Part shown: positions 1 to 64,000 of the stretch, piece after piece
Numbering within the stretch: the first letter of the stretch is position 1
Layout: the number at the start of each line of letters is the position of its first letter
NCBI GenBank assembly: GCA_026988115.1
Contig: JALSLV010000008.1
Coordinates: 2,924-66,923 of the forward strand
DNA: 64,000 nucleotides
Origin: Lysobacterales bacterium
GTDB taxonomy: Bacteria > Pseudomonadota > Gammaproteobacteria > Xanthomonadales > Marinicellaceae
Reading direction: 5' to 3'
The notes under the pieces: generated by a model
What the model was told of the DNA's origin: nothing
Databases searched by the model: none
What the model saw: the letters and a program-made list of their open reading frames with translations, nothing else
Translations under genes and position numbers: made by a program

Positions 1-826
1 TGTCCTTAATGCCAAAATTAAAGTTAATGCCCATGCTCTCAAAAGGCATAAAAGGCAGAGTAAATTTAAAGGTTAACAAAGTGGCAAATAAAGTAATGAT
101 GCCAAAACTAATCGTTGCTAGAAGTTTCCCTGTTAACAAATAGGAACGCTTGATTGGATTAAGCAACAAGGATTCCAGTGAATTGCGTTCTTTTTCACCC
201 GCCATAGTGTCAATAGCGAGGTACATGCTACCCATAAACAATCCCATAATGAGAAAGTAAGGCAAAAAGGCCAAGGCTTGAGCTCCTTTTGATTCGGCCG
301 TAGAGACATCATGGTCTTCAATTGTTACGGCTTGCAATAGGGAAGGACTAATTCCGCGTAATTGTAAGCGTATCATACCAATTGAACGGGAATAACTTTT
401 GATTAAGGACTTAATTCTTTTTTGGGTTATATTGGTCGCCCCTTTTGCTGTGGCATCGTAGTACAGCTGAATCTCTGCTGGTATTCCCGATTCAAATTTT
501 TCTGCAAAATTCGATGGGATGACTAAAATTGCTTCTTTGTCCTTATCCAGAATGGCTTTTTTTGCATCACCAGAAAAACTGCTGACCTTAGCTCCTTGAG
601 ATTTAACAAAAGTAATAAAGCTCTTGGCATTATTGATGCCGTTCACATGCAACTCCAACTGTTTTTCTGCCTTATCTTTCATCATGCCACTAACGGCATT
701 CATCATAACAACCAGTAAAATAGGCCCAAAAATAGCACCCATGAATATCGAAGACATGACCGTCTTTTTGTCCCTTAGGTTGTCCTTAATTTCTTTAAAC
801 ATGACAGTTAATATTTGCTTATTCAT
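1..826 (-). CDS. ABC-2 type transporter permease (NatB-like), C-terminal part cut by window edge
   Basis: Absent from the ORF track because it runs off the left edge. My translation from the ATG at 826..824 gives MNKQILTVMFKEIKDNLRDKKTVMSSIFMGAIFGPILLVV..., with later hydrophobic segments. Its ATG overlaps the stop of the upstream ABC ATPase by 8 nt (ATGAATAA). Confidence 0.7.
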   Translation of the reverse strand, partial: MNKQILTVMFKEIKDNLRDKKTVMSSIFMGAIFGPILLVVMMNAVSGMMKDKAEKQLELHVNGINNAKSFITFVKSQGAKVSSFSGDAKKAILDKDKEAILVIPSNFAEKFESGIPAEIQLYYDATAKGATNITQKRIKSLIKSYSRSIGMIRLQLRGISPSLLQAVTIEDHDVSTAESKGAQALAFLPYFLIMGLFMGSMYLAIDTMAGEKERNSLESLLLNPIKRSYLLTGKLLATISFGIITLFATLLTFKFTLPFMPFESMGINFNFGIKD

Positions 827-1550
827 GGTCTTCTCCTGCGGTTACAATATGCACAAAAGCATCTTCGAGGTTACTTTTTTCTGTTTGCTGTTGCAGTTCT
901 AATTGCGTTCCTTGTGCTGCGATTGTTCCATCACTAACAATTAAAATTTCATCACTTACCGCTGCGACTTCTTGCATCACGTGGGATGAAAACAAGATGC
1001 ATTTCCCTCGTTGTTTTTCTTTTTTAAGAAAGCGTCTAACGCCACGGGTACTCATGACGTCTAGTCCATTGGTTGGCTCATCAAGAATTATGTTTTGTGG
1101 GTCATGCACCAATGCCCGAGCAATAGCAACTTTAACGCGTTGTCCTTGAGAAAACCCATCGGTTTTGCGATCAATAAATTCATGCATACGCAAATCTTCT
1201 ACCAATGCTTCTGTACGCGTTTTTATATCGGCATCACTCATGCCATGTAATTTGCCGAAATATTCAATGTTTTCACGTGCGGTTAAACGTTTATACAACC
1301 CTCTTGTATCAGGTAAAACGCCCAACAGTTTGCGCGCTTTTTCTGGGTGTTCTTTGGGATTAACCCCATCAATCAATATTTCACCTGTTTGTGGAGTTAT
1401 CAATGCATAAATCATTCGCAATGTCGTGGTTTTACCCGCGCCATTGGCTCCAAGCAATGCGGTTACTTGGTGATCAGGTGCGGTAAATGTAACTTCTTTG
1501 ACTGCTTTGACATCGCCAAAACTCTTGCTGACTGCTTTTACTTCTATCAT
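819..1550 (-). CDS. ABC transporter ATP-binding protein (NatA-like)
   Basis: 243-aa ORF with Walker A GANGAGKTT, a signature-like FSQGQRVKV and Walker B IILDEPTNGLD. It is translationally coupled to the flanking genes. Confidence 0.9.
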   Translation of the reverse strand: MIEVKAVSKSFGDVKAVKEVTFTAPDHQVTALLGANGAGKTTTLRMIYALITPQTGEILIDGVNPKEHPEKARKLLGVLPDTRGLYKRLTARENIEYFGKLHGMSDADIKTRTEALVEDLRMHEFIDRKTDGFSQGQRVKVAIARALVHDPQNIILDEPTNGLDVMSTRGVRRFLKKEKQRGKCILFSSHVMQEVAAVSDEILIVSDGTIAAQGTQLELQQQTEKSNLEDAFVHIVTAGEDHE

Positions 1551-2980
1551 TGTTTTGGCCCCATCATGTTAATAAAAAACGGTTCATAATTAAAATCACT
1601 CAAGCATTCTGTTTTCAGTTCGCCTTCAGGTTTATCGATAAACTGGGTGATGATTTTTGGCATACAACCAGCAGGAAAAACATTGTGCCCTTGCCCTTTG
1701 GCAATTAAATGCTGCGAATGCGACAAAGTTTTCATGGTGATTTCTGCAAACTCTGGCGGTGTCACAGGATCCAATTCCCCAGACAGCAATAAAAAGGGCA
1801 AATCTGAAACCACAGGTTCTTTAAAGCTGGCATCACTATTAACATGAGGCCAGACATCGCAACTCTTTTGCGTTTTTTCTAAAAAGTCTTTTCCAAAAAT
1901 AGTGTTGTCGTTGGCATCTTCAATGCGATAAAAAGGCACATCTTCACCACAAACAATTGATAACTCCACATTAGTCATGCCTTCTTGTAACATGGAACCA
2001 ATGGCATTTGCCTGTGCCGCAAGGGTTTCATAGTGACCATGGTTGGCTTTTGAAATCATCAAAGGCAAAAGAACCATTGTTTTTGCGGAATAAGAAAACA
2101 TTCTTATGGCAATGGCGAGTGATTGCTTGCTTAAGGTGACATCTTCGTAATCACCGGTCATGAAATTTTGCAGTTTTATGACGGGTTTATTGGCTTTAAC
2201 CTTTTCAAAAAGTTGCCACATTTGTTCTTCAACATCACCAAAAGCTTCACGACAGGCTTGTTGCTTTTGGCATTGTTCAAACTGTTTTCGCAAGGCATTA
2301 ATGAGGTTTTTTTCATGCGATTGGGCTAAAGCTTCTTGCTGAGGCACAACGCCATCAAGAATTACTGAACGAATGGCATCAGGAAACATCTTGACATAAG
2401 TTAGGGCTTTTCGAGTGCCGTAAGAAATGCCAAGTAAATTCCACTTATCAATTGAAAGGGCTTTTCTGACTTCTTCTAAATCTTTAATGGACTCGGTGGT
2501 GGTGTAAAAACGCGTATCTGCATCGAGTTTATCCACACACTCCATCAAGGCAGGAATATACAAAGATTCGTCTTCTAACAGTTTTTCTTGTAAGGATTCA
2601 TCAAAATCGCATTTTAACGGGTTAGACTTGCCCGTTCCACGTTGATCAACAAGCACCACATCGCGGTCTTTTAAAATGCCAACAAAAGCAGGATAAACAC
2701 CAGCATAAGATTCAACAGCCGATTGTCCTGGTCCTCCTGCCAACATAATAACGGCGTCGGTTTTCTTTTTTATTGATTTACTGCGAATAATGGCAATATT
2801 CAAGTCAATCATGCGAGACGGGTTTTCTCGATTTTCGGCCACAGATAAAATGCCACATTCGGCTTTAACTTTGTTGGTGCTGTTTTGTGCACCAATTCTG
2901 CACTCGGTTAATTCTATGGCACAAACCTGTATGCCAAAAAACAGTGCACTGATTGAAACGGCTAGTTTTATTTTTTTCAT
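1547..2980 (-). CDS. secreted alpha/beta hydrolase (S33 prolyl/tripeptidyl aminopeptidase-like)
   Basis: The ORF spans 1547..3031. I prefer the ATG at 2980, which has AAGGGA just upstream and gives a signal-like MKKIKLAVSISALFFG. It has a GISYG nucleophile elbow (GxSxG). It overlaps the downstream ABC ATPase start by 4 nt. Confidence 0.75.
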   Translation of the reverse strand: MKKIKLAVSISALFFGIQVCAIELTECRIGAQNSTNKVKAECGILSVAENRENPSRMIDLNIAIIRSKSIKKKTDAVIMLAGGPGQSAVESYAGVYPAFVGILKDRDVVLVDQRGTGKSNPLKCDFDESLQEKLLEDESLYIPALMECVDKLDADTRFYTTTESIKDLEEVRKALSIDKWNLLGISYGTRKALTYVKMFPDAIRSVILDGVVPQQEALAQSHEKNLINALRKQFEQCQKQQACREAFGDVEEQMWQLFEKVKANKPVIKLQNFMTGDYEDVTLSKQSLAIAIRMFSYSAKTMVLLPLMISKANHGHYETLAAQANAIGSMLQEGMTNVELSIVCGEDVPFYRIEDANDNTIFGKDFLEKTQKSCDVWPHVNSDASFKEPVVSDLPFLLLSGELDPVTPPEFAEITMKTLSHSQHLIAKGQGHNVFPAGCMPKIITQFIDKPEGELKTECLSDFNYEPFFINMMGPKQ

Positions 2981-3039
2981 TGTTCCCTTACTTGGTTTTT
3001 TACTCAGGGATATTATGCCAAATTTAAACAAACAAGACA

Positions 3040-3063
3040 GTGCTAATAGTCACTATTTAGCAC
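3040..3063. promoter_or_regulatory. near-perfect palindrome in the divergent hydrolase/modA promoter region (candidate ModE-type operator)
   Basis: GTGCTAATAG-TCA-CTATTTAGCAC lies 35 nt upstream of the modA ATG. GTGCTAAAA is repeated directly after it. Confidence 0.3.
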
Positions 3064-3097
3064 ATGTGCTAAAATCATTAAATTTAACAATAGTTTA

Positions 3098-3835
3098 ATG
3101 ACACATAGTATTCGATATTTTCTTCTGATAAGTTTTTTTCTAAGTCTTAATGCATGCAATAGCCAAAAAGAGGTGATAAATATTGCGGTTGCCAGTAATT
3201 TTGAAAAAACTCTAGAAGTCATTATTAAACATTTTAAGCAAAAGCATCCCGATAGTAATGTTAATATTATCTCAGGTGCTTCTGGAGTACTCACCAATCA
3301 GATCTTAAATAATGCACCCTTTGATTTGTTTTTGTCTGCAGATATTAAAAAGCCTCAAATTATTTTTAACAAAACCCCTTCACTAACTAAGCCTGTTGTT
3401 TATGCAGTAGGGCAGTTGGCGCTATGGATACCTGAGAGTAAAGAACGTAATCGTTGTATTAATGTATTGAGCAAGGTTGAAACTTTAGTTATAGCTAACT
3501 CCAAAACAGCTCCTTATGGTGCAGTTTCGGAAAAAATATTAACAAATCATGTAATTAAGATTGAAAAAACCATTCATGCTGCCAATATTGCTCAATCTTT
3601 TCTGTATACAAAAAACAAATTTGCCGAGGCTGGTTTTGTTGCCTACTCAATGCTAAAAGGCAATGATGAAGGCTGCCAACAAATTTTTCAACACCGAGAA
3701 TTAAGCCAATCGATGATTTTATTAACGGATAAAGCCAAGGGCATCTACGATTTTATTCTCTCTGGAGAAATTCAGAAACTTATTGAAGAATCAGGCTATA
3801 ATACGGTAAATTTAGAAAGGTCTGTTGCCAAATAA
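3098..3835 (+). CDS. modA: molybdate ABC transporter substrate-binding protein
   Basis: 245-aa ORF with a lipoprotein-like N-terminus (LSLNAC). It has the ModA-like INIAVASNF...ISGASGVL...DLFLSAD pattern and is followed by modB and modC. Confidence 0.85.
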   Translation: MTHSIRYFLLISFFLSLNACNSQKEVINIAVASNFEKTLEVIIKHFKQKHPDSNVNIISGASGVLTNQILNNAPFDLFLSADIKKPQIIFNKTPSLTKPVVYAVGQLALWIPESKERNRCINVLSKVETLVIANSKTAPYGAVSEKILTNHVIKIEKTIHAANIAQSFLYTKNKFAEAGFVAYSMLKGNDEGCQQIFQHRELSQSMILLTDKAKGIYDFILSGEIQKLIEESGYNTVNLERSVAK

Positions 3836-4510
3836 ATGATGTCTATTGATTTAACTTCTTTGTGGCTTAGTTTTAAGCTTGCCACCATCACCGTGATTAT
3901 ACTGCTTATTGTTGGTATACCACTTGCAAAGTGGTTGGCATTTTCAAAACATAAATCGGTGCCATTTGTCACTTCAATTGTGGTGTTGCCACTGGTGTTG
4001 CCGCCAACGGTCTTGGGTTTTTATTTGTTGGGTCTTATGCGCAATGATTCGTGGTTGGGTTCTTTATTTATCCAATTAACGGACTCTCAACTTATCTTTA
4101 GTTTTACTGGGCTGGTTATTGCTTCGGTTGTCTACTCTTTGCCTTTTGTGGTGCAACCCATGGTTAATACCTTTAATAATATTGGTGAAGATACGGTTAA
4201 AACAGCACAATCCATTGGTGCCGACAAACGCACAATCTTTTGGAAAATCATCTTACCTTTATCAAAAAAAGGCATTATCTCAGCTTCCATACTAGGCTTT
4301 GTTCACACACTTGGAGAATTTGGCGTGGTGTTAATGGTCGGTGGTAATATTCCCAATCAAACCCGAGTGGTGTCAATTGAAATATTTAATCATGTTGAGA
4401 ACTTGGAGCTGCAACAAGCCAATCAACTGTCATTAATTTTACTTGTTATTTCATTTGCCGTTATCTTGTGGATGAATTTTAACAATAAAAACACGCCAAT
4501 ACTCACATGA
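3836..4510 (+). CDS. modB: molybdate ABC transporter permease
   Basis: 224-aa multi-TM ORF that abuts the modA stop and overlaps modC by 4 nt. It has the topology of a binding-protein-dependent transport inner-membrane component. Confidence 0.85.
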   Translation: MMSIDLTSLWLSFKLATITVIILLIVGIPLAKWLAFSKHKSVPFVTSIVVLPLVLPPTVLGFYLLGLMRNDSWLGSLFIQLTDSQLIFSFTGLVIASVVYSLPFVVQPMVNTFNNIGEDTVKTAQSIGADKRTIFWKIILPLSKKGIISASILGFVHTLGEFGVVLMVGGNIPNQTRVVSIEIFNHVENLELQQANQLSLILLVISFAVILWMNFNNKNTPILT

Positions 4511-5430
4511 AAATTGCCATCACTTCAAAAAGGCTCAATTACCGTTACCAAATAGAATGTGCTGATAAGGGCATAGTTGGTGTTTATGGCATTTCTGGCA
4601 GTGGTAAATCCAGTTTGCTCGATGCCATTGCGGGTTATCATGAAGACAGGCTTGGAATAGTTGAATACAATAATAAAGAACTCAAAGGCATAATTAAGTG
4701 TTGTTACATGAGCCAACACCCCATACTCTTTGCTCACTGGACGGTTGAGGAAAACCTTCAATTTGCCTTAACTCATGCCAGTCAAAACTCCAAGGATAAA
4801 GATCAATTAGTGCAACGCCTTGGTTGTGAAAAATTATTAAAAATGTACCCAAATCAACTCTCAGGTGGAGAAAAACAACGCATTGCCTTTGTGCGAGCCT
4901 TGTTGCAAATTGAGGAGAACAGCTTAGTTTTGCTTGACGAACCGTTTTCCGCTTTGGATAAAAAAATGCGAAAAATTGCTTTGGATTTGCTTGAGCAATA
5001 CAAACAAAGCTGTTTGATTTTATTAGTAACGCATGAAATAGCAGAGCTGTATCAAGTAGCCGATGCATTGCTGTACTTAAAAAACAGTACGGTAAGTTAT
5101 CAAAACAGCATTGAGATGGCAATGGCAAGTGGTCATGACTCATTACCCGTTGCAAGCACAGTCACCATTGATGGGCAGCCACGGATTGTTTTTGCTGAAG
5201 ATGTCAGCATTGCCTTGCAAAAACACCCCGAATCCAGCATATCTTACCAACTGGAATCTGACATTACGGCTTTACAAACGCAAACGAATGTGACTCTTGT
5301 AAAATTAAGCTACAGCAATGAGGAACAATTTATTTACGCCCGATTAATGACAGACTCCATAAAAAAGTTAAACCTATTTGCTGGCAAAAAAGTCTTTGCC
5401 TGTTTTAAATGTTCAAATTTTATGGATTAA
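4507..5430 (+). CDS. modC: molybdate ABC transporter ATP-binding protein
   Basis: 307 aa with Walker A GISGSGKSS, signature LSGGEKQR and Walker B LLDEPFSALD. A C-terminal extension is consistent with a TOBE-type domain. Confidence 0.85.
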   Translation: MKIAITSKRLNYRYQIECADKGIVGVYGISGSGKSSLLDAIAGYHEDRLGIVEYNNKELKGIIKCCYMSQHPILFAHWTVEENLQFALTHASQNSKDKDQLVQRLGCEKLLKMYPNQLSGGEKQRIAFVRALLQIEENSLVLLDEPFSALDKKMRKIALDLLEQYKQSCLILLVTHEIAELYQVADALLYLKNSTVSYQNSIEMAMASGHDSLPVASTVTIDGQPRIVFAEDVSIALQKHPESSISYQLESDITALQTQTNVTLVKLSYSNEEQFIYARLMTDSIKKLNLFAGKKVFACFKCSNFMD

Positions 5431-5466
5431 CCCTTTTCCCAAATCCCGATACAGAAAAAACATTTC

Positions 5467-6243
5467 CTATTTGATAACAAATGCCGCTTTCTTTTTACGC
5501 ACGGGTGGAGAAACGTATTTTTCTCGCCTGATTTGTGAAACTGGCATTCCTGCTTCTTTGAGTAATCCAAAAGCTTCATCAACCATAGCAGGGTTTCCGC
5601 AGAGATAGGCCACATCGTTTTCGCTATCGAATGTAACCGTTTCAAGGTAAGTCTGAACGTGACCTTCAAAATCTAATTGCGTAGCATTATTTAATTTTGC
5701 TCGGCTCAAACAACTGATGTAATGGTAATTTTCCATCTCTTTGGCATTTTTGCGAAATTCATCAGCGTATAACAACCCCGACTCATCACGCGCCCCCATA
5801 ACAACATAAACTTCGGCATCATCGTTTTTAATGCGAGATTTCAATTCATTGGTCATGGCACGATAAGGTGTTACACCAGTACCTGTTGCCACAAGAAAAT
5901 AGCGTTTGAATTTATCATCGGTCAGGCAAAAACGTCCATAAGGGGCACTGGCTTTTATCACATCGCCCACTTTCATGGCAGATAAACCAACCGTAGCCAA
6001 GCCACCTTTAACCCATGAAACAGCTAGTTCAATGGTGTTTATGATGTCGGTATTACTTTTAAGGACATTTGCAACCGAATAGGAGCGAAACACTTCTTGA
6101 CCATCTTGCTCAAACAATAGGCGGATAAATTGCCCCGCAGTTAACTCCAGCGATTGATTATCAAGAAGGTTAAATTCAAAGTGCACGGTGTTGTCATTTA
6201 GCTCGGTGCAAGAGGTCAATTTCAAAGTGAAATTTTCAGCCAT
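5467..6243 (-). CDS. fpr: ferredoxin-NADP+ reductase-like FAD/NAD(P)-binding oxidoreductase
   Basis: 258 aa with the FAD motif RSYSVAN and the NAD(P) motif VATGTGVTP. Length is typical of bacterial Fpr. Confidence 0.75.
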   Translation of the reverse strand: MAENFTLKLTSCTELNDNTVHFEFNLLDNQSLELTAGQFIRLLFEQDGQEVFRSYSVANVLKSNTDIINTIELAVSWVKGGLATVGLSAMKVGDVIKASAPYGRFCLTDDKFKRYFLVATGTGVTPYRAMTNELKSRIKNDDAEVYVVMGARDESGLLYADEFRKNAKEMENYHYISCLSRAKLNNATQLDFEGHVQTYLETVTFDSENDVAYLCGNPAMVDEAFGLLKEAGMPVSQIRREKYVSPPVRKKKAAFVIK

Positions 6244-6301
6244 TGGTGTATCTCTAGAAAAATAATTGCTTCATTTTAATTCAGCGTGATAAAATAGTAA
6301 A

Positions 6302-7315
6302 ATGAATAAACAAACCATCCTCTTTTTAGACAACACTTACCCTAAAGCTTACCAATTATCTACCTTGAAACAACAAGCTCTCGGTGGCACCGAGTCCAGT
6401 GTGGTCAAAACAGCGTTAATATTATCTCAAAAGTACAACGTTATCGTTGCCCAGAAATTTCGAGATAAAGTACATACAGAAAACGACAGCCTTTGCTTTA
6501 TTCCAAAAAGTAAGATGGATAAAACCAAGCCAGATTTTATCGTGGTGCTGCGCAAATACCCTTTATTAAAAGACTTGCACCAACAATTTCCACAGGCGAA
6601 ATTGTTTTTGTGGTTACACACTTACAAAAACACCGAATACGTCTTTAAAAGAATGGGATTATCCAAAACAAACACCACCCTAGTTTGCAATTCAAAAACT
6701 CACGCAATACACACGGCACAAATTTTAAACAATTCATTTTTAGGTTCTCTGTTTTCATTATTTTCAAATAAGACCAAAGTGGCTTATTGTTACAACCCGA
6801 TTGCTAAACCTGATAAACCACCCATTAAACGCGACATCAATAAATTACTGTTCTTTTCATCACCAAACAAAGGTTTAAAACAAGTGGTAAAAAGCTTCAA
6901 TGCGATTAATAAAAAATTACCCGATTTACGGCTTTATATCGCCAACCCAGGTTATAAGGACGATAAAAGTATTGAATTAAATAAAAATATAATAGTTTTA
7001 GGCAGTTTGCCGCATCAACAAATGATGCAGCATGTCGCCGAATCTTTGTGCGTGTTTTATCCACAGGATTCTTTTGCCGAAACTTTTGGTCTCATTTATG
7101 CCGAAGCCAATGCACTTGGTACACCCGTATTGGCGCATGATATAGGTGCTGCGCGAGAGATTTTACATTCAAACAATAAATTAATTGATGCCAATGATAT
7201 TCAACAAATAGAAAAGACGATTGTTTCGTGGCAACAAGACTTCCCCAAAGTTGAATACAACAAAAAATTTAATTATGAAAATATTCTTCAGCAGTGGCAG
7301 AGAGTTTTACAATAA
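6302..7315 (+). CDS. glycosyltransferase family 1/4-like
   Basis: 337 aa. The C-terminal ETFGLIYAEANALGTPVLAHDIGAAREIL matches the GT-B EX7E region. Confidence 0.7.
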   Translation: MNKQTILFLDNTYPKAYQLSTLKQQALGGTESSVVKTALILSQKYNVIVAQKFRDKVHTENDSLCFIPKSKMDKTKPDFIVVLRKYPLLKDLHQQFPQAKLFLWLHTYKNTEYVFKRMGLSKTNTTLVCNSKTHAIHTAQILNNSFLGSLFSLFSNKTKVAYCYNPIAKPDKPPIKRDINKLLFFSSPNKGLKQVVKSFNAINKKLPDLRLYIANPGYKDDKSIELNKNIIVLGSLPHQQMMQHVAESLCVFYPQDSFAETFGLIYAEANALGTPVLAHDIGAAREILHSNNKLIDANDIQQIEKTIVSWQQDFPKVEYNKKFNYENILQQWQRVLQ

Positions 7316-8080
7316 CCCAACTTCTTTAATTTTATTTACGTAAGTTCGTGAAACGGGCACTTCTTTGCCATTTTCTAAGACTAAAATCACATTGCGTCCA
7401 TTCTTTTTTACCCGTTCAACTGCATCACGAGCCACCCACCATGAGCGGTGCACTTGCAGCCCATCATAGTCGGCTAATTCCACCAAGGCATCCTTCATGC
7501 GCATCAATAGCATGTGTTCTCCTTTTGCAGTAGTGACGTTGAGGTAATGATCTTCCATAACAAAACAATGCAATTCGTCCCCAAGTTGATGTGGTAAACG
7601 GTCAAGAAAAGTTTTTCCTGCCTTTACTTTGGGCACTTCACTCACTTTTTGGGTATCTTCTGCTTCAATATTTTTGTGAAACTGGGAAGAAATAAAGGTG
7701 ACAATTAAACCCACTAAAAACACTTGAGGGAAAAAGGTTAAAAATTGACCGATGGTACTTCCAGGCATTTTAAAAAATAGTGAAGTAAAGGCTTGTAAAC
7801 ATAGAGTTAGTAATAGAGCTGAGACCAATGAAGGCACGATAAATTTAATCAGTTTGTGGATTTTCTTTTCAGCAAAATACCACTCGGTAAATTTATAAGT
7901 ATGGTAATAGATAAAATAACCCAAAAACAATGAAACAGTCCAATAGACCATTCGGCTCACAAGTGGCATGGAAAAACTACCAAAAGGGCCAAGGTAACCA
8001 ATAACCAATCCCAAAACAGCAATAAAAGACAATGTCAAAAGGCTTGGTAGCTTGATTTGGTAACGTTTTTTTAGGTTCAT
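7307..8080 (-). CDS. membrane-anchored LytTR-domain DNA-binding protein
   Basis: 257 aa with about four N-terminal TM helices. The C-terminus is LytTR-like (LQVHRSWWVARDAV...ENGKEVPVSRTY). Confidence 0.7.
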   Translation of the reverse strand: MNLKKRYQIKLPSLLTLSFIAVLGLVIGYLGPFGSFSMPLVSRMVYWTVSLFLGYFIYYHTYKFTEWYFAEKKIHKLIKFIVPSLVSALLLTLCLQAFTSLFFKMPGSTIGQFLTFFPQVFLVGLIVTFISSQFHKNIEAEDTQKVSEVPKVKAGKTFLDRLPHQLGDELHCFVMEDHYLNVTTAKGEHMLLMRMKDALVELADYDGLQVHRSWWVARDAVERVKKNGRNVILVLENGKEVPVSRTYVNKIKEVGLL

Positions 8081-8225
8081 TTCACGACTCGTGTGTTGCG
8101 TGGCCCAATAAAACTGTGGGTATTGACGAAGTAATCACAACAGTCCACGAAACCAGGCTCGATTTAAAAATTAAAGTTTATACAATTTGTTCTATGAAAT
8201 CAATTAACCTTTTAGGAGAAAAACC

Positions 8226-8657
8226 ATGAAAACAAGAAATTTAATTAAAACAACTATAGCTTTGAGTCTTTTCAGTCTAAATATTCTTGCTGCCAACCTT
8301 AATGTCACGATAGATAAAGTTAATTCAAATGAAGGCAAAATCTTGGCACAGATATTTAAAGGCAAAGAAAATTATAAAAATGGCAAGCCTGAATCCAGTT
8401 TAATAGTGCCTGCAAAAAAAGGTAAAAACAGTTTCTTATTTCAAAATTTATCACAAGGAGAATATGCCGTTCGTTTGTTTCATGATATGAATGACAATAA
8501 TGACTTAGACACCAATGTTTTTGGAATGCCCACAGAGGGTTATGGCTTTTCAAACCAAGCTGTTGGTAATTTTGGACCACCAAAATATAAAGACATGATT
8601 GTTATTATTGGCAAAGATACTAAAGCTGCTGACACTAAAGTTAAAATGATTTATTAA
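8226..8657 (+). CDS. DUF2141-like periplasmic protein
   Basis: 143 aa with a signal peptide. It carries the DMNDNNDLDTNVFGMPTEGYGFSN motif typical of DUF2141. Confidence 0.65.
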   Translation: MKTRNLIKTTIALSLFSLNILAANLNVTIDKVNSNEGKILAQIFKGKENYKNGKPESSLIVPAKKGKNSFLFQNLSQGEYAVRLFHDMNDNNDLDTNVFGMPTEGYGFSNQAVGNFGPPKYKDMIVIIGKDTKAADTKVKMIY

Positions 8658-8668
8658 GGGTGACTACA

Positions 8669-10153
8669 ATGAATCGAAGAGAATTTATCCAGTCTTTAGC
8701 CGTTTTAGGAATTACGGCTTCTCACTTACCAACTGCATTGTTGGCAAGTAATAACAAAACTTGGAAACAGAAATATGAAACTGCATTAAAGTTTGATCCA
8801 CGTCTGATTGGGCATCAAAATTATACACAAGAAAGGCAAGCAAAGTCACTTTTTATCGAAGGTGGGTTTCCAAAAGATTTTAGTGGTACATTTTACCGCA
8901 ATGGCCCAGCTTTGTTAGAAAGAGCAGACGTGCGACAAAAGCACTTGTTTGATGGTGATGGCATGATTCATGCCTTTAAGTTTGAAAACGGCAATGTTTC
9001 ATTTAAGAATAAGTTTGTGCAAACTTACAAATACCAAAAAGAACAAAAAGCTGGGCGATTTCTCTATGATTTATCTGACCTCGGTCTAAAAACCCCTGAA
9101 TCCGTAACCAGTGCAGATACCATCAATAATGCCAACACCAACATATTGCCAGTAGGAGATGAAATCTGGGCATTATGGGAAGCGGGTTCTGCTTATGGCA
9201 TGCATCCAGAGACATTAGAGACAAAAGGTGCTATTACGTTAAATACACAACTCAAAGGCGCCCCCTTTTCAGCTCATCCCAAAATAGATGCCGACGGTAC
9301 TATTTGGAACTTTGGTTTGGATTACTCCTCAGGTCAAATCATTGTTTACAAACTTAATCCAAAAGGTGTAATGCAAAAATTTGGCATAGTTAAAACAGAT
9401 TACCACGCGATGTTACATGATTTTCTTATCACCGATAAACATATTTTACTTGTTCTTCCATCATTAAGAGTCAATCCCAAAGGCAAGGGGTTTGCTGCAC
9501 AACAACAATTTGATGAAAACCGTTCTTTGCGAGTATTAGTAGTCGACAAAAATGATTTTAGTTTAAAAGCGACTCATGAGTTCCCTGCTTGTTTCTTGTT
9601 TCATTTTGGTAATGCATGGGAAGAAAAAGATGGCACAATCCGATTTGATGGTTGTCGATATCCTAATTTAGAAGTCTTAAATCGTATGGAAAACATCATG
9701 CAAGGTGACACCTTTTTGATGAAAGATACCATTAGTCAAACCGTTATTTTTACTATATATCCTGATGGCAAGACCAAGCAAGAGGCCTTTGCAGGTTCAA
9801 CCGAGTTTCCGCGTATTTACCCTGCGTTGACTGGTAAAAGAAATGAAAAAATATTCACCATCGGTGATACAAAAAATGCACAATGGGCTGATTCTATTCG
9901 CTCCATGAGTATTGATACAGGAAAAATTGATCAGTACGTTTATGGTGAAGATTACCTTGTTGAAGAACATGTATTGATAGAAAAGCCCAAGCAAAAAGGT
10001 GGATATTTAATCGGCACCGCATTGAATTGGAAAAAACAACAAAGCTGTGTCTCTCTATTTGATGCCGAAAACATCAAAGCAGGACCATTGGCTCGTGCAT
10101 GGCTTGAATTTCATATTCCTCTGGGTTTTCATGGTAATTTTAAGATGTCTTAA
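8669..10153 (+). CDS. carotenoid/apocarotenoid oxygenase family protein with Tat signal
   Basis: The ORF starts at 8660 (GTG), but I prefer the ATG at 8669. It has the twin-arginine motif NRREFIQSLAVLG. His-containing motifs (HAF, SAHPK, MLHDF, FHFGNAW) are spaced as in carotenoid cleavage dioxygenases. Confidence 0.75.
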   Translation: MNRREFIQSLAVLGITASHLPTALLASNNKTWKQKYETALKFDPRLIGHQNYTQERQAKSLFIEGGFPKDFSGTFYRNGPALLERADVRQKHLFDGDGMIHAFKFENGNVSFKNKFVQTYKYQKEQKAGRFLYDLSDLGLKTPESVTSADTINNANTNILPVGDEIWALWEAGSAYGMHPETLETKGAITLNTQLKGAPFSAHPKIDADGTIWNFGLDYSSGQIIVYKLNPKGVMQKFGIVKTDYHAMLHDFLITDKHILLVLPSLRVNPKGKGFAAQQQFDENRSLRVLVVDKNDFSLKATHEFPACFLFHFGNAWEEKDGTIRFDGCRYPNLEVLNRMENIMQGDTFLMKDTISQTVIFTIYPDGKTKQEAFAGSTEFPRIYPALTGKRNEKIFTIGDTKNAQWADSIRSMSIDTGKIDQYVYGEDYLVEEHVLIEKPKQKGGYLIGTALNWKKQQSCVSLFDAENIKAGPLARAWLEFHIPLGFHGNFKMS

Positions 10154-10398
10154 AGCACTAAACGCAAATCCCAAGCATCAATCCAGTTGACTTGGGGTTT
10201 GAAACAGATCTAAGTTATTAAAAAGCATCAATTTGTATTACTCTATCCCTAGCCTGAACATTTCATACAAGTGGCATAAAACTGGCTCTTCACCGCTTAT
10301 GTGAGTAAAAAAAGGATACGAGTTCAAACTTAACTCGTTGTATTATAAGGTTTCTAACAACTTTATATATTTAACTTTACTCTTTATTAACGTAACGC

Positions 10399-11271
10399 TT
10401 AACGCAAGTCCCATGCATCAATCCAATTGACTTGGGCTTTTTTGAGTTTGAATTCTTTCATCAAGACCTTTTCCATCTCGGGCATATGGGCAGCGCCATA
10501 AAAGATAGCGAAAGTTTTGTTGCCTTTTTCCATTTCACGGCGCAACACTTTAAGTGCTTTTAAGTTTCGAGCACTGACAATAGTTGAGCCTTTATCGCCT
10601 TCCATCGCATCCATTACCACATCCATGGACATAAATTGTTGGGCTGCCACAATTTTCATTTGTTTTTCTCTGTTATCAGAAAAATAAGCAAACAATAAAT
10701 CCATGTCATTCATGGCATCGGGATTGGTGGCTTGTTGTTGCATTCCAACCAACCACATGCGTAAAAACATCGAGAAAAATGACTCGCCTTTTTCATCCAT
10801 GCTCTTCATGAAATCATCGGGTGAAATATCAGCGTGGACAAAGTTTTTGGGCGAATAATCGACCTCATCCAATTGAAAAGTTAAACCCAACATCTCTTTC
10901 ATGCCTGTTTGAATCATGGATAACAAGCCTTTGCCTTCGCTGGCAGCTTTATCACCCACGCGCGTGCCTTCGGGTGCAACCAATTCATAGAGCACCACAT
11001 CATAAGTTTTGAACAGCTTGTTCAGGTTTTCGTAATAGGATTTATCCGCCACATGAACCGCACTGATTAAATCCACATACATATCGGGCGGTATACCATT
11101 TTCAGGCACATAGCGCACATTGGCTAATTGCAAAGCAACAGGTGTTTTGTTTTCTTTCTTGATACGCAAAAAAGTAGTTTTATCCTTTTCATTAACAGGT
11201 GTTTTGCTTGGTTCTTTAGCTACAGAAAATGAAAAAGTGACTAATAAAATAAGAAGAAAAGATGATTTCAT
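10399..11271 (-). CDS. TraB/GumN family-like periplasmic protein
   Basis: 290 aa with a signal peptide. It has the VHVADKSYY...VVLYELV pattern. The family assignment is from memory only. Confidence 0.5.
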   Translation of the reverse strand: MKSSFLLILLVTFSFSVAKEPSKTPVNEKDKTTFLRIKKENKTPVALQLANVRYVPENGIPPDMYVDLISAVHVADKSYYENLNKLFKTYDVVLYELVAPEGTRVGDKAASEGKGLLSMIQTGMKEMLGLTFQLDEVDYSPKNFVHADISPDDFMKSMDEKGESFFSMFLRMWLVGMQQQATNPDAMNDMDLLFAYFSDNREKQMKIVAAQQFMSMDVVMDAMEGDKGSTIVSARNLKALKVLRREMEKGNKTFAIFYGAAHMPEMEKVLMKEFKLKKAQVNWIDAWDLR

Positions 11272-11367
11272 GCAATGAGTTTTTTTAAATAAGTTTATAT
11301 ACTGAGGTCATAAAGTATTTTATCAAGTGCCGTCCTGCCATTTGGGTTATAATTCCTACTAAAGACT

Positions 11368-12339
11368 ATGAGTATATTCATGAACACAACACCAACACTG
11401 CCTAGCGTTATCAAGGCTTCACGTTTCATCTATCAATACATGCAAGCATCGCCTTTGCTGAGTTATCAATTTTTGAGTGATTTGGTTGGGGCAGATGTGT
11501 GGTTGAAGCATGAAAACCATAACCCAACGTGTGCTTTTAAAGTGCGTGGTGGTATTAATTGCTTATCAAAGATGTCCGATGAACACAAAAATGCGGGCGT
11601 TTATACCGCATCAACGGGCAACCACGGACAATCCATCGCTTTTGCAGCACGGGCTTTTGGAGTTAAGGCAACAATTTATGTTCCCAAAGGAGCTAACCAA
11701 GGCAAAGTGGATGCGATGAAATCCTTGGGTGCAAATGTGGTGTCTTTTGGTGATGATTTTGATGTGGCACGTGATGGGGCTTTGCAAGCCAGTATTGATA
11801 ATGGCGGTGTTTTTGTTGGTCCAACTGATGAGGTTTTGATTGAAGGAGTGGCGTCTTATGCTTTGGAGATTATGCAGGACTTACCTGATGTGGATGTTAT
11901 TATTGTGCCGGTTGGTGCAGGCAGTGGCATTTGTGGAACTTCGATTGTCGCCAAAACCATCAATCCCAAGGTAAAAATCATTGGTGTGCAATCAACCCAA
12001 GCACCTTCACAACAATTGAGCTGGAAAAAACATGAATTAATAGAAGCACAAATGCAAACCATTGCCGAAGGCATGGCAACGCGTGTGCCTTTTTCCAACA
12101 CACAAAAAATTATGCACGATTATGTTGATGATTTTTTATTGGTAGATGATGCCGATATTATTAAAGCCACCAAAACCTTAATCGAAACCACACACAATTT
12201 AATCGAAGAAGCTTCCGCAACAACCTTAGCTGCCGCTTTACAGATAAAAAATCAACTTCAAGGTAAGAAAGTTGTGCTGGTGATGACTGGTGGTAATATT
12301 TCGATGCAGAATTTAGCTAATTTATTTGGCTCTATGTGA
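11368..12339 (+). CDS. PLP-dependent threonine/serine dehydratase family protein
   Basis: 323 aa with the PLP-lysine motif AFKVRGG and the glycine loop VPVGAGSG. Its last codons and stop lie inside a terminal inverted repeat (see the repeat feature at 12328). Confidence 0.8.
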   Translation: MSIFMNTTPTLPSVIKASRFIYQYMQASPLLSYQFLSDLVGADVWLKHENHNPTCAFKVRGGINCLSKMSDEHKNAGVYTASTGNHGQSIAFAARAFGVKATIYVPKGANQGKVDAMKSLGANVVSFGDDFDVARDGALQASIDNGGVFVGPTDEVLIEGVASYALEIMQDLPDVDVIIVPVGAGSGICGTSIVAKTINPKVKIIGVQSTQAPSQQLSWKKHELIEAQMQTIAEGMATRVPFSNTQKIMHDYVDDFLLVDDADIIKATKTLIETTHNLIEEASATTLAAALQIKNQLQGKKVVLVMTGGNISMQNLANLFGSM

Positions 12340-12383
12340 AATACAATGGGTAATCAAATTTCAATTTTCCGCATAAAAAGTAA

Positions 12384-12600
12384 CATGGCTGTGCACTTAA
12401 CTCCTGTTTCATACACTGTAAGTTTATTTTCTTTATATAATACAACAGGTTATAAAATATTAAATAAATAACTGTTATTTTGGGTTGTTGACTTTAGTCA
12501 ACGCTCTTAAAAGGTTGGCTAAAGCCAACAACCCTAATGAGTATAAATTATTTGTTCGGTACATTGAAAGTGTGAAACAGGAAAATAGTGCACAGCCATG
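12384..12600. repeat. nested imperfect inverted repeat (MITE-like, about 217 bp)
   Basis: CATGGCTGTGCACT..CCTGTTTCA at the left end matches TGAAACAGG..AGTGCACAGCCATG at the right end. The centre is occupied by the GACTTTAGTC-type hairpin. Confidence 0.55.
12482..12534. repeat. REP-like long hairpin, GACTTTAGTC family, copy 1
   Basis: GGGTTGTTGACTTTAGTCAAC-gctcttaaaag-GTTGGCTAAAGCCAACAACCC. The stem is about 21 bp with one mismatch and one G-T wobble. Confidence 0.7.
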
Positions 12601-12804
12601 AAAAGTAAATCATATTCTTGAATTGTTCATTATTTAGATAGGCAACACCCATCGAAAAAGAATGAATCATCTAATTGAAAACTCTACAACACAAAACCAA
12701 AAGAACTTGTATTGAATAATAAAAAGAATGACCCTTTAAATTGTTTTTTAAATTTTTATAATACCGTAGGTGAAAATAGAACTAAAATTACCACTCAAGC
12801 TGGC

Positions 12805-12857
12805 GGGGTTCGGACTTTAGTCCGTCTTTTAAACAACGGGACTAAAGTCCCTGCCCC
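12805..12857. repeat. REP-like long hairpin, GACTTTAGTC family, copy 2
   Basis: GGGGTTCGGACTTTAGTCC-gtcttttaaacaac-GGGACTAAAGTCCCTGCCCC. It has the same architecture and a similar loop to copy 1. Confidence 0.7.
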
Positions 12858-13239
12858 TAATGGCTACCTGATGGGCATTGTAAATATGGCAGGTGTTCTA
12901 AGAGCTTGTCCCGTATATTTTCCCCTTAGGGTGAACTACTAATTGAAGTTAAATACTTCATGCTACACTTTCAAGTGTGTTAGTCAAACAACTTGATTCT
13001 CTTCTTGATTCACATGATTGGAACTGAATTAGATGGTGGGTTTTAACCCAAGTGCCATGCCTATTAATGTTTCACTATTCATGGTATAATTATACTTTAC
13101 CCACTACATTTCACATAGAGCCATTTATTTCAAAAATAAAACAGTAAAACACTAACCTATTGTAGGATAAAGTTAGGTAGAGCAAACATTTTTTTCAGAG
13201 TTGTTTTATAATAATGCTTTTAATTTTCAAAGGCAAATC

Positions 13240-13812
13240 ATGAAATCTTTAGCGGTTTATTGTTCCTCCAGTGATGTTATTCATCAAGATTATTTTAACA
13301 GTGCACAACAATTAGGAAAACTGATGGCAGAAAACGCCGTTCAACTAGTTTATGGTGGTGGCATGGTTGGTCTAATGGGCGAGGTGGCTCGGCATGTCAA
13401 AAAACACGGTGGCACAACTTTGGGCGTGATTCCAAAAGCGTTAAACCTTGACAATGTGGTTAATGATATTGATGATGAATTAATCATTACTGATGGCATG
13501 CGTGAACGAAAAGCCATTATGGACGAACGTGCCGATGCCTTTATTGGTTTGGCAGGTGGCTTTGGTACTTTTGAGGAAATGTTTGAAGTGTTAACCTTAA
13601 AACAATTAGGCTACCACAATAAGCCCATTGTATTTTTAAATGTGCGCGGTTATTACAACAAGCTTTTGGAAATGTTCGAACACATTTATGCCGAGGGATT
13701 TGCCAAAGAAGAATACCGTCAAATTTACCATGTGTGTGATACGCCACAAGAAGCTATGGATTACTTACAATCTTATCAGCCACCAAACTTACCTGATAAG
13801 TGGTTTGTCTAA
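13240..13812 (+). CDS. LOG family protein (cytokinin riboside 5'-monophosphate phosphoribohydrolase-like, TIGR00730 type)
   Basis: The ORF starts at TTG 13201, but I prefer the ATG at 13240 (MKSLAVYCSSS). It has the GGGMVGLMG and GLAGGFGTFEE motifs. Confidence 0.8.
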   Translation: MKSLAVYCSSSDVIHQDYFNSAQQLGKLMAENAVQLVYGGGMVGLMGEVARHVKKHGGTTLGVIPKALNLDNVVNDIDDELIITDGMRERKAIMDERADAFIGLAGGFGTFEEMFEVLTLKQLGYHNKPIVFLNVRGYYNKLLEMFEHIYAEGFAKEEYRQIYHVCDTPQEAMDYLQSYQPPNLPDKWFV

Positions 13813-13899
13813 ATATTGGGGATTAAACTTTTTGGCGATTTCTTAGGTAGGTTAAGGGCTTGTGATCGTGTGTGATTTTACTATCGGGATTTAGGTAAT

Positions 13900-13926
13900 A
13901 TGACAGTTGCATGACAATTGTGTCAT
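13900..13926. promoter_or_regulatory. candidate Pho box upstream of the PhoU-like/PiT operon
   Basis: ATGACAGttgcATGACAAttgTGTCAT. On the opposite strand this reads TTGTCAT-gcaa-CTGTCAT, two 7-bp repeats with an 11-bp period as in the CTGTCAT-N4-CTGTCAT Pho box consensus. It lies about 105-130 nt upstream of the 14030 start. Confidence 0.4.
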
Positions 13927-14029
13927 TTGCATCCAAATGTTAACTTTTTATTAAAAATACAGCCTTTGGGTGCTGTGAATGGTTTGTAGTCGGTTAAAAT
14001 AATGTTTTTTAAACGACACAGAATTTCTT

Positions 14030-14704
14030 ATGGTAAATATTATTTCAGAAATGTTGGGGAAATCCCCTGTTCAACCCATTCAGGATCACATTGGTGTTGC
14101 CTACGAATGCACTCAAATGCTTCCTTCTCTGCTTGAGGCGGCCAACTTAAATGATTGGGATAAAGTGGCAAAAGTAAATGAGCGCATTAGAAATCTAGAG
14201 CATGATGCGGACAAGATTAAAATGAAAATTCGTTCAAATTTGCCTAAAAGTTTATTTATGCCTGTGCCGAGGCAAGATTTGCTTGAGTTGGTTTTGGTTC
14301 AAGACAAAATTGCCAATATCACCAAAAGCATTGCAGGCATGATAAACCAAAGAAAAATTCAAATACCAACAGTTATGTACGATGAGTTTATGGTTTTTGT
14401 TAATTTGTGCGTGGATGCCGCCAAATTTGCTAAAAAGTCGGTTAACGAATTGGATGAACTGTATGAAACAGGTTTTCGTGGTGCAGAAGTGAAGTTGGTT
14501 CAAGAACTTATTGACAACCTTGATGAAATTGAAACAAAAACAGATTTGAAACAACACGCGATGCAAAGTGAGTTGTTTAAGATAGAAAAAGAAATGCCGC
14601 CTGTTGATGTGATGTTTTTATACAAACTTATCGATATGGTCGGTGGTATTGCGGACATGGCAGAACGTGTCGGTCGTCGTCTCGAACTGTTACTGGCTAA
14701 ATAA
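14030..14704 (+). CDS. DUF47/TIGR00153 family protein (PhoU-like, PiT-associated)
   Basis: 224 aa, helical, and immediately upstream of a PiT transporter. This pairing is conserved. Confidence 0.75.
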   Translation: MVNIISEMLGKSPVQPIQDHIGVAYECTQMLPSLLEAANLNDWDKVAKVNERIRNLEHDADKIKMKIRSNLPKSLFMPVPRQDLLELVLVQDKIANITKSIAGMINQRKIQIPTVMYDEFMVFVNLCVDAAKFAKKSVNELDELYETGFRGAEVKLVQELIDNLDEIETKTDLKQHAMQSELFKIEKEMPPVDVMFLYKLIDMVGGIADMAERVGRRLELLLAK

Positions 14705-14715
14705 GGAGAAACAAA

Positions 14716-15969
14716 GTGGAATATCAAACAACTTATATTATTTTAGCCGGTGTCTTTGGATTGTTTATGGCTTGGGGCATTGGCGCCAATGATGTGGCAA
14801 ATGCCATGGCAACATCGGTTGGCTCAAAAGCCATTACCATCAAAACAGCCATCATCATTGCGGCTATATTCGAGTTTAGTGGTGCGATTTTGGCAGGTGG
14901 AGAAGTCACAAAAACCATCCGTAAAGGCATTGTTGACCCCGACACCTTTGTCAATTCACCAGAATTATTGATTTTTGGGATGCTTGCCTCTTTATTAGCA
15001 GCTGGCATTTGGTTACTCATTGCTTCAAAAAAAGGTTGGCCTGTTTCAACAACCCACTCAATTGTTGGTGCGGTTGTGGGATTTGCCGCTGTTGGTATTG
15101 GTTTTGATGCTGTGCATTGGGGTAAAGTTGGCACAATCGTGATGAGTTGGGTTGTTTCTCCTTTGACCTCAGGAATCATTGCTTTTTTAATTTTCCAGAG
15201 TGTGCATGTGTTAATTTTACGAACGGATGACCCATTGAAAATGGCTAAAAGGTACGTGCCTTTTTATATCTTTTTAACGGCATTTTTCATGACATTAGTG
15301 ACGATTAAAAAAGGTTTGAAGCATGTTTCAGATATTCATGTGAGTTCAAGTGAAGCCTATATTTATGCGGCAATCATTGGCATCGTTGTTGCTGTTATTG
15401 GAGCGATATTTATCTCCAAGATTCAACCCGACAAAGCCAAAGAAAAAGAATTCCATTTCCATACAGTGGAAAAAGTTTTTGCTGTGTTAATGGTCATTAC
15501 GGCAAGTGGTTTGGCTTTTGCCCATGGATCAAACGATGTTGCCAATGCCGTTGGCCCTTTGGCTGCGGTTGTTTCTACCGCGCAAAGTGGCATTATCGGC
15601 AGTAAAGCAGCATTAAACCCATGGATACTACTTGTTGGTGGTATTGGTATTGTTATTGGGCTTGCCACTTACGGGCGTAAAGTTATCGCTACAGTTGGAA
15701 CGAAAATCACACACTTGACGCCATCGCGTGGGTTTGCAGCAGAACTTGGTGCTTCCATGACGATTGTTATGGCATCATCAACAGGCATGCCTATTTCTAC
15801 TACGCATACATTGGTCGGCGCTGTTTTGGGTGTTGGCTTAGCAAAAGGCATTAGTGCGATTAACTTAAGTGTTGTGCGGGGGATTTTTGCTTCTTGGGTC
15901 ATTACTATTCCAGCAGGCGCTATTCTTTCGATTGTCTTCTTCTTTATCTTAAGAGCTATTTTTGGTTAA
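14716..15969 (+). CDS. pitA: inorganic phosphate transporter, PiT family
   Basis: 417 aa with a GTG start preceded by AAGGAGA. It has duplicated GANDVANA and GSNDVANAVGP motifs and many TM helices. Confidence 0.9.
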   Translation: MEYQTTYIILAGVFGLFMAWGIGANDVANAMATSVGSKAITIKTAIIIAAIFEFSGAILAGGEVTKTIRKGIVDPDTFVNSPELLIFGMLASLLAAGIWLLIASKKGWPVSTTHSIVGAVVGFAAVGIGFDAVHWGKVGTIVMSWVVSPLTSGIIAFLIFQSVHVLILRTDDPLKMAKRYVPFYIFLTAFFMTLVTIKKGLKHVSDIHVSSSEAYIYAAIIGIVVAVIGAIFISKIQPDKAKEKEFHFHTVEKVFAVLMVITASGLAFAHGSNDVANAVGPLAAVVSTAQSGIIGSKAALNPWILLVGGIGIVIGLATYGRKVIATVGTKITHLTPSRGFAAELGASMTIVMASSTGMPISTTHTLVGAVLGVGLAKGISAINLSVVRGIFASWVITIPAGAILSIVFFFILRAIFG

Positions 15970-15986
15970 GTTTTAATCGGCGATAA

Positions 15987-16014
15987 GTTTTGGGCTAAAT
16001 TGTTAGCCCAAAAC
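15987..16014 (+). terminator. stem-loop downstream of pitA (possible terminator, no T-tract)
   Basis: GTTTTGGGCTA-aattgt-TAGCCCAAAAC is a perfect 11-bp stem 18 nt after the stop. No U-run follows it. Confidence 0.35.
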
Positions 16015-16126
16015 CAATCTCCCTCATTTGAGACGCCCGTGCAAAAGCTAAAACTTTGTTTCACTTGCATAATTTTTCTCGCGGGTTAAAATGGTTATCT
16101 ATAAATCGTAAATGGCTACTAAATAA

Positions 16127-17077
16127 ATGATATTTCCTCCTGATGACGTTGAAGAACAGATTGCAAATATTGATCAGGCATGGATATTATTAAACAAAAA
16201 ACTTCCAAATTTTAAAAGTCTTTTTCATGTCTGGAGCCTTTGGCATGAAAACATACTGATTAACTCTTCCTTGCATTCGGTTATTTCTGATGCTCTTGTT
16301 GTATGTTATGCACGAATGGCATTACGCAATGGTTCCCTCAATGAGCACCCTCGGGATTACCACAGTGAAAAACACATAGACGATTTGCTTCTTCGTTTAA
16401 TGGCACTCTCAGAATTGCCTGAAACCGATAAAATACCAGATTATGGTTGGTCTATATTATCACTTTTTATGTGCAGTCATGATTTGCGCCAATCGGAAGA
16501 CAACCGGTCAAACAAAAATATCATAGGAACAAATGAACAGGCCAGTTACCTAGAGATTGAACGCTTAATGACTTTGATGGATAGCAAAGGGCGGTTTCAA
16601 AATGAACATAAAGAATTGCTTAAGTTAATGATTCATGGCAGTACCTTTAGTCAAGGTGAAGACAATAATGGCAACATTTATAACGGTAACTTAGTGGATG
16701 TTTTGCTCAAAAATATTGATTATTTTGAAGAGGGTGATAAGCAGTTAGCTTTTCTTGCGTGTGATATTGACACAGCTAATGTGGCTGCAGAATTAACGGA
16801 TTATGCTGATTCTAGTATCAATGTATATAATGAAATCCAGACTTTTTCCAAAACACCTATCAATGCAAAAGCATTTTTTGGTGTACAACAACAGCAATAT
16901 TTCTTTGTTATGCAACGTTTTAATTCTCATATTGGCGTAGTGGCTTTTTCAGAACAAAAAGATAAAAATGCACCTAAGATTAAATCAATTAGCCGTGTTA
17001 TCATTGATTCAGAGGACAAGCTTGCTAATGAAGAAGTGGTTGAACTTTATCGTCAGCAAATTCGGTTAATGGTATGA
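16127..17077 (+). CDS. hypothetical protein
   Basis: 316-aa ORF overlapping sixA by 4 nt. I see no confident motif; YHSEKHIDDL is only weakly HD-like. Confidence 0.5.
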   Translation: MIFPPDDVEEQIANIDQAWILLNKKLPNFKSLFHVWSLWHENILINSSLHSVISDALVVCYARMALRNGSLNEHPRDYHSEKHIDDLLLRLMALSELPETDKIPDYGWSILSLFMCSHDLRQSEDNRSNKNIIGTNEQASYLEIERLMTLMDSKGRFQNEHKELLKLMIHGSTFSQGEDNNGNIYNGNLVDVLLKNIDYFEEGDKQLAFLACDIDTANVAAELTDYADSSINVYNEIQTFSKTPINAKAFFGVQQQQYFFVMQRFNSHIGVVAFSEQKDKNAPKIKSISRVIIDSEDKLANEEVVELYRQQIRLMV

Positions 17078-17553
17078 GCCAAATAATAACTATTTTTATT
17101 GTTCGTCACGGTCATGCTAAGTTTTCTGGACCTACTGATTTTGAACGACCCCTTAAAGACAAGGGTATTAAATTTGTAAAAAAAACAGCGCAGTTTATTC
17201 AAGCACAATGTCTTGCTCAACAACTCACACCAAAATTGTGTATCAGTTCTGCTGCAACACGAACCCTTGAAACGGCTCAAATCATTGCAAAGGACATGGA
17301 GGGTTTAGCCATTGAGGCGCATCAAGAGCTTTATGCAACATCGGCAAGTGCGTGGTTGACTAAGATTGAAAACTCGTCATGCGACAGCCTTATTCTTGTG
17401 GGGCATAACCCAACCTTTAGTCAAATGGTTAATTATTTTTGCGGACACAATATTCAGATGAAACCCAGTGAATGTGCACTGATAGAACTTGAAATTAAAG
17501 CAGATGGCATTATTTATCCAGCAACTTTAATTGATTACCACCACAATGAATAA
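17074..17553 (+). CDS. sixA: phosphohistidine phosphatase SixA-like (histidine phosphatase superfamily)
   Basis: 159 aa with the N-terminal IFIVRHGHA (RHG) motif and a later LVGHNP. Confidence 0.75.
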   Translation: MSQIITIFIVRHGHAKFSGPTDFERPLKDKGIKFVKKTAQFIQAQCLAQQLTPKLCISSAATRTLETAQIIAKDMEGLAIEAHQELYATSASAWLTKIENSSCDSLILVGHNPTFSQMVNYFCGHNIQMKPSECALIELEIKADGIIYPATLIDYHHNE

Positions 17554-18211
17554 AAATCAAATCCAAAACAGTATTAGAAAATCCTATAACCATGTGCGTT
17601 ATTATTTTATGCGCCTACCCAAAATCACCCGCTATTTGGTAATTGCCTTGATGGGGTTCTTTTTAGTGGGTCAATTTGTTGATTTATCCTTTTTTATCTT
17701 AAAGCGTTTTGGTTTAGGATTTAACCCAATCCAAATGGTCACTTATGCCTTTTACCAATACGACTTTATGCAGTTGTTGTTTAATGTGTTAGCCATTTGG
17801 ATGTTTGGTTACCAAATCGAAGAATACTGGGGGACAAAACGTTTTGCCACCTTTGTTGTTGTCACTATTTTGGGCACCGCCCTGGCTCATATACTATTGG
17901 GTAGCTTATTTGCTGTGGGAATTTCAGGTCTTGTTTTTGCTTTATTGTTGGCATACGGCATGATGTGGCCAGAGCGAGAAATTTACCTGTTGTTACCGCC
18001 TATTCCTGTTAAAGCTAAATACTTAGTGATGATTTACGCAGGCATAATGTTTTTGAGCATTTTATCCACAAGAGGAAATTTTTTGAGTAAAATTGCCTAT
18101 TTGGCAGGCCCTCTTTGCGGTTATTTGTTAATCCAGTATTGGCGCGGTAAACCACCATTTAATAAAAACTCTAAAGTAAAACCAAAAAGCAAACTCTACC
18201 GATATAAATAA
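17546..18211 (+). CDS. rhomboid-family membrane protein lacking the canonical catalytic His
   Basis: The ORF starts at TTG 17531, but I prefer the ATG at 17546. It has rhomboid-like [20 protein letters not shown] and GISG (Ser132 in ORF-track numbering). The expected AHLGG motif reads AYLAG, and there is no His downstream of the Ser. Confidence 0.7.
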
Positions 18212-18228
18212 AATTACAGGTAAATCAC

Positions 18229-20175
18229 ATGACACATAAAATCTATCCCGTTGCACAAAATCTTTTATCCACTGCGTTAATCACTAAACAAGATTACGCC
18301 ACTATGTATCAACAATCCATCGAAAACAATGAGGAGTTTTGGCAAAATCAAGCCAATAAACGCTTAGATTGGATTAAATCATTTACCAAAATTAAAGATA
18401 CAAACTGGAGTGATAAAGCCGTAAATATTAAATGGTTTGAGGATGGCGTACTTAATGTGTCGCATAACTGCATTGATAGGCATTTAAAAGACAAAGCCGA
18501 TAAAACAGCTATAATTTGGGAAGGTGACGACCCAAGCCAATCACAAAACATCACTTACCAACAATTACATGATGAAGTCTGTCAGTTTGCCAATACGCTT
18601 AAATCACTGGGTGTACAAAAAGGCGATAGAGTCACTTTATACATGCCAATGATACCAGAGGCAGCCTATGCCATGCTCGCTTGCAGTCGCATTGGAGCGA
18701 TACATTCGGTTGTTTTTGGTGGGTTTTCAGCCGAAGCTCTCGCAGGACGAATGGATGATTGTGATTCGCACTATATTATTACAGCTGATGAAGGCATTCG
18801 AGGGGGCAAGAAAATTCCATTAAAAGCTATGGTCGATAAAGCCATAGAGTTATGTACAGTTGAGGTCAAACATTCTATCGTTATTAAATACACTCAAGCC
18901 GATACGCCGTGGAATGATGCGATTGATGTGGATTATTTTGCACTTAAGCAAGACATGGCAAAGCAGTGCCCTTGTGAGCCAATGAATGCCGAAGACCCTT
19001 TATTTATTCTTTATACTTCAGGGTCAACAGGCAAACCCAAAGGTGTCTTGCACACCACTGCAGGGTATTTATTGTACGCTAGCATTACTCATGAGTATGT
19101 TTTTGATTACCACCCGGGTGATGTTTATTGGTGTACTGCGGATGTGGGTTGGATAACAGGGCACTCTTATGTCGTTTATGGACCGCTTGCCAATGGTGCA
19201 ACCACGCTTATGTTTGAGGGTGTTCCCAATTACCCTGATGCAAGCCGTATTTGGCAAGTGTGTGACAAACACCAAGTCACTATTTGCTATACCGCACCAA
19301 CAGCAATTCGAGCCTTAATGCGTGAAGGCGATGAACCCGTATTAAAAACTTCGCGAAGGTCTTTGCGAATTCTAGGCTCAGTGGGCGAACCGATTAATCC
19401 CGAAGCGTGGGAATGGTATTACCAAGTCGTTGGTGAATCGCGCTGTCCGATAGTGGATACCTGGTGGCAAACCGAGACAGGCGGCATCATGATTACCCCA
19501 CTTCCTGGCGTGACCGATTTAAAACCCGGCGCCGCATCCTCACCTTTCTTTGGTGTACAACTTGCTCTGCTTGATACTGATGGTAATGAACTACAAGGCA
19601 ATAATCAATCCGGTTTTCTAGTCATAAAAGACTCATGGCCAGGACAAGCTCGCAGCTTGTATGGCAATCATGAACGATTTATTGAAACCTATTATTCGCA
19701 ATATTCTGGTTATTACTTTACTGGTGATGGTGCTATGCGAGATGAAGATGGTTATTATTGGATAACTGGACGCGTAGATGACGTTATCAATGTTTCAGGT
19801 CACCGTATGGGAACAGCCGAAGTTGAAAGTGCCTTAGTGGAACACGATTTAGTAGCAGAGGCAGCTGTTGTTGGCTTTCCACACGACATAAAAGGGCAAG
19901 GCATTTACGCCTATGTGACCTTAATTTCAGGAAGTGAACCCAGCGAAGAATTGCGAGTCGAACTCATCCAAAAGGTGCGTGAAATAATCGGAGCCATTGC
20001 CAAACCCGATGCCATCCAGTTTACCCAAGTGCTGCCCAAAACCCGTTCAGGTAAAATTATGCGTAGAATTTTACGCAAAATAGCCACAGGTGATACCGAT
20101 GAATTGGGCGATACATCCACATTGGCAGAACCAGCCGTGGTTGAGTCTTTAATTGCTGGGCGGATAAAGGTTTGA
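18229..20175 (+). CDS. acs: acetyl-CoA synthetase
   Basis: 648 aa with the AMP-binding motifs [19 protein letters not shown] and YFTGDGA, and the C-terminal [11 protein letters not shown]. Confidence 0.95.
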
Positions 20176-20420
20176 TAAGGTTCATGGTTTTCACCGACAC
20201 TTTTTTATAAATGTTGAATTTAGAGTGGGATAAATCCCACTTACCTGTACTAATTAACAAAAACAATCGAGCTTTTGCACTCTCGGTTTGTCACCAATGG
20301 CGTTGTGAGATTTAGTTAAAATAATCAAAACTTCTTCAAGAAACCACTAACATCTTGCAAAATTACCGTTTTGAGCTATATTAGTCAGTGCTAATTTATA
20401 AACACAATCGCAGGGTAATT

Positions 20421-22352
20421 ATGTCAGATTTGGATAGAAGAAAATTATTAAAATTAATGGGTTTTGGAACAATGGCAGCTTCTGTGCCAAGCTTAATTTC
20501 ATGCACGACCAAAGAGGCAGGAAGTTCGTCAAAGGCAAAAGCCGCAGCTGCTAGCAAAGATTTTTATGATTTACCGATGACAGGGGATGCACGTATTTTG
20601 CATATCACCGATGTTCACGGTCAGTTGAATCCTGTTTATTTCCGTGAACCCAATGTTAATTTAGGAGTGGGTGATGCCTATGGTCGTCCTCCACATGTGG
20701 TGGGAGAAAACTTCTTAAAGTACATGAATATTCGACCAAACACAGCCGATTCTTATGCCTACACTTATTTAGATTTTGAAAATGCCGCGCCAAAATACGG
20801 CAAAACTGGTGGCTATGCACATATCAAAACCTTACTTGAAAAACTACGTAAACAAGCTGGTGGCAAAGACAAAACCATTACCATTGACGGTGGTGATTTG
20901 TGGCAAGGCTCTGGGACTTCTTTATGGACACGTGGTGTCGATATGGTTGAAGCCTCTAACATCATGGGATTGGATGTCATGGTTGGGCATTGGGAATTTA
21001 CCTACAAAGAAAATGAAGTGTTAAGTAATGTTGCTTTGTTTAAAGGGGATTTTATAGGTCAAAATGTTCGCGTGAAAGAAGATTCATTAATGGATGATAA
21101 TTATGAAAAATTAGTGGAACAATACGACGGACGAGGTCTTTATGACGAAGACGAAGGTTATGCTTTTCAACCTTATGTGATTAAAGTCATAAATGGCAAA
21201 CGCATTTGCATCGTAGGGCAAGCTTTTCCTCGCACTGGCAATGCCAATCCCAAAGAGTTTTTCCCTGACTGGTCCTTTGGCTTGCGCGAAGATGACATGA
21301 TTGAACTGGTTGAGCGAATCCGTGAAGAAGAAAAACCCGATGCTGTGGTTTTACTCTCGCACAACGGTATGGATGTAGATATTAAAATGGCAGAACGCAT
21401 TCCTGGTTTAAATGCGGTTTTTGGTGGCCACACCCATGATGGCATGCCCAAACCAATCAAAGTTAAAAATGTTTCAGGCAATACCTGTTTAGTCACCAAT
21501 GCAGGCTCAAATGGAAAGTACGTTGGGGTGATGGATTTTGATTTCTCAAAAGGTCAAGTCGACATGACTTATACCATGTTCCCAATTATTACCAACCGAT
21601 TGCCTGCTGATAAAGAAATGCAGGCTTATATCGATCAAATGCGTCAAACAAAATACGATGAAAACATCGTTGAATCGCGCAACAGGGAACGTTTTTATAA
21701 CCCAATCCGTTTGGGTAAAACATTTGAAGAAATTTTAAGTGAAAAACTCGCCATAGCCGATAGATTGCTTTATCGTCGTGGTAACTTTATGGGCACATGG
21801 GACCAAATACTTTGTAATGCACTGCGTGAAGAATACGGCGCTGATGTTGCCATGTCCGCAGGTGTGCGCTGGGGCACGACCACCTTAAAAGGCGAGTGGA
21901 TTACCATGGAAGATGTTATGGCACAATGTTCCATGACTTATGGCGAAACCTACATGGCAGAATTTACAGGCGAAGAACTATTGCGCACCATTGAAAGCGT
22001 TGCGGACAATTTATTTGATGAAGACCCTTATTTGCAATCAGGTGGTGACATGGTCAGATTGGGTGGTATGGATTACACTATTGAACCATCAAAACCTTTA
22101 GGGCAACGCATTACCGAAGCTCGATTAGATAATGGCGAATTGATTCAAAAAGACAAAAAATACAAAATTGCAGGCTGGGCAAGTGTTAACCAATCACCCA
22201 AAGGCCGCTTAATGTGGGATGTGGTTCGCGATTATATTGTTGCCAACAAAGGCAAAGACAACGTCTTGAAATTACCAAAAATCAACCACCCTAAGTTAGT
22301 TGGTGTTAGTGCCAACCCAGGGATTGCGGATTACCCTGGTAAAATGAGTTAG
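20421..22352 (+). CDS. soxB: SoxB-like thiosulfohydrolase (metallophosphoesterase/5'-nucleotidase fold) with Tat signal
   Basis: The ORF starts at 20388, but I prefer the ATG at 20421 (MSDLDRRKLLKLMGFG, twin-arginine). Metallophosphoesterase motifs are ITDVHGQ, GGDLWQGSG, GHWEF, LSHNGMDVD and GGHTHD. LYRRGNFMGT matches my memory of SoxB. Confidence 0.7.
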   Translation: MSDLDRRKLLKLMGFGTMAASVPSLISCTTKEAGSSSKAKAAAASKDFYDLPMTGDARILHITDVHGQLNPVYFREPNVNLGVGDAYGRPPHVVGENFLKYMNIRPNTADSYAYTYLDFENAAPKYGKTGGYAHIKTLLEKLRKQAGGKDKTITIDGGDLWQGSGTSLWTRGVDMVEASNIMGLDVMVGHWEFTYKENEVLSNVALFKGDFIGQNVRVKEDSLMDDNYEKLVEQYDGRGLYDEDEGYAFQPYVIKVINGKRICIVGQAFPRTGNANPKEFFPDWSFGLREDDMIELVERIREEEKPDAVVLLSHNGMDVDIKMAERIPGLNAVFGGHTHDGMPKPIKVKNVSGNTCLVTNAGSNGKYVGVMDFDFSKGQVDMTYTMFPIITNRLPADKEMQAYIDQMRQTKYDENIVESRNRERFYNPIRLGKTFEEILSEKLAIADRLLYRRGNFMGTWDQILCNALREEYGADVAMSAGVRWGTTTLKGEWITMEDVMAQCSMTYGETYMAEFTGEELLRTIESVADNLFDEDPYLQSGGDMVRLGGMDYTIEPSKPLGQRITEARLDNGELIQKDKKYKIAGWASVNQSPKGRLMWDVVRDYIVANKGKDNVLKLPKINHPKLVGVSANPGIADYPGKMS

Positions 22353-22366
22353 TATTTTCAAAGACC

Positions 22367-22701
22367 TAAAAAACCTGAAGAGTTAACACCCAATTCTGGG
22401 GGCAGGACTTTAGTCCTGCATTTTATTTCATTTATTGGTAATAAATAGAATTATATGGCTTCGGTTTATATCTATGAGAGGAAATCCCACCTTACTATGA
22501 AACCAGCAAAAAATGGTGTGCTAAAATTCTGTTTTGTTGAAGTTTTGATGATAAAGATTGATTTGATTTATGAAAACTTAGAGATAAAAAAACGCGACTA
22601 AAGTCACGACCCCTGTTTTGTTTAGGAGTTTGTTTGAGGCGGCTAAAAACCATCTAACCATTTGATTTCACATAGAGACATAAAAAACCTGAAGAGTTAA
22701 C
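22367..22701. repeat. about 314-bp non-coding insert flanked by a perfect 21-bp direct repeat
   Basis: TAAAAAACCTGAAGAGTTAAC occurs at 22367-22387 and again at 22681-22701. The interior carries two GACTTTAGTC-type half hairpins in opposite orientation (22399-22419, 22594-22613). It also carries one ATTTCACATAGAG motif (22665-22677). Confidence 0.6.
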
Positions 22702-22712
22702 GGCTCTTCAGG
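22681..22712 (-). terminator. rho-independent terminator of pdxJ
   Basis: CCTGAAGAG-ttaacgg-CTCTTCAGG is a 9-bp stem 6 nt after the pdxJ stop. A TTTTTT run follows it on the minus strand. Confidence 0.7.
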
Positions 22713-22717
22713 TTAAG

Positions 22718-23452
22718 TTATGCTGAGTTATTGCAAATATCCAAATACTTTTTTATAACCGTTGGCATGCCTTTCTCAATACACTCGATGGTCAACACAT
22801 GTCCAATTGAGACCTCAAGAATGGCTGGAATGGTAAGAAAGGTGGCTAAATTTTGCGAATCTAAATCATGTCCTGCATTAACACCCAATCCAAGTTGCTG
22901 TGCTTTTCTTGCAGCTATTTGGTACTTTTGTAAAATCATTTCTTGTTCTTTAGTGCCATAAAATGAAGCAAACTCTTCGGTATACAATTCAATTCTATCC
23001 ACGCCTGTTTGTGCGACCAGTTCGACTTGATGCACCTCAGAATCTAAAAAAACCGCACTGCGCACACCATAACCACCAATCTCAAGAGCCAATTCGCTAA
23101 TACGTTTTTGGTGTTTAGTCATATCCCAGCCGTGATCGGATGTTACTTGATTAACGCCATCGGGAACAAGTGTGCATTGGTCGGGTTTGGTATCGCGAAT
23201 AATTTTTAAAAAATCAGCCGCTGGATAGCCCTCGATATTGTATTCCACATCAGGGAAATCTTGCAAGAATTCAGCCAATTCATAGGCGTCTTTAACCGTG
23301 ATATGGCGTTCATCTTGTCGTGGATGCACAGTAATGCCATGCACACCTAAATCAATAAACTTTTTTGCAAAGTTAATGACATTGGGAAAGTCCCTGCCAC
23401 GAGAATTACGCAACAACGCTATTTTATTTACATTAACACTTAATTGAGTCAT
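22718..23452 (-). CDS. pdxJ: pyridoxine 5'-phosphate synthase
   Basis: 244 aa with N-terminal LSVNVNKIALLRNSRG, HPRQDERH, and EVSIGH near the C-terminus. Confidence 0.9.
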   Translation of the reverse strand: MTQLSVNVNKIALLRNSRGRDFPNVINFAKKFIDLGVHGITVHPRQDERHITVKDAYELAEFLQDFPDVEYNIEGYPAADFLKIIRDTKPDQCTLVPDGVNQVTSDHGWDMTKHQKRISELALEIGGYGVRSAVFLDSEVHQVELVAQTGVDRIELYTEEFASFYGTKEQEMILQKYQIAARKAQQLGLGVNAGHDLDSQNLATFLTIPAILEVSIGHVLTIECIEKGMPTVIKKYLDICNNSA

Positions 23453-23675
23453 GACGCTATTTTACCTCTTTTAGAGACCGCTTTGCAACGACTCAAGGTT
23501 CCGTTTTTATCGTTAAACTATTTTATAATGATAAATCTGATTGGATAGAGCATTTATTAATATTGACTTGCTAGTAGACTATATTGTGCTATTTTAAGTG
23601 TTAACTATCAAGAATATCTCAGTAGGTTCAGAATTCATTGTGGAAACATTCAATTTAACTATAAATTGGGTAAAA

Positions 23676-24539
23676 TCATTTTTCTGCACAAATGAGTATT
23701 TGCTCGCCTCCTAAATAACAATATTTATCTGACCAGAATAATATAATATAGGCATTTTTAAACCCTGCTTTTCTTAAATCTTCTAATAACTCCCACCCAA
23801 AAGTATAAAAGCTGAGACAGCCTTTTTTTGAGAGAGGATCACCGTGGTATTCTGGAGTAGTTAAGTGTTTAATTTCACCTTCACTTATTGTTGCACGAAC
23901 TAGATTGCTTTGGCTGTTCAAATCAAAAGGGACAGAGAAAAGTAACTTTCCATTAGGTTTTAAAACCCTAAAAATTTCTTTTAATGCTTTTTTATAATGT
24001 GGAATGTGTTCAAAACAATCAAACGAAAGAACATAATTAAAAATACCGCTATTAAAGCTCAGCATGGTTAGGTCTTGGTGTTGGATTCTAATTGGAAAGT
24101 ATTTAAATAATAACTTTATTTTATGCATCAAAGTGTCATTTTCAAAATACTCACTGCCAACAACATTGTCTTATTTATTATTCGTCCACTTCGCTAATAA
24201 ACTAACCTGTTCAGTCATGTATATTTTATCTCTTGATTGGGGTTTAAATAAAGTTTCAAAAATATGAATACAACCTCTAACTCTATTGTTCAATTTTGTT
24301 TTGTTGCAGATTAACCTCTCTCTAAGGTTAAGTTCATTGCCATTTGAATAAAGAGTATCTACCAAAAATTTACTGTTAGATTTTGCAGTCCAAGAATAGC
24401 CATCGATATAAAACTGTTTAAGTGTTTTTATTTTTTGATTGAGTTTAAAATCAATACCTTGTAACACTTTTATTTGTTTATTTTTTTTTTGTAAGTGAGA
24501 TTGATACTCTTTAAAATTAGAAATTCTGTTAATATGCAT
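23676..24539 (-). pseudogene. class I SAM-dependent methyltransferase interrupted by a single in-frame TAA
   Basis: ORFs 24171..24539 and 23676..24131 are in the same frame. One TAA at 24173..24171 separates them (..LLAKWTNNK * DNVVGSEYFENDT..). The downstream part has the Methyltransf_11-like FDCFEHIPHYKKALKEIFRVLKPNGKLLFSVPF. Confidence 0.6.
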
Positions 24540-24635
24540 AATTTTTAATACCTGAACTTATTTTATCTGGATTATCAGTTTTAACCGATAAATTTGGTTT
24601 ATTTTTAATTCGTTATATTGTGGCAAAACATCACT

Positions 24636-24797
24636 AGGAGCCTGTCCGAGAACAGAAAATTTATTCCAGAAAACCTGGATTTGTGCTATTTTTCGCTTTT
24701 TATCGGCAAATAGCGGGGCTATTCTTCTCAAAAAACCAAAAAATAGCCCTAAACCCAGCTTCTCTTCATAACGATTCCTGTTCTCGGACAAGCTCCT
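24636..24797. repeat. 20-bp inverted repeat bracketing about 120 bp downstream of the permease gene
   Basis: AGGAGCCTGTCCGAGAACAG at 24636-24655 matches CTGTTCTCGGACAAGCTCCT at 24778-24797 in 19 of 20 positions. The single mismatch would be a G-U pair in a minus-strand transcript. Confidence 0.6.
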
Positions 24798-24829
24798 AAT
24801 CTTTCTCACTTATCAAGCACCTGCCATTT

Positions 24830-26131
24830 TTATGTTCGTGAACGATTAGAGACAAAATACAACAGCACACCCAAGACTATCACGCCTAGGCTCATTAACG
24901 CTTCTTGGGGTTTTTCGATAATAATGTAAGTAAGTGTCCATCCCATTAAACACAAATACAAAATCGGGGTTATTGGGTAAAGCCATGTTTTGTAAGGTCG
25001 TGGTAAGTCTGGTTGTGTTTTGCGCAAGACGATAACACCGAGCACAGTGGCAAAATTACTAACGCCCAAGGTGAAGCCTGCAAACACCAATATAAATTTA
25101 AAAGAAGAGGTTAAAACAAATAAAATAGCCAGTGCCGATTGCAGAATAATGGCATTAACGGGTATATCATTTTTGTTTGTTTTTGCTAATTTTTTGAAGA
25201 CGGGGTAATCTTGCCCAATAGCTTGAAAGGCTCGTGGACCTGCCATGGTCATGGCACTAACGGTGGAGATAAAGATAACCGACAAACTCAAGGCTAAAAT
25301 TGTTGCGCCTTTTTCTCCAAACACATAATCCGCTGCAATATAGGCAAACTTTTCATTGCCAGCCATCTGATTTATTGGAGCGGTATAAAGAAAGATAAAA
25401 TTCAACAAAACATAAAGAACGGTTACCGTTAACGTGCCGATTAATAACACTTTGGGCAAGCTCTTTTGTGGGTTTTCAATTTCACTGGAAATATAAGTAG
25501 CAGAATTCCATCCCATGTAAGAATAATTCACATAAATCAGTGAAACAGCAAAACTGCTGGAAAAAACAACATTAAGGTCACTTGCTTGAGGTAAAAAAGA
25601 AATGCCTTGTGGGGCATCCACCGTAAAAAAAGCCAGAAGGCTAAAACCGACAATCAACAAAAGCTTAAACAATGTCATGAGTTGGTGAAAGCCACCGCTG
25701 TTTTTGTGGTTGCTGATGTGAATGGCTGTTAATAACACGATTAATCCAACCGCTAAGAATTGACTATTCAGCGCAGGAAATACTTGCGTCATGTAAGTAG
25801 CAAAAAGAATCGAAACCAGAGCCACAGGTGCTGCAAAACCAATAGCCACTGACACCCAGCCAGTAACAAATCCAAGCATGGGGTGATAAATACGACTCAA
25901 AAAATTATACTCGCCACCCGAACGAGGTAAAGCCGCTCCGAGTTCGGCATAACTCAAAGCACCAAACAAAGCCGTCAAGCCACCAACAGTCCACAGCAAC
26001 AAAATTACAAAAGGCGATTGAATATCAAGTAATTGAAAACCCAAAGAGGCAAAAACACCCGTGCCAATCATGTTGGCAATAATGACCGATGTGGCGGAAC
26101 GTGCGGTGTATTTCTTTTGTGGTGTTGCCAC
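24830..26131 (-). CDS. APC superfamily amino acid permease
   Basis: 433 aa with about 12 TM helices. The N-terminus (SVIIANMIGTGVFASLG) is typical of the APC family. Confidence 0.8.
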   Translation of the reverse strand: MATPQKKYTARSATSVIIANMIGTGVFASLGFQLLDIQSPFVILLLWTVGGLTALFGALSYAELGAALPRSGGEYNFLSRIYHPMLGFVTGWVSVAIGFAAPVALVSILFATYMTQVFPALNSQFLAVGLIVLLTAIHISNHKNSGGFHQLMTLFKLLLIVGFSLLAFFTVDAPQGISFLPQASDLNVVFSSSFAVSLIYVNYSYMGWNSATYISSEIENPQKSLPKVLLIGTLTVTVLYVLLNFIFLYTAPINQMAGNEKFAYIAADYVFGEKGATILALSLSVIFISTVSAMTMAGPRAFQAIGQDYPVFKKLAKTNKNDIPVNAIILQSALAILFVLTSSFKFILVFAGFTLGVSNFATVLGVIVLRKTQPDLPRPYKTWLYPITPILYLCLMGWTLTYIIIEKPQEALMSLGVIVLGVLLYFVSNRSRT

Positions 26132-26181
26132 TGATAAACTCCTAAGCTATGATACCAACCCTATCTTAACATTTTTTTACT

Positions 26182-26589
26182 ATGCAACAATACAAACTTG
26201 AAATTCAAACCCAAGGGCGTGGTTATTCAATTATCACTGCGCAAATTGAACAGTCCATCGAAATTGCAGAAATAAAAGTGGGTTTATTACACGTGTTTTT
26301 ACAACACTCCAGTGCCAGTCTAACCATCAATGAAAATGCTGACCCAACCGTACGCGAAGATTTCAAAAATTTTGAAGAAAAACTGGTGCCACGTAACTTT
26401 CCCTATCGGCATAATTACGAAGGCGATGATGACATGCCAGCCCATATAAAATCCTCCCTTTTTGGCTGCCAACTGACTATTCCCATCGCAAATGGTCGCC
26501 TAGCCTTAGGAACATGGCAAGGCATTTACTTAAACGAACACCGCGATTATCCTCATACGAGAAGATTGGTTTTAACGGTAAGTGGTTAG
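26182..26589 (+). CDS. yjbQ: YjbQ/UPF0047 family protein (secondary thiamine-phosphate synthase-like)
   Basis: 135 aa with HTSASLTINENADP-like HSSASLTINENADPTV and DDMPAHIKSSL. Confidence 0.8.
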   Translation: MQQYKLEIQTQGRGYSIITAQIEQSIEIAEIKVGLLHVFLQHSSASLTINENADPTVREDFKNFEEKLVPRNFPYRHNYEGDDDMPAHIKSSLFGCQLTIPIANGRLALGTWQGIYLNEHRDYPHTRRLVLTVSG

Positions 26590-26716
26590 GACTTAAAAAA
26601 TCGGCATAGCAAATTGGTCTGCAAGCCACAAACCCATTGGTAAGTGGGATTTATCCAACTAAAAACCTAATAAAGTTACAAAGCGTCGGTTAAAACCAAC
26701 AATCCAGCAATGAGTT

Positions 26717-27091
26717 CTAAAAATAATTAATATAAACAACACTCGCCCATGTGCCAACGACCAGTATTTGCCCTAAAAAAACAGCTGCAGAACCCATGTC
26801 TTTGGCGCGTTTGGCGAGGTCGTGGTATTTTTCTCCACAAACCATATCAACCACCGCTTCGATGGCAGAGTTGAGGATTTCGATGATTAACACCATCAAC
26901 AATACCGAAAGTAACAGCAATAATTGCATTGGTGATTGTGCTAAATATATTGCACAGGGTGTTAAAATTAAGGCAAGATAAACTTCTAAACGAAAAGATG
27001 CTTCGTGTTTGAACGATGCTTTTAATCCTTGCATTGACCATAAAAAGGCCGCATAGATTTGTTTGATTCCCCTGCGTTGTTTGCTTGCCAT
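26717..27091 (-). CDS. dgkA: diacylglycerol kinase
   Basis: The ORF extends to 27145, but I prefer the ATG at 27091 (MASKQRRGIKQ..). That start avoids overlap with gcvPB and gives about 124 aa. It has DgkA-like EILNSAIEAVVD and three TM helices. Confidence 0.8.
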   Translation of the reverse strand: MASKQRRGIKQIYAAFLWSMQGLKASFKHEASFRLEVYLALILTPCAIYLAQSPMQLLLLLSVLLMVLIIEILNSAIEAVVDMVCGEKYHDLAKRAKDMGSAAVFLGQILVVGTWASVVYINYF

Positions 27092-27092
27092 T

Positions 27093-28562
27093 TTATGCTT
27101 CTTCTTGCCACACAAGATTGGGTTGTTTAACCGCTTTTGCATCATCTAGACGGCGATTTGGTGCGGTATGCGGTGCTTGCTTTATTGGCTCAATATCATC
27201 TGTTGCTTGTTTGAGAATATCCGCCATCGCTGCCACAAACTTATCAATGGTTTGTTTGGATTCTGTTTCGGTTGGTTCTATCAACATACATTCTGCCACC
27301 AAAAGTGGAAAGTAAATTGTTGGCGCATGCATGCCATAATCCAATAATGTTTTTGCCACATCGGTTGCGGTTAAACTCAAGTCTTTGGCTTGTTTTTTCA
27401 AGGTGACAATAAACTCATGGCTGGCACGGCGGTTAGGAAATGCCAACTGAAACCCTACTCGCTCTAATTCTTTCATTAAATAATTAGCATTTAAAGTGGC
27501 AAATTCAGCGATGCGAGGCATGCCTTCTTTGCCCAACATAAGGGCATAGATATAAGCACGCAGATTAACCCCAACATTGCCCGCAAAGGCTGATAGTCTG
27601 CCAATGGTTTTGGGTGCTTGTTTTTCATCAACATAATGGTAACCATTTTGGTCTTTACCCACATAAGGAATCGGCATATAAGGCACCAGGCGTTTACCAA
27701 CACCAATGGCTCCAGAACCTGGTCCACCGCCACCGTGAGGTGTTGAGAAGGTTTTATGTAAGTTCATGTGAATCACATCAAAGTCCATGTCACCTGGGCG
27801 TACTTTGCCTAGTATGGCATTTAAATTGGCTCCATCGTAATACAGCAAACCGCCTGCTTCGTGAACCAGTTTTGCAATTTCAGTAATATTGGGCTCAAAT
27901 ACACCTAATGTTGATGGATTGGTGAGCATGATACCTGCTGTTTTTGGTCCCAGTAATGGCACCAAATCATGGATATTGATATTGCCATCGCGGTTGGTGC
28001 GAATTTCTTTCACTTTATATCCACACATGATGGCTGTTGCAGGGTTGGTGCCATGAGCAGCATCAGGCACAATGATCTCATCACGCTCTAAATCATTGCG
28101 GTCTTGGTGGTATTTTTTGATCATGGCAATACCTGAAAATTCGCCTTGTGCTCCTGCCATTGGTGTAAGTGAAACCGCTTTCATGCCAGTGACATCTTGT
28201 AAAATCTCTTGCAAATGGTGCATGCAAGATAAAATACCCTGTGACAAGCTTGTTGGTGCATACGGATGGTGATTTAAAAACCCATCACTCATTGCCAAGG
28301 AGTTGCAGACCCGTGGATTGTATTTCATTGTGCATGATCCCAATGGATAAAAATGCGTATCAATGGAAAAGTTTTTCTGGCTTAAACGGGTGTAATGCCT
28401 CACCACATCAAGCTCACTTACTTCGGGCAAACCAAGTTTTGTTTGCCTTTGTAATTCTTTGGGAATATTGACGGAATCAATTGCCTCCGTTGGGGCTTGT
28501 GCAAAGGCTTGACGACCTGCTTTTGATTGTTCAAATATCAGCATGGTATTAACGTTGTCCAC
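27093..28562 (-). CDS. gcvPB: glycine dehydrogenase (aminomethyl-transferring) subunit 2
   Basis: 489 aa with the PLP-lysine region [16 protein letters not shown]. Overall it resembles the P-protein C-terminal subunit. Confidence 0.9.
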
Positions 28563-28636
28563 GAGGAATAGAAAATAAGAAAGCCTAAATTTTACAAGAC
28601 CATGGCTTAGAAATATAGCCTTATGATTAAGTCAGC

Positions 28637-30676
28637 TTAAAAAAGATGGTTTAATGATACTTGGTAATTGCGTCCAGCAGCCTCGAGTCCTGAACCATGT
28701 TCTCGGTATTTTTTATCAAATATATTCTCTATTCCAAAACGAAGGGTTGATGTGCCTGAGAGTTTCCAATTTACATGAACATTATAGGTGGTAAATCCTC
28801 CCGTTCCATTGGGATGAATGCGAGGGTCTCGAATATCGCGTGCACTTAATCGGTCTTGCGCAGCAGCAAAAATAATTTTTGGATTTATGCTCCACTTGTC
28901 ATTTATTGTTTTTTTGTAGCCAATAAATCCGTTCAGTGGTGGAACTCTATCGGCTGGTTCTGACACTAATTGTGAGTTTTCTCTTCCCCAGGTATAATTT
29001 ATTACCGCCTTAAGTTCGGATGTATCACTGATATCATACCGAATACTGCTCTCTAACCCATAAAGAACCACGTCATTAATATTTTGGGAGTGGACGATAA
29101 ATTGCCCAGAATCGGTTAATTCTCCTGTTTCAACACTGGCAATTTTATCGGTGTATTGAGAGTAGAATAAGGCAAAATCTACAAACCAATGGCTGCCGAA
29201 ATGTTTCCAACCAATATCCAGTGTGTGTACTGATTCTGGTTTTATTTCTGTATTGATGATATTAAAACGATTGCCGGGTCTTTCTCCTATCTGTCCCAAA
29301 TCAAATATATTGGGCGGCCTAAAACCACGACCTAAATTAGCAAACAGGCGGTTATTGGTATCAACATGATACAGCCAGCCGACATGCCAAGTTAAATCGT
29401 CTAAATCCAAAACATCATGAGCAATATCTGGGCTGTTTAAATCAATGCGATAATCACTGTAACGGACTCCAAAAGTAATGTCTTGCCTTTCTAAATATTT
29501 GGTCGCATCGGCAAATATTCCCAGATGACGCATGGTAGAGTTATCAGGAAAACGCGAGGGTTTTTCGCTTTGAATCCCAAAGGATAATTCTTGTTTAGCG
29601 CTATTGATAGTGTCGTGGTAATAATCAAGCCCATAAACCACATCAATGCCTTTGTTAAAACTCTTATTAAATGTGCTTTGAAATGTAAAAAGTGTGCTTT
29701 GGTTTTGCTCTTTTGTAAGGGAGTCAGAACCAAAGGGAGACCTCATGCGGTGGTCTTTAATTTTTTGCCAAGCAACATGGTAATCAGACTGATCATAAAT
29801 CGCAGTACTGCTTTGGTCATTATAGCTTAAATGAACAAATTGCCTTTCGTTGGGTGAATACAAAAATAAAGAAGAGTCGGGTTGTATTTGACCAAAACCC
29901 GCCACCAAATCATCAACCCGAGGTGTGGCAGGTTGAGACAAGAATTGCATATCAAAGGTAAGGGCTTTGTGTTCGTTTAGTTTAAACACCCACTTATTAT
30001 TAAATGCTTTTGATGTATAGGCAGTAAATGGAATAGTCTCTCCACCACCGATTGTGCGTGTGCCTATATCTTGGTAACTTAAACCGACTGTTGTGGCAAT
30101 TTTATCATTACCAAAATCCATCATGACATGACTTAAACTTTTCTCGTCAGCCGAATCATAAGAAAAGAAAACATCACCTTGTTGTTGCCATTCTTGACCT
30201 GAAAACTGGGGTGTATGCGTAATGACATTGAGCACACCTCCTAATGCATCACCTCCATAAAGCACGGATGCAGGACCACGGATTATTTCAATTTGTTCGG
30301 TCATGAAAGGGTCAACCAGAGCTAAATATTGGTTAGGTGAATTGCGAAAAAAGGCAGTATTTAAACGCATGCCATCAATTAAATGAACATTTTCTGAGCC
30401 TTTTAGTCCACGAATAATAGGAATGCCTTGTCCTGGAGTGGTTTGTTGAATATACACGCCTGCTTCTTCACGCAGTAAATCAGGCAAAAGGGTAATGTTT
30501 TTTTCAAGGATTTCTGCTTTGGTCACAACCGAAACAGCGGTCGATAGGTTTTCAACACTTTGTGCTTTTTTTGAGGCAATTACGACAACATTTTCAATGG
30601 TATCCGCTTCATCATTGCTGTGCATTTCTGCTTGAGATACGGCGAGAGTTTGCAAAATAGAAATTAGTGTTATCAT
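28637..30676 (-). CDS. TonB-dependent outer-membrane receptor
   Basis: 679 aa with plug-domain motifs (VVTKAEI, IRGL, GGVLNVIT). It has beta-barrel repeats and a terminal aromatic residue (..SLNHLF). Confidence 0.85.
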   Translation of the reverse strand: MITLISILQTLAVSQAEMHSNDEADTIENVVVIASKKAQSVENLSTAVSVVTKAEILEKNITLLPDLLREEAGVYIQQTTPGQGIPIIRGLKGSENVHLIDGMRLNTAFFRNSPNQYLALVDPFMTEQIEIIRGPASVLYGGDALGGVLNVITHTPQFSGQEWQQQGDVFFSYDSADEKSLSHVMMDFGNDKIATTVGLSYQDIGTRTIGGGETIPFTAYTSKAFNNKWVFKLNEHKALTFDMQFLSQPATPRVDDLVAGFGQIQPDSSLFLYSPNERQFVHLSYNDQSSTAIYDQSDYHVAWQKIKDHRMRSPFGSDSLTKEQNQSTLFTFQSTFNKSFNKGIDVVYGLDYYHDTINSAKQELSFGIQSEKPSRFPDNSTMRHLGIFADATKYLERQDITFGVRYSDYRIDLNSPDIAHDVLDLDDLTWHVGWLYHVDTNNRLFANLGRGFRPPNIFDLGQIGERPGNRFNIINTEIKPESVHTLDIGWKHFGSHWFVDFALFYSQYTDKIASVETGELTDSGQFIVHSQNINDVVLYGLESSIRYDISDTSELKAVINYTWGRENSQLVSEPADRVPPLNGFIGYKKTINDKWSINPKIIFAAAQDRLSARDIRDPRIHPNGTGGFTTYNVHVNWKLSGTSTLRFGIENIFDKKYREHGSGLEAAGRNYQVSLNHLF

Positions 30677-30748
30677 GAATCAAAAAATCCTAAAAGAGAT
30701 TAAACCGATCTGAAAGTTACAAAAAGAGGCGCATTGTATCACTTAATA

Positions 30749-33424
30749 TTAACCCGCAGGGTTAATAATCAGTATGTATTTCTCTATTTCTTTTTTCGTG
30801 ATGATGTAAGCTTTGGTTAATTTTGTATAAAGCGTAACTAAATCGCTAATTGGATTTTTATTTGTGGAAGCCACTTCCATTTTGCGTGCAAAGAAACTTA
30901 AACCATTGGCTCCAATATTAGCACTAGTTGATTTTAACATGTGGGCTTTTTTCTTAACCTCATCACGGTCTTTGTTTTTTAAAGCTTCCCTTATACTTGA
31001 TAATATTTTGGGTGTTTCTTGCTCAAACATTTCCAGTAACTGGTGAATTTCTTCACCCATAAACTCTTGAATTTCTTCAAGTGCTTTTATATTTAACCAT
31101 TTTGAGTTGATAGAACTCAGGTTGTTTTCTGCTTTTGACGTTGCAGGCTTTTCACTTAAAGTCTCCAAGGGTATCGTTTGTGTGTTATTACTTTGAGAGG
31201 GCTCTAATTTTGATGGAGCCTTATGAAGTATCAAAGGATCCCATTTTTTTAACGTTTTTTCTAAAATATAACGGTTCAATGGTTTAGACATGTAATCATC
31301 CATGCCCGCATCCAAACATTTTTCTTTATCTCCCATCATGGCATTGGCAGTCATTGCTAAAATTGGCGTATGGTTTAATCCCGCAGCCGTCTCATAATCT
31401 CTCACCCTAGCCGTACATTTATAACCATCCATTACAGGCATTTGGCAGTCCATTAAAATCATTCGATAACGGTTTTGTTTCACTTTTTCTAATGCTTCTT
31501 GCCCATTTAAAGCAACATCAAAAGGGTAGCCAATGTATTGAATGAGTTTTTCGGCTACTTTTAAATTGATTTCATTATCTTCCACTAACAGTATTTCTGG
31601 AATGATGTTTTCAAGTTCTTTTGGGTCTTCTGTGACTTTGCCTACATTTGCAGAGGTTTTAACTTCTTCTGCAATAGACTCTTGTGCTGCCTGCATGACT
31701 TCAATCCGATTGAGGTGTTCTTCAATATCATCATGTTTGGATAGCAGTTTGACGTTTTTAAGACTAGGAATACCCGCAATGTTTTTATTCTCGGTTAGAA
31801 TTAAAACATGAAGGTTTGCCATTTTATTGTCTTTTTCAATATCCTCACATAAGCTTCGGACTTGTTTCCCTGCTGTTTCAAAATCAAGCAACATGATAAC
31901 GTTTTTAGTGTTGTCTGAATTTTTATTTATGGATTCATATATTTCATAGGCTTGAGTTAAGCCAAGAGCTTTTTGAAAATTAATATTTAATGCCTTCAAA
32001 TCTTTTGATACTTTGTTAAACAATAAAGGGTTTGTGTTGATAATTATCGCTTGAAAACTGGACGAACTGGTAATGCCTGATTGTGTTTCACCAACAGATT
32101 TCAATAAAGGCAAGTCAAAGAAAAAGGTACTGCCTCTGCCTTTTTCTGATTTTAATCCGATTGTACCATGCATTAATTCGACTATTTTCTTGCTAATGGC
32201 TAAACCCAAGCCTGTTCCGCCAAACTTACGTGTGCTCGAACCATCTTCTTGAGTAAAGGGTAGAAAGATGTTTTCTATGGTTTCTTTATCCAACCCAATG
32301 CCTTGGTCGGCAACCGAAAAACGAACCACCTCTTTATCAGGAAAATCTTTTAATTTCTTTGCCGAAATCTTTACCGTTCCGCCAGAAGAAAATTTAATGG
32401 CATTACTAATGAGATTGGATAACACTTGACGTATTCGTGTCGGATCTCCGCGCAATAAAGGACTAACGTTGTTGTTGATTTTAACAACTAAGGAAATGTT
32501 TTTATTATCCGCTGCCTTTTGATAGGTGGATTTGATTGAATCCATTAAACGTAGTATTTTAATACCACGAATTTCGACTGATAACTTTCCAGCTTCGACT
32601 TTAGAATAATCAAGCAAATCATCGATTAACTTTTGCATTTGAATGGCAGAAACATGGGCGGTACTTAAATAATCTTTTTGAAAGTCCGACAATTCAGAAT
32701 CAAGCAATATGTCCAGTAGGGGAATGATGCCATTTAAGGGCGTTCTAATTTCATGGCTCATGGTTGCCAAAAATTCCATTTTAGCCATTGATGCCGCAGA
32801 GAGTTCAGATTCAATTTGTTTAATTTGATTGGTCAATTCTTGGTTGGCTTCTTTCATTTGATCAACTTGCGAGACTAATTCCAATTTTCCTGATTGGGAT
32901 TGACTATCACTTATTTTTGATGTTTTTTTAACTTCAACTTCGTCTTTATAGTAAGTAAAAACAAATAACAGAGCCATAAAAACTAGGGTCGAAACAGCCA
33001 GCCCTGTGTGCGCTGGGTTTTCAAAAAACATTAACAAAACCACGTCGATGATAAGCAATGGGATTATTGCATAAAAGACATTCTTAATGTCTCTCAAGTA
33101 CAGCAGTGCTGCAGCAGACAAGACCACAAAAACAAGAGAGTAGTGACCCGTATTATGTTGTAAAGAACTCCACATATAGAAGCCCCAAAATAAAGAACTC
33201 AACAATAAAAAATTTTCTTGGATATAAGCCTTTTGGTCGTAGGTTAATTTGTTTTGGATAATTGCTACTTTAGATAAGACAGGAATAAAAGTTAGGATAA
33301 CTGCAACCCAAGCATAAACAGAGAACAGACCAAGACCTGAGGTGACTGTTGCCAAAACAAATGAGGTCACGAAGTATTTTGCACTATCTGTCTGTTGTAA
33401 AAAGTCTAGAATCCGATTAAGCAT
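30749..33424 (-). CDS. hybrid sensor histidine kinase/response regulator with HPt domain
   Basis: 891 aa with N-terminal TM helices and a coiled coil. H-box ATMSHEIRTPLNG, N-box LSNLISNAIKF, G-boxes DQGIGL and GGTGLGL. Receiver LLVEDNEINLKV..ILMDCQMPVMDG..KP. C-terminal HPt KKKAHMLKSTSANIGA. Confidence 0.9.
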   Translation of the reverse strand: MLNRILDFLQQTDSAKYFVTSFVLATVTSGLGLFSVYAWVAVILTFIPVLSKVAIIQNKLTYDQKAYIQENFLLLSSLFWGFYMWSSLQHNTGHYSLVFVVLSAAALLYLRDIKNVFYAIIPLLIIDVVLLMFFENPAHTGLAVSTLVFMALLFVFTYYKDEVEVKKTSKISDSQSQSGKLELVSQVDQMKEANQELTNQIKQIESELSAASMAKMEFLATMSHEIRTPLNGIIPLLDILLDSELSDFQKDYLSTAHVSAIQMQKLIDDLLDYSKVEAGKLSVEIRGIKILRLMDSIKSTYQKAADNKNISLVVKINNNVSPLLRGDPTRIRQVLSNLISNAIKFSSGGTVKISAKKLKDFPDKEVVRFSVADQGIGLDKETIENIFLPFTQEDGSSTRKFGGTGLGLAISKKIVELMHGTIGLKSEKGRGSTFFFDLPLLKSVGETQSGITSSSSFQAIIINTNPLLFNKVSKDLKALNINFQKALGLTQAYEIYESINKNSDNTKNVIMLLDFETAGKQVRSLCEDIEKDNKMANLHVLILTENKNIAGIPSLKNVKLLSKHDDIEEHLNRIEVMQAAQESIAEEVKTSANVGKVTEDPKELENIIPEILLVEDNEINLKVAEKLIQYIGYPFDVALNGQEALEKVKQNRYRMILMDCQMPVMDGYKCTARVRDYETAAGLNHTPILAMTANAMMGDKEKCLDAGMDDYMSKPLNRYILEKTLKKWDPLILHKAPSKLEPSQSNNTQTIPLETLSEKPATSKAENNLSSINSKWLNIKALEEIQEFMGEEIHQLLEMFEQETPKILSSIREALKNKDRDEVKKKAHMLKSTSANIGANGLSFFARKMEVASTNKNPISDLVTLYTKLTKAYIITKKEIEKYILIINPAG

Positions 33425-33636
33425 AGGAATATAAAAGCTTGAATTAAAGAAATATTCTAACAGAATTAATTAAGAAATTGCCAAAATAATGCGTTGTTTT
33501 ATTGTTATAGTCAGATTCTAAAGCAATTTATACTGCTGTGTGGCTTATCAAAATTAAACTTGTTCACAATAATATGTGGAAATTATTACTTAACAGCGAT
33601 AAACTAAATGGATATTAAATACTAAGGTTAAATCGT

Positions 33637-34674
33637 ATGGATATTGCAGAGTTGCTCGCTTTTTCAGTAAAAAATAAGGCATCAGATTTACATTTGTCAG
33701 CAGGTTTACCCCCCATGATACGTGTGGATGGAGATGTACGTCGCATAAATTTACCACCACTTGATCACAAAGAATTGCACGCCATGATTTATGACATCAT
33801 GAACGACGGGCAAAGAAAAGAATACGAAGAAATTTGGGAACTGGATTTTTCTTTTGAAATTCCTGGTCTTGCGCGTTTTCGTGTTAATGCCTTTAATCAA
33901 AATCGTGGCTGTTCAGCTGTTTTTAGAACCATTCCAACAGAAATATTAACTCTTGAAGACTTAAATTGCCCACCAATATTTAAGGAACTCATCAGTGTGC
34001 CACGGGGTTTGATTCTTGTGACAGGACCAACAGGTTCTGGTAAGTCAACAACATTGGCAGCCATGATAGATTACATCAATAAAAACGAACATGGTCACAT
34101 ATTGACAATCGAAGATCCGATAGAATTTGTACACACCAGTAATAAATGCTTAATTAATCAACGCGAGGTCTTTAGGGACACCAAGAGCTTTAGCAAATCG
34201 CTTAAATCTGCCTTGCGTGAAGATCCTGATATTATTTTGGTTGGTGAGTTACGTGATTTAGAAACCATTGAGTTAGCTTTAACAGCTGCTGAAACGGGTC
34301 ACTTGGTTTTTGGAACCTTGCACACCAGTTCTGCTGCCAAAACTATTGATAGGATTATTGATGTGTTTCCTGCTGGTGAAAAACCCATGGTTCGTTCCAT
34401 GTTGTCCGAATCACTGCGGGCAGTTGTGGCACAAACCCTTCTTAAGAGGGTTGGTGGTGGTCGAGTTGCTGCCCATGAAATCATGGTTGGGGTGCCAGCA
34501 ATCCGAAATTTAATTCGTGAAGATAAGATTGCACAAATGTATTCATCCATTCAAACAGGGCAATCTTACGGCATGCAAACACTGGATCAATGCCTGATTG
34601 ACTTGGTACAAAAAGGTGTTGTGACACGTCAGCATGCACGCGCAAAAGCGGCTAATAAAGCTGATTTTGAATAA
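33637..34674 (+). CDS. pilT: type IV pilus twitching motility ATPase PilT
   Basis: 345 aa with DLHLSAG, Walker A GPTGSGKST, the Asp box ILTIEDPIEF, Walker B ILVGELRD and the His box TLHTSSA. Confidence 0.9.
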   Translation: MDIAELLAFSVKNKASDLHLSAGLPPMIRVDGDVRRINLPPLDHKELHAMIYDIMNDGQRKEYEEIWELDFSFEIPGLARFRVNAFNQNRGCSAVFRTIPTEILTLEDLNCPPIFKELISVPRGLILVTGPTGSGKSTTLAAMIDYINKNEHGHILTIEDPIEFVHTSNKCLINQREVFRDTKSFSKSLKSALREDPDIILVGELRDLETIELALTAAETGHLVFGTLHTSSAAKTIDRIIDVFPAGEKPMVRSMLSESLRAVVAQTLLKRVGGGRVAAHEIMVGVPAIRNLIREDKIAQMYSSIQTGQSYGMQTLDQCLIDLVQKGVVTRQHARAKAANKADFE

Positions 34675-34693
34675 TTAATAAGAGAGAACAATC

Positions 34694-35815
34694 ATGGATT
34701 TTAATTCCTACCTGAAATTAATGGCTCATAAAAAAGCCTCAGATTTATTTATTACGGCAAACTTGCCACCCAGTATCAAAATTCATGGTCGAGTTGTGCC
34801 CATAACCCAAACACCTTTGTCAAAAGCACAAGCAAAAGACTTGGTGATGGGCATAATGTCACCTTCTCAAAAAGAAGTCTTTGAAAGAACCCATGAGTGC
34901 AATTTTGCCATTGGCGTTGCGGCCGTTGGTCGATTTCGTGTTAGTGCTTTTTATCAACGCGCTTCAGTGGGGATGGTTATCCGTCGAGTTGAAACCAAAA
35001 TCCCAACATTTGATTCGTTAAACTTACCTCCAATTCTGCCTGAGTTGGCACTGACAAAACGTGGGATTATGATTTTCGTTGGTGGTACAGGTACAGGTAA
35101 ATCAACCTCACTGGCTGCTTTGATTGGTTACCGAAATGTCAACACCACTGGACACATCATTACCATTGAAGACCCAATAGAGTATGTTCACGAGCACCAA
35201 GGTTGCGTCATTACTCAACGAGAAGTTGGCATTGATACTGATTCTTTCGAAATCGCACTTCGCAACACCTTAAGGCAAGCCCCAGATGTCATTATGATTG
35301 GCGAAATCAGAACGCGTGAGACGATGGAGCACGCCATCACCTTTGCTGAAACGGGTCACTTTTGTTTAGCCACTTTGCATGCTAATAATGCTAACCAAGC
35401 ATTGGATCGAATACTGCATTTCTTTCCTGAAGACAGACGCGATCAGCTGTTGATGGACTTATCCTTAAACATGAAGGCAATGATTGCTCAACAATTAATC
35501 CCCACCCCAGATGGCAAAGGACGAAGAGCCGCAGTAGAGGTGTTAATTAACACACCATTAGCAAAAGAACTCATTCGCAAAGGGGAAATTCACAAGCTAA
35601 AAGAATTAATGAAAAAATCAACCAATCTTGGCATGATTACATTTGATCAGTCGCTATTTGAGTTATACCAAGCCGGCGAAATTACCTATGAAGATGCCTT
35701 GCGCCATGCAGATTCGGCTAATGAAGTTCGATTAGCCATTAAACTCTCTCAAGGTGGTGATGCCAATAGTTTAGCAGCAGGACTTGATGGCATTGGCTTA
35801 ATGGAAGATAAATAA
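34694..35815 (+). CDS. pilU: PilT-family ATPase PilU
   Basis: 373 aa and paralogous to pilT, with GGTGTGKST, ITIEDPIEY and TLHANNA. It lies directly downstream of pilT. Confidence 0.85.
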   Translation: MDFNSYLKLMAHKKASDLFITANLPPSIKIHGRVVPITQTPLSKAQAKDLVMGIMSPSQKEVFERTHECNFAIGVAAVGRFRVSAFYQRASVGMVIRRVETKIPTFDSLNLPPILPELALTKRGIMIFVGGTGTGKSTSLAALIGYRNVNTTGHIITIEDPIEYVHEHQGCVITQREVGIDTDSFEIALRNTLRQAPDVIMIGEIRTRETMEHAITFAETGHFCLATLHANNANQALDRILHFFPEDRRDQLLMDLSLNMKAMIAQQLIPTPDGKGRRAAVEVLINTPLAKELIRKGEIHKLKELMKKSTNLGMITFDQSLFELYQAGEITYEDALRHADSANEVRLAIKLSQGGDANSLAAGLDGIGLMEDK

Positions 35816-35828
35816 GATATTATAAGTT

Positions 35829-36653
35829 ATGCCAGAACAAACCTCACATCAGAAAAGTTGGCGCTCAAAGATATTTAAAATCATTTACCACTCAGATACT
35901 CCTGCTGGTAAATGGTTTGATATTTTACTCATCGTATTTATCATTGGCAGTGTCTTAACCATTATCCTTGATAGTGTCGCGCAATTGCACTTAGATTATG
36001 GGCATTGGTTTTATCTTTTAGAATGGATCTTCACCATAATATTCACTTTTGAATTTATCATTAGAGTCATCAGTATACGCCGTCCATTGCGGTATGTTTT
36101 TTCTTTTTTTGGCATAGTGGATATCTTGTCTATATTGCCAACTTACTTATCCTTATTTATTGGTGGTGCTCAACACTTATTAATTCTCCGTATTTTAAGA
36201 ATTCTGCGTGTGTTTAGAATATTAAAGTTAGTTAGGTACACAAAAGAAGCCCAGTTACTTACTCAATCATTAGCAAATTCACGGCATAAAATATTTGTAT
36301 TTTTCTTTTTTATTATTACCGTTTTGGTTTTATTTGGTTCAATCATGTACTTAATAGAAGGGCCAGAAAATGGATTTGATAGCATTCCTGGTGGAATTTA
36401 TTGGGCTGTGGTGACATTAACCACCGTTGGTTATGGAGATATTGCACCGCATACCATTCTTGGGCGCATGGTGGCATCGATGATTATGCTCACAGGTTAC
36501 TCTATTATTGCTGTTCCAACGGGAATATTTGCTGCCGAATTTAATAAAGAAACTAAACGAGTGCGGGATAATGCTCGCGTATGCACCACATGCAATTTAA
36601 GGGGGCATACTAAAAACGCCATCTATTGCCGCAGATGCGGTGAAGAACTTTAA
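35829..36653 (+). CDS. voltage-gated-type K+ channel with C-terminal Cys4 zinc-ribbon-like tail
   Basis: 274 aa with an S4-like RILRILRVFRILKLVRY, the selectivity filter TTVGYGD, and the C-terminal CTTCN..x12..CRRCG. Confidence 0.8.
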   Translation: MPEQTSHQKSWRSKIFKIIYHSDTPAGKWFDILLIVFIIGSVLTIILDSVAQLHLDYGHWFYLLEWIFTIIFTFEFIIRVISIRRPLRYVFSFFGIVDILSILPTYLSLFIGGAQHLLILRILRILRVFRILKLVRYTKEAQLLTQSLANSRHKIFVFFFFIITVLVLFGSIMYLIEGPENGFDSIPGGIYWAVVTLTTVGYGDIAPHTILGRMVASMIMLTGYSIIAVPTGIFAAEFNKETKRVRDNARVCTTCNLRGHTKNAIYCRRCGEEL

Positions 36654-36727
36654 GATTGTTTTCTAGTCGAAGCCTAATTGGTTTTTTTCAGGTATAATCT
36701 CTGGGTCTGAAAAAACGGAGAAATTCC

Positions 36728-38872
36728 ATGAAAAAAATCATCCTTACTCTCTTAACTCTCGGAGTCTTAAGCGCGTGTATGCAAACAAACAAAAAAAACA
36801 CCACGAAACAGGTCACAAACAACTCACCCATTACTTACCCTAATACAAAAAAAGGAGACGTGGTTGATAACTACTTTGGTACAGCCGTTGCCGATCCCTA
36901 CCGATGGTTAGAGGATGATAGGGCAGAAGACACAGCAGCTTGGGTGAAAGCCGAAAATAAAGTGACTCATGATTACTTAAATCAAATACCCTACCGTGAA
37001 AAAATAAAAAACCGTTTAACTAAAATCTGGAACTACGAAAAAGTCACGGCTCCATTTAAAGAAGGCAAATACACCTATTTTTATAAAAACAATGGTTTAC
37101 AAAATCAATACGTTATGTATCGCAAAGACGCCAACGGCAATGAAGAAATTTTCTTAGATCCCAATACGTTTAGCGAAGATGGTACGGTTTCACTTGGACA
37201 GGTGAGTTTTTCAAAAGATGGCTCAATTGCCGCTTATGCGATTAGTGAAGGTGGCAGTGATTGGCGCAAAGTCAAAGTTATTGATGTCGAGTCAAAACAA
37301 CAAACCGAAGAAACATTGGTTGATATTAAATTTTCAGGGCTCTCATGGTATAAAAATGAAGGCTTTTATTACTCCAGTTATGACAAGCCAAAGGGCAGTG
37401 AATTATCGGCGAAAACCGACCAACACAAATTGTATTACCACAAATTAGGCACAAAACAATCAACTGACCAGGTGGTTTTTGGTGGCACAGCAGCACAAAA
37501 ACACCGTTATGTCGGTGGCGATGTCACTGAGGACAACCATTATTTAATTATTTCAGGTGCCGTTTCAACCAATGGCAATCGTCTATTTCTTAAAGATTTA
37601 ACCAAAGCAAATTCCCCATTAGTTACTATTTTAGATCACACCGATTCTAATACTTATGTGATTGATAACATCGGTTCAAAACTATATTTGGTGACGGATT
37701 TAAATGCACCAAATAAAAAAGTGGTGACCGTTGATGCATCAAACCCAACATCAACAAACTGGGTTGATTTCATTTCTGAAACAAATAATGTTTTATCAAC
37801 AAGCACTGGTTCTGGTTATTTTTTCGCCAATTATATGGTCGATGCGGTCACACAGGTCAAACAATACGATTACGATGGTAACTTAGTGCGAGAAGTGAAG
37901 TTGCCAGGTGTCGGTACAGCCAGTGGCTTTGGTGGTAAAAAAGAGGATGAAACTTTGTATTATACCTTCTCAAATTACGTCACTCCAGGCACAACCTATG
38001 CTTATGATGCACAAACTGGGGATTCAAAGGTTTATAATAAGCCTAAAATTGATTTTGATTCCGATAGCTATACCTCAAAACAAGTATTCTACACGTCTAA
38101 AGATGGCACCAAAGTGCCGATGATAATCTCCTATAAAAAAGGCATTAAACTAAATGGCAAAAACCCAACAATCCTCTACGGTTATGGTGGATTCAACATC
38201 AGTTTAAAACCACGCTTTAGCATTACTCGCGCGGTATGGATGGAACTTGGTGGCATTTATGCGGTGGCAAACTTGCGTGGTGGTGGCGAATACGGCACCC
38301 AATGGCATGATGCGGGCACACAGCAGAAAAAGCAAAATGTGTTTGATGATTTTATTGCGGCTGGTGAGTATTTAATTAACAATAAATACACCTCGAAACA
38401 AAAACTTGCAATCATGGGAGGCTCAAACGGTGGGTTACTGGTGGGTGCAGTCATGACCCAACGCCCTGATCTTATGCAAGTGGCACTGCCAGCCGTAGGT
38501 GTACTGGATATGCTGCGTTACCACACATTTACCTCTGGTGCAGGCTGGGCGTATGATTATGGCACCAGCGAACAATCAAAAGAAATGTTTGACTACTTGC
38601 TCGGCTATTCTCCTGTACACAATGTCAAACAAGGTGTGGATTATCCTGCCACTCTTATAACAACAGGCGACCATGATGATCGCGTTGTTCCAGCTCACTC
38701 TTTTAAATTCGCCGCCCAATTGCAAGCCAAAGGCAGTAACAAAAATCCATTATTGATACGCATAGAAACCGACGCAGGTCACGGAGCAGGCACACCCGTA
38801 TCCAAAACCATCGACCAATACGCCGATATCTTTGCTTTTACTTTGTGGAATATGGGTGTTAAGCAGTTGTAA
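36728..38872 (+). CDS. prolyl oligopeptidase (S9A) lipoprotein
   Basis: 714 aa with the lipobox LGVLSAC and N-terminal DPYRWLED. The catalytic Ser motif is GGSNGGLL. Late D and H lie in GDHDDRV and DAGHG. Confidence 0.9.
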
Positions 38873-39045
38873 ATGTGCTAAGAGCGACTAAGAGGGCGTC
38901 TTTAGTGCAGCAGTGAATTACAAAAGACTCCATTTCGAGCCGCTACTTGAGAATCTAAAAAGCCCACTTACCTCAAAAACAACAAATGTACATTTGCACA
39001 TATGCAGACAAAATGATAAAATTTAAATTTTTTAATTATTTGAAA

Positions 39046-39288
39046 ATGAGATTATCAATAGAAGTAACACCAGAACAACACCAGCTTTTAAAAGTGGCAG
39101 CTGCTTTACAAGGTGAGTCAATTAAAGATTTCGTTTTAAAACGGACTTTGCCTGATATAGAAGAGCATATGGCTTTGAAAAAGTTAGAAGATTTTCTACG
39201 CCCAAGAATAAAGTCGGCAAAAGCAGGGAGTTTCACGAAAGATTCAGTAAATGAAATTTTTAAAAGCGTTATAAATAAGAGTATTTAA
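39046..39288 (+). CDS. ribbon-helix-helix type II antitoxin (ParD/DUF1778-like)
   Basis: The ORF starts at 38986, but I prefer the ATG at 39046 (MRLSIEVTPEQHQLLKVAAALQGESIKDFVL), giving 80 aa. Its stop lies 1 nt before the toxin start. Confidence 0.65.
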   Translation: MRLSIEVTPEQHQLLKVAAALQGESIKDFVLKRTLPDIEEHMALKKLEDFLRPRIKSAKAGSFTKDSVNEIFKSVINKSI

Positions 39289-39289
39289 A

Positions 39290-39598
39290 TTGCAAAGTTA
39301 TAAAATTACGGAAGATGCAAAAGTTGATTTAATTGAAATTGCTCACTATACTTTAAATAAATGGGGTAAAGATACATTTATCAAATATAGAAATGGGCTG
39401 GAGAAAGCCTTTAATGCCATTGCTAAACAAACCTCCATTAAGAAAATATTTTCTGAAAAACTGTCCGACGTTTTTGTGAAAAAATATAAGCATCATTACA
39501 TTTTTTATATTAACCAAAAAAACACAGTCATTATTATCGCAGTTATTCATGAAAAACGTGATATCTTAAGTCATTTGACACGACGTTTAGAGTCATAA
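39290..39598 (+). CDS. ParE/RelE-superfamily type II toxin
   Basis: 102 aa with a TTG start abutting the antitoxin stop. It has a ParE-like layout (D..I..Y....G...A..Y...L...) and the C-terminal IIIAVIHEKRD. Confidence 0.65.
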   Translation: MQSYKITEDAKVDLIEIAHYTLNKWGKDTFIKYRNGLEKAFNAIAKQTSIKKIFSEKLSDVFVKKYKHHYIFYINQKNTVIIIAVIHEKRDILSHLTRRLES

Positions 39599-39684
39599 AT
39601 AGTTCAGTTAATACACCTTGCTAAGACGGGTATTTTTTCTCATTGTCATTTGACAATCTATTCAATTAATCATTAAATACATGC

Positions 39685-41193
39685 ATGAAACAAAAAAACG
39701 AACTTTACGCGGCGGTGGATTTGGGATCCAATTCTTTTCATATGGTGGTGGCTGAGTTTGTTAATCATCAGATGCATGTGATTGATCGGCACAAAGACAT
39801 GGTACGTTTGGCTAACGGACTTGATGATGAAGGGCGATTGTCTGGTGAGAAGATGGATGAAGCGATTTCTTCGCTTGAAAAAATAGGACAGCGCATAGCG
39901 CACATACCCAAATCTCATTTGCGTATTGTTGGTACCAATACATTACGCAAAGCAAAAAATGCTGAGGAGTTTTTGGCGCGGGCATCAAGTGCATTGGGCA
40001 AACCCATTGATATTATTTCTGGGCGTGAAGAAGCGCGAATTTTGTATTTGGGTGTGGCACATTCACTTGCCAGCAATCAGGGCAAACGTTTGGTGATTGA
40101 CATTGGCGGAGGTTCGACTGAGTTGATAATTGGTGAAGAATTTACGCCCCTCTTGCGAGAAAGCTTACACATGGGTTGCGTTAGTTACACAAAAAAGTTT
40201 TTTGCTGACGGCAATATTTCAAAAAGCAATTTCAAAAAAGCCGTTCGTTCGGCGCAACGTCAATTGCTTTCCATTGTTAGTAAATACCAACAGTTGGGCT
40301 GGAACACCGTTATTGGTGCATCAGGAAGTATGCGTTCGACGGCTAAAGTTATTGTGCACAATGAATACGCACGGTATGGCATTGAAAAAGAGGGTTTGGA
40401 TAAACTCATTAAAAAATGTTGTGATTTGGGTACTATTGACAAACTCAAAAATCTGGATGGGCTAAGTTCTCGCCGAAGACCTGTTTTTATCGGTGGATTA
40501 GCCATAATTAAAGCCTTGTTCGATTCACTGGAATTTCAAACCATTCAAGCCTCAAGTGGAGCCTTGCGCGAGGGCATTGTTTATGATTTAAGCGGTCGTT
40601 TGCACCACAATGATATTCGCAGGCGCAGTATTGATAAGCTCGTTAAGCAATTTGAAATTGATATATCGCACAGCAAACGGGTGAAAGCTACCATTGATGA
40701 TTTGATCAACTTAAGCAATATTAAACTCTCTGAATCTCAACACGAATTGCTTAATTGGGCAGCACAATTGCATGAATTGGGTTTAAATATATCTCATTCC
40801 CATTTTGAAAAACACGCAGCTTATATCATTTCTCACGCAGACATGCCTGGTTTTTCTACGCAAGAACAGCTAAAACTATCTGTTATTGTTGCCTCACTCC
40901 GACGTAAAATCAAAAAAGAATGGTTGCAAAAATTGTCGAGTAAACAGCAAGTAAAACTTTTACCATTAATCGTTATATTTCGCGCTGCGACCTTATTAAA
41001 TCGCCCGAGAACTGACGACAATATCCCATTAGAGTCCATCACCTTAGACGATAAAAGCATTGAGATTAAGTTTCAAAACGATTGGCTAAACAATCATCCA
41101 CTTACCTTTGAAGATCTAGAATCTGAGAAGAAGTATCTGAAAAACTTGGGCATTAAGTTAAAACTCTACTCAACTCCATCGCAAGCATCTTGA
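39685..41193 (+). CDS. ppx: exopolyphosphatase / guanosine pentaphosphate phosphohydrolase
   Basis: 502 aa with the ASKHA motifs AAVDLGSNSFHMVV and IDIGGGSTELI. The C-terminal part is HD-like. Confidence 0.9.
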   Translation: MKQKNELYAAVDLGSNSFHMVVAEFVNHQMHVIDRHKDMVRLANGLDDEGRLSGEKMDEAISSLEKIGQRIAHIPKSHLRIVGTNTLRKAKNAEEFLARASSALGKPIDIISGREEARILYLGVAHSLASNQGKRLVIDIGGGSTELIIGEEFTPLLRESLHMGCVSYTKKFFADGNISKSNFKKAVRSAQRQLLSIVSKYQQLGWNTVIGASGSMRSTAKVIVHNEYARYGIEKEGLDKLIKKCCDLGTIDKLKNLDGLSSRRRPVFIGGLAIIKALFDSLEFQTIQASSGALREGIVYDLSGRLHHNDIRRRSIDKLVKQFEIDISHSKRVKATIDDLINLSNIKLSESQHELLNWAAQLHELGLNISHSHFEKHAAYIISHADMPGFSTQEQLKLSVIVASLRRKIKKEWLQKLSSKQQVKLLPLIVIFRAATLLNRPRTDDNIPLESITLDDKSIEIKFQNDWLNNHPLTFEDLESEKKYLKNLGIKLKLYSTPSQAS

Positions 41194-41939
41194 TAACCCA
41201 AATCACAACTTTTTTCATAAAGTAGGGTTGCTTTTTCTTTATCCATTTTTACACCATCACCGTATTCATAATTTACAGCTAAATTATAACAAGCGGTTTC
41301 TTCGTCGTTATCACAGGCATGAGAATAATAGGTGTTGGCTTTTTTTTGATTCTTTTTCGTGCCCTCTCCAGTATCGTACATTATAGCCAGTCCAAGGCAA
41401 CCAATTTCATCCTCTAACTCACATGATGTTGTAAAATATTTGAATGCTGTTTTGCTGTTTTTTTTGACACCATTGCCCTTTTTATACAAGTAGGCTAAAT
41501 TTGCACAGGCTGTCCCTTCTTCATTATTGCAAGCCATGGTGTAATATTTATGTGCTTGTTTATAATTTTGTTTTACGCCTTTTCCGTCAGCGTAAACAAC
41601 CCCAAGGTTATAGCAAGAATAACTGTCATTCAATTCACAACCTTTGCGGTATAACTCAAAGGCTTTGACCTTGTTTACATTCACTCCTTGGCCCGAATCA
41701 TAATAATAGCCCAAAACCCGACAACTGTAGCCATCATTCAAACCACAAGCTTTAGTGTAAAATTTTGTTGCTTTTGCATAGTCAATCAAATTGCCACCCA
41801 AACCTTCATCAAAAACATCTCCAAGATCCGAACACACATCAACATCGCCTTTTTCACAAGCAAGATATGCCTCTTTTGGTATTTCACAAAGAACGGTAAA
41901 ACTTGCTAAAACAAGTAAAGTTAATAAGGTGTATTTCAT
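41166..41939 (-). CDS. Sel1-like repeat, cysteine-rich (Hcp-like) secreted protein
   Basis: 257 aa with a signal peptide. It has about six 36-aa repeats of the form A.KYY..AC......C.NLG..Y..G.GV. Its 3' end overlaps the ppx 3' end by 28 nt. Confidence 0.8.
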   Translation of the reverse strand: MKYTLLTLLVLASFTVLCEIPKEAYLACEKGDVDVCSDLGDVFDEGLGGNLIDYAKATKFYTKACGLNDGYSCRVLGYYYDSGQGVNVNKVKAFELYRKGCELNDSYSCYNLGVVYADGKGVKQNYKQAHKYYTMACNNEEGTACANLAYLYKKGNGVKKNSKTAFKYFTTSCELEDEIGCLGLAIMYDTGEGTKKNQKKANTYYSHACDNDEETACYNLAVNYEYGDGVKMDKEKATLLYEKSCDLGYQDACDGVE

Positions 41940-42102
41940 TTTTTTGATTCCCGATATTTAAATGTTGAGTGGGTATTATATAGATTTATTTTGAAGCGAT
42001 TGTTAACAAATGTTCAGTAGCTAATTCATTGCATTGTTTTGAAAGTGTTTTAATATCAGGTGGGGTAAAGTTGGGATTAACTTAAATAACGACTTTCATC
42101 AT

Positions 42103-42750
42103 TTACTCTGTTGGATCTTGGTACATAAAACGCTTGTAGCCAAACTTTTTATACAATTTATTAAACACCAAAGTACGCTGCATTTGTGTGTCTTTTAGTT
42201 TAGCAAACATGTCGTATGCCTGGTTAATTAATTGCACTTTATGCTGTTTATCAAACATCATCGTTGCGCCTGAAGTCATGGCAATCTCATCGGCACCAAC
42301 TATTCTGGTGTAGATTAATTGCCCAATAATGCCTTCACTTTTACAAAACCCCAAATCCACAATACGGATTAATTGCGAATCAGGCTCAAGCAAGTTTTGT
42401 AACCAAACATAACTGTTTTGAATATCAATTTTTTCAATAGAATAAACAGAAGGTTTTGTAGCAATCATTGAATCGATTAGTTTGCCTTCAACTTCAGTAA
42501 GCGAGTCCCTGTGTTTTTTATTAAAATTTTCAACACCAGTGCTGCCATTGTTACCTAAGCAATCATTGATAACAAAATCGTAAAAACGGTATTGCTCCCC
42601 TTCGTTTTTAAATGAAATTTTATTCATTCTTAGCATTTTCATCAAACGCGCCGCTTTTTTAAAATGGTTGCGCGCAATGCTGCCCAAAAGTTTTCCATTG
42701 AGCTCCATGCCAACGGCTCTTAAGTTCTGGTATTTTTGTATTTGTTTCAT
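42103..42750 (-). CDS. hypothetical protein (first gene of the accessory island)
   Basis: 215-aa ORF with no recognisable motif. It is divergent from the HTH-methyltransferase gene. Confidence 0.5.
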   Translation of the reverse strand: MKQIQKYQNLRAVGMELNGKLLGSIARNHFKKAARLMKMLRMNKISFKNEGEQYRFYDFVINDCLGNNGSTGVENFNKKHRDSLTEVEGKLIDSMIATKPSVYSIEKIDIQNSYVWLQNLLEPDSQLIRIVDLGFCKSEGIIGQLIYTRIVGADEIAMTSGATMMFDKQHKVQLINQAYDMFAKLKDTQMQRTLVFNKLYKKFGYKRFMYQDPTE

Positions 42751-42798
42751 TTTTCCTTTTTTAATTTAACTCTTTAAATGGTATTTTACCCACAATAA

Positions 42799-42826
42799 TT
42801 GATAACCATGTATAAGGTTGTATAAT
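42799..42826 (+). promoter_or_regulatory. sigma70-like promoter placing the transcription start at or next to the methyltransferase ATG (leaderless candidate)
   Basis: TTGATA (42799-42804), a 16-nt spacer, then TATAAT (42821-42826). The ATG at 42833 is 6 nt after the -10 element. The region also holds ATAACC...GGTTAT inverted half-sites. Confidence 0.4.
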
Positions 42827-42832
42827 AGGGTT

Positions 42833-44074
42833 ATGAAAACACAATATACGTTATCTGAAGCGGCTAAAATTCTTGGCAAAAATCCTGAAACACTCAGAAG
42901 ATGGGATAATGACAATAAACTTAATGCTATTCGTGAACCTATTAGTAATTATAGGGTTTATAACAAAAAACAGTTAGAAATATTTCCTGAATTTAATGAA
43001 TACATTAAAAACGTCACTGAATCTAATTACGTTAAAGCCGATAGAGATTACTCGGTCATTGAGTTGTTTGCTGGTGCGGGAGGATTAGCCCTAGGAATGG
43101 AGCAAGCAGGCATTAAGTGCGAGGTATTGAATGAAATTGATAAATGGGCATGTCAAACTTTGCGAGAAAATCGACCTGCATGGAATGTACTAGAGGGCGA
43201 TATAAAATCGTGTGATTTTACCGATTACACAAACAAAGTCGATATTGTTACCGGTGGCTTTCCATGCCAAGCCTTTAGTTATGCAGGCAAAAAATTGGGT
43301 TTAAAAGATGCCAGAGGCACATTGTTTTATGAATTTGCTCGTGTGGTAAATGAAGTGAAACCACCGATATGCATTGGTGAAAATGTTCGTGGTTTATTGA
43401 GTCATAAAAAAGGCAAAACATTAGAAGGCATGATTTCAATACTTGATGAAATTGGTTATAACGTCGTTGCTCCGGTTCAAGTGTTAAAGGCCGTTAATTA
43501 TAATGTTCCTCAAAAACGCGAACGTTTAATCCTAGTCGGCATTAGAAAAGACATTGCAACCCAATACAATTATCCAAAGCCCTACGATACTGTTTATAAT
43601 TTGAAAGATGCCTTAAAGAAAGGTGAATTATTTGATTGCGATGTTCCTCAATCAAATGGTTCTACCTACCCTGAGCATAAAGAAAAGGTATTAGAACTCG
43701 TTCCCCCAAAAGGTTATTGGCGAGACTTGCCTTTAGATATTCAGAAAGAGTATATGCAAAAAAGCTTTTATCTAGGCGGTGGTAAAACGGGCATGGCAAG
43801 GCGAATTGGCTGGGATGAGCCTTGTTTAACCTTAACCTGTAGCCCCGCACAAAAACAAACCGAACGCTGTCACCCAGATGAAACCCGTCCTTTTACTGTC
43901 CGAGAATACGCTCGCATCCAAACCTTTCCCGACACATGGAATTTTATAGGTTCAGTCTCGCAACAATACAAGCAAATTGGTAATGCAGTACCAGTAAATT
44001 TGGCGAAGGAGATTGGCTATTCGATCGTTAACTTTTTGAATGACTATTATTTGAGTTTATCAAAGCCCAAATAA
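42833..44074 (+). CDS. DNA (cytosine-5) methyltransferase with N-terminal MerR-type HTH
   Basis: The ORF starts at TTG 42818, but I prefer the ATG at 42833. HTH is YTLSEAAKILGKNPETLRRWD. C5-MTase motifs are I ELFAGAGGL, IV GGFPCQAFS, VI ENVRGL, VIII QKRERL and X GNAVP. Confidence 0.9.
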   Translation: MKTQYTLSEAAKILGKNPETLRRWDNDNKLNAIREPISNYRVYNKKQLEIFPEFNEYIKNVTESNYVKADRDYSVIELFAGAGGLALGMEQAGIKCEVLNEIDKWACQTLRENRPAWNVLEGDIKSCDFTDYTNKVDIVTGGFPCQAFSYAGKKLGLKDARGTLFYEFARVVNEVKPPICIGENVRGLLSHKKGKTLEGMISILDEIGYNVVAPVQVLKAVNYNVPQKRERLILVGIRKDIATQYNYPKPYDTVYNLKDALKKGELFDCDVPQSNGSTYPEHKEKVLELVPPKGYWRDLPLDIQKEYMQKSFYLGGGKTGMARRIGWDEPCLTLTCSPAQKQTERCHPDETRPFTVREYARIQTFPDTWNFIGSVSQQYKQIGNAVPVNLAKEIGYSIVNFLNDYYLSLSKPK

Positions 44075-44646
44075 TAACTGTAATTTTCAAAGTTAATTTC
44101 ATCTAAAAGACTGCGTTGGGATTCATTCGCACTGTTGCTTATTTCTGTCAGTGCTGAATTCTCTGGTTTGTTGGATTTTTCATTAGATTTAAGAAAATCA
44201 TCAATTGCCATTGGTAAGACTTTATACAAATCATACAAGGCACTCTCTTGACCTGTTAGCATTTGATAAAATAAATCTCCAGATATTTTAAACACACGTG
44301 AATGGCTGTATTCTTTACCATTTATAATACCAGCCCAATGTTGTGAAAAACTTTTGGTAGCTAAAATCTGAACCCAATAACATTTGGCTTGTTTATTAGT
44401 GTCTGCATAATGAGCCAATTTTTGAAACAAACTTTCTGCCGAGCTACTGTTCATAGTATTGTGTTTATTTTTAATATCAGCAAACAAACTATCATCTGCT
44501 GCTTTGATATCAAAACCACTTAGATTACCCATTTCATAGCCGTCAATTCCTCCGAGAATTTCTTCATGAAAAGTTCCTATTGAATTGTTGATGGATTTAT
44601 CTATTTGACGGCTTATTTCCGTTTTGATTAATGTTTCTTCATCCAA
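44047..44646 (-). CDS. putative type II restriction endonuclease (PD-(D/E)xK-like), start uncertain or possibly 5'-truncated
   Basis: 199-aa ORF convergent with the MTase, overlapping it by 28 nt. It has the candidate catalytic pattern GFD-x10-ADIK. The only start is TTG. The frame stays open 55 codons further upstream, to 44811, without ATG, GTG or TTG. Confidence 0.5.
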   Translation of the reverse strand: MDEETLIKTEISRQIDKSINNSIGTFHEEILGGIDGYEMGNLSGFDIKAADDSLFADIKNKHNTMNSSSAESLFQKLAHYADTNKQAKCYWVQILATKSFSQHWAGIINGKEYSHSRVFKISGDLFYQMLTGQESALYDLYKVLPMAIDDFLKSNEKSNKPENSALTEISNSANESQRSLLDEINFENYSYYLGFDKLK

Positions 44647-44975
44647 TTTATTAAACTTCGTATCAAAAGTTAGTTTTATGACATCAATCTTATTTTTGTA
44701 GAATTTCTTTTTTGAGATATCAGCTTTGGCTTTTAAATATGAATTGTGAAGGTTTTCTATGCAAGCAAGAAAGTAAGTGACTGTCCGAAATGTAGGATAG
44801 GTATATGTTTGTCATTATTACAATATAAACTTATTAACTGATTTTTCAAGTTTTAAATTAGCTGATAAACACTAAAAATATTTACATCTTACGGTAGGAA
44901 CATGTGATTTCTGTATGTTTTAGACAAGTTAGATGTTAACCTGAAAAGTTAATATGCAATTTAAATTTAAAAACC

Positions 44976-45992
44976 CTATGAACCTTTGATGATATTTTTC
45001 TTTACAAAATCAACTCCTACTCGAATTGGATGTGCAAAACTATGATTAGCAATTCGTTGTGCATAATTTTGTTTAAGTGTAAATAAATAAGTAATTTTAT
45101 TTTTATTGGAATTGTTATCAGAATCCCAATCTAAAAATTCAATTTGTTTATCAATAAAGTTTGTACAAGGTATGTAAAGTTGGATTGGTTTTACATATTC
45201 ACCATTTGTCCAAGATATACATGAATCTGCGTTAATGTATGAAATAAATCCTCCATCTCCTTTTTGTAGACCCTTTTCTAAATTTATTTTAAAACCTTTA
45301 ACAAAGAAATATCTGAAATCAACACTACTTTTGCCATTATGTAAGACACAATCACATAATGCAGTAATACATAAATAATATTTATCATCGCTTCCAACAA
45401 ATATGTCTCCAAAACCAAGTTTAGTTTTTGAGTTTAAATAAGATCCATTATAAAAAATATTCAATTTCGCAATTTCCATGTTACTTATATTGAATCTCTT
45501 TTTAGAAATTTTATTTAAAAAATCATAATCAAGAATTTTTAGCTTTGAATCTTCCAAAGTGATTCTGGCTTGCTCTAACAATATGGACATCATATAAGAA
45601 TTAAATTCTTGGTGTAAATCGTGATCAATTAATTGTTTCCGATGATACATAAGCGTATTTAAATTAGTGTCTAATAAATTTTCGTCAATAAATGATGAGT
45701 AATTTGTAAAATTATTTTGCATATCAAGGCCTAACAATTGTGTAAAATTATTTTCACTTTTGGTAATTTGAGAAATCAGTTTTTTAAGAATTTTTTTAGC
45801 ACTATTTTCTTTTTTAGAAATTATTGTAATAATTGTATTGTTAATGTTTAAAGTGAAATTCTCCCTATTTATATGTGTTGGTATTGGATTAATTTCTTTA
45901 GATTTATGATAGCTTGAAAATGCATACTTAACTTTAATCAATGCAATACCAAAATCAGTTTCATCAGTAATATTTTTTATTATATTAGGCAA
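44976..45992 (-). CDS. unknown 338-aa protein, last gene of the MTase/GHKL/receiver operon (candidate effector)
   Basis: It has a TTG start overlapping the upstream stop by 13 nt and no obvious SD. It is very N/K/I-rich. I recognise no catalytic motif. There is a Cys cluster, CITALCDCV. Confidence 0.55.
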   Translation of the reverse strand: MPNIIKNITDETDFGIALIKVKYAFSSYHKSKEINPIPTHINRENFTLNINNTIITIISKKENSAKKILKKLISQITKSENNFTQLLGLDMQNNFTNYSSFIDENLLDTNLNTLMYHRKQLIDHDLHQEFNSYMMSILLEQARITLEDSKLKILDYDFLNKISKKRFNISNMEIAKLNIFYNGSYLNSKTKLGFGDIFVGSDDKYYLCITALCDCVLHNGKSSVDFRYFFVKGFKINLEKGLQKGDGGFISYINADSCISWTNGEYVKPIQLYIPCTNFIDKQIEFLDWDSDNNSNKNKITYLFTLKQNYAQRIANHSFAHPIRVGVDFVKKNIIKGS

Positions 45993-46546
45993 CTGATTAT
46001 CGATATTTTGAACTCAATATACAAACTTCCGTTTAAGGACGGGTCTACAAATGAAATTTTTTCAAAAAGACTCTTATGATCCTCTTCATAAATATCTAAT
46101 TCATCTTTTACAGCTGTATAGAATAGCTCATTTTTACCAGAAAAGTACGTTGTGATATTGTTGATTATTTCTTCATTATTATTTTGAGATGTGTAAATCG
46201 AACAAAAATGTATATGTTTTTCTTTAATAATTTTTGAAAGCAGTTTTAATGAATAAATCTCTCCTCCATTATCATCAAGCTTCCAATCTAACAAAACCAG
46301 GTCTCTTCTTTTAAAAAGAAAGTCTATACATTTTTCATCATCAATATCAGAAATATTAAATTTATGTATAGCTAAAGAAACTCCTTCTTTTTTAAAATTT
46401 TTATAGAGTTTTTTTGAAAGGTCAATTTCCATACAATTTGACTTAGGCTCTTCTGGTGTATAAAATTCAAATGCTTTTTCATCAATGTATATTGCTGACT
46501 TAATTGATTCTTTAATAATCTCTGTTGCTTTTTGATTTAAGGTCAT
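45980..46546 (-). CDS. receiver (REC)-like domain protein
   Basis: 188 aa with CheY-like landmarks: acidic pair D22-E23 (AIYIDEK), DLVLLD87WKL, CSIYT119S and K138. Confidence 0.6.
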   Translation of the reverse strand: MTLNQKATEIIKESIKSAIYIDEKAFEFYTPEEPKSNCMEIDLSKKLYKNFKKEGVSLAIHKFNISDIDDEKCIDFLFKRRDLVLLDWKLDDNGGEIYSLKLLSKIIKEKHIHFCSIYTSQNNNEEIINNITTYFSGKNELFYTAVKDELDIYEEDHKSLFEKISFVDPSLNGSLYIEFKISIISCLI

Positions 46547-46566
46547 TTAGAATTTTATACTCCATA

Positions 46567-49464
46567 TTATTTTAGTGGTTTAATAACGAAACAGGCTCCA
46601 TTCAGTATATTATAATCTTTATCATTTGTTGCAAAAATATCGAACCCGCTCTCATTAAGACTCTGCTTTGCAAGATATAATCCAATACCTCTTCCATTAG
46701 GTCGATTTGAATAAAATATTTCAAATATTTTATTCAATTTATGTTCTTCTATTTTAAACCCTGAGTTACATATAACAATTTCATCACTTTTGTCATTATA
46801 ATCTAACAGAATATGGCGATCCTTTTTATTTCTCATCCAATAAATAGCATTGTTTATTATATTTATATAAACAGTATGTATAACAGGTTCTTTAATTATC
46901 AATATATGTTTATTGTATGCATGTGTTCCTTCAAGTCTTATATCATAGGACTTTATACGATTTTCAAAAAATTTATTCAAATAACTATATATTGCTAACC
47001 CACTTACTTTTTTAGGTATTACACCAGATATTCTATATAGAGGGGATAATAAGTCATACTTATCTTCTAATTGATTAAAATTTTGCTTTAGAAATTGAAA
47101 TTGAATTTCATTTTTTACATTATTCTCTAAACTTAATTTAGCTATTGAACTATTGATTTTTGCATATAACTGGTTAAATTCATGATCAATTATTTCAACT
47201 GCAATACCTAATTGAGCCGTCTCTCTAGTTTGTTCCCAATTGTATTTTATAGTTTCGTATTCTGCTCTATATGCTCCTTGGATTAGATCCTCATCAATGT
47301 CAAAACTTAATTTATTGAGGTGTTCTATCAGTGGTGAAATTTCCTTATTAATTTGTTCTCTAAGGAATTCAAACTTGAGTGCCAATTTTTCAGAATGAAG
47401 AAGAACATCTTCTTTAGAATAAATCGAACCGATAACACTGTCTTTATCAAAATTCAAATCATCTATAATTCTTCTTGTTCGAAATGAAAAATCTTTAGAA
47501 ATCTTGGCTGATTGATTTTTTAATTGTTCTCTGTTATCAGTTATTAGTTTTTCAAGAGCTCCATTGTATTTTTGATAACTTTTAACAAACTCCATTTTCA
47601 ATTCTTTGATTTCGAGTTTGCCTTTAACTTGAATCATTAATTGTTTACTTTTATTTTTTGTCGTTTCAATGAAACTCATAAGCTTAGTTTCATATTTATC
47701 TAACCGATCTAACTGTGCATCTGTTGGCTTGTATCTCTTTGGGATTTTAGGTATTAAATTTTGAAACTCTATATCTAATGTGTGTAATCGATCTAGTATA
47801 CTTTCAATTTCTGAATAAAGAACACTTTGAAAAGTTGTTTTATCTTCAAGCTTATTAAGTAGTTTTTGGTATTCATTCTTATATTTTTCTAGTTTGATTG
47901 GATACTCTTTTAAGGACCGAGTAAATGCTTTTTTCTCTTCAATCGCTCTCTTATTATCAAGTTTGATAACTTCATGTTGTTGTTTTAGGTTTGCTTTTTT
48001 GTCTAAGAAAATTGATTTGTTAGCTTCAGTTCCAAAATACTCTTGGGCTAGTTCAATAAAAAAAGATTCTAAATCATTTTTAAATTTTCTGTACGCGGAA
48101 TTATTTATTAAACCTTCACGACTTGATTTATCACTTAATTTTTCATTTATTTTTCTGGATAGAGAAATATATCCGAACATTCTTCTGTGTGAAAAGTATG
48201 AACTTGCTCTTAAAGCTCTTCTTTTTTCAAAGCCTAGAAAATCAAAGTCAGTTCTCCCATAAGGCAACACTCTGAAATTATCCCTATAAATATACAGCCC
48301 CCCATTTGCACTAACTTTATCACTAATCCTTTTCCAAGCACTTGATTCAAGTTTAGATTCTTTTTCTCGACCTTGTGAAACACCTACTTTTATCGGAAAA
48401 GATCCATAGTAACTTCGGATGTCTTTTTTTCTAGGGTTTGTATATGTATAATTAATTTCTTCATCATATATTCTTAAAGTACCATTAAAGGAGCCTTTTC
48501 CATCAAATATCCCTTCAATTACAACATCTGCCAGATCAAAGTCATCTGCAGAAAAAAATTGACCATAGGAAGTTAGAAAATCAACTTCTGAGTTAATATC
48601 TTTATATATTGGAATAGCTGTTTTAACAATAATATTATTTTTTATAAACTCATTTGTAAATCCTGAAAGACTAGATGCAATAAATTGCCTATCACTTAAG
48701 CCATCATCATCTTTTTTCGTAATATCTATTATTTGCTCAATAGGCTCAAAAATTATAAACTTCGTTCCATGATTGTTCTCAATGTCTATTAAGTCATCAA
48801 GTAAATTATCCTCCAAAAAACAAGGTAGTTTTGAATTACTAATGGAGGCCTCAATTTCAGACTTTAAACTTTTCTGGTTTTCTTCCCATATTGGTTTACC
48901 ATCGATGTCGTTTTCTTTTTTAAAATTATTTAAGAAGGTTTTTTTTAGAGTTTCAAATTTTTTAGGAAAATCAGATGCACTTTTAATTGATTCTACTGGA
49001 ATATCAACATCATCTAAAAATAAATTATAGTTTTCTAATAACCTCCAATCAAAAAACAAGGCTTCTAATTCGTGCCCCTGCTTTTTTGTGAGCATTAACA
49101 TAGGGTTTCCTAGAAACGCGACTGAAAGTCTTCCAATTCCTTTTTCACCTGACTTTATTCTAGGTTTTTTCCAAAGTGTTTCTTCACTTTCTTTTTCTTC
49201 AAGCTTAGGTCTACTTTTAGAATCTGTTCCAAGTACTAACCATTTTTCAATAATGTCTTTTCTTGACATTCCTTTACCATCATCTGTCATTACAAATAAT
49301 GGAGTATCAACACCTTCATAAGAATCTAAATAAATTTCTGCCGTCAGGTGATCAGCATAAGCATCATAACCATTTTTCCATAATTCCGTGATAGCAGTTG
49401 GCAAATCAGCAATTTGACCTTTGCCAAGTAAATCTACTGCTCTAGCTTTAGTCCTGAATTGCAT
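46567..49464 (-). CDS. 965-aa double-GHKL protein: N-terminal Bergerat ATPase, coiled-coil-like middle, C-terminal histidine-kinase-like DHp plus CA module
   Basis: N-terminal motifs: ELWKNGYDAY (E27, N31, D34), TDDGKGM and GEKGIGRLS. Residues about 485-730 are K/E/L/N-rich. C-terminal motifs: H-box-like IIDH761EFNQL, N-box INIINNAIYW, F-box IFEIFYS and G2 box GRGIGLYLAKQ. Confidence 0.75.
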   Translation of the reverse strand: MQFRTKARAVDLLGKGQIADLPTAITELWKNGYDAYADHLTAEIYLDSYEGVDTPLFVMTDDGKGMSRKDIIEKWLVLGTDSKSRPKLEEKESEETLWKKPRIKSGEKGIGRLSVAFLGNPMLMLTKKQGHELEALFFDWRLLENYNLFLDDVDIPVESIKSASDFPKKFETLKKTFLNNFKKENDIDGKPIWEENQKSLKSEIEASISNSKLPCFLEDNLLDDLIDIENNHGTKFIIFEPIEQIIDITKKDDDGLSDRQFIASSLSGFTNEFIKNNIIVKTAIPIYKDINSEVDFLTSYGQFFSADDFDLADVVIEGIFDGKGSFNGTLRIYDEEINYTYTNPRKKDIRSYYGSFPIKVGVSQGREKESKLESSAWKRISDKVSANGGLYIYRDNFRVLPYGRTDFDFLGFEKRRALRASSYFSHRRMFGYISLSRKINEKLSDKSSREGLINNSAYRKFKNDLESFFIELAQEYFGTEANKSIFLDKKANLKQQHEVIKLDNKRAIEEKKAFTRSLKEYPIKLEKYKNEYQKLLNKLEDKTTFQSVLYSEIESILDRLHTLDIEFQNLIPKIPKRYKPTDAQLDRLDKYETKLMSFIETTKNKSKQLMIQVKGKLEIKELKMEFVKSYQKYNGALEKLITDNREQLKNQSAKISKDFSFRTRRIIDDLNFDKDSVIGSIYSKEDVLLHSEKLALKFEFLREQINKEISPLIEHLNKLSFDIDEDLIQGAYRAEYETIKYNWEQTRETAQLGIAVEIIDHEFNQLYAKINSSIAKLSLENNVKNEIQFQFLKQNFNQLEDKYDLLSPLYRISGVIPKKVSGLAIYSYLNKFFENRIKSYDIRLEGTHAYNKHILIIKEPVIHTVYINIINNAIYWMRNKKDRHILLDYNDKSDEIVICNSGFKIEEHKLNKIFEIFYSNRPNGRGIGLYLAKQSLNESGFDIFATNDKDYNILNGACFVIKPLK

Positions 49465-50539
49465 TGTAGTTTTCTATAATTGCTTGCCCAACTCTTTTTG
49501 CATATTCAGGAGGTACTGCATTACCTATTAATCTAGCAATATCTCCCATGCTTGTTCCTGAGAATCTATAATCCTTTGGGAATGTTTGTAATGTGGCACC
49601 CTCTCTTATTGAAAGCGCTCTGTTTTCTTGTGGGTGAACGAAGCGGCCATTAGATACACTAAAAAATTTCGTTGTAATTGTTGGAGCTGCTTTATCCCAC
49701 CACAGCCTACCAAATGTGTCTTTAAAGGAATTATCTTTACCAATAAAACAGTTTAATTGTAGTTCTGGATCATCTTTAAAACCTGATCTGTCACCACCAT
49801 CCTTTTTAACTTTTTTTAGTCGCCTTAAAGTTAGGTTTGTAATATTTGGAACAGAATGCATGAAATCTGTTTTATCAGAGTAGCCAGCTTTGATTCTTTT
49901 AAATCCATTTACAATACCAATCGTGTCACGAACAGTATATTTCTTAATTGCTTTTATTGGTTCTAATTCTTCTTTAGTTACTCTGTTGGCAATAAGCGTA
50001 AATCTTTTGCGATTTTGTGGCACTCCATAATCTGCTGTATTATGAACATCAAAATGTACTTTGTATTTATTTTTTATTAACCAAGATATAAAAGAAGCCA
50101 AACCACTTTCCCTTTTTTTGCGCAGTACACCTGGTACATTTTCTACGACAACATAGCCGGGGTTAAAGTACCTAACAAATCTTTCAAATTCTTTAAGTAA
50201 ATTTTTAGATTTTTTTGCTTTGGTTTTATCTGTATTTATAATGCTCCAAAATTGACAAGGGCTACAGCCAATTAATAACAATTCATCGTCATTCCTTTGA
50301 ATATCTAATGTTGACTCTAAGTCTTTTGCTTTTAAGTTAAATACATCTGCTTCAATAAACTTAGCTCCTGTTATATTGGCTTCATAAGTTTGTTTGCATT
50401 TTTTTTCGTTATCTATACCTGCTAAAACTTTTATACCTGCTTGTTGCATACCACAACTCATTCCGCCTCCACCACAGAAAAAATCCACTGCTTTAATTTT
50501 TGGTTTGTCGTTTGATTTTTTATTTATATTGTTAATCAT
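49448..50539 (-). CDS. DNA (cytosine-5) methyltransferase (Dcm family), first gene of the operon
   Basis: 363 aa with motifs I DFFCGGGGM, IV GCSPCQFWS, VI ENVPGV, VIII QNRKRF and X GNAVPP. Its 3' end overlaps the next gene's start by 17 nt. Confidence 0.9.
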   Translation of the reverse strand: MINNINKKSNDKPKIKAVDFFCGGGGMSCGMQQAGIKVLAGIDNEKKCKQTYEANITGAKFIEADVFNLKAKDLESTLDIQRNDDELLLIGCSPCQFWSIINTDKTKAKKSKNLLKEFERFVRYFNPGYVVVENVPGVLRKKRESGLASFISWLIKNKYKVHFDVHNTADYGVPQNRKRFTLIANRVTKEELEPIKAIKKYTVRDTIGIVNGFKRIKAGYSDKTDFMHSVPNITNLTLRRLKKVKKDGGDRSGFKDDPELQLNCFIGKDNSFKDTFGRLWWDKAAPTITTKFFSVSNGRFVHPQENRALSIREGATLQTFPKDYRFSGTSMGDIARLIGNAVPPEYAKRVGQAIIENYNAIQD

Positions 50540-50883
50540 AAATTGTCAGATGTGGTATTTGATAAATTTAAATATTAAGTTGTGCATAAATCCTTTTAAA
50601 ATATTAACACATAAATACAAATTTATTAAACAATATCTTTGATACTCATACCTTATTAATCATAAAGGGCTTTTTTACCCTTACCGATTTTAACTTTTTG
50701 ATGTGTTTTTCTAAAGCTTGAATTTGGTAGTGTTTATTGTTTTTACACCTTGTTGTTTGTTAATTCAAAGGATTTATATTTGCGCATGAATTTGGATTTT
50801 GTTTTATTGTTTCGTTATTCTGTCATTCCGAGAACTTTCTGACTCTGATGGTGGGCGAAGCCACACCTTACGGGTAATTCCTG

Positions 50884-52062
50884 TTACTGGTTTAGCATTT
50901 GCAATAATTCAAACAGACTGATGACATCAGTTTCCGCATCCAGTGGATATCTGTCATTACCGCCATAGACGACAAAACTTTCATCCGGTTTAATATCATC
51001 TAGTGCGTGATAAAAGCCTTTTGTGACTTTTGGCGCTAGTCCACTTTTGATTTCTATTGCCCAAATTTTGTTGTTTGGGAATTCTAAGATTAAATCTATT
51101 TCAGCTCCTGCTGCGGTTCGGTAAAAGCTTGCTTTTGTTGCTGGTTTTGTAAGGCTTAGAATATTTTCTATAACATAGCCTTCCCAACTTGATCCGTAAA
51201 CTGGGTGACCTGATAATTGGTTGTAATCTGCTATTCCGAGTAAGGCATGAGTAATACCACTGTCGCGGACATATATACGTGGTGATTTAACAAGTCTTTT
51301 TTTGGTGTTTACATAGAGTGGTTGAAACTTTCGCACCAGTAATAAATCAACTAATAAATCGATATAACTACTAATCGTGGGTGCTGATGTTGATAAACTA
51401 CTGGCTAAATTTGAGGCATTGAGTAATTGTCCTTGGTTATGTGCGAGCATTGTCCATAGGCGTTGTAATGTTTCTGCTGGGATACGTGGGCCAAACTGCG
51501 GCACATCTCGTTCTAGATAGGTTCTTATAAAGTTTGTTCGGTAGGCGAAACTGTCTTCATCATTTTTGGCAAGATAACTATCTGGAAATCCACCCCGTAT
51601 CCAAAGATTATGCTCAATTATATCTTGTTGTTTTTTATTGTTATGAATCTCTAATAAATTTAATGGGTTCATGTCTATGTATTCAATACGCCCGGCTAGT
51701 GTTTCTCCTGATTGTTTTAACAAATCTATTGATGCTGATCCAAGTATCAAAAATCGGTTTGTTTTTAAACCGTTTCTTCTGCCTGTATCAATAACGCCTC
51801 TTAGTACCTGAAAGATTTCTGGCATACGGTGTATTTCATCTAAAATAATCAGTTTTTCTTCATTTCTATTAAAGAATAAAACAGGGTCTGTTAGTTTTTC
51901 ACGGTCTTGTATTGCTTCTAAATCCAAATAAATAGCAGGGATGGTTTGTGCGACTTGGTGAGCCAGCGTTGTTTTACCAACTTGGCGTGGACCAATCAAG
52001 GCAACAGCTGCTTGTCTATTGAGTGCTTTATGGACTTTTTTGATGATATTTCGCTTAAACAT
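50884..52062 (-). CDS. AAA+ ATPase with DUF4143-type C-terminal domain
   Basis: 392 aa with Walker A GPRQVGKTT and Walker B LIILDEIH. The overall layout matches the widespread AAA_14/DUF4143 family (from memory). Confidence 0.75.
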   Translation of the reverse strand: MFKRNIIKKVHKALNRQAAVALIGPRQVGKTTLAHQVAQTIPAIYLDLEAIQDREKLTDPVLFFNRNEEKLIILDEIHRMPEIFQVLRGVIDTGRRNGLKTNRFLILGSASIDLLKQSGETLAGRIEYIDMNPLNLLEIHNNKKQQDIIEHNLWIRGGFPDSYLAKNDEDSFAYRTNFIRTYLERDVPQFGPRIPAETLQRLWTMLAHNQGQLLNASNLASSLSTSAPTISSYIDLLVDLLLVRKFQPLYVNTKKRLVKSPRIYVRDSGITHALLGIADYNQLSGHPVYGSSWEGYVIENILSLTKPATKASFYRTAAGAEIDLILEFPNNKIWAIEIKSGLAPKVTKGFYHALDDIKPDESFVVYGGNDRYPLDAETDVISLFELLQMLNQ

Positions 52063-52101
52063 CCTTGCATATTAAAATATTGGTTTTCAATATGCAAGGA
52101 T
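52061..52101. promoter_or_regulatory. perfect 13-bp inverted repeat overlapping the AAA+ gene SD and start codon
   Basis: ATCCTTGCATATT-N15-AATATGCAAGGAT. In the minus-strand mRNA the 3' arm would contain AAGGAUG, which is the SD-like sequence plus the start codon. Confidence 0.45.
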
Positions 52102-52317
52102 AAATAATATGTTTTGTTATTATTATCTTTTTTATTGTTGATGATAGGAAGGCAAATTTTATGGAAATTATGTTTTAAATGTCTCTGTGATTAACGGTAT
52201 AAAAGGGTCACAAGCTGGTGACCCACTACGGTAATCTCATTATTTATCTTTGTGTTGTTTGCGCCTTCTTTGCGAGCTTTGCGTTACGCTTTTATTATTT
52301 TATTTAATATCACACAT

Positions 52318-52346
52318 AAAAAAAGCCAATGATAAATTGGCTTTTT
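52318..52346 (-). terminator. rho-independent (bidirectional-looking) terminator after atpC
   Basis: AAAAAAAGCCAAT-gataa-ATTGGCTTTTT lies 25 nt downstream of the atpC stop. An A-run and a T-run flank a 7-bp stem. Confidence 0.7.
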
Positions 52347-52370
52347 AATGTTTTGAATTGTGATAAGTGC

Positions 52371-52793
52371 TTATCTTTTCAAATTCTTTTTCAAACGTGC
52401 CAGTGCGTGTAGCTGGGCTACGGCTTTGGATAGTTCGGCTTGGACTTGAGCTATGTCTTGGCGTTTGTCGGAGTCTTTGAGCAGTCTTTCGGCTTCTTCT
52501 TTGGCTTGAATGGCTGCGGCTTCGTCAATGTCTTCGGCGCGCGTTGCGGTATCGGCAAGGACTGATACAAGATAGGGTTGAACTTCTAGGATGCCACCCG
52601 AAACATAGTAGTTTTGGTGAGAACCATCTTTTAGCTCAACGCGAACTTCACCTGGCTTTAATAAAGTGATTAGCGGTGCGTGTCTTGGGGCGATACCCAA
52701 TTCGCCGGCTATTCCTGTGGCAAATACCATTGCCACTTCACCTGAGAATATCTCAGTTTCGGCACTTACGATGTCACATTGTATTGAACTCAT
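52371..52793 (-). CDS. atpC: F0F1 ATP synthase subunit epsilon
   Basis: 140 aa, last gene of the atp operon, with the typical N-terminus (DIVSAE..IFSGEV). Confidence 0.9.
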   Translation of the reverse strand: MSSIQCDIVSAETEIFSGEVAMVFATGIAGELGIAPRHAPLITLLKPGEVRVELKDGSHQNYYVSGGILEVQPYLVSVLADTATRAEDIDEAAAIQAKEEAERLLKDSDKRQDIAQVQAELSKAVAQLHALARLKKNLKR

Positions 52794-52816
52794 ATTATTC
52801 TCCGCAAATAAGCTGT

Positions 52817-55091
<2,275 letters not shown>

Positions 55092-55111
55092 AATATTCTC
55101 TAATTAACTGT

Positions 55112-56659
55112 TTAGTATGAACCTGTTTTTTTGAAGGCTTCGATTCCTGACTTAATTGATGCTTCGATTTCATCATTGTAAGAACCCGTTTCACTTAACT
55201 CATTCATGAATGATTCGTTTTCACTGTTCATGTATTCAAGTAAGCCTTTTTCAAAATCACCAATTTTATTAATAGCAACATCATCCATATAGCCTTTATC
55301 AACCGCATATAATGTCACTGCCATTTCAGCTACACTCATGGGTGAGTACTGGTTTTGTTTCATTAATTCGGTTACTTTCTGTCCACGTTCTAATTGCTTA
55401 CGGGTAATTTCATCCAAGTCTGAGGCAAATTGAGCAAAAGCCGCTAGTTCACGGTATTGAGCCAGTGCCAAACGAACACCGCCACCGAGTTTCTTAATGA
55501 CTTTAGTTTGTGCCGCTCCACCTACACGTGACACAGATAAACCTGCATTAATCGCTGGACGAATACCAGCATTAAATAAATCGGTTTCTAAGAAGATTTG
55601 ACCATCGGTAATTGAAATCACGTTGGTTGGTACAAAAGCCGATACGTCACCTGCTTGGGTTTCAATAATCGGTAAAGCGGTAAGTGAACCAGTTTTACCT
55701 TTGACTTCTCCTTTGGTAAACTCTTCAACATAATCGGCATTAACGCGAGATGCACGTTCTAATAAACGTGAATGCAGATAGAAAACATCACCAGGATAAG
55801 CTTCACGACCTGGAGGACGTTTCAATAATAATGATACTTGACGGTAAGCCCATGCTTGCTTAGTTAAATCATCATAAACGATAAGAGCATCTTCGCCGCG
55901 ATCACGGAAATATTCACCCATGGCACAACCGGCATAAGGTGCCATGTATTGCATCGCTGCTGAATCAGAGGCTGTAGCTGCCACAATAATGGTGTGCTCC
56001 ATTGCGCCAAACTCTTCTAATTTACGTACAATTGCCGTAACAGAAGAACGTTTTTGACCAATAGCCACATAGATACAAGTCACGCCTTTGCCTTTTTGAT
56101 TGATAATGGCATCAATTGCAACGGCGGTTTTACCTGTTTGTCTGTCGCCAATGATTAATTCACGTTGACCACGTCCAACTGGAACCATGGCATCAATTGA
56201 TTTTAGTCCAGTTTGTACGGGTTGATCAACAGATTGACGTTCAATTACACCAGGTGCTATGCGTTCAACTGGAGACATTAATTTTGCGTCAATTGGACCG
56301 TTTCCATCAATTGGAACCCCCAAAGCATCAACCACACGTCCAACCATTTCTGGTCCAACAGGTACTTCTAAAATTTTACCAGTACATTTGGCTTTATCGC
56401 CTTCTGAAATGTTTGTGTAATCACCCATGATGACCACACCAACTGAATCACGTTCGAGATTTAATGCAAGAGCATAGGTGTTGTTAGGTAATTCAATCAT
56501 TTCACCTTGCATAACATCAGCAAGGCCATGAATGCGAGCAATACCATCAGAGACAGATACCACTGTTCCTTCTGTTCTTGCTTCTGATTGTACTTTGAAA
56601 TTCTTTATGCGTTCTTTGATAAGTTCGCTAATTTCTGATGGATTCAATGTCGTTTGCAT
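55112..56659 (-). CDS. atpA: F0F1 ATP synthase subunit alpha
   Basis: The ORF extends to 56677, but I prefer the ATG at 56659 ([15 protein letters not shown]), which has AAGAGGA upstream. Walker A is GDRQTGKT. Confidence 0.95.
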
Positions 56660-56735
56660 TGCGAGTCCTCTTTCCAATTAGTGAGTTATATTTTTATAAC
56701 TCGTTATTTATTTATAGAATACGTTAAACTATTTA

Positions 56736-57263
56736 TTAGTTTAGCAATTCTGTTTTTAATTTTTCTAGTTTAGCCTTTAATGAACCATCAATAACTAAAT
56801 CACCTGCCACAATACGAGCACCACTTAAAAGCGATTCATCCGTGTGTTGGGTAAGATTAACTGTTTTGCCTGTTCTTTTTGATAAAGAGGCAGCAATTTT
56901 ATCCAGTTGTTGTTGATTTAATTCCTCTGCGCTATAAACATCGGCACTTAATGCCTTGGCATCCTGCTCACTGATGTACTTAAAAACATCAACAACAGCA
57001 GGCAATAAAGCCAAACGGTCATTATCAGCCATCAATTGTATAAAGTTTTTATAGCCTTCATCAGCATCAGCACCTGACAACATCTCAACTAATTGTTTGT
57101 TGTCTTTGTCTGGAGCCGAAAAAGATTGGGCTACTTCACTAAGGCTTGCAAGTCCCGCAGACACGGTTAATTGTTGCATCCACGAATCAACCAAGCCAGC
57201 CTCTTTGGCAAAATCGAAAGCCGCTTTTGCATAAGGTCTTGCTAAGGTTACATATTCAGCCAT
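56736..57263 (-). CDS. atpH: F0F1 ATP synthase subunit delta
   Basis: 175 aa with the OSCP-like N-terminus LARPYAKAAFDFA. Assignment also rests on operon position. Confidence 0.9.
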   Translation of the reverse strand: MAEYVTLARPYAKAAFDFAKEAGLVDSWMQQLTVSAGLASLSEVAQSFSAPDKDNKQLVEMLSGADADEGYKNFIQLMADNDRLALLPAVVDVFKYISEQDAKALSADVYSAEELNQQQLDKIAASLSKRTGKTVNLTQHTDESLLSGARIVAGDLVIDGSLKAKLEKLKTELLN

Positions 57264-57265
57264 AA

Positions 57266-57736
57266 TTAAATCTCTTTAACTAAGTCATCAAGCAAGTCCG
57301 CATGAACTTTAGAATCAACTTCTTTGTTCAACAATTTCTCTGCACCAGCCAAGGCTAGTGTAGAGACTTGTTTGCGTAAATCTTCTTTTGCGCGATTGGC
57401 TTCTTGTTCAATTTCAGCAACTGCTGCTGCCATTTGACGTTCTTTTTCAGCAATTGCATCTGCTTTTGCTTGATCCTTAATCTTGGTAGCCATTTTATTG
57501 GCACCTTCGCGTACTTCACCGGCATCGGTGCGTGCTTCGTTAAGGATTTCTTCAGCTTCTGCCTGTGCTTTTTTCAAAGCAATTTCGGCTTCATCTGAGG
57601 CAGCAAGACCATCAGCGATTTGTTTTTCACGTTCTTCCATTGCACCCAATATTACAGGCCAGATGTATTTCATGGTGATTAAAACAACCACTAAAAATAC
57701 AAGCATTTGGATTATAAGTGTGAAATTAATACTCAT
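57266..57736 (-). CDS. atpF: F0F1 ATP synthase subunit b
   Basis: 156 aa with a single N-terminal TM helix followed by a charged A/E/K-rich helix. Confidence 0.9.
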
Positions 57737-57788
57737 TGCGATACTCTCCTAGGTTAAAATTATTATTAAATTAAATTTAATGATAATT

Positions 57789-58082
<294 letters not shown>

Positions 58083-58137
58083 TTATGTTGTTTTTGACGT
58101 AAATTTTAAAAAATAAAACTGTTATATAAATTGTTTA

Positions 58138-59378
<1,241 letters not shown>

Positions 59379-59525
59379 ATTTTTTTGCTTATATCCTTAA
59401 TCGCCAACTCTAAAAAGCGCTTAAAAACTAATTAGCCATACTAAAAGCCGGTGCATTATATAGGGTTCATATTCATTAAGCAACATTAGCAGTTAATAAT
59501 ATACCCTTTTTTTGAATTGTTTGAA

Positions 59526-60602
59526 TTATGTTAAAATATCTTCAATTTCCTGTAATCCCTTTGCGTTTAAAGGGTAATAAAACTCCATTCCACCTGACTC
59601 ATCGCTGACTTGATAAAACAATACACCCAAATGCGGGTGTTCATTTTTATCTACCGTTTGTTTTTGTTCCGTATTTAAGGGTTTTATAATTTCATGGTAA
59701 TAATCGCCACTGATTCGGTTTTCATCCAAGGTGGCAAAACAAATATGCTCCTCATCTGCTGGGTAAGTTTGTGTGGTTGGTGCAAATTGCCGCACATCCA
59801 ATCCGTGTTCGGCGAGTGTCGCGGTATATTGTCGTTGTACTTGGGTATAGTGTAAATATTTTTCTTGTGCGTCTTTGAGGTTTTTGCCAGGACCATGTGT
59901 ACTCCAAAAGACATAGGAGAAGAAAGGGCTAAAAACTATTTTTTTAGATAAATAAAATTCATTTAATTGCGAAGTGACAACCTTTTTTTCTGGATTGGCA
60001 TCAAATAAGGCCTGTTCCAAAACTTCCCACAATGGGTCAAATCCTGCCATTTGCAGATGATTATGCATCATAGCTGCCAAATCTAAAACCGTCATGAAAT
60101 TAACGTGCCTGACTTTTATACTAATAATTTCTTGCACTTTTTTGAGTAAGTCAACCGAACCCATGCCTTTGTGCATCAGTTGTTTTTCAAATATTTCTTT
60201 GGTTTCATCGTTGTCACTTAAGATAACAAAAGGCAGTAACAACAATGGTGTTAATTGCACCCCTTTGTTTTGTTTCAAACCTTCTGGAATTTCTCCTTCA
60301 CTATTGGCACCAATAACAAGCTGGTTGCGGCGATTATTTTCGCCTTTGAGTGCCGCATTGGCGTATTGCCTTAATTGCGAATGAATTGGAAATCCTGACT
60401 GCAGTAATTCACTGCTTTGGTATAAAGCACCAACAATGGCATAGGAGGTATCATCTAGCTGCGGCAATATAGTGGCGAGTTCTTTGCTAATTTGTTGATT
60501 CAGTATTTTTATTTCATCTTGTGATAGCAGCAGTTTTGGTTGAGAACTGTTATCTAAAAAGGCTTCTATGGTGAGCATGCCTTGTAAGCATCTTGTTGTC
60601 AT
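59526..60602 (-). CDS. conserved hypothetical protein
   Basis: 358-aa ORF whose stop lies 1 nt before the engB start region. I recognise no motif. Confidence 0.5.
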   Translation of the reverse strand: MTTRCLQGMLTIEAFLDNSSQPKLLLSQDEIKILNQQISKELATILPQLDDTSYAIVGALYQSSELLQSGFPIHSQLRQYANAALKGENNRRNQLVIGANSEGEIPEGLKQNKGVQLTPLLLLPFVILSDNDETKEIFEKQLMHKGMGSVDLLKKVQEIISIKVRHVNFMTVLDLAAMMHNHLQMAGFDPLWEVLEQALFDANPEKKVVTSQLNEFYLSKKIVFSPFFSYVFWSTHGPGKNLKDAQEKYLHYTQVQRQYTATLAEHGLDVRQFAPTTQTYPADEEHICFATLDENRISGDYYHEIIKPLNTEQKQTVDKNEHPHLGVLFYQVSDESGGMEFYYPLNAKGLQEIEDILT

Positions 60603-60603
60603 T

Positions 60604-61230
60604 TTATTCTTCTTCGTTTAAGTTTAATACGCTTGGATCGTTATACCACGACATCAAGGTGCTTGAGAGTTCGGCAACGCCTTCTTTTTTAAGCCCAGAG
60701 AACATTTGAATAGTCGATGTGCGTGAGATGGTTTGCATTTTTTCCTTAACTTCAAGCATAACTGACTTGGCTTTGCCTGCTTTAAATTTATCTGATTTAT
60801 TCAACAACACATGAGAATACAAACCCGATTGATCTGCCCAATGCAAAAACTGTTGGTCAAACTCTTTTAAAGGATGGCGAATATCCATTACGATAACCAC
60901 ACCGATTAGACTCTTGCGTTGTTGCAAATAAAGATTAATCTCGTGCTGCCAATGGGCTTTGACTTTTTTGGGCACTTTTGCATAACCATAACCTGGCAAA
61001 TCGACCAATCGACGGTCATCACCCAAGTCAAAACAATTCAATAATTGTGTTCGACCAGGGGTTTTACTGACTTTTGCTAATTTTTTATTACCAACCAAAG
61101 TGTTAAGTGTGGTTGATTTTCCTGCATTGGAGCGACCAGCAATGGCGATTTCTAGCCCTACATCATCAGGTAATTGCGATACTTTATAGGCAGATGTCAA
61201 AAATTTTGTGTTGGTAAATATATTTTTCAT
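60604..61230 (-). CDS. engB: ribosome biogenesis GTP-binding protein YihA/EngB
   Basis: 208 aa with G1 GRSNAGKST, G3 DLPGYG and G4 NKSDK. Confidence 0.9.
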   Translation of the reverse strand: MKNIFTNTKFLTSAYKVSQLPDDVGLEIAIAGRSNAGKSTTLNTLVGNKKLAKVSKTPGRTQLLNCFDLGDDRRLVDLPGYGYAKVPKKVKAHWQHEINLYLQQRKSLIGVVIVMDIRHPLKEFDQQFLHWADQSGLYSHVLLNKSDKFKAGKAKSVMLEVKEKMQTISRTSTIQMFSGLKKEGVAELSSTLMSWYNDPSVLNLNEEE

Positions 61231-61317
61231 GGCGCTATTCTACCCTTAGAATGAAATAACATTCAATTTTTGCTAGAATTAGCTGTCCAATAATCCAACT
61301 TAGCTAATATATTGTTA

Positions 61318-62043
61318 ATGCATCGTACAATTTACCTCACATTTCTTTTGCTTTTGAGCTCTATCGTTGCTCACGGGCAATTACTTGACTCTGAAAAGGT
61401 TAAAAAACATTTTGACAATGTTTTTACCCAAGGACTTATTATTGAAGACAATATCGTTTGGGAAAGCAGTGGTTTATACGGAGAATCCCTGTTAACTAAA
61501 TGGGATTTGAATACTGGTAAAATCATAAAACAACGTAAAATTGATGACAAGTATTTTGCCGAAGGTTTAACCGAACATAACGGTAAATTGTATCTGATTA
61601 CGTGGCGAGAAAAAACTGCTTTTGAAATTGACAAAGAAACCTTAGAAACCCTTCGCACCTTTAACTACCAAGGCGAAGGCTGGGGCTTAACCTCGGATGG
61701 TCACTACATAATAATGTCAAATGGCACCGATTTAATTCAATTTAAAGATGCTGAGAATTTCAAAAACAAAAAAACAATTAAAGTTCACATCAATGGCAAA
61801 CCTTTGATGTACCTCAATGAATTAGAATATATTGATGGTTTCATTTGGGCCAATGTTTGGCAAACCGATTATATTGTAGTGATTGACCCCAACACTGGCG
61901 CGGTGGTGAAAAATTACCACTTACCGAACCTGCTAAAAAACTACATGCGCAAACCCGGCGTGCTAAATGGCATTGCCTACGATAAAGTCACTAAAAAAAT
62001 CTGGGTAACAGGCAAAAAATGGCCAAGTTTGTTTGAGCTTTGA
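61318..62043 (+). CDS. glutaminyl-peptide cyclotransferase (beta-propeller type)
   Basis: The ORF starts at TTG 61312, but I prefer the ATG at 61318. It has a signal peptide. It also has FTQGL...ESSGLYGES...FAEGLT...LITWRE and LNELEYIDG..WANVW patterns. Confidence 0.75.
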   Translation: MHRTIYLTFLLLLSSIVAHGQLLDSEKVKKHFDNVFTQGLIIEDNIVWESSGLYGESLLTKWDLNTGKIIKQRKIDDKYFAEGLTEHNGKLYLITWREKTAFEIDKETLETLRTFNYQGEGWGLTSDGHYIIMSNGTDLIQFKDAENFKNKKTIKVHINGKPLMYLNELEYIDGFIWANVWQTDYIVVIDPNTGAVVKNYHLPNLLKNYMRKPGVLNGIAYDKVTKKIWVTGKKWPSLFEL

Positions 62044-62240
62044 GTTTTAAGTTGGTTGTATTCACGAGGATAGTAAAGTTCTGATGTGCATGTTATTTTT
62101 TCATGCACAAGTTATCTTTTTCGTATTATATCGCGGGGTTAATAAGGTATTGAATTTTTGTCATTACGAGCGTAGCGAAATAATTTTCTGGACAGAACTT
62201 CAACTTCTTGAAAGTGAAAGTCCAAAAAGTATTCTTGTCT

Positions 62241-62322
62241 TTGCGAGGGAGGAACGACCGCGGCAATCTGTTGGATTTTTCGTAATGTCTGCTAGATTGC
62301 CACGTTGCAGAGCTCCTCGCAA
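62241..62322. repeat. long palindromic intergenic element (TTGCGAGG...GGCAATCT / AGATTGCC...CCTCGCAA type)
   Basis: The left arm is TTGCGAGGGAGGAACGACCGCGGCAATCT. The right arm is AGATTGCCACGTTGCAGAGCTCCTCGCAA. A related half unit, GTCATTACGAGCGTAGCGAAATAATTTTCTGG, sits at 62160-62191. A degenerate copy, TGTCATTCCGAGAACTTTCTGAC, sits at 50821-50843. Confidence 0.6.
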
Positions 62323-62349
62323 TGACGCGTTTATCTTGATGAGTGTGTT

Positions 62350-64000
62350 TTATTGTGCTAGTTGTTGGTATTCTTCAAGTTTAATCTGGTCTTGTGTGGT
62401 CCAAAACTCATTGGCTTTGCTTTTTAAGTCGGACATCATGACGTAGGCGTTGATGTAGTCTTTGTTGTAAGCTAAGAGTTGCGCTTTGTATTTATGGATT
62501 GGGTATTTGAAGACAGTGAGCTCATCGAGATAATTGAGGTTTTTTTGGTATTCTTTTTTGTCGATTTCCCACAATATGTCCAGCAATGGATAACCTGCAT
62601 AATAAAAGGCATCTTGCAGTTGATTGGCTTGAATATATTCGCTAATTAATTGGCGGTATATTTCTGCAGCTTGGATGTTTTTATTTTCTTTTCTTAATAC
62701 AGTGGCATTAATCATGCGCATTTCTTTTTCGAAAAACGATTGAATGTTTGGGTTAGTTTTTAGGTGCGCTTTTATCTTTTCTCGGGTGATTTCTGGTTGC
62801 TCAGTCAAGGCGGAAACAAAAAGATCATAAACGAGAATTAGGTCTTCAAAAATAGGAGGATAACCTTGTTTTTCACTCTTTAGAATAGCCAACATTTGCC
62901 TAACATTATTTTTGGCAGCTGCGTAGTCTTTGTGAATTTCATTCAACTCAAGGCGCAGTGAAAGAGCGACTATTTTTGATTCTAGACTGGAGCTTTGTTG
63001 GTTTAGCGCTTCAAGTTTTGTAATGGTTTCTAAAGCTTGTTTGCGCAGACCGTGGTAAATTAGGTTTTCTACTTTGTATTGCAAGTAAATTTGTTGTTCA
63101 TCAATGCCGTCAATTTGTTCAAACAGACCTTCAACACTTTCTAAGCTTGTTAATGCTTTGCCCGTATTTCCCGTGTCTTTGTATATTCGTGCCAACAAAC
63201 TGGCACTAATAACCCTGCCTCGGCTATTGTTATCAATGGTGTAAAGTTCGTTGCTTTTATTAATGGCTTTGATGGCTTTTTTGACTTGTCCAAGTTGGTG
63301 GTATGCGCTGGCGAGGTTGTAATTGGCAAGTGCTAAAAGATACGTGTCTGGTTTGTGTTTTGTCAATAAAGTAATTTGGGTTTGCAATAATGAAATGGTT
63401 TTGTTGCTAATCTTTCCTTTTTTAAAATGTGATTGAGTCGCAATGGTTATGGCATCAATTAATGTGGAATAATCTTTTTGAGATTTTGATAACGAAATGG
63501 CCTTCTCCAATAACTCTTGTGCCTCATCCAGTTTATTCATGCCAGTAAGAAAACTCGCTTTGAGTACTAACATTTTATTGCTTAATTTAGGGTTGAAATC
63601 CTTTTGTTTTATAACGGTTTCTATCAAAGCAAGGGCTTTTTCGTTATTTCCTAACCTTGCTTCAGTTTCTGCCAGTGCCGTCAAGGCGGGAAAGAAACTT
63701 GGGTCTTGGTTGTAAGCTGTTTCAAATAATTGAGAAGCTTTCTTGTAGCTGTTATGGATAGCAGTTTCACGTCCTCTTAGGTAGCTTTCTAGCACGAAGT
63801 CTGTTGTTTTGTAGTTAAACACCGTGCCCTTTGCTATTTTTGCTTTGATAGAGAGTTGATTAACAACCCATGCATCTATTTTATCAAACAAGCTATTGAG
63901 TCCTTGAGCCTCGATAGAAGCTTTGGCTTGTAGGCTGTCGTGATTTCGAAGTTCAAGGCTAGCGCTGTAGGTTTTATTTGTTTTTAGGTTGTGTATAGAC
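62350..64000 (-). CDS. TPR-repeat protein, N-terminus beyond the window edge
   Basis: The track ORF 62350..63891 starts at a TTG. The same frame stays open upstream all the way to position 64000, so the gene probably continues outside the window. Its A/L/Y/K-rich 34-aa repeats (e.g. AL..YE.AI.L.P) are typical of TPR proteins. Confidence 0.7.
   Translation of the reverse strand, partial: SIHNLKTNKTYSASLELRNHDSLQAKASIEAQGLNSLFDKIDAWVVNQLSIKAKIAKGTVFNYKTTDFVLESYLRGRETAIHNSYKKASQLFETAYNQDPSFFPALTALAETEARLGNNEKALALIETVIKQKDFNPKLSNKMLVLKASFLTGMNKLDEAQELLEKAISLSKSQKDYSTLIDAITIATQSHFKKGKISNKTISLLQTQITLLTKHKPDTYLLALANYNLASAYHQLGQVKKAIKAINKSNELYTIDNNSRGRVISASLLARIYKDTGNTGKALTSLESVEGLFEQIDGIDEQQIYLQYKVENLIYHGLRKQALETITKLEALNQQSSSLESKIVALSLRLELNEIHKDYAAAKNNVRQMLAILKSEKQGYPPIFEDLILVYDLFVSALTEQPEITREKIKAHLKTNPNIQSFFEKEMRMINATVLRKENKNIQAAEIYRQLISEYIQANQLQDAFYYAGYPLLDILWEIDKKEYQKNLNYLDELTVFKYPIHKYKAQLLAYNKDYINAYVMMSDLKSKANEFWTTQDQIKLEEYQQLAQ

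Follow-up and report, generated by a model that had tools for sequence, protein, structure and literature searches.

Within 64,000 nucleotides of DNA from a Lysobacterales bacterium (the whole stretch that we analysed, which we call the window), a 10-kb stretch is a genuine cluster of anti-foreign-DNA genes: a type II restriction-modification (R-M) pair, a methyltransferase-associated trio that resembles a two-component system, and the defence candidate PDC-S01. Most of this stretch is old and common to relatives, and one three-gene module was recently swapped in from Bacteroidota. Our best explanation, to which we assign a probability of roughly two in three, is that this is a defence locus downstream of atpC that combines a conserved frame with a variable cassette, that the cassette now holds a Bacteroidota trio, and that the locus is decaying. 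The frame would be the Eco47II-type R-M pair, in which the endonuclease gene (R) converges with the gene for an HTH-fused C5 methyltransferase (M1), together with the adjoining DUF7986 gene. The cassette would comprise a C5 methyltransferase, a soluble GHKL ATPase similar to paraMORC proteins and histidine kinases (HK-like), and a receiver protein (RR-like), directly 5' of R and in the same orientation. In this genome, the cassette would be a trio of the HEF_HK/Response_reg_2 type, and an AAA/DUF4143 ATPase gene would have been added (Table 1). All of the components are of known kinds, and a computational study described the trio in 2021.

Table 1. Features of the locus and its borders, in window coordinates.
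Feature	Position	Strand	Evidence or remark
Sel1-repeat protein	41166..41939	-	Pfam Sel1, 5 repeats; left flank, lineage-specific
DUF7986 protein ("215-aa orphan")	42103..42750	-	Precomputed Pfam PF25948/DUF7986; divergent from M1
M1, HTH(MerR-like)-fused C5 cytosine methyltransferase	42833..44074	+	PF00145 E = 3.7e-86, plus MerR_1
R, Eco47II-family restriction endonuclease gene, frameshifted	44047..44815	-	PF09553
AT-rich 160-nt spacer, RR-like gene to R	44816..44975	-	Left edge of swapped segment lies at its R-proximal end
RR-like gene, Response_reg_2 receiver plus ~330-aa C-terminal domain	44976..46546	-	PF19192 E = 1.3e-30
ParaMORC/histidine-kinase-like protein, 965 aa, intact	46567..49464	-	Pfam HATPase_c_3, HEF_HK, HATPase_c
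M2, C5 cytosine methyltransferase, first gene of the trio, intact	49448..50539	-	PF00145 E = 3.4e-55
AAA_14/DUF4143 ATPase (PADLOC candidate PDC-S01)	50884..52062	-	Pfam; PADLOC E = 6.8e-85
Dispersed intergenic repeat	52240..52344		Right edge of variable region
atpC	52371..52793	-	Core right flank; 85-99% identity across the genus

The first-pass annotation had reported eight open reading frames between core genes, among them two C5 methyltransferases, an AAA+/DUF4143 ATPase and a four-gene operon. Pfam and PADLOC confirm the two methyltransferases, the ATPase and the Eco47II endonuclease (R). The coordinates of the reading frames are correct, but there are seven genes, as the 188-aa and 338-aa frames are halves of one. 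The operon therefore has three genes: one for a C5 methyltransferase, one for a kinase-like ATPase of the paraMORC/HEF_HK type, and one for a Response_reg_2 protein of ~516 aa. The halves arose by a 1-nt frameshift in an A4 run at 46006-46009. RR-like homologues are single proteins of ~515 aa with PF19192, and tblastn with three of them gave a clean frame switch at this run with zero residues lost. "Orphan" frames beside a defence locus can thus be frameshifted gene halves.

Gene order across other genomes indicates that M2, HK-like and RR-like travel as a unit. The HK-like protein was found at full length in 80 loci, and in 76 of them the order is M2, HK, RR, with M2 directly 5' of the HK-like gene; in two others M2 lies 3' of the RR-like gene. 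In the window, M2 (whose homologues reach 79% identity) overlaps the start of the HK-like gene by 17 nt. The HK-like protein contains PF13589 (residues 23-145), PF19191 (HEF_HK, 751-813, E = 2.4e-20) and PF02518 (861-961). In the RR-like protein, D22 and D86, which we examined as the acidic pocket and phospho-acceptor, are invariant in 59 homologues. Its AlphaFold2 model is confident (pLDDT 86-89), and only the receiver domain has a match in the PDB. In some Bacteroidota loci, nuclease genes (HNH_2, NOV_C) lie downstream of the RR-like gene, although in many trio loci no nuclease gene follows.

The trio stands out by its composition. The segment 44647-48646 has 26.8% GC, as compared to a genome mean of 37.6% (standard deviation 2.3; z = -4.8), and is the GC minimum among all 4-kb segments of the 3.5-Mb genome. 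The sliding GC profile, which the first-pass annotation had proposed as a check, shows a clear dip relative to both the flanks and the genome, with 25-30% GC across 44.5-48.5 kb, and the interval 44647-44975 between R and the RR-like gene is at 0.258. GC3 in the trio genes is 0.17-0.22, which places them at the 0.2-2.2 percentile among 1769 long reading frames. So the AT bias that had been described by eye for 44.6-50.6 kb is real, with limits nearer to 44.8-50.9 kb, and it excludes the DUF7986 gene (GC 0.356, GC3 0.375), M1 (GC 0.380) and the AAA gene (GC 0.375), which are host-like. In other words, low GC flags only the newest layer of this defence locus.

We attribute the trio's extreme GC to a recent acquisition, apparently from Bacteroidota. 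The HK-like protein is 76% identical to a homologue from Winogradskyella, 75% to Tenacibaculum, 72% to Saprospiraceae and 71% to Aquimarina, and it nests within Bacteroidota clades in a tree (SH-aLRT 95/100/99). The host is a gammaproteobacterium, as its AtpD is 93% identical to that of a Marinicellaceae MAG. At the protein level, HK-like occurs in 1 of 44 genomes of the family, and the trio operon has no DNA match in 14 congeners. A collection of 15 billion proteins, which includes proteins from the assembly of a relative with about 96% DNA identity, contains nothing that matches M2 at 90% identity or more; this assembly, which carries the contig L097, has no protein in any of the 90% clusters to which the trio proteins belong. 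We also considered that the trio might be an old resident that relatives have lost, with a low GC that is intrinsic to such modules. The module does have 27-33% GC in Bacteroidota, where it is also AT-richer than its flanks, the trio here matches the GC of the equivalent module in Flavobacteriia, and a different trio in a congener (L103, below) is similarly AT-rich (0.29-0.33). However, residence would require loss in all of the other 43 genomes and in the ~96% relative, and it seems inconsistent with the unameliorated GC3 and with a protein that nests inside the Flavobacteriia at 76% identity. We consider it very improbable. The claim that the AT-rich operon arrived last is upheld, among other things, by its absence from congeners and from the rest of the family. 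The argument originally given for its youth, that it abuts a truncated-looking 5' end of R, fails: the neighbouring insertion did not cut R. No vector for the trio was found, as plasmid and phage homologues are all under 33% identical.

The rest of the locus is shared with relatives. L097 is collinear with the window across 37188-44815, with 95.0% nucleotide identity over 37188-42080 and 96.5% over 42071-44815, and the collinearity ends at the start codon (ATG) of R. The DUF7986-M1-R block is thus common to relatives, at 96.5% identity in L097 and 80% in L103, which is a congeneric scaffold. In L103, the order is the 3' end of atpC, the repeat, a 406-aa methyltransferase, a 704-aa protein with HATPase_c_3 and HATPase_c domains, a 434-aa protein, R, M1 and DUF7986. 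The 434-aa protein is weakly receiver-like (hhalign E = 0.034, probability 1.5%). This trio has zero DNA similarity to the trio in the window, and at most 31% protein identity. Yet the architecture is the same, which implies that the position of the trio acts as a swappable cassette in a single composite locus. A third variant with a methyltransferase and GHKL module is found in L151. Similarity to L097, L098 and L103 halts at 44815-44820, and because this break falls at the start codon of R, we read the locus as a conserved frame plus an exchangeable cassette. Related genomes thus offer a natural experiment, in which the same frame holds non-homologous trios, one of them imported from another phylum.

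Within the frame, M1 is intact, with 413 aa from its ATG (the reading frame opens at a TTG at 42818), and is also 413 aa in relatives. M1 and R are convergent in about 70 metagenome loci, with 70-79% amino acid identity, and M1 is the cognate methyltransferase of the Eco47II-type endonuclease. The nominal site of the Eco47II family is GGNCC (Pfam family description). In this genome, the ratio of observed to expected sites is 0.66 for GGWCC but 1.28 for GGSCC; such ratios bear on the site only indirectly, and other R-M systems could cause them. We found only 7 relatives of the DUF7986 protein, and wherever genes are annotated, their contigs also bear M1-type DNA_methylase genes. A 42-nt remnant of the DUF7986 gene lies beside ppx in one relative (G004), and a DDE_3 fragment adjoins DUF7986 only in two others (L099 and L100).

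The two borders differ. On the right, atpC is a core gene, as had been claimed for both flanks. On the left, the Sel1 gene is not core: it adjoins ppx only in the two closest relatives (G003 and L097), and similarity to G003 stops at 42033. In every relative that we examined, ppx/Sel1 and atpC are on separate contigs or far apart, and their neighbours are housekeeping genes that differ by species. The locus therefore sits at a synteny breakpoint, which explains why the empty Sel1-atpC site that the first-pass annotation had hoped to find is absent from all of these relatives. On the atpC side, similarity to six congeners ends within 52298-52371 (for five of the six, within 52298-52320). The repeat there has at least 19 further copies in the genome, overlaps the terminator-like hairpin of atpC (52320-52346), and belongs to a family that is also found downstream of atpC in L103. 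Two degenerate repeat copies had been reported near this border, at 50821-50880 and 52205-52238. The former has no BLAST match elsewhere, and the two have in common only a short hairpin with an ACGG(G)TAAT motif. Domain searches (Pfam, NCBIfam, PHROGs and PADLOC) found no integrase, recombinase or transposase in 41-53 kb, and the window as a whole lacks tRNA genes; the first-pass annotation had seen no integrase, transposase or tRNA gene at either border. A search for att-like direct repeats at the borders gave only short ones at chance level. The slot of the trio is bounded by conserved DNA, and the locus lies at a breakpoint that is rich in dispersed repeats; we infer that the trio would have entered by recombinational exchange, for which a mobility gene is not required.

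The AAA_14/DUF4143 gene is missing from the corresponding spacer in L103 and is an extra in this genome. The genome encodes 7 paralogues (27-53% identity), so the family may consist of general or selfish ATPases. The 90% cluster of this protein has one member.

The first-pass annotation viewed this region as a defence island that was assembled by successive insertions. There are indeed defence genes in layers of differing age, but the shared architecture of the relatives argues against independent insertions between core genes. On that view, the orphan gene, the M/R pair, the operon and the ATPase would each have inserted independently into a neutral intergenic landing pad, and the trio would lie next to R by coincidence. 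This would account for the three compositional or phyletic strata. It would also account for the fact that R-M1 pairs mostly occur without the trio and trios mostly without Eco47II: no trio accompanies about 30 other Eco47II-type pairs whose upstream sequence extends for at least 3 kb, which implies that R-M1 works on its own, and Eco47II is absent from all 80 trio loci. Furthermore, the spacer before R contains one promoter-like site (44849-44822), although this region shows no excess of such sites. On the other hand, three different methyltransferase-GHKL modules lie directly 5' of the same R family in the same orientation (in this genome, L103 and L151); in L103 the upstream gene overlaps the start of R by 4 nt; the break in similarity coincides with the start codon of R; and DUF7986-M1-R is inherited as a single block. 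Given these, we think that the landing pad is unlikely, and we prefer a frame whose cassette can be exchanged. Whether one trio replaced another or each inserted independently at the same slot, the outcome would look the same.

R had been described as truncated at its 5' end. Its length is complete, and its frame is broken where four nucleotides are duplicated in tandem (coding strand TTGC TTGC, 44761-44768, near codon 17). The called frame scores 206 bits against PF09553, and 259 bits once the upstream frame is added; the match covers positions 8-201 with that frame and 1-201 across the frameshift. The first ~55 codons are retained, in two frames, and alignment to orthologues shows 3+1 extra bases in the window. 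Intact orthologues of 254 aa are present in L097 (at 96.5% nucleotide identity), L098 and L103, and against those of L097 and L098 the reading frame of R is not intact. So R and the RR-like gene, the likely executors, are each frameshifted, while both methyltransferases and the kinase-like gene are intact. This pattern is consistent with R-M systems that degenerate until only solitary methyltransferases are left, a course that this locus is probably following.

Could both frameshifts come from errors in the assembly or consensus, or reflect reversible phase variation, so that a two-methyltransferase defence is fully active? The RR-like lesion lies in a homopolymer (A4 where A5 is expected), which is a classic site for error or slippage. 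The lesion in R is a tandem duplication instead of a homopolymer change. Furthermore, in about 30.8 kb of close-relative alignments, the R-spanning alignment has no other uncompensated small indel and the others contain only compensated or in-frame gaps, which implies that the assembly is not indel-prone; it is 100% complete with 0.09% contamination. We judge error or phase variation to be distinctly unlikely, and decay remains our preferred reading.

What would an intact locus do? We suggest that the methyltransferases would mark self DNA, the N-terminal GHKL domain would sense a DNA or nucleotide cue, the kinase would phosphorylate the receiver aspartate, and the C-terminal domain of the receiver protein, possibly with a downstream nuclease, would execute or license restriction. 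More speculatively, the trio and the Eco47II R-M pair, together with DUF7986, might form one regulated restriction system in which the two-component-like pair gates or licenses the nuclease, with the trio as a plug-in sensor cassette that is exchanged, even across phyla, at a slot bounded by the start codon of R. This is possible but rather doubtful. If true, then signal-gated type II restriction would have a modular, swappable design, and the uncharacterised HEF_HK/Response_reg_2 family would gain a concrete output. The non-homologous trios within a shared frame suggest that widespread two-component-like modules may cooperate with a type II restriction enzyme and be exchanged as cassettes. 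For cloning, the L103-type locus, which is intact, and the trios of Flavobacteriia are ready candidates.

As compared to other Eco47II-type R-M systems, the pair in the window is typical in its convergent genes (whose 3' ends overlap by 28 nt), its HTH-fused methyltransferase and its 70-79% protein identity to the metagenome loci. It differs in that R is inactivated by the 4-nt duplication and in that the pair sits between the DUF7986 gene and the trio. PDC-S01 is matched by a full-length HMM hit (E = 6.8e-85), but unlike an established system, it is a candidate only, without a demonstrated role in defence.

The cytoplasmic arrangement of the trio recalls Detocs and other two-component-based defence systems, in which a histidine kinase signals to a receiver protein with an effector domain. 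In contrast to Detocs, the trio has a MORC-like GHKL domain as its sensor, includes an obligatory methyltransferase, and carries an effector domain with no PDB-matching fold; PADLOC gave no Detocs match. [quoted passage not shown] That work is purely computational, so it establishes no function for these modules, and we found no experimental test of the trio in the literature. The trio in the window resembles their modules in the three domains of its soluble kinase-like protein, in PF19192 in the neighbouring RR-like protein, in the upstream C5 methyltransferase and in a nearby type II nuclease. It differs in its frameshifted RR-like gene, in a gammaproteobacterial host that bears a Bacteroidota allele, and in a nuclease that comes with a second methyltransferase and whose family, Eco47II, is absent from the list consulted in that paper.

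Finally, the pheT hotspot of Pseudomonas aeruginosa, described with MADS, is a defence hotspot with conserved boundary genes (bioRxiv 10.1101/2023.03.30.534895). The locus in the window is similar to such hotspots in its fixed chromosomal position and in content that varies between relatives without a dedicated mobility gene. Unlike them, it has a conserved boundary only at atpC, with a genus-wide synteny breakpoint on the other side, and the variable part is a sub-cassette of a single composite system instead of whole systems.

Comparison with relatives suggests that the locus between ppx and atpC is best read as an exchangeable cassette set in a conserved frame. One side of the frame is the spacer next to atpC, and the other is R, M1, and the DUF7986 gene; the cassette is a trio of genes for a C5 methyltransferase (MTase), a GHKL kinase, and a receiver protein. 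In G000, the genome that carries the window, the cassette slot is occupied by an HEF_HK/Response_reg_2 trio of the Bacteroidota type, with an AAA/DUF4143 ATPase gene as an addition.

Features of the locus, with GC content, assignments, and what stands at the corresponding place in the metagenome scaffold L103 (numbered in L103 order)
Feature	Window position (strand)	GC	Assignment	L103
Sel1 gene		0.366		
orf215	42103..42750 (-)	0.356	DUF7986 (precomputed family assignment)	8: DUF7986
M1	42833..44074 (+)	0.380	MerR-type HTH + C5 MTase (Pfam, PADLOC)	7: M1, convergent with R
R	44047..44815 (-)	0.323	Eco47II-family restriction endonuclease (Pfam, PADLOC)	6: R.Eco47II, start overlapping preceding gene by 4 nt
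RR-like gene	44976..46546 (-)			5: 434-aa protein, receiver-like N-terminus
338-aa ORF (RR-like C-terminal domain, ~330 aa)	44976-45992	0.250		
Receiver ORF (188 aa)		0.263	Response_reg_2 (Pfam, PADLOC)	
Kinase-like gene (965 aa)	46567..49464 (-)	0.292	HATPase_c_3, HEF_HK, HATPase_c (Pfam, PADLOC)	4: 704-aa HATPase_c_3...HATPase_c protein
M2	49448..50539 (-)	0.331	C5 MTase (Pfam, PADLOC)	3: 406-aa C5 MTase
AAA/DUF4143 gene	50884..52062 (-)	0.375	AAA_14/DUF4143 ATPase, PADLOC candidate PDC-S01; 7 paralogues in genome	
Dispersed repeat	52240-52344			2: dispersed repeat, same family
atpC	52371..52793 (-)			1: atpC 3' end with terminator, 80% identical to window 52397-52319

The decisive comparison is with L103 (7989 nt), which is an extension of the stretch L098. 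Its R-M1-DUF7986 segment is 80% identical in DNA to the window's, versus zero nucleotide similarity between the two trios, and the similarity breaks at 44816-44820, the start codon of R. At the protein level, the kinases are 23–31% identical, the MTases are 25% identical, and the third proteins do not match. The 434-aa protein of L103 had no significant match to the Response_reg_2 profile and no homologues in the genus genomes or in JGI metagenomes. In L151 the same R/M1 pair is preceded by a third arrangement: genes for an MTase and a 793-aa GHKL protein, plus two small ORFs.

The present trio could have replaced a trio of the L103 type, or it could have entered an empty slot. A functional link between the trio and R is argued for because different trios recur immediately upstream of the same nuclease gene and with one orientation, and because the trio's last gene overlaps R by 4 nt in L103. 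Against a link, many R/M1 pairs stand alone (such a module is missing from about 30 other Eco47II-type pairs whose upstream sequence is long enough), and in the window R is preceded by a 160-nt spacer with a promoter-like site. Among Bacteroidota trios, some have an HNH_2 or NOV_C nuclease gene next downstream and others have no nuclease gene there, in agreement with PMC8011034.

The left part of the locus is old. The relative L097 (assembly GCA_054022815.1) is collinear with the window over 37188-44815 (parDE, ppx, Sel1, DUF7986, M1, R). Identity amounts to 95.0% for 37188-42080 and 96.5% for 42071-44815, and the L097 contig stops at the start codon of R. Among the congeners, M1 directly follows ppx in G009, M1 and a fragment of R lie at another place in G011, a 42-nt remnant of orf215 lies next to ppx in G004, and G003 has Sel1 and nothing past window position 42033. 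The G011 piece of R (264 nt on contig C78, L014 5336-5599, corresponding to window 44469-44732) has 97% identity to the window, versus only 83% for M1 and 68% for ppx, which suggests that R sequence was recently exchanged within the genus. A parD/parE toxin-antitoxin pair (100 and 102 aa; 38986-39598) lies directly upstream of ppx, also in L097. M1 and the DUF7986 gene diverge from a 67-nt spacer (region 42751-42835), and every relative found keeps this pairing; DUF7986 may serve the R-M pair as a regulatory or accessory partner. In two metagenome relatives of the DUF7986 gene (L099 and L100), M1 is in two ORFs and a DDE_3 transposase fragment adjoins DUF7986. In them the same frame has decayed independently and carries a remnant of a mobility gene, which is absent from the window.

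The surroundings are a remodelled locus, not a simple island. We used ppx and atpC as queries against 40 relatives and retrieved 16 flanking stretches. The first-pass annotation had proposed looking in relatives for an empty site between the Sel1 gene and atpC; none of the 40 joins Sel1 or ppx to atpC. In six congeners, similarity to G000 ends just past atpC (window 52298-52371), and in most of the six it also ends just past ppx (~41140). The congener DNA beyond these breaks maps to other G000 contigs, so the locus lies at a genus-wide synteny breakpoint. That DNA carries genes of housekeeping type, among them eno, miaA, fpg, and one for an aminoacyl-tRNA synthetase, which were identified by eye from N-terminal sequences.

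The absence of an integrase, transposase, or tRNA gene at the borders was borne out: domain-profile searches, including Pfam and PADLOC, found no integrase or transposase domains, and the whole window has zero tRNA genes. A search for att-like direct repeats at the borders gave none that were meaningful. The dispersed repeat near atpC is real, with at least 19 further copies, but the copy claimed at 50821-50880 has no BLAST support. A regular expression for a hairpin plus ACGG(G)TAAT gave only three hairpin-bearing copies genome-wide, and the 50821-50880 repeat was therefore dropped as a border marker. Two of these short GC hairpins, both with ACGG(G)TAAT after them and in the same orientation, flank the AAA/DUF4143 gene (50850-50880 and 52205-52238); the motif is also present on G000 contig C115 (~14820-14866). 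The copy at 52205 is matched by one in the L103 spacer downstream of atpC, and the other copy may have been created, or brought in, with the ATPase gene. Separately, an element of ~78–100 nt recurs at many G000 contig ends (C20, C56, C66, C79, C42, and C76) and is present in G004 (contig C28, L015 963-1133) beside ppx, adjoining the orf215 remnant. It is probably an IS or MITE terminus that breaks the assembly, and it may have driven rearrangements at the locus.

The trio is a recent import from another phylum, on the evidence of its relatives, its composition, and its absence elsewhere. The host belongs to the Gammaproteobacteria near Marinicellaceae (AtpD is 93% identical to a Marinicellaceae MAG and 88% to Marinicella species). 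The top-matching relatives of the kinase-like protein all belong to Bacteroidota (Winogradskyella, 76%; Tenacibaculum, 75%; Saprospiraceae, 72%; Aquimarina, 71%), and in a maximum-likelihood tree it falls within Bacteroidota clades nested in one another (SH-aLRT support 95, 100, and 99). The order M2, HK, RR was found in 76 of 80 fetched loci. In Bacteroidota, the module has a GC content of 27–33%, which equals that of the window's trio and is below that of its flanks there. Only one of 44 species representatives of the family, this genome, encodes the kinase-like protein; none of the 14 congeners matches 44976-50539 in DNA; and a 15-billion-protein collection, which includes proteins of the L097 assembly, has no relatives of M2 at 90% identity or above. 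We found no plasmid or phage vehicle, and plasmid and phage homologues are distant (under 33% identity). A prolyl oligopeptidase (36.7-38.9 kb) shares 67% identity with one encoded near the trio in a Flavobacterium; we judged this a coincidence because it is a housekeeping-type peptidase that L097 also has.

G000 has 3.51 Mb in 121 contigs (the window is C8:2924-66923), and its 4-kb windows have a mean GC of 37.6% (sd 2.3). Sliding-window composition shows a trough of 25–30% at 44.5-48.5 kb, versus 35–44% in the rest of the window; at 44647-48646, GC is 26.8% (z = -4.8), and the minimum of all 3101 4-kb windows falls here. The four AT-rich ORFs have GC3 at the 0.2–2.2 percentile among 1769 long ORFs, while GC3 is ordinary for M1, orf215, and the ATPase gene. 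So the AT-rich island of about 10 kb that had been proposed holds as a deep trough but is narrower than claimed.

The "four-gene operon" of the first-pass annotation is really a published three-gene unit, because its 338-aa "unknown protein" has no gene of its own and is part of a frameshifted RR-like gene. Homologues of this ORF (n = 458) are typically proteins of ~515 aa with Response_reg_2 at the start. When three of these were compared to the window by tblastn, the frame changed at 46007-46010 with zero residues lost. The site reads TTCAAAATATCG, with an A4 run at 46006-46009, and one extra A restores the frame. R was thought to be truncated at its 5' end, and this was the reason given for calling the operon the newest layer; that conclusion holds whichever way the slot was filled, but the reasoning fails, since R is not truncated. 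R is opened by an ATG at 44815 in another frame, and the frame 5' of its TTG start encodes Pfam profile positions 8–51, which raises the score from 206 to 259 bits. Compared to the intact 254-aa orthologues in L097 (96.5% nucleotide identity) and L098 (80%), R has a 4-nt tandem duplication (TTGC TTGC, 44761-44768) around codon 17. Across ~30.8 kb of close-relative alignments, gaps were otherwise only compensated or in-frame, so the assembly is not indel-prone. In the assembled sequence, R and the RR-like protein, the two candidate executors, each carry a frameshift, while M1, M2, and the kinase-like gene are intact, and the present activity of the locus is probably methylation only.

Drawing on R-M systems as an analogy and on the domain logic laid out in PMC8011034, we propose that the MTases would mark self DNA and that the MORC-like GHKL N-domain of the soluble kinase would sense a DNA or nucleotide cue. 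HEF_HK/HATPase_c would then autophosphorylate and hand the phosphate to the invariant receiver Asp. (D22 and D86 of the receiver are invariant in 59 homologues, and structure comparison confirmed the receiver fold.) The output would come from the receiver's C-terminal domain, possibly with the downstream nuclease acting alongside it. More than 450 proteins conserve this domain, which has an invariant C-x4-C-D-C motif and conserved His, Arg, Asn, and Asp. Two confident AlphaFold2 models (pLDDT 86–89) had no significant match in the PDB; the best, CcdB (1vub; probability 0.63, E = 0.64), is a weak lead. We found no experimental test of the HEF_HK/Response_reg_2 family in the literature. As for specificity, GGACC/GGTCC (GGWCC) is under-represented in G000 (observed/expected 0.66, ~3.5 sd below the 5-mer mean) and GGCCC/GGGCC is over-represented (1.28). 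The scarcity of GGWCC may reflect restriction avoidance and may bear on what the Eco47II-type enzyme, or another R-M system, recognises.

Among known defence systems, the HK-like and RR-like proteins had no PADLOC match above noise. We also considered MADS and VcSduA/paraMORC3 as identities and rejected them, as their papers describe different systems. The locus is of moderate interest to defence-system workers and is otherwise ordinary. Its parts are of kinds already known: a type II R-M pair, the TCS-like/paraMORC module that has been described computationally, and an ATPase that is a PADLOC candidate. The novelty lies in the way they are combined with Eco47II and DUF7986, in the return of this architecture downstream of atpC with trios that are not homologous, in the arrival of the window's trio from another phylum, and in the double pseudogenisation.

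Follow-up and report, generated by a model that had tools for sequence, protein, structure and literature searches.

A catalogued C5 methyltransferase, histidine kinase and receiver module, probably decayed through a frameshift in its receiver gene, in an uncultured marine gammaproteobacterium

A module in which a histidine kinase gene is paired with a receiver gene downstream of a DNA methyltransferase gene was catalogued by Bellieny-Rabelo, Pretorius and Moleleki (2021, GBE) in a comparative genomics study that collected 644 genomic regions (PMC8011034). The Pfam families PF19191 (HEF_HK) and PF19192 (Response_reg_2) were built from exactly this kinase/receiver gene pair, for which those authors reported 91.6% linkage, an upstream C5 methyltransferase (MTase), enrichment of restriction-modification (RM) genes and a downstream Vsr; in one Pectobacterium strain the receiver gene was split, which they blamed on assembly (PMC8011034). 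We found no experiments on the exact HEF_HK/Response_reg_2 family in the literature, and defence, methylation dependence and phosphotransfer would be expected of it by analogy with other systems.

Several of those systems have been validated. Ambrosia (AbrR-AbrA-AbrB-AbrC-AbrD), described in a 2025 preprint, has proven anti-phage activity that is abolished by mutation of the phospho-acceptor Asp, and its AbrB clusters with a HEF_HK-annotated protein in the authors' own clustering (10.1101/2025.09.30.679545). Defence signalling from kinase to receiver is likewise established for Detocs (DtcA/DtcB/DtcC), whose His and Asp mutants lose defence (10.1101/2023.01.24.525353). The occurrence of paraMORC GHKL ATPases in RM systems was recognised by Iyer, Abhiman and Aravind in 2008 (PMC2292703), and anti-phage activity is proven for the paraMORC3 Shedu protein VcSduA (PMC12137116). 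A preliminary description of the DNA studied here had proposed an RM-linked relay from kinase to receiver, a general idea which agrees with the 2021 and 2008 studies (PMC8011034, PMC2292703) and with Ambrosia and Detocs. It had also put the gene set forward as a candidate undescribed system, which does not hold: the module was catalogued as PF19191/PF19192 in 2021 and falls within the paraMORC-RM association of 2008.

The operon lies on the minus strand of a 64,000-nucleotide window (the whole stretch of DNA that was analysed) from an uncultured relative of Marinicellaceae, a marine gammaproteobacterium, within a strain-specific island of ~11 kb in the ppx-atpC interval. We regard this segment as an island because a relative with an 89% identical Ppx carries no more than two genes, both unrelated, in this interval; a search for repeats flanking the island gave nothing convincing. 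Four ORFs at 49448–50539, 46567–49464, 45980–46546 and 44976–45992, of which the first two overlap by 17 nt and the last two by 13 nt with 20 nt between the pairs, were reproduced with the coordinates, strand and spacing originally given for them, as was the AT-richness of the stretch (GC 0.25–0.31 over 44.5–49.5 kb versus 0.40–0.44 in the atp genes). The Pfam scores reported below and the presence of a 965-aa ORF in DNA of 27% GC are far above chance. Promoter and terminator scans yielded only chance-level matches, and Rfam gave zero matches over the whole window. The layout as a single tight expression unit also stood, as did the expectation that the gene families travel together: MTase, kinase and receiver genes occur in this order, on the same strand and tightly coupled, in ~60 of 69 related loci in GTDB species genomes, and the arrangement recurs at ~30% identity on a Pseudoalteromonas megaplasmid. 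Intact homologues include those of Tenacibaculum maritimum (LT634361.1, locus L001, 6947–12453) and of Pseudoalteromonas pPBSW1 (817661–823752). Judged by its closest relatives, which are flavobacterial, and by a GC content (25–31%) far under that of the host genes, the operon is laterally acquired.

Next to the operon is an Eco47II-type system with an intact methylase and a degraded endonuclease ORF, the start codon of which is gone. When PADLOC was run on all proteins of the locus, it matched only the MTases, the Eco47II restriction endonuclease and an AAA_14/DUF4143 protein (candidate PDC-S01). An assignment by such a tool, which the preliminary description had considered, was thus obtained for the operon's MTase (MTase_II) and not for the kinase or either half of the receiver protein, for neither of which PADLOC v2 has a model.

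Gene 1 (49448–50539, minus strand) encodes an apparently intact C5 DNA cytosine methyltransferase of 363 aa, as its motifs had already suggested. It matches PF00145 (E 3.4e-55), TIGR00675 (dcm, E 1e-43) and PADLOC MTase_II (E 1e-89), and its motifs IV, VI, VIII and X (GCSPCQ, ENVPG, VPQ.RKR and GNAVPP) are kept across 61 syntenic homologues. This methylase is probably the sole component of the operon still active in the present copy.

Gene 2 (46567–49464, minus strand) encodes a soluble 965-aa protein in which a paraMORC-type GHKL ATPase is followed by a long helical region and a histidine-kinase core, and Pfam bore out the earlier reading of a Bergerat-fold start, a coiled-coil-like middle and a histidine-kinase end. 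The N-terminal ATP-binding domain (GHKL, HATPase_c_3; PF13589, E 9e-14) spans residues 23–145 (49030–49398), the HEF_HK dimerisation/phosphotransfer (DHp) domain (PF19191, E 2.4e-20) residues 751–813 (47026–47214) and the C-terminal catalytic (CA, HATPase_c) domain (PF02518, E 3.3e-10) residues 861–961 (46582–46884). The GHKL residues E27, N31 and D34 and the motifs DDGxGM (61–66) and GEKGIGRL (106–113) are invariant among the 25–60 homologues compared; in the CA domain, the N-box N868/N871/N872, N900-S-G and G924-R-G-x-G-L are invariant as well. The DHp motif D760-H761-E762-F763 is invariant or nearly so; conservation of His761 (codon at 47182–47184), on which the proposed relay depends, was complete both in 25 and in 60 homologues. 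A profile of the protein matches, over residues 707–947, the kinases ThkA, LvrB and VicK in the PDB, residues 150–480 have neither a Pfam nor a PDB sequence match, and NCBIfam returned only generic kinase CA-domain matches below cut-off. Homologues of gene 2 share 67–79% identity and its full set of three domains, and those with a named source belong to Flavobacteriia.

The N-terminus of gene 2 therefore has what characterises MORC and paraMORC proteins, namely a GHKL domain of HATPase_c_3 type in which the ATP-binding motifs are intact (PF13589; E27, N31, D61xGxG and the G106–G111 loop invariant), and its gene adjoins a C5 MTase just as paraMORC genes have cytosine methylase, Vsr and nuclease genes as neighbours. 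In known paraMORCs the direct partner, fused or not, is a nuclease or helicase, whereas the GHKL domain of gene 2 is instead fused to a histidine-kinase core and appears to signal to a receiver. A characterised counterpart is AbrB of Ambrosia, which is 38% identical to gene 2 over residues 3–132 (E 4e-18) and shares with it a YRDxFRVxPYG region (E 3e-10); AbrB is 747 aa long versus 965 aa, and the homology falls within its N-terminal 400 aa, the part that was compared. The remainder of Ambrosia differs. AbrA is an N6-adenine MTase (N6_Mtase) and not a C5 enzyme (PF00145), and the 209-aa receiver AbrC has no PF19192 match, gives an hhalign probability of 0.3% against the present receiver-family profile and has no similarity to either Response_reg_2 or the C-terminal module of the present receiver protein. 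In addition, the HNH nuclease AbrD is obligatory in Ambrosia, which also has the XRE regulator AbrR, and neither of these two is found at 44.6–50.9 kb here, although HNH_2/HNH and XRE genes occur in some relatives of the present locus.

The largest change to the preliminary description concerns the remaining two ORFs, which had been read as a 188-aa receiver protein and a separate 338-aa effector gated through it. ORF3 (45980–46546) and ORF4 (44976–45992) are, on comparison with homologues, halves of one gene of ~516 aa if repaired (gene 3; 44976–46546, minus strand), broken where an A-run has lost 1 nt, so that the operon comprises three genes and not four: a C5 MTase, a GHKL/coiled-coil/HEF_HK histidine kinase and a Response_reg_2 receiver protein. 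The homologues of ORF4 are proteins of ~515 aa (512–560 aa) with PF19192 at the N-terminus, and ORF4 corresponds to the C-terminal two-thirds of such a protein, severed by the frameshift. Three-frame translation against homologues places the meeting point of the frames at ..SLYIEFK/NIDNQLPN.., where a homologue reads ..SLYKSFNDIDDSLPN.., and the site is an A4 run at 46006–46009 (TTCAAAATATC) in place of the A5 implied by homologues (TTC AAA AAT ATC). Of 65 related loci, 63 have the receiver gene as a single ORF without interruption.

We considered whether the locus could be functional as it stands, either because the frameshift arose in sequencing or assembly or because a split receiver and output work as two polypeptides, and judge this to be improbable. 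The deletion sits in a homopolymer, a classic site of error, and the split Pectobacterium gene of the 2021 study was ascribed by its authors to assembly (PMC8011034). However, an A4/A5 run is short for an Illumina error, and the identical sequence is present in a JGI contig and in an ENA MEGAHIT contig (ERZ27262649; 100% identity over 18.9 kb), the 188-aa product being recorded from NCBI, JGI, Logan and ENA, with the proviso that these assemblies may all come from one read set and share a systematic error. The metagenomic homologue L073 is also split, by an independent break 17 codons upstream and likewise in an A-run, which leaves a small possibility of tolerated split forms; the search that turned up such forms favours breaks in the linker. 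A further apparent case, P0056, proved to be a contig-end fragment. Against expression of two polypeptides, translation of ORF4 would need to begin at a TTG that no Shine-Dalgarno sequence precedes, while host genes show GGAG, and the gene is fused in nearly all the related loci. Programmed −1 frameshifting and transcriptional slippage were rejected as well, there being no X XXY YYZ slippery heptamer at the break and a run of only A4. The present copy thus probably no longer works as a unit of restriction or defence and is most likely a decayed RM-like, phosphorelay-gated system.

The receiver (REC-like, Response_reg_2) domain itself occupies residues 14–158 of ORF3 (46072–46507; PF19192, E 1.3e-30). 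Most of the landmarks originally picked out in it are supported by 83 homologues, in which D22 and the equivalents of D87 (codon at 46286–46288) and T119 (T or S) are 100% conserved and E23 98% conserved; K138 is not among them, as only 16 of the 83 have Lys at that position. An AlphaFold2 (AF2) model of the homologue P0002 matched CheY-like receivers weakly in Foldseek.

Compared with the catalogued module, the locus agrees in most respects. Its kinase has the "group 1" architecture (HATPase_c_3 + HEF_HK + HATPase_c), the conserved His with a following acidic residue (HEF motif) is represented by D760-H761-E762-F763, the adjacent Response_reg_2 gene has the acidic pair, the phospho-acceptor Asp and the Thr/Ser, both signalling proteins are soluble, and a C5 MTase gene (PF00145) lies directly upstream on the same strand with its 17-nt overlap. 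It departs from the module in that the receiver, elsewhere a single polypeptide of ~515–600 aa, is here divided into 188 and 338 aa, in the lack of a Vsr, HNH or XRE accessory gene, and in its host, a Marinicellaceae-like gammaproteobacterium with a flavobacterial-type copy. By these features the locus is a member of the module of Bellieny-Rabelo et al., degraded rather than another family. Classical type II RM systems share with the module a C5 MTase that is intact and complete in its catalytic motifs, carriage on mobile islands and a frequent Vsr companion, and have a cognate restriction endonuclease, in place of which two signalling proteins are found here. Detocs shares the logic of a cytoplasmic histidine kinase that senses infection and passes phosphate to a receiver with an effector domain attached; it has a TPR sensor (DtcA), a PNP ATP-nucleosidase effector (DtcC), a buffer receiver (DtcB) and no methyltransferase, where the present operon has GHKL and MTase components. 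No TPR, PNP or second receiver gene was found at the locus with Pfam, nor any PADLOC match to Detocs, whose models in v2.0.0 are unconfirmed. A figure legend on the DefensePredictor systems names HATPase and REC domains among unvalidated predictions, and none of the systems in that legend could be linked to the present family.

The C-terminal output module encoded by ORF4 is specific to the family. Its AF2 model (pLDDT 86.8) begins with a helical subdomain and continues into a beta-rich one, and its conserved features are the invariant motif F-G-D196...C208-x-T-x-L-C213-D214, the further invariant residues Q312, R313, N316, R324 and D328, and a C-terminal tail, HPxRVGVDF, which is conserved and of low model confidence. 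Foldseek with the 338-aa model found no match in the PDB (best E-value 0.14, TM below 0.16) and nothing significant in BFVD, and Pfam at E<=1 on 83 family members returned PF19192 alone, with no recurrent weak match in the module. ORF4 had been described as devoid of recognisable motifs and the operon as devoid of nuclease signatures, and both statements survive: ORF4 has no Pfam, PADLOC, PDB or BFVD match, and no known nuclease family or fold was detected in any operon product by Pfam, PADLOC, NCBIfam or Foldseek (PDB, BFVD). A profile of the module drew 296 matches from 1.84 billion representatives; among the 150 listed, nearly all are 510–600 aa and aligned C-terminally, and none has another architecture, the module always being fused to a Response_reg_2 receiver. 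The receiver protein is only 36–66% identical among homologues versus 67–79% for the kinase, as would be expected of a protein with a rapidly evolving part that serves as effector or sets specificity. The label of effector is a guess, nevertheless, and a DNA-binding or adaptor domain could fit.

A DNA-binding output would be expected if the system were a regulatory two-component system, whose kinase and receiver do not themselves attack DNA and, on infection or stress, turn the methylase gene and neighbouring RM or type IV nuclease genes on or off. This was the speculation of the 2021 authors (PMC8011034), it resembles the working model for Ambrosia, in which reporter expression rises on infection (10.1101/2025.09.30.679545), and it gains from the XRE/C-protein-like genes upstream in 12 of 63 loci and from the modelled module, whose helices followed by a small three-stranded sheet may be a winged-helix variant. 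We consider it unlikely. No HTH or DNA-binding family was detected in the 83 members and no fold match was obtained, the invariant polar and Cys residues resemble an active or interaction site more than a generic DNA binder, and no recognised nuclease-type or Vsr gene that such a system could regulate lies nearby in 27 of 63 loci, among them the present one and the one on the Pseudoalteromonas megaplasmid.

Elsewhere the module has companions. Accessory nuclease genes are present in 29 of the 63 loci, the nucleases that flank about half of the relatives being variable (HNH_2, NOV_C/DUF3883 or McrB-like), and Vsr is the commonest accessory gene (19 of 63). The prevalence of Vsr, together with the action of MutL/MORC-type GHKL proteins in mismatch repair and chromatin (PMC2292703), could point away from immunity to an epigenetic or DNA-repair module, in which the MutL/MORC-like kinase would work with its receiver to coordinate 5mC methylation with the Vsr-type repair of T:G mismatches or with the organisation of the chromosome. 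We hold this to be very improbable, as many ordinary C5-MTase RM systems come with Vsr, related GHKL systems have proven anti-phage activity (10.1101/2025.09.30.679545; PMC12137116), and the module is patchy and laterally mobile, residing in variable islands with RM systems, McrBC-like genes, toxin-antitoxin systems and integrases.

Taken as a whole, the locus is probably best explained as the catalogued three-gene module, gained laterally, in which the receiver gene has been broken, the relay uncoupled and the methylase left as an orphan. In intact relatives the methylase would mark host DNA; that Vsr so often accompanies it speaks for 5mC being constitutive. The N-terminal GHKL clamp of the kinase would sense a cue from DNA or infection, for example unmodified DNA, and trigger autophosphorylation at His761 and phosphotransfer to Asp87; the phosphorylated receiver would then switch on the C-terminal output module, which may be the effector itself or a controller of the flanking nucleases. 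In the present locus this relay would be uncoupled from its output, and because the deletion parts the receiver domain from the output module, restriction or defence has most likely been lost, while the methylase would persist as an orphan, as in the neighbouring Eco47II-type system.

A stronger claim about intact members, which we offer tentatively and think more doubtful than otherwise, is that they constitute self-contained, phosphorelay-gated restriction, in which the MORC-like clamp, on reading how DNA is methylated or some other cue in it, activates through His-to-Asp transfer a new effector fold (C-x-T-x-x-C-D / QRxxN...RxGxDF) that kills or restricts. If it is an effector, the module would represent a new immune effector class, since neither the PDB nor BFVD yields a match to its fold and, among the matches listed, it is fused only to the receiver. 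Were this true, the repeated breakage of the receiver gene, here and in L073, would reflect its toxicity.

For the present locus the outcome is mainly corrective: it has three genes rather than four, belongs to a module already catalogued and is probably decayed. GHKL/MORC-type ATPases are relatives of eukaryotic chromatin silencers, and the family considered here couples a DNA methylase and a MORC-like kinase to a receiver whose 330-residue output matches no known fold. The module is widespread, comprising the 644 genomic regions of the 2021 study (PMC8011034) and ~60 more found here in GTDB species genomes. The role of the output module, once identified, would show how GHKL/MORC-type ATPases transmit a signal about the state of DNA, and could bring to light a type of effector new to bacterial immunity.

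The window carries, on the minus strand, ORFs for a C5 DNA methyltransferase (ORF1, 49448–50539; PF00145, E 3e-55), a 965-aa kinase (ORF2, 46567–49464; HATPase_c_3 at 23–145, HEF_HK at 751–813 and HATPase_c at 861–961), a 188-aa Response_reg_2 receiver (ORF3, 45980–46546; PF19192, E 1e-30) and a 338-aa protein (ORF4, 44976–45992). ORF1 and ORF2 overlap by 17 nt, ORF2 and ORF3 are 20 nt apart, and ORF3 and ORF4 overlap by 13 nt, matching the preliminary description exactly, and its methyltransferase, GHKL plus histidine-kinase and receiver calls were borne out by these domain matches. The AT-richness it noted was also evident, with a GC of 0.25–0.31 across 44.5–49.5 kb versus 0.40–0.44 in the atp genes. 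Such domain scores and a 965-aa ORF in 27% GC DNA are well beyond chance. The gene set is not undescribed as had been proposed, since Bellieny-Rabelo et al. 2021 built PF19191 and PF19192 from exactly the HEF_HK/Response_reg_2 gene pair and already reported the upstream C5 methyltransferase (PMC8011034). That study, which contained no experiment, found a linkage of 91.6% in 644 regions, HATPase_c_3+HEF_HK+HATPase_c as the dominant kinase architecture, an enrichment of RM domains around the pair, and neighbors that often included a C5 methyltransferase upstream and Vsr downstream, with HNH_2 in some genomes (PMC8011034). Our literature search for a test of the C5-MTase/HEF_HK/Response_reg_2 module itself found no paper. 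The operon is a degraded new member of this described family, whose defense function is putative.

The degradation concerns ORF3 and ORF4, which are one gene and not two. Close homologs of ORF4 are all 512–560 aa with PF19192 at the N-terminus, and the third gene is a single unbroken ORF of 515–578 aa in 63 of 65 related loci, both exceptions coming from a long-read draft full of frameshifts. In a three-frame translation ORF3 ends ...SLYIEFK before a stop and the ORF4 frame goes on NIDNQLPNIIKNITDE...; homologs read unbroken ...SLYKSFNDIDDSLPNLIRD... at this join. The simplest cause would be deletion of a single A in a run of five (TTC AAA AAT ATC to TTCAAAATATC, window 46006–46009). Sequencing error is an alternative source of the break, and the records bear on it: the identical split occurs in an ENA MEGAHIT contig (100% identity across 18.9 kb) and the 188-aa product is recorded in NCBI, JGI, Logan and ENA, making an assembly artifact unlikely, albeit with records that may derive from one read set. 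A functional split is the other alternative. No Shine-Dalgarno sequence was found before the ORF4 TTG start (the host atp genes carry GGAG), and programmed frameshifting at the break was ruled out by the absence of a slippery heptamer; for these reasons the third gene is read as a pseudogene. The receiver gene is also split in an independent homolog at L073, a metagenomic locus (5520–7119 of JGI 3300000983 BBAY69_10002408; 168 + 372 aa), through a 1-nt change in a different A-run (GAAAAAGTGGG) that precedes the position of the window's break by ~17 codons. This second split may reflect repeated inactivation of the gene, a sequencing error in the homopolymer or a bias of ascertainment. A split receiver gene was present in the 2021 authors' own Pectobacterium strain (PMC8011034).

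AlphaFold2 models of a full-length receiver-protein homolog (P0002) and of the window's 338 aa, built with 83–84 homologs, were confident (pLDDT 87.2 and 86.8, respectively) and have a REC-like domain, two further subdomains (one helical, one beta-rich) and a tail, HPxRVGVDF, that is conserved but of low confidence. The receiver part had weak CheY-type matches by Foldseek. The 338-aa module had no match in the PDB (best E 0.14, TM below 0.16) or BFVD by Foldseek, nor any in Pfam, NCBIfam or PADLOC, in keeping with the earlier failure to recognize a motif in it, and no second Pfam family was found in the 83 receiver-protein members. The reported absence of a known nuclease signature in the operon stands. 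The module profile matched 296 of 1.84 billion cluster representatives; among the 150 matches listed, nearly all are 510–600-aa proteins with the match located C-terminally, and the module is thus seen among them only fused to a Response_reg_2 receiver. Its invariants include D196, C208, T210, C213, D214, Q312, R313, N316, R324 and D328, and the core motif Y-L-x-C-x-T-x-x-C-D is kept in a distant Pseudoalteromonas protein. The tail (HPxRVGVDF(V)K, window 44976–45020, minus strand, ORF4 residues ~321–331) is near-invariant family-wide with a pLDDT below 50, which suggests a docking or auto-inhibitory peptide, not part of the fold.

Kinase invariants include E27, N31, D34, DDGxGM and GEKGIGRL in the N-terminal part, followed by a YRDxFRVLPYGR block, D760-H761-E-F, an N-box, and NSG and GRGxGL boxes. 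The coiled-coil-like middle and histidine-kinase-type end proposed for this protein were both recovered, at residues ~480–720 and in the C-terminal 240 residues, which match bona fide PDB histidine kinases (e.g., ThkA at 2e-13). Receiver residues D22, D87 and T/S119 are conserved throughout (100%), and E23 nearly so (98%); the further landmark K138 did not hold up, being Lys in 16 of 83 homologs. Judged by the top matches, conservation is far stronger in the kinase (67–79% identity) than in the receiver protein (36–66%).

GHKL 'paraMORC' proteins were placed in RM contexts by Iyer et al. 2008 (PMC2292703), GHKL control of a nuclease has been validated for a paraMORC3-Shedu fusion (PMC12137116), and Detocs demonstrates that a kinase-to-receiver-effector relay can serve as a defense system (10.1101/2023.01.24.525353). 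Ambrosia, a validated anti-phage system in a 2025 preprint, comprises an XRE regulator, an N6 methyltransferase, the GHKL/HSP90-like histidine kinase AbrB, the receiver AbrC and an HNH nuclease, and its defense needs every gene and the receiver Asp (10.1101/2025.09.30.679545). Comparison with AbrB residues 1–399 and full AbrC from its supplement revealed that the AbrB N-terminus is homologous to the window kinase (38% identity, E 4e-18), with a common YRDxFRVxPYG region (E 3e-10), whereas AbrC is unrelated to the window receiver protein. Alternatively, kinase and receiver could act solely on transcription, as a two-component regulator of RM genes, a reading that parallels the Ambrosia model. 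DefenseFinder labels the AbrB/HEF_HK kinase cluster 'RM_Type_II__Type_II_REases' (Supplementary Table S1, 10.1101/2025.09.30.679545), which implies that this GHKL family is already hit by a restriction-enzyme profile derived from REBASE.

The operon is conserved: searching the species genomes of GTDB identified 69 loci, nearly all in Bacteroidota, and in about 60 the methyltransferase, kinase and receiver-protein genes follow one another in this order on a single strand, joined as tightly as in the window. The same trio is found at ~30% identity on a Pseudoalteromonas megaplasmid, where PGAP names it 'DNA cytosine methyltransferase / ATP-binding protein / response regulator receiver domain'. 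Accessory genes vary between the related loci (n = 63): Vsr (19/63), HNH_2 and XRE-type HTH (12/63 each), McrB-like AAA_5 and a second C5 methyltransferase (9/63 each), NOV_C/DUF3883 (6/63) and HNH+DUF3427 (3/63), with 27 of the 63 having neither a nuclease-type gene nor Vsr. The window's operon falls in this last, bare three-gene class and likewise lacks an XRE gene upstream. Truncated kinase homologs, matching residues ~350–962 at 28% identity, lie in or beside the E. coli prophage records AJ304858.2 (CP-1639) and LN997803.1 (phi467), annotated as 'histidin kinase-like protein' and 'remnant integrative element'.

The closest relatives of the neighboring Ppx come from uncultured marine gammaproteobacteria (68% identity to a Marinicellaceae MAG, 48% to Marinicella), and the operon proteins are closest to Flavobacteriia, e.g., Tenacibaculum, Aquimarina, Cellulophaga and Polaribacter. 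In a relative with an 89% identical Ppx, the ppx–atpC interval holds just two unrelated Lcl_C genes, which argues that the ~11-kb stretch at about 41.2–52.3 kb is an island specific to the strain, within a variable hotspot. Another relative's interval (loci L074 and L075 compared) holds valS, a transposase and a reverse-transcriptase/bAvd cluster resembling a diversity-generating retroelement. Just upstream of ppx, the window encodes a ParD/ParE toxin-antitoxin pair (~39046–39598, minus strand), and ParD with or without ParE also adjoins ppx in L074 and L075. Besides the operon, the island contains a Sel1-repeat gene (41166–41939, minus strand; convergent with ppx, 28-nt overlap with its 3' end), a DUF7986 gene (42103–42750, minus strand), an AAA_14 + DUF4143 ATPase directly upstream of the operon (50884–52062, minus strand; PADLOC candidate PDC-S01, E 7e-85) and a convergent Eco47II-type RM pair. 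The latter's C5 methyltransferase is intact, with an N-terminal MerR-type HTH (42818–44074, plus strand). Its endonuclease frame (44047–44811, minus strand; Pfam RE_Eco47II positions 8–201), open from 44811, has no ATG, GTG or TTG before a TTG at 44646; apparently either its start codon is lost or ~50 N-terminal residues are missing. With the receiver gene also broken, the island's two 'attacking' components thus look degraded and its two methylases look intact. Degradation of the attacking part with the methylase kept is the usual decay route of RM-like systems, which lends weak indirect support to the receiver protein being the carrier of harmful activity.

In intact relatives, the methylase would mark self DNA and the kinase's GHKL clamp would detect a DNA-borne or infection cue; His761 would then autophosphorylate and pass its phosphate to Asp87, and the receiver would turn on its own C-terminal module, which may act alone or together with the nucleases that variably flank the operon. 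As an alternative to this defense relay, the three-gene set could serve in repair or in epigenetic control. In the window, the relay would be severed from its output. The preliminary description was largely real as an observation and partly right in its logic, and erred in gene count and novelty. As a finding the locus itself is of moderate to low interest; the output module of the C5-MTase/HEF_HK/Response_reg_2 family is a worthwhile target.

Follow-up and report, generated by a model that had tools for sequence, protein, structure and literature searches.

We found that the receiver-like ORF of 188 aa in the analysed stretch of DNA (64,000 nucleotides, below called the window) is, as judged from its sequence, no gene product on its own. 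It corresponds to the first four-fifths, counted from the N-terminus, of the receiver-like domain in a Response_reg_2 (PF19192) protein of ~523 aa. Taken together, the results make it probable that the window carries a frameshift-split Response_reg_2 gene, which would form part of a putative His761–Asp87 relay module and which lies here in an inactivated, decaying island.

The interrupted receiver-effector gene

The two pieces of the gene and the lesion between them are located as follows:

45980..46546, minus strand: 188-aa ORF, 5′ fragment of the receiver-effector gene (PF19192 E=1.3e-30, AF2 order, conservation, hhalign)
46006..46009, minus strand: frameshift site, an A4 run, TTTT on the plus strand (three-frame translations, reconstruction, junction alignment)
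44976..46013, minus strand: 3′ part of the receiver-effector gene (fusion coverage 99%, AF2 pLDDT 91–92, conservation)

The 188-aa ORF is real and runs from ATG to stop on the minus strand. Its resemblance to receivers, described in an earlier note on this DNA, was upheld by the profile search suggested there: residues 14–158 matched model positions 1–166 of 180 of Pfam PF19192 Response_reg_2 (E=1.3e-30, 107.4 bits, cut-off 27), which is far above chance. The same family was recognized in all 85 relatives (85/85). Canonical Response_reg (PF00072) gave no match at E≤1, either for the window protein or for its relatives (0/85), and NCBIfam offered no family for the 188-aa or the 338-aa ORF piece. 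At E≤1e-3, the family extends to 726 clusters at 50% identity.

Three-frame translations revealed that homology to the relatives follows frame 1 through F179 and then continues in the −1 frame from N181/I182. The final 9 residues of the 188-aa ORF (ISIISCLI*) are an out-of-frame read-through. The 3′ part is open from 46013, and the listed 338-aa ORF begins at TTG 45992. Addition of a single A at the A4 run (46006–46009) yielded ...YIEFKNIDNQLPN..., with gapless colinearity with homologues across the junction. The product reconstructed in this way has 523 aa and aligns with homologues from end to end.

Database homologues are 511–573 aa long and cover 98–99% of the 188+338 fusion; the best 150 of the 726 cluster representatives (E≤1e-3) are mostly full-length, with 510–600 aa. 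Among the fully covered homologous GTDB loci, the receiver and the 338-aa part share a single frame in 67 out of 69, and the two exceptions are both Niabella hibiscisoli copies, split across frames. Since the relatives are single proteins spanning 99% of the fusion, and since the fusion is regained by adding one A, we conclude that the window gene is frameshifted. Split into two ORFs and intact only after one added base, it is a disrupted PF19192 member and probably a pseudogene of an already described family. The protein had been presented in the earlier note as a stand-alone receiver, and this is refuted, as the ORF is only the 5′ part of an interrupted gene. The alternative offered in the same note, that it acts as one polypeptide with the 338-aa protein, turned out to be right.

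Short homologues were also considered as possible true stand-alone receivers, and this was rejected: P0008 and P0003, the short matches in question, represent fragments only, from genes that are shredded or truncated. We likewise rejected a programmed −1 frameshift at UUC-AAA-A, given that this site is no canonical slippery heptamer and that 67 of the 69 homologues can do without a shift. A locus of Algoriphagus (L074), which lies outside the 69, is also broken.

Fold and conserved residues of the receiver-effector protein

The AF2 model of the full reconstructed protein (pLDDT 91.2, pTM 0.85) has the order b1-a1-b2-a2-b3-a3-b4-a4-(helices 140–210)-hairpin-b5(238–244)-K245-a5. In this model, a helical insert of ~100 residues separates alpha4 from beta5 within the receiver module, and behind the module come a helical linker and then a C-terminal domain rich in beta structure. 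The 188-aa ORF holds alpha0, beta1 (D22/E23), alpha1, beta2, alpha2, beta3 (D87), alpha3, beta4 (T119), alpha4 and half of the helical insert. The rest of the insert, the beta-hairpin, beta5 with K245, alpha5, the helical linker domain (~267–367) and the beta-rich C-terminal domain (~381–503) are encoded by the 3′ part.

The frameshift thus falls inside the receiver fold and parts D87/T119 from beta5-K245-alpha5. This position, together with the single polypeptide of 67 out of 69 related loci, argues strongly against a natural two-subunit split, in which a functional stand-alone single-domain receiver would regulate a separate 338-aa protein by contact. Both ORFs are open, the TTG start of the second lies 13 nt upstream of the stop of the first, so translational coupling is conceivable, and the 338-aa piece modelled alone is confident (pLDDT 92). 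Against this stand the fragmentary nature of the short database homologues, the out-of-frame end of the 188-aa ORF and the lack of a Shine-Dalgarno-like motif ahead of the TTG. We therefore regard such a split as very improbable and continue with the frameshifted gene.

In Foldseek searches of PDB and BFVD, the best neighbours of the model were receiver domains (probability 0.97–1.0, with weak E-values of 0.02–0.4). The top receivers were 6xvu, 3lte, a 3H5I fusion and ComE (probability 0.97–0.99). These matches had a TM normalised to target of 0.46–0.57 and comprised just ~115 columns, from beta1 to alpha4. Profile–profile comparison (hhalign, probability 93.7%) placed D87 on CheY D57 and T119 on CheY T87.

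The landmarks named in the earlier note for the 188-aa ORF are present, namely D22-E23 (SAIYIDEK), D87 (DLVLLDWKL; codon 46286–46288) and T119 (FCSIYTS; codon 46190–46192). Among 124 divergent full-length representatives, D22 is conserved in 100%, D/E23 in 95%, and D87, W88 and T/S119 in 100% each. Lack of conservation of the phospho-acceptor Asp had been named in the note as an outcome that would speak against a receiver, and it was not observed. The D22–D87 interval is indeed longer than in CheY, and the source of the extra length is an insert between beta1 and alpha1 (residues ~24–38).

The fifth landmark had to be moved. K138 (YFSGK), previously taken for the conserved lysine, falls in a column with Y in 37% and K in 24% of 117 close relatives, and in the 124 divergent representatives K is outside the four commonest residues. 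K245 of the reconstructed protein is conserved in 99–100% and is the sole invariant lysine at the right place of the predicted structure. It corresponds to residue 60 of the downstream 338-aa ORF (codon 45813–45815) and lies past the helical insert, at the end of strand 238–244 and ahead of helix 250–263 in the AF2 model.

Contact of K245 with the D87 pocket is suggested by the modelled order of secondary structure together with the invariance of the residue. The strand 238–244 shrinks to 238–241 when the 338-aa piece is modelled alone, which is consistent with its pairing with the N-terminal sheet in the predicted full protein. Sequence profiles (hhalign) gave no confident alignment beyond alpha4. 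After in silico removal of the helical insert, beta5/K245 was compared with CheY K109 by hhalign; the confidence of the extension was zero and a control segment aligned equally well, so this forced alignment is evidence neither way. The intact family protein is predicted to contain a receiver-like (beta-alpha)5 module with a complete quintet: D22, D/E23, D87, T/S119 and K245.

As the PF19192 model matches residues 14–158 only, it stops inside the helical insert. Because it ends before beta5 and the invariant lysine, split or truncated copies resemble complete "stand-alone receivers", and this is a lesson for annotation.

The C-terminal ~260 residues were modelled confidently by AF2 (pLDDT 92). 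Invariant residues of the 3′ part comprise G380-D381, C393xT395xxC398-D399-C400, W446, Q497-R498xxN501 and R509xG511. No Pfam family was found for the C-terminal region in the window protein or in 85 relatives, and when the full model was compared with PDB and BFVD by Foldseek, nothing matched the C-terminal half. The 338-aa piece modelled alone had no PDB match above probability 0.44 (Foldseek), and a search of PDB sequences with the family profile (hmmsearch) gave chance matches only (apolipophorin, E~0.5). Overall, Pfam as well as PDB sequence and structure searches revealed no recognisable catalytic fold in the output domain. The best match of the 338-aa model was MazF (E~1, TM normalised to target 0.53), which is a weak lead only.

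The methylase–kinase–receiver cassette and its island

Two further genes precede the receiver-effector gene in the cassette:

49448..50539, minus strand: C5 cytosine DNA methyltransferase, 363 aa, first cassette gene (PF00145 E=3.4e-55, TIGR00675)
46567..49464, minus strand: soluble kinase-like protein, 965 aa, intact (PF13589 E=9e-14, PF19191 E=2.4e-20, PF02518 E=3.3e-10)

The methylase is 50–79% identical over its full length to the Dcm found directly before the kinase at related loci, and it shares 17 nt with the kinase gene, whose start lies ahead of the methylase stop. The kinase-like protein consists of an N-terminal paraMORC-type GHKL ATPase/HATPase_c_3 (~23–145), a HEF_HK DHp (751–813) with His761 in IIDHEFNQL (window 47182–47184), and a C-terminal HATPase_c (861–961). 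Its residues 1–964 align with homologues at 38–76% identity. The gene ends 20 nt upstream of the receiver ORF.

The order Dcm -> HK -> RR is collinear in 66 out of 69 species-representative loci, with gaps from −13 to +48 nt. Dcm adjoins the kinase in 66/69 related loci and the kinase adjoins the receiver in 67/69. An intact homologous cassette is that of Psychroserpens sp. NJDZ02 (CP039451.1, L001 6051–11548). The earlier note took the receiver for the partner of the upstream kinase-like module, and at the level of gene arrangement this holds: a kinase-like gene lies directly upstream, inside a C5-methyltransferase operon, and the pairing recurs in those 67 loci. The novelty implied in the note does not, as the domain pair corresponds to Pfam PF19192/PF19191 and was published in 2021 (PMC8011034).

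In a PADLOC-DB scan, the receiver pieces had no match, and the kinase had just one that we regard as spurious (Csx20, E=0.003). No third receiver gene was found in the cassette, and a promoter and terminator scan gave counts at chance level.

It might be asked whether the receiver-like module is phosphorylated at all. It could be a pseudo-receiver, an unphosphorylated scaffold or dimerisation module, with a "kinase" that is mainly a MORC-like DNA ATPase. The missing PF00072 match, the weak structural E-values of Foldseek and the large alpha4–beta5 insert would fit this reading. So would the HEF_HK domain, which has no T/N phosphatase position at H+4 (here H761-E-F-N-Q), and the literature, where we found no experimental work on the PF19192/PF19191 cassette, its phosphotransfer or its function. 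According to PMC12632262, pseudo-receivers are defined by loss of the phospho-chemistry residues, and in this family all five are invariant or conservatively substituted among the 124 divergent full-length representatives. Additionally, the neighbouring kinase keeps a complete CA domain as well as the DHp histidine and the acidic residue beside it. A pseudo-receiver thus seems improbable to us, and below we keep to a receiver that may take part in a phosphorelay.

Downstream of the cassette, two other restriction-modification genes are present:

44047..44815, minus strand: Eco47II-type restriction endonuclease gene, disrupted (PF09553 E=6e-61, profile positions 52–201 only)
42818..44074, plus strand: MerR-HTH + C5 methyltransferase, 418 aa, intact (PF00145 E=3.7e-86, MerR_1)

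The lesion in the endonuclease gene is a 4-bp tandem duplication (TTGC TTGC, 44761–44769), and removal of one TTGC restores an ORF of 255 aa. The listed 199-aa ORF (44047–44646) is its N-terminally truncated remnant; according to tblastn, the N-terminus lies in another frame. The 418-aa methylase is the partner of this endonuclease, and the pair forms a separate R-M unit. Such an endonuclease/MerR-methylase pair also stands beside the cassette in Pedobacter ghigonis and a Bacteroides MAG, as seen from copies with 67–77% identity next to the cassette in L002 and L044.

The GC content is 25–30% in the island and ~40% in the flanks. Both methylases and the kinase are intact, and the two genes that are broken are the output gene, within its receiver fold, and the Eco47II-type endonuclease. 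This pattern leads us to assume that the cassette region is most likely an inactivated, decaying island that was acquired horizontally.

Since the frameshift lies in a homopolymer, with A4 where A5 is expected, a sequencing or assembly error also has to be considered. The living organism would then have an intact ~523-aa receiver-effector and a functional cassette. Both halves are otherwise stop-free and highly similar to homologues, and a similar split in Pectobacterium Pb1692 was ascribed to misassembly or a gene-prediction error (PMC8011034). The endonuclease, however, is broken by a 4-bp duplication outside any homopolymer, which is untypical of read errors, and the AT-rich kinase ORF of 2.9 kb and all other long ORFs in the window are uninterrupted. 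Moreover, damage to the candidate output gene and the endonuclease is what would be expected under selection against toxic components. An error is thus possible but, in our opinion, unlikely, and we retain the reading of a decaying island.

Possible function and relation to known systems

In the mechanism that we propose, the GHKL/MORC-like N-terminal module of the kinase would sense the state of DNA or nucleotides. The kinase core would then autophosphorylate at His761 and pass the phosphoryl group to Asp87, which would turn on the C-terminal output domain. The target of this domain may be DNA or the variable nuclease gene usually found downstream, and the methyltransferase would mark self DNA. 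The nuclease slot downstream of the cassette is occupied by HNH_2, McrBC-like, NOV_C, Vsr or type II REase genes. The cassette could thus be a phosphorelay-gated restriction or defence module with a logic analogous to that of Detocs.

More tentatively, the cassette might serve in restriction or abortive infection under the control of a phosphorelay: a MORC-like clamp would detect unmethylated or foreign DNA and signal through the His761-to-Asp87 relay to an output of novel fold. The output domain, with its invariant GD, CxTxxCDC and QRxxN, would cut nucleic acid or license the downstream nuclease, and the window copy would exemplify selection against a toxic effector. We consider this more specific version a doubtful though plausible one.

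The ORF in the window is itself of little import: it is one fragment of a copy that is probably dead, and the family is already known from Pfam and the 2021 paper. The family, on the other hand, merits experiments: it combines a rigid operon of three genes, one of them for a C5-methylase, with the full quintet, an unusual insert of ~100 residues, an output domain without relatives and a variable nuclease slot. Should the relay exist, two-component signalling would be found for a second time, independently of Detocs, as a direct immune or restriction switch, and MORC-type ATPases would be tied to a phosphorelay.

The Response_reg_2/HEF_HK pair and its link to C5-MTases and paraMORC ATPases were described computationally by Bellieny-Rabelo, Pretorius & Moleleki (2021, Genome Biol Evol; PMC8011034), who reported 91.6% linkage of the RR-like gene with an adjacent gene for a HEF_HK (PF19191) GHKL protein. 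The window shares with that system PF19192 and PF19191 matches above threshold and the order of Dcm, HATPase_c_3 + HEF_HK + HATPase_c ("group 1") and RR-like gene. Shared as well are the conserved Asp, acidic pair and Thr, and the association with R-M genes (HNH_2, Vsr, type II REases). The founding example, Pb1692, was likewise annotated as two split ORFs. The window copy differs in being frameshifted, and its closest relatives are Bacteroidota, whereas most members of the published set are Proteobacteria. Our analysis also places the invariant K245, beta5 and alpha5 ~100 residues beyond the Pfam model and reveals a conserved C-terminal domain of ~260 aa without known relatives, which was uncharacterised in the paper.

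With CheY-type receivers (PF00072), the family shares the flavodoxin-like beta-alpha order as predicted by AF2, and they are its nearest structural neighbours in PDB and BFVD. Common to both are the acidic pair after beta1, the Asp ending beta3, the Thr ending beta4 and, in the predicted structure, the Lys after beta5 (K245). Unlike them, the family protein does not match PF00072, and it has an extra N-terminal helix, an insert of ~15 residues after beta1 and, from alpha4 to beta5, the helical insert of ~100 residues together with a hairpin. Three residues ahead of the Lys, it has I242 in place of an aromatic switch residue.

In Detocs (DtcA/DtcB/DtcC), mutants of the His and of the receiver Asp abolish defence, which shows that defence effectors can be under the control of a His-to-Asp relay (Rousset et al. 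2023, bioRxiv 10.1101/2023.01.24.525353). The principle is similar: in a defence setting, here predicted from the genes, a cytoplasmic kinase is combined with a receiver that carries a non-transcriptional effector domain. The cassette is nevertheless not Detocs, as its kinase and receiver protein have no PADLOC match and it lacks a buffer receiver (DtcB) and a PNP effector. Its sensor is a MORC-like GHKL ATPase instead of TPRs, and it is obligatorily linked to a C5-methyltransferase.

Finally, the cassette resembles the paraMORC GHKL ATPases of R-M systems (Iyer, Abhiman & Aravind 2008, PMC2292703) in having an N-terminal HATPase_c_3 module in methylase/nuclease neighbourhoods. For the paraMORC3/Shedu type VcSduA, the GHKL ATPase was proposed to control a nuclease (PMC12137116). 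In the cassette, by contrast, one protein unites the GHKL module with a histidine-kinase core, and a separate receiver protein carries the output instead of a fused PD-(D/E)xK nuclease.

Gene row and family assignment

The reading frames around the putative receiver lie in the following row:

49448-50539, minus strand: C5 cytosine methyltransferase (363 aa; Pfam DNA_methylase)
46567-49464, minus strand: 965-aa protein (Pfam HATPase_c_3, HEF_HK (PF19191) and HATPase_c)
45980-46546, minus strand: 188-aa ORF (Pfam PF19192, Response_reg_2)
44976-45992, minus strand: 338-aa ORF (no Pfam family)

The start of the 965-aa gene, whose kinase motif reads H761-E-F-N-Q, overlaps the methylase stop by 17 nt, and 20 nt separate its end from the 188-aa ORF. 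The 188-aa and 338-aa ORFs overlap by 13 nt in different frames. The PF19192 match of the former (E=1.3e-30; 107 bits versus a cut-off of 27) is far above chance, so the receiver-like signal is real. NCBIfam and PADLOC scans gave no additional assignment for either piece.

An earlier note described the 188-aa ORF as a stand-alone receiver. We observed that short homologues extending beyond residue 188 run on into sequence like the start of the 338-aa ORF. In a three-frame translation, homology follows the first ORF's frame as far as ...SLYIEF and the -1 frame from NIDNQLPNII... onwards. Adding one A to the A4 run at 46006-46009 yields a 523-aa product, 98-99% of which is covered by single database proteins of 511-573 aa (identity up to 63%; NCBI name 'response regulator receiver domain') with no gap across the junction. 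Additionally, we collected 73 loci from species-representative genomes, 69 of which cover the whole protein. The receiver-output gene is in a single frame in 67 of these 69, and the two exceptions are both copies in one long-read Niabella assembly. It is split as well in an Algoriphagus locus (L074) outside the 69.

The few short database proteins that seemed to be stand-alone homologues proved to be fragments as well: the cassette around P0008 is broken up into numerous small ORFs, and every contig carrying P0003 stops about 100 nt past its stop codon.

Given the gap-free junction and the single-frame fusion in related loci, the 188-aa ORF is not stand-alone but part of a disrupted member of a known, computationally described family. 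It had also been proposed to regulate the 338-aa protein either by contact between separate proteins or as one polypeptide; the full-length homologues speak for the latter.

Receiver landmarks and predicted fold

Conservation was assessed in 116 full-length relatives (38-63% identity) and in a divergent set of 124 much more distant representatives, drawn from an exhaustive profile search that gave 726 clusters at E<=1e-3. In the divergent set, D22, D87 and W88 are each 100% conserved, residue 119 is always T or S, and 95% have D or E at residue 23. Profile-profile comparison with five canonical receiver sequences (CheY, Spo0F, PhoB, OmpR and NtrC) placed D87 onto CheY D57 and T119 onto CheY T87 at 93.7% probability. 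The canonical receiver profile PF00072 had no matches at E<=1 in the window protein or any of 85 relatives. The acidic residues and the threonine proposed earlier as landmarks hold, while the lysine, K138, does not: its column is mostly Y/K/F/E among close relatives and Y/L/I/F among distant ones. Only one invariant lysine is suitably placed, K245 of the 523-aa reconstruction (99-100% conserved).

The AlphaFold2 model of the 523-aa reconstruction, run with a 117-sequence alignment, reached pLDDT 91.2 and pTM 0.85.

Elements of the AlphaFold2 model, N-terminal part (residues)
3-14: N-terminal helix
17-22: beta1
39-53: alpha1
57-62: beta2
65-78: alpha2
83-87: beta3
96-108: alpha3
114-119: beta4
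124-134: alpha4
140-210: helical insert
224-235: hairpin
238-244: strand, followed by K245
250-263: helix after K245

The predicted order is that of a receiver-type (beta-alpha)5 fold with an insert of about 100 residues ahead of beta5. The frameshift falls near residue 180, before beta5, and therefore cuts the receiver module itself; the 188-aa product lacks beta5, K245 and alpha5. When the 338-aa piece was modelled alone, strand 238-244 shortened to 238-241, as might be expected if its distal part paired with the N-terminal sheet. Judging from its invariance and the order of secondary-structure elements, K245 may sit in the receiver active site. The best Foldseek neighbours, in PDB and BFVD alike, are receiver domains (6xvu, 3lte, a 3H5I fusion, ComE and a phage hybrid kinase-regulator), matched with probability 0.97-1.0 and target-normalised TM-scores of 0.46-0.57, but with weak E values (0.02-0.4) and only about 115 aligned columns.

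In the C-terminal half, a helical region (~267-367) precedes a beta-rich domain (~381-503). This output region (residues ~265-523; window 44976-45755, minus strand) is confidently modelled (pLDDT ~92) and carries the invariant residues G380-D381, C393xT395xxC398-D399-C400, W446, Q497-R498xxN501 and R509xG511. Foldseek and sequence searches revealed no PDB relative, the best Foldseek PDB match being a weak one to MazF (probability 0.44, E~1), and scanning of family members gave no Pfam family for this half.

The cassette and the state of the island

Upstream sequence was sufficient in 69 related loci, and in 67 of them the receiver gene is directly preceded by a full-length kinase homologue, which bears out the suggested partnership with the upstream kinase. 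In 66 of those 67, Dcm directly precedes the kinase (gaps of -13 to +48 nt). The downstream gene, 7-20 nt away on the same strand, is variable and often a nuclease.

Genes downstream of the receiver gene (of 61 loci)
HNH_2: 11
Vsr: 10
McrB_N / McrC-like (DUF2357/PDDEXK_7) pair: 9 / 7
NOV_C: 5
HNH + DUF3427: 4
second Dcm: 4

Several of these nucleases are of modification-dependent types, which is odd beside a C5-methylase. Another cassette copy (L077; JGI metagenome contig Ga0558117_01405, 2015-9457) is apparently shredded: its kinase is in pieces of 858 and 67 aa, its receiver gene is broken into pieces of 185 and 157 aa and further small ORFs, and the DUF2357 gene after it is fragmented. Either the island is decaying there or the assembly is of low accuracy.

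In the window, the receiver gene is followed by an endonuclease with its own methylase:

44047-44815, minus strand: Eco47II-type endonuclease gene, disrupted (TTGC TTGC 4-bp tandem duplication at 44761-44769)
42818-44074, plus strand: MerR-Dcm methylase, intact

The same pair adjoins the cassette in Pedobacter ghigonis and a Bacteroides MAG. The first ~17 endonuclease codons are in a different frame, and once one TTGC copy is deleted the gene reads as a 255-aa ORF that aligns colinearly with homologues. With its endonuclease broken, the MerR-Dcm methylase looks like an orphan in the making.

GC content is 25-30% over ~44-50 kb versus ~38-43% in the flanks, and all three cassette proteins are nearest to Bacteroidota proteins (60-79% identity). 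Together these suggest that the island, which lies between ppx (39685-41193) and the atp operon (from 52371), came in by horizontal transfer. Neither methylase is damaged, nor is the 2.9-kb kinase gene, and the 64-kb window shows no other evident split genes. Since the receiver-gene shift falls in a homopolymer, we leave appreciable room for a sequencing error, though we consider it the less likely reading: the adjoining endonuclease carries a 4-bp duplication, which favours real decay. Most simply, the sequence can be read as a defence island of horizontal origin, with both its endonuclease and its candidate output gene inactivated.

The methylase side of the cassette is flanked by a 392-aa AAA_14 + DUF4143 ATPase (50884-52062, minus strand). 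At the island border lie a 257-aa secreted protein with Sel1-like repeats (41166-41939, minus strand; GxGVxxNxxKAxxxYxKxC units, by eye) and a 215-aa ORF without a Pfam family (42103-42750, minus strand). Just outside the island, two short ORFs overlap each other (100 and 102 aa; 38986-39598, plus strand); by eye, they resemble an antitoxin/ParE-RelE-type toxin pair.

Comparison with known systems

Both domains, PF19192 and PF19191, were defined by Bellieny-Rabelo, Pretorius and Moleleki in 2021 (PMC8011034). That purely computational study reported 91.6% linkage of the two in 644 regions, upstream C5-methylases, an HNH_2/Vsr/type II neighbourhood, a kinase derived from paraMORC ATPases, and conserved Asp, acidic pair, Thr and a Lys. 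Its founding Pectobacterium gene was annotated as two ORFs, and the window gene appears in the same form. In the later literature we found only passing citations and no experiments; a 2026 preprint describes PF19191 as being without the T/N phosphatase position. Our analysis adds that ~100 residues separate the Pfam-matched region from the invariant Lys, beta5 and alpha5, that the output half is predicted to be a conserved fold without known relatives, and that every intact copy of the gene in the sampled loci has its receiver and output parts fused.

According to the PADLOC scan, the cassette is not a member of Detocs. In logic, this phosphorelay defence system is its nearest validated analogue, and there mutants of the kinase His and of the receiver Asp abolish defence.

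Follow-up and report, generated by a model that had tools for sequence, protein, structure and literature searches.

A cytosine methylase-linked cassette of the HEF_HK / Response_reg_2 family with a MORC-type ATPase-histidine kinase and a conserved output domain

The minus strand of a 64,000-nucleotide stretch of DNA from a Lysobacterales bacterium (the window) carries a three-gene cassette encoding a cytosine methylase, a 965-residue kinase and a receiver protein (Table 1). The first gene encodes the methylase Dcm, which matches Pfam DNA_methylase (E = 3.4e-55, profile positions 2-323 of 324) and TIGR00675 dcm, and its 3′ end overlaps the start of the kinase gene by 17 nt. The third gene starts 20 nt downstream of the kinase and matches Pfam Response_reg_2 (PF19192; E = 1.3e-30, 107.4 bits against a cut-off of 27). 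Judging from these sequences, the 965-residue protein and its neighbours are a member of the HEF_HK / Response_reg_2 two-component-like system, which is already known (Bellieny-Rabelo, Pretorius & Moleleki, 2021, Genome Biol Evol, PMC8011034; Pfam PF19191 and PF19192). The cassette lies in a low-GC island (27-32%, versus 36-41%), and its neighbours in the window include an Eco47II-type restriction-modification (R-M) pair and a PDC-S01 ATPase, a defence-island context. A promoter and terminator scan at the locus returned no more than chance, using a tool without Bacteroidota-type promoters.

Table 1 Features of the cassette, in window coordinates.
Feature	Position	Strand	Size or basis
C5 cytosine DNA methyltransferase Dcm, 363 aa	49448..50539	-	Pfam DNA_methylase, TIGR00675 dcm
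MORC-type GHKL ATPase fused to histidine kinase (HEF_HK family, group 1)	46567..49464	-	965 aa
N-terminal Bergerat-fold ATPase, residues 1-250	48715..49464	-	HATPase_c_3, conservation, structural match
Transducer-like second domain of ATPase module, residues 251-480	48025..48714	-	Conservation, Foldseek span
Long helical linker/bundle, residues 481-724	47293..48024	-	AlphaFold2 secondary structure, composition
DHp (dimerisation and phospho-acceptor) hairpin, residues 725-810	47035..47292	-	Pfam HEF_HK, fold match
H761 codon, motif H-E-F	47182..47184	-	Predicted phospho-acceptor His of DHp
Kinase catalytic (CA) domain, residues 811-965	46570..47034	-	HATPase_c, PDB sequence matches
Receiver-plus-output gene (Response_reg_2 family), split into two ORFs	44976..46546	-	Pfam, homologue alignment
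Receiver fragment ORF, 188 aa	45980..46546	-	N-terminal fragment of split gene
D87 codon, predicted phospho-acceptor of receiver	46286..46288	-	
Output-domain ORF, 338 aa (domain ~330 aa)	44976..45992	-	No family or fold match

An initial annotation, made from the sequence alone, had read the 965-residue protein as two different GHKL-type ATP-binding modules on one chain, the second wired as a histidine kinase. Our searches bear out this two-module layout: HATPase_c_3 and Foldseek identify a MORC-type head, and HEF_HK, HATPase_c and Foldseek identify a DHp+CA kinase core. All three Pfam profiles score above their curated cut-offs and place the domain boundaries: HATPase_c_3 at residues 23-145 (E = 9e-14, 52.1 bits against 25), HEF_HK (PF19191) at residues 751-813, spanning H761-E762-F763 (E = 2.4e-20, 73.2 bits against 24.1), and HATPase_c at residues 861-961 (E = 3.3e-10, 40.8 bits against 26.4). 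The C-terminal region is thus a kinase CA domain by its HATPase_c match, and it also matches 8dx0, 3a0t, 6paj and 3dge among PDB sequences.

The motifs described earlier lie at the residues given for them. In the N-terminal module these are E27/N31/D34 (ELWKNGYDAY), T60-M66 (TDDGKGM) and G106-S114 (GEKGIGRLS), and in the kinase core they are an H-box-like motif with H761 (AVEIIDHEFNQL), an N box with N868/N872 (INIINNAIYW), an F box with F914 (IFEIFYS) and a G2 box with G924/G926/G928 (GRGIGLYLAKQ). The G1 box, N900-S-G902 (ICNSGFKI), is likewise correctly positioned, but it had been called degenerate, and we find the same N-S-G in 3a0t and 8dx0, both crystallised catalytic domains of histidine kinases. 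In an alignment of family representatives, most HEF_HK kinases have DxGPG at this box; in the clade of the window protein its Asp is Asn. As the annotation had proposed, the protein probably has no transmembrane helices (maximum Kyte-Doolittle hydropathy over 19 residues, 1.02), and residues 485-730 are rich in K (15%), L (13%) and E (10%).

The AlphaFold2 monomer model of the kinase (pLDDT 89.4, pTM 0.73) places five long helices in the linker (residues 485-543, 550-570, 582-614, 619-678 and 684-718), with pLDDT mostly 87-95. These are followed by two further helices, 725-775 (bearing H761) and 783-804, which form the two-helix DHp hairpin. Residues ~250-480 form a conserved mixed alpha/beta domain that contains no coiled coil and is part of the N-terminal ATPase. 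In Foldseek searches, the first ~500 residues matched DNA-bound MORC2 (9cdj; E = 2e-10), SMCHD1 (6mw7; E = 1e-9), MORC3 (6o1e; E = 1.1e-9) and MORC4 (7k7t; E = 1.9e-9). These alignments run over ~500 columns and therefore include the transducer-like second domain (251-480). Hsp90 is also a structural match for the N-terminal ATPase. The last ~245 residues matched the whole DHp+CA core of YF1 (4gcz; E = 5.6e-10), as well as HK853 (4jav; E = 6.6e-9) and the WalK/YycG core.

HEF_HK kinases form 485 clusters at 50% identity (E ≤ 1e-30), and we assessed conservation in 81 diverse representatives that are 25-51% identical. All residues assigned to Bergerat motifs I (E27/N31/D34), II (D61/G63/G65) and III (G106/K108/G109/G111) are invariant across these relatives, and motif IV (G233/T234) is at least 90% conserved. 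An N-terminal strap is also conserved, with R8, L13, G14 and Q17 invariant or at least 90% conserved, and the second domain contributes ten further invariant residues (R398, G403, D408, E413, R416, G431, K446, R449, E450 and G451). One of these, K446, is a candidate for the conserved lysine through which an S5-fold transducer domain would complete the ATPase site. In the kinase core, the invariant residues are H761, N868, N872, G902, F914, G924, G926 and G928. Conservation within the kinase is lowest in the helical linker (mean pairwise identity 37%). Judged by residue content, the ATPase module appears catalytically complete, and the DHp+CA core is complete.

The cassette's organisation is maintained across related genomes. 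In 77 of 80 related loci, a Dcm gene on the kinase's strand immediately precedes the kinase, and the order Dcm, kinase, receiver-effector is also kept in 77 of the 80, with the three genes collinear across many phyla. Across these 80 loci the Dcm and kinase genes typically overlap by 7-13 nt, and the gap between kinase and receiver genes is usually below 50 nt. The cassette is widely spread and also occurs on plasmids: we found the triad on a Pseudoalteromonas megaplasmid, and again, together with Vsr, in a metagenome relative that is 30% identical. Kinase and receiver-effector co-diverge (Spearman 0.75-0.85). As for additional genes, Vsr is present in 27 related loci, in 15 of 79 (~19%) the gene that directly follows the receiver encodes a nuclease (HNH_2, NOV_C or HNH+DUF3427), and a small HTH gene lies upstream in ~10.

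In relatives, the receiver partner is normally a single gene of 514-583 aa that encodes a receiver domain followed by a conserved ~330-aa output domain. The receiver is divergent: Pfam Response_reg (PF00072) matched 2 of 94 family members, weakly, and fold matches of the receiver part to known receivers are weak as well (Foldseek E 0.035-0.6, TM-score to target ~0.45-0.5). All 72 aligned sequences retain the acidic-pocket residues D22, E/D23, D87 and T/S119, and in the expected region of the alignment we see no conserved equivalent of the lysine that is canonical for receivers (CheY K109).

None of the libraries that we searched contains a family or fold that matches the ~330-aa output domain. 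The window ORFs gave nothing for it in Pfam, NCBIfam, PADLOC or PHROGs, and the 94 family members gave nothing in Pfam; a profile search of PDB sequences and tblastn against phage genomes were also negative. We modelled a homologous receiver-effector with AlphaFold2 (P0122; pLDDT 89.4), in which a ~180-residue part of the output domain is helical, and its output domain had no Foldseek match at E < 1e-3 in PDB or BFVD, where the receiver part alone matched, weakly. Using hhalign against profiles of neighbouring genes, we obtained probabilities below 1% for a Vsr, HNH_2, NOV_C or PDDEXK_7 type, and negative results for McrB-like, second-Dcm and HNH+DUF3427 genes. In these searches the domain showed no recognisable nuclease fold of the kind that the cognate restriction endonuclease of a type II R-M system should have. 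Eighteen polar residues are invariant in the output domain (in the numbering of the repaired gene: T238, K245, N363, Y366, N367, D381, C393, T395, C398, D399, C400, S436, W446, K453, Q497, R498, N501 and R509), a set that looks more like an active site than a DNA-binding surface. The residues of this putative active site are kept even in loci with a separate nuclease gene. With kinase similarity controlled, the output domain does not co-vary with the target-recognition region of Dcm (partial rho -0.10 to +0.06), giving no sign that it reads Dcm's DNA sequence.

The initial annotation had suggested testing phosphotransfer from the kinase to a 188-aa protein. This protein is really the N-terminal fragment of a frameshifted gene of ~523 codons. 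Compared with intact relatives, the receiver gene lacks one base of an A-run (…GAGTTCAAAATATCG…) at 46006..46009 (minus strand), where a homologue reads …FYKIDNNLPQLIK… across the frameshift point, and with one A inserted there the two ORFs join into one 523-aa frame. The 188-aa and 338-aa ORFs align with residues 1-178 and 185-516, respectively, of a single 517-aa Tenacibaculum protein. The receiver gene is one ORF in 76 of 80 related loci; of the others, three run into a contig end, and in one the gene is interrupted. Sequence inspection revealed no canonical slippery heptamer at the A-run, making programmed frameshifting unlikely.

We also considered whether the split is no defect at all, and reflects either a homopolymer error in sequencing or assembly or a working pair of separate receiver and effector proteins. 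In favour of this, no more than one base is missing, and it falls in an A-run; the adjacent Eco47II nuclease gene is inactivated by a lesion of the same type 1.2 kb away; and the sole other copy that we found (L004) matches the window at 100% identity over 14.9 kb, so we treat it as non-independent and do not count it as proof of the frameshift. On the other side, the 965-aa kinase gene contains 80 A/T runs of at least four bases and is intact, housekeeping genes look intact, and the contig name of L004 (k141_) suggests a MEGAHIT short-read assembly, in which a miscount of four versus five A's would be unlikely. In addition, none of the 76 complete relatives has a split gene, and the 338-aa ORF would need a TTG start inside the upstream ORF. 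We regard both readings, error and working pair, as less likely than a real defect. With its receiver-effector gene disrupted by the loss of one base, the cassette copy in the window is most likely decayed, keeping only the methylase and the kinase. Separately, an unrelated methyltransferase-like gene in the window carries an in-frame stop, weakening the idea that only nuclease-type genes have been inactivated here.

We propose that the cassette is an R-M-linked HEF_HK / Response_reg_2 module in which Dcm, the MORC-type ATPase/histidine kinase and the receiver-effector act in a defence or selfish role through His-Asp signalling, a reading to which we assign a probability of roughly 55%. As in earlier work (PMC8011034), we infer that the N-terminal ATPase module is the sensor input for the C-terminal kinase. 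The kinase would form a soluble dimer through its DHp bundle, and ATP-driven closure of the two MORC-like heads would change the DHp conformation via the helical linker, switching autophosphorylation of H761 on or off. Closure would probably occur on DNA, a trigger that we suggest purely by analogy with MORCs, and the Dcm mark would probably tell self from foreign DNA. The phosphoryl group would then pass from H761 to D87 of the receiver and activate the C-terminal enzyme-like domain, with a restriction or toxic output. More tentatively, this could amount to phosphorelay-gated restriction, in which a MORC-type DNA clamp reads whether DNA bears the 5-methylcytosine mark of the cassette itself and, by phosphotransfer, turns an enzyme of new fold against the invader or the cell, with destruction of either. 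No nuclease or other catalytic fold is recognisable in the output domain, so a restriction output is putative, and PADLOC 2.0 has no model matching the kinase or receiver, so the cassette is not a catalogued defence system.

The separate nuclease gene in ~19% of loci means that the receiver protein could be a regulator, not an effector. The cassette would then be a regulatory two-component system, in which the kinase senses intracellular nucleotide or methylation state and the receiver regulates transcription or activity of the methylase or of a downstream nuclease. This is essentially the speculation in the discussion of the 2021 paper (PMC8011034), and the downstream nuclease genes, the upstream HTH genes and the helical part of the output domain are all consistent with it. 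However, Pfam and fold searches revealed no HTH or known response-regulator output domain in the receiver protein, ~64 of 79 loci have no extra nuclease to regulate, and the ~18 invariant polar residues, K245, D381, D399, Q497, R498, N501 and R509 among them, are kept irrespective of a fourth gene. These observations make a purely regulatory role unlikely in our view. We give still less weight to an addiction module that acts in post-segregational killing and not in phage defence, in which loss of Dcm methylation, once the cassette is lost, would be relayed from the MORC-like head through the phosphorelay to a toxic output, stabilising the island. Selfish R-M units usually decay by losing the nuclease or effector while the methylase survives, and here the effector and Eco47II nuclease genes are inactivated while both methylases survive; the tight translational coupling of Dcm to the kinase and the wide horizontal spread across phyla and onto plasmids point the same way. 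Yet nothing here sets addiction apart from defence, the two roles are not exclusive, and, given the in-frame stop in another, unrelated gene, the inactivations in the window may not be selective.

In the literature that we searched, including work citing PMC8011034, we found no experimental follow-up on the HEF_HK / Response_reg_2 family. Our analysis adds the near-invariance of the triad (80 loci), the conserved ~330-aa output domain that the receiver always carries, and the match of head plus transducer domain to MORC structures. How ATP-driven dimerisation of MORC-family ATPases on DNA becomes a downstream signal is still debated in eukaryotes, and with a MORC-type head wired directly to a histidine kinase, the state of the clamp should be readable as a phosphorylation event. 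If phosphorelay-gated restriction proves true, the kinase would serve as a naturally occurring biochemical read-out for the state of the MORC clamp, and the ~330-aa output domain would define a new effector class. We view this widespread family, closely coupled to a cytosine methylase, as a good experimental target, not a discovery; the window copy, with its output gene broken, is ill suited to such work.

The initial annotation considered the arrangement unusual for two-component kinases. It is indeed unusual, but not undescribed: it is group 1, the predominant HEF_HK architecture (174 of 222 sequences; PMC8011034). Like group 1 members, the kinase combines HATPase_c_3, HEF_HK and HATPase_c without a transmembrane segment, next to a Response_reg_2 gene and downstream of a C5 methylase, and we find no difference at the family level; the window copy has a frameshifted receiver gene. 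The family's methylase linkage and paraMORC ancestry are likewise published (PMC8011034). With MORC and paraMORC proteins, MORC2/3/4 and SMCHD1 among them, the kinase shares the GHKL fold, all Bergerat motifs and a transducer-like second domain, and linkage to a DNA methylase is shared with the prokaryotic paraMORC / MORC GHKL ATPases of R-M systems (Iyer, Abhiman & Aravind, 2008, PMC2292703). Those proteins have helicase or nuclease partners or chromatin-reader domains, and in contrast to the 965-aa kinase none has a DHp+CA core; in the 2008 paper "histidine kinase" appears solely within GHKL spelled out, and "receiver" is absent (PMC2292703).

With class I (HisKA-type) kinases such as HK853, WalK/YycG and YF1/FixL, the kinase shares a DHp hairpin whose His precedes a Glu, the N, G1, F and G2 boxes of the CA domain, a fold match across the whole core, and sequence matches. 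It differs in that its putative sensor is a second, ATP-consuming GHKL module and not a PAS, HAMP, GAF or periplasmic domain, its DHp is a separate Pfam family (HEF_HK), and its partner is a divergent Response_reg_2 protein without a clearly conserved lysine. The logic of histidine kinase, receiver and enzyme-effector is reportedly also that of Detocs, a phage defence system that Rousset et al. are said to have described in 2023. The likeness to our cassette is functional only: Detocs reportedly has a different sensor, a buffer receiver protein, a nucleosidase effector and no methylase link, and neither the kinase nor the receiver fragments had a relevant match in PADLOC 2.0, whose models may not include Detocs. 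Finally, Shedu type I-D / paraMORC3 VcSduA (PMC12137116), unlike the HEF_HK cassette, carries its head and a PD-(D/E)xK nuclease on one chain, without a phosphorelay or methylase. What the two share is a GHKL ATPase head; in VcSduA this head is proposed to gate the nuclease in anti-phage defence, with experimental support in that the ATPase mutation E27A abolishes defence (PMC12137116).

We found that the 965-aa protein combines an N-terminal MutL/MORC/Hsp90-like ATPase module with a C-terminus wired as a histidine kinase, as the initial annotation had proposed from motifs that each lie at the position quoted. HATPase_c_3, HEF_HK and HATPase_c all score above curated Pfam cut-offs (see table). 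NCBIfam returns many sensor-kinase models that match the C-terminal ~100 residues only and fall far under their whole-protein cut-offs, as expected because the CA domain is shared. The protein was also correctly described as lacking transmembrane helices (maximum Kyte-Doolittle value 1.02 over 19 residues). We compared an AlphaFold2 model, predicted from an alignment of 81 representatives (pLDDT 89.4, pTM 0.73), with the PDB using Foldseek. The first ~500 residues match MORC2 with DNA (9cdj, E 2e-10, 510 columns), SMCHD1 (6mw7), MORC3 (6o1e, 5ix1) and MORC4 (7k7t, TM to target 0.58), with Hsp90 ranked lower, and the last ~245 residues match the complete DHp+CA cores of YF1 (4gcz, E 5.6e-10), HK853 (4jav, 3dge, 2c2a) and WalK/YycG (4zki, 5c93). 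The original domain layout holds with one refinement: residues 250-480 form part of the ATPase module instead of a coiled coil.

A word-indexed search identified 1,637 relatives of the kinase, the best 120 of which are all 965-975 aa long and 67-79% identical. At E <= 1e-3, an exhaustive search of 50%-identity representatives gave 4,691 clusters, of which 485 reach E <= 1e-30, with the protein at full length in nearly all. Across the 81 representatives (25-51% identity), invariant columns include E27, N31, D34, D61, G63, G65, G106, K108, G109 and G111 in the head; R398, G403, D408, E413, R416, G431, K446, R449, E450 and G451 in the second domain; and N868, N872, G902, F914, G924, G926 and G928 in the kinase core, while head residues G233 and T234 reach 90% conservation or more. 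H761, whose conservation had been named as one of the points on which the kinase reading could fail, is likewise invariant, and this predicted phospho-acceptor histidine is fixed in the family. Based on these columns, both ATP-binding folds look catalytically competent. The G1 box is DxGPG in most family members and N-S-G in the window's clade, a form also present in the crystallised kinase domains 3a0t and 8dx0.

Parts of this architecture also occur separately. The PHROG family phrog_8137, of unknown function, matches kinase residues 391-961 (window 46582..48294; E 3.3e-73), and a headless relative is therefore carried in some phage or prophage records. Conversely, 41 Campylobacter plasmids encode a protein whose match is confined to residues 1 to ~470 (MORC-like head and transducer, ~30% identity) and which is nonetheless annotated "sensor histidine kinase"; plasmid hits H9-H25 with this head-only match come from C. 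jejuni and C. coli, on plasmids 51-75 kb in size. Full-length relatives (28-30% identity) are found on plasmids of Pseudoalteromonas, Pantoea and Rhizobium.

Scanning one genome per species, we confirmed 146 related loci and kept 80, mainly from Bacteroidota, with others from Sulfurimonas, Spirochaetales, Pyrinomonadaceae, Desulfatiglandales, Aminicenantes and Omnitrophota, and one bin labelled Halobacteria. In tblastn searches with the window's proteins, Dcm lies immediately upstream of the kinase in 77/80 loci, and a receiver domain lies immediately downstream of it in every one of the 80. Receiver-effector identity correlates strongly with kinase identity (Spearman 0.75-0.85); for Dcm the correlation is weaker (0.45-0.67). 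We clustered the flanking ORFs and scanned representatives. Vsr was detected in 27 loci and a second Dcm in 7; about 10 loci have small HTH genes upstream, and McrB-like AAA_5 (8 loci) and DUF2357/PDDEXK_7 (7 loci) genes occur downstream. In 15/79 loci, the receiver gene is followed directly, within 34 nt and in the same orientation, by a small nuclease-type gene of one of three kinds. One kind encodes NOV_C. Plant NO VEIN has this domain fused to a GHKL ATPase, and the related loci show the GHKL/NOV_C pairing again, but in trans.

In the window, the receiver-effector gene is broken. Tenacibaculum maritimum (LT634361.1, with an intact cassette at L001 6947..12453), Aquimarina sp. AD1 (CP031966.1, cassette likewise intact) and Pricia antarctica each encode the corresponding protein in one uninterrupted ORF of 515-517 aa. 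On the Tenacibaculum protein, the window's 188-aa ORF covers residues 1-178 at 58% identity and its 338-aa ORF covers residues 185-516 at 61%. The frame switches at an A-run (46006..46009, minus strand), where insertion of a single A recovers one frame of 523 aa. The 188-aa protein put forward as the phosphotransfer partner is therefore only a fragment. No frameshift occurs among the 80 related loci: a single ORF spans both parts in 76, a contig end cuts three, and one is interrupted. We found just one further copy of the window's exact sequence, on an ENA contig (L004) with a k141_ name that points to assembly by MEGAHIT, and it is not independent, since it is 100% identical over 14.9 kb. The lesion is probably real rather than an assembly error, because the 2.9-kb kinase gene is intact despite containing 80 A/T runs four or more bases long. 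With the output gene broken, at most the methylase and kinase of this cassette would still work.

To describe the intact protein we used P0122, a 516-aa homologue with a confident AlphaFold2 model (pLDDT 89.4, pTM 0.78). Numbered in the repaired 523-aa frame, the pocket residues D22, E/D23, D87 and T/S119 are present in 72/72 aligned sequences, and we found no conserved counterpart of the canonical receiver lysine in this alignment. The receiver looks cognate, with its acidic pocket apparently intact. In the output domain, ~18 polar residues are invariant or nearly so (T238, K245, N363, Y366, N367, D381, C393, T395, C398, D399, C400, S436, W446, K453, Q497, R498, N501 and R509). They persist both in loci with a separate downstream nuclease gene and in loci lacking one, a pattern suggesting that the domain may be an enzyme. 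Two pairs of substitutions occur at otherwise invariant positions, D381W with C398S in two loci (L023, L030) and C393N with N367S in three (L075, L076, L082), hinting that the paired residues may be close in space. Model confidence falls below pLDDT 50 only in the last nine residues of P0122 (508-516; ~509-516 in the repaired frame). The C-terminal tail, P-x-R-V-G-x-D-F-x-K, is nevertheless among the protein's best-conserved segments, suggesting a peptide through which another subunit or protein docks.

We detected no match for the output domain in Pfam, NCBIfam, PADLOC or PHROGs, no PDB sequence match, and no Foldseek match to its model below E 1e-3 in the PDB or BFVD. Profile comparison revealed no similarity to the neighbouring nuclease families, and after controlling for kinase similarity the domain shows no co-variation with the Dcm target-recognition region.

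Features of the cassette, its surroundings, the two modelled proteins and related loci
Feature	Position	Strand	Remarks
Eco47II-pair methylase	42818..44074	+	intact; 418 aa; N-terminal MerR-type HTH fused to Dcm domain, E 3.7e-86
Eco47II-type restriction endonuclease gene	44047..44815	-	frameshifted in A-run TTTAAAAGCC, near 44735
338-aa ORF		-	13-nt overlap with 188-aa ORF; no family match
188-aa ORF	after 20-nt gap downstream of kinase	-	Response_reg_2, E 1.3e-30
Kinase, MORC-type ATPase + histidine kinase	46567..49464	-	965 residues encoded
Dcm	49448..50539	-	overlaps kinase start by 17 nt
AAA_14 + DUF4143 ATPase	50884..52062	-	directly upstream of cassette; PADLOC candidate defence family PDC-S01, E 6.8e-85
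HATPase_c_3	kinase 23-145		Pfam E 9e-14
HEF_HK	kinase 751-813		Pfam E 2.4e-20
HATPase_c	kinase 861-961		Pfam E 3.3e-10
Alpha/beta head	kinase 1 to ~250		AlphaFold2
Mixed second domain	kinase ~250-480		AlphaFold2
Five long helices	kinase 485-718		AlphaFold2
Two-helix hairpin bearing H761	kinase 725-775 + 783-804		AlphaFold2
Alpha/beta CA domain	kinase 818-963		AlphaFold2
Receiver-like alpha/beta domain	P0122 1 to ~135		AlphaFold2; helices next
Small three-stranded sheet	P0122 223-243		AlphaFold2
Helical region	P0122 249-366		AlphaFold2
Beta-rich C-terminal domain + final helix	P0122 380-490		AlphaFold2
HNH_2 gene	downstream of receiver gene		5 loci: L008, L010, L012, L055, L084
NOV_C/DUF3883 gene	downstream of receiver gene		8 loci: L016, L022, L036, L039, L060, L068, L069, L081
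HNH+DUF3427 gene	downstream of receiver gene		2 loci: L035, L057

The setting of the cassette is a defence island. A region of low GC (~44000..50000; 27-32% versus 36-41% elsewhere in the window) carries two methylase-based systems as well as the AAA_14/DUF4143 ATPase. A Ppx-GppA gene (39685..41193) flanks this insertion on one side and the ATP synthase operon (from 52371) on the other. The second system is a convergent Eco47II-type pair whose 3' ends overlap by 28 nt. As listed, its 199-aa nuclease ORF matches only positions 52-201 of the RE_Eco47II profile; removing one A yields a 255-aa protein matching positions 1-201 of 202 (E 1.8e-76). A SAM-methyltransferase-like frame at 23676..24539 (minus strand) contains one in-frame stop (…LLAKWTNNK*DNVVGSEYF…), and gene disruption is therefore not limited to the restriction-modification island.

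GHKL ATPases undergo ATP-dependent head dimerisation with exchange of N-terminal straps, and histidine kinases are DHp dimers in which helical input controls autophosphorylation. From this established knowledge, we infer that the kinase heads would close, probably on DNA, that closure would be passed through the helical linker to the DHp, and that H761 would become phosphorylated and donate its phosphoryl group to D87 of the receiver, switching on the output domain. Given the strict linkage of the methylase gene, the natural reading is that the Dcm mark would separate self from foreign DNA.

PADLOC 2.0 gave no relevant match for the kinase or the receiver protein, and in the literature searched we found no experimental work on HEF_HK or Response_reg_2, the only two later papers there that cite the defining study both being general two-component surveys. 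This absence of experiments, together with an output domain lacking a recognised family, is where the remaining interest of the family lies. The kinase finding is real and was correctly read, yet the protein belongs to a published, Pfam-indexed family, HEF_HK (PF19191), defined together with Response_reg_2 (PF19192) (Bellieny-Rabelo, Pretorius and Moleleki, Genome Biol Evol 2021; PMC8011034). In that study, HEF_HK proteins are soluble and derive from the paraMORC ATPases (Iyer et al, 2008; PMC2292703), kinase-like and receiver-like genes are linked in 91.6%, a C5 methylase usually lies upstream, and the N-terminal HATPase_c_3 is proposed to stand in for a sensor. The architecture of the window's kinase is identical to that of its predominant "group 1" (174/222 sequences).
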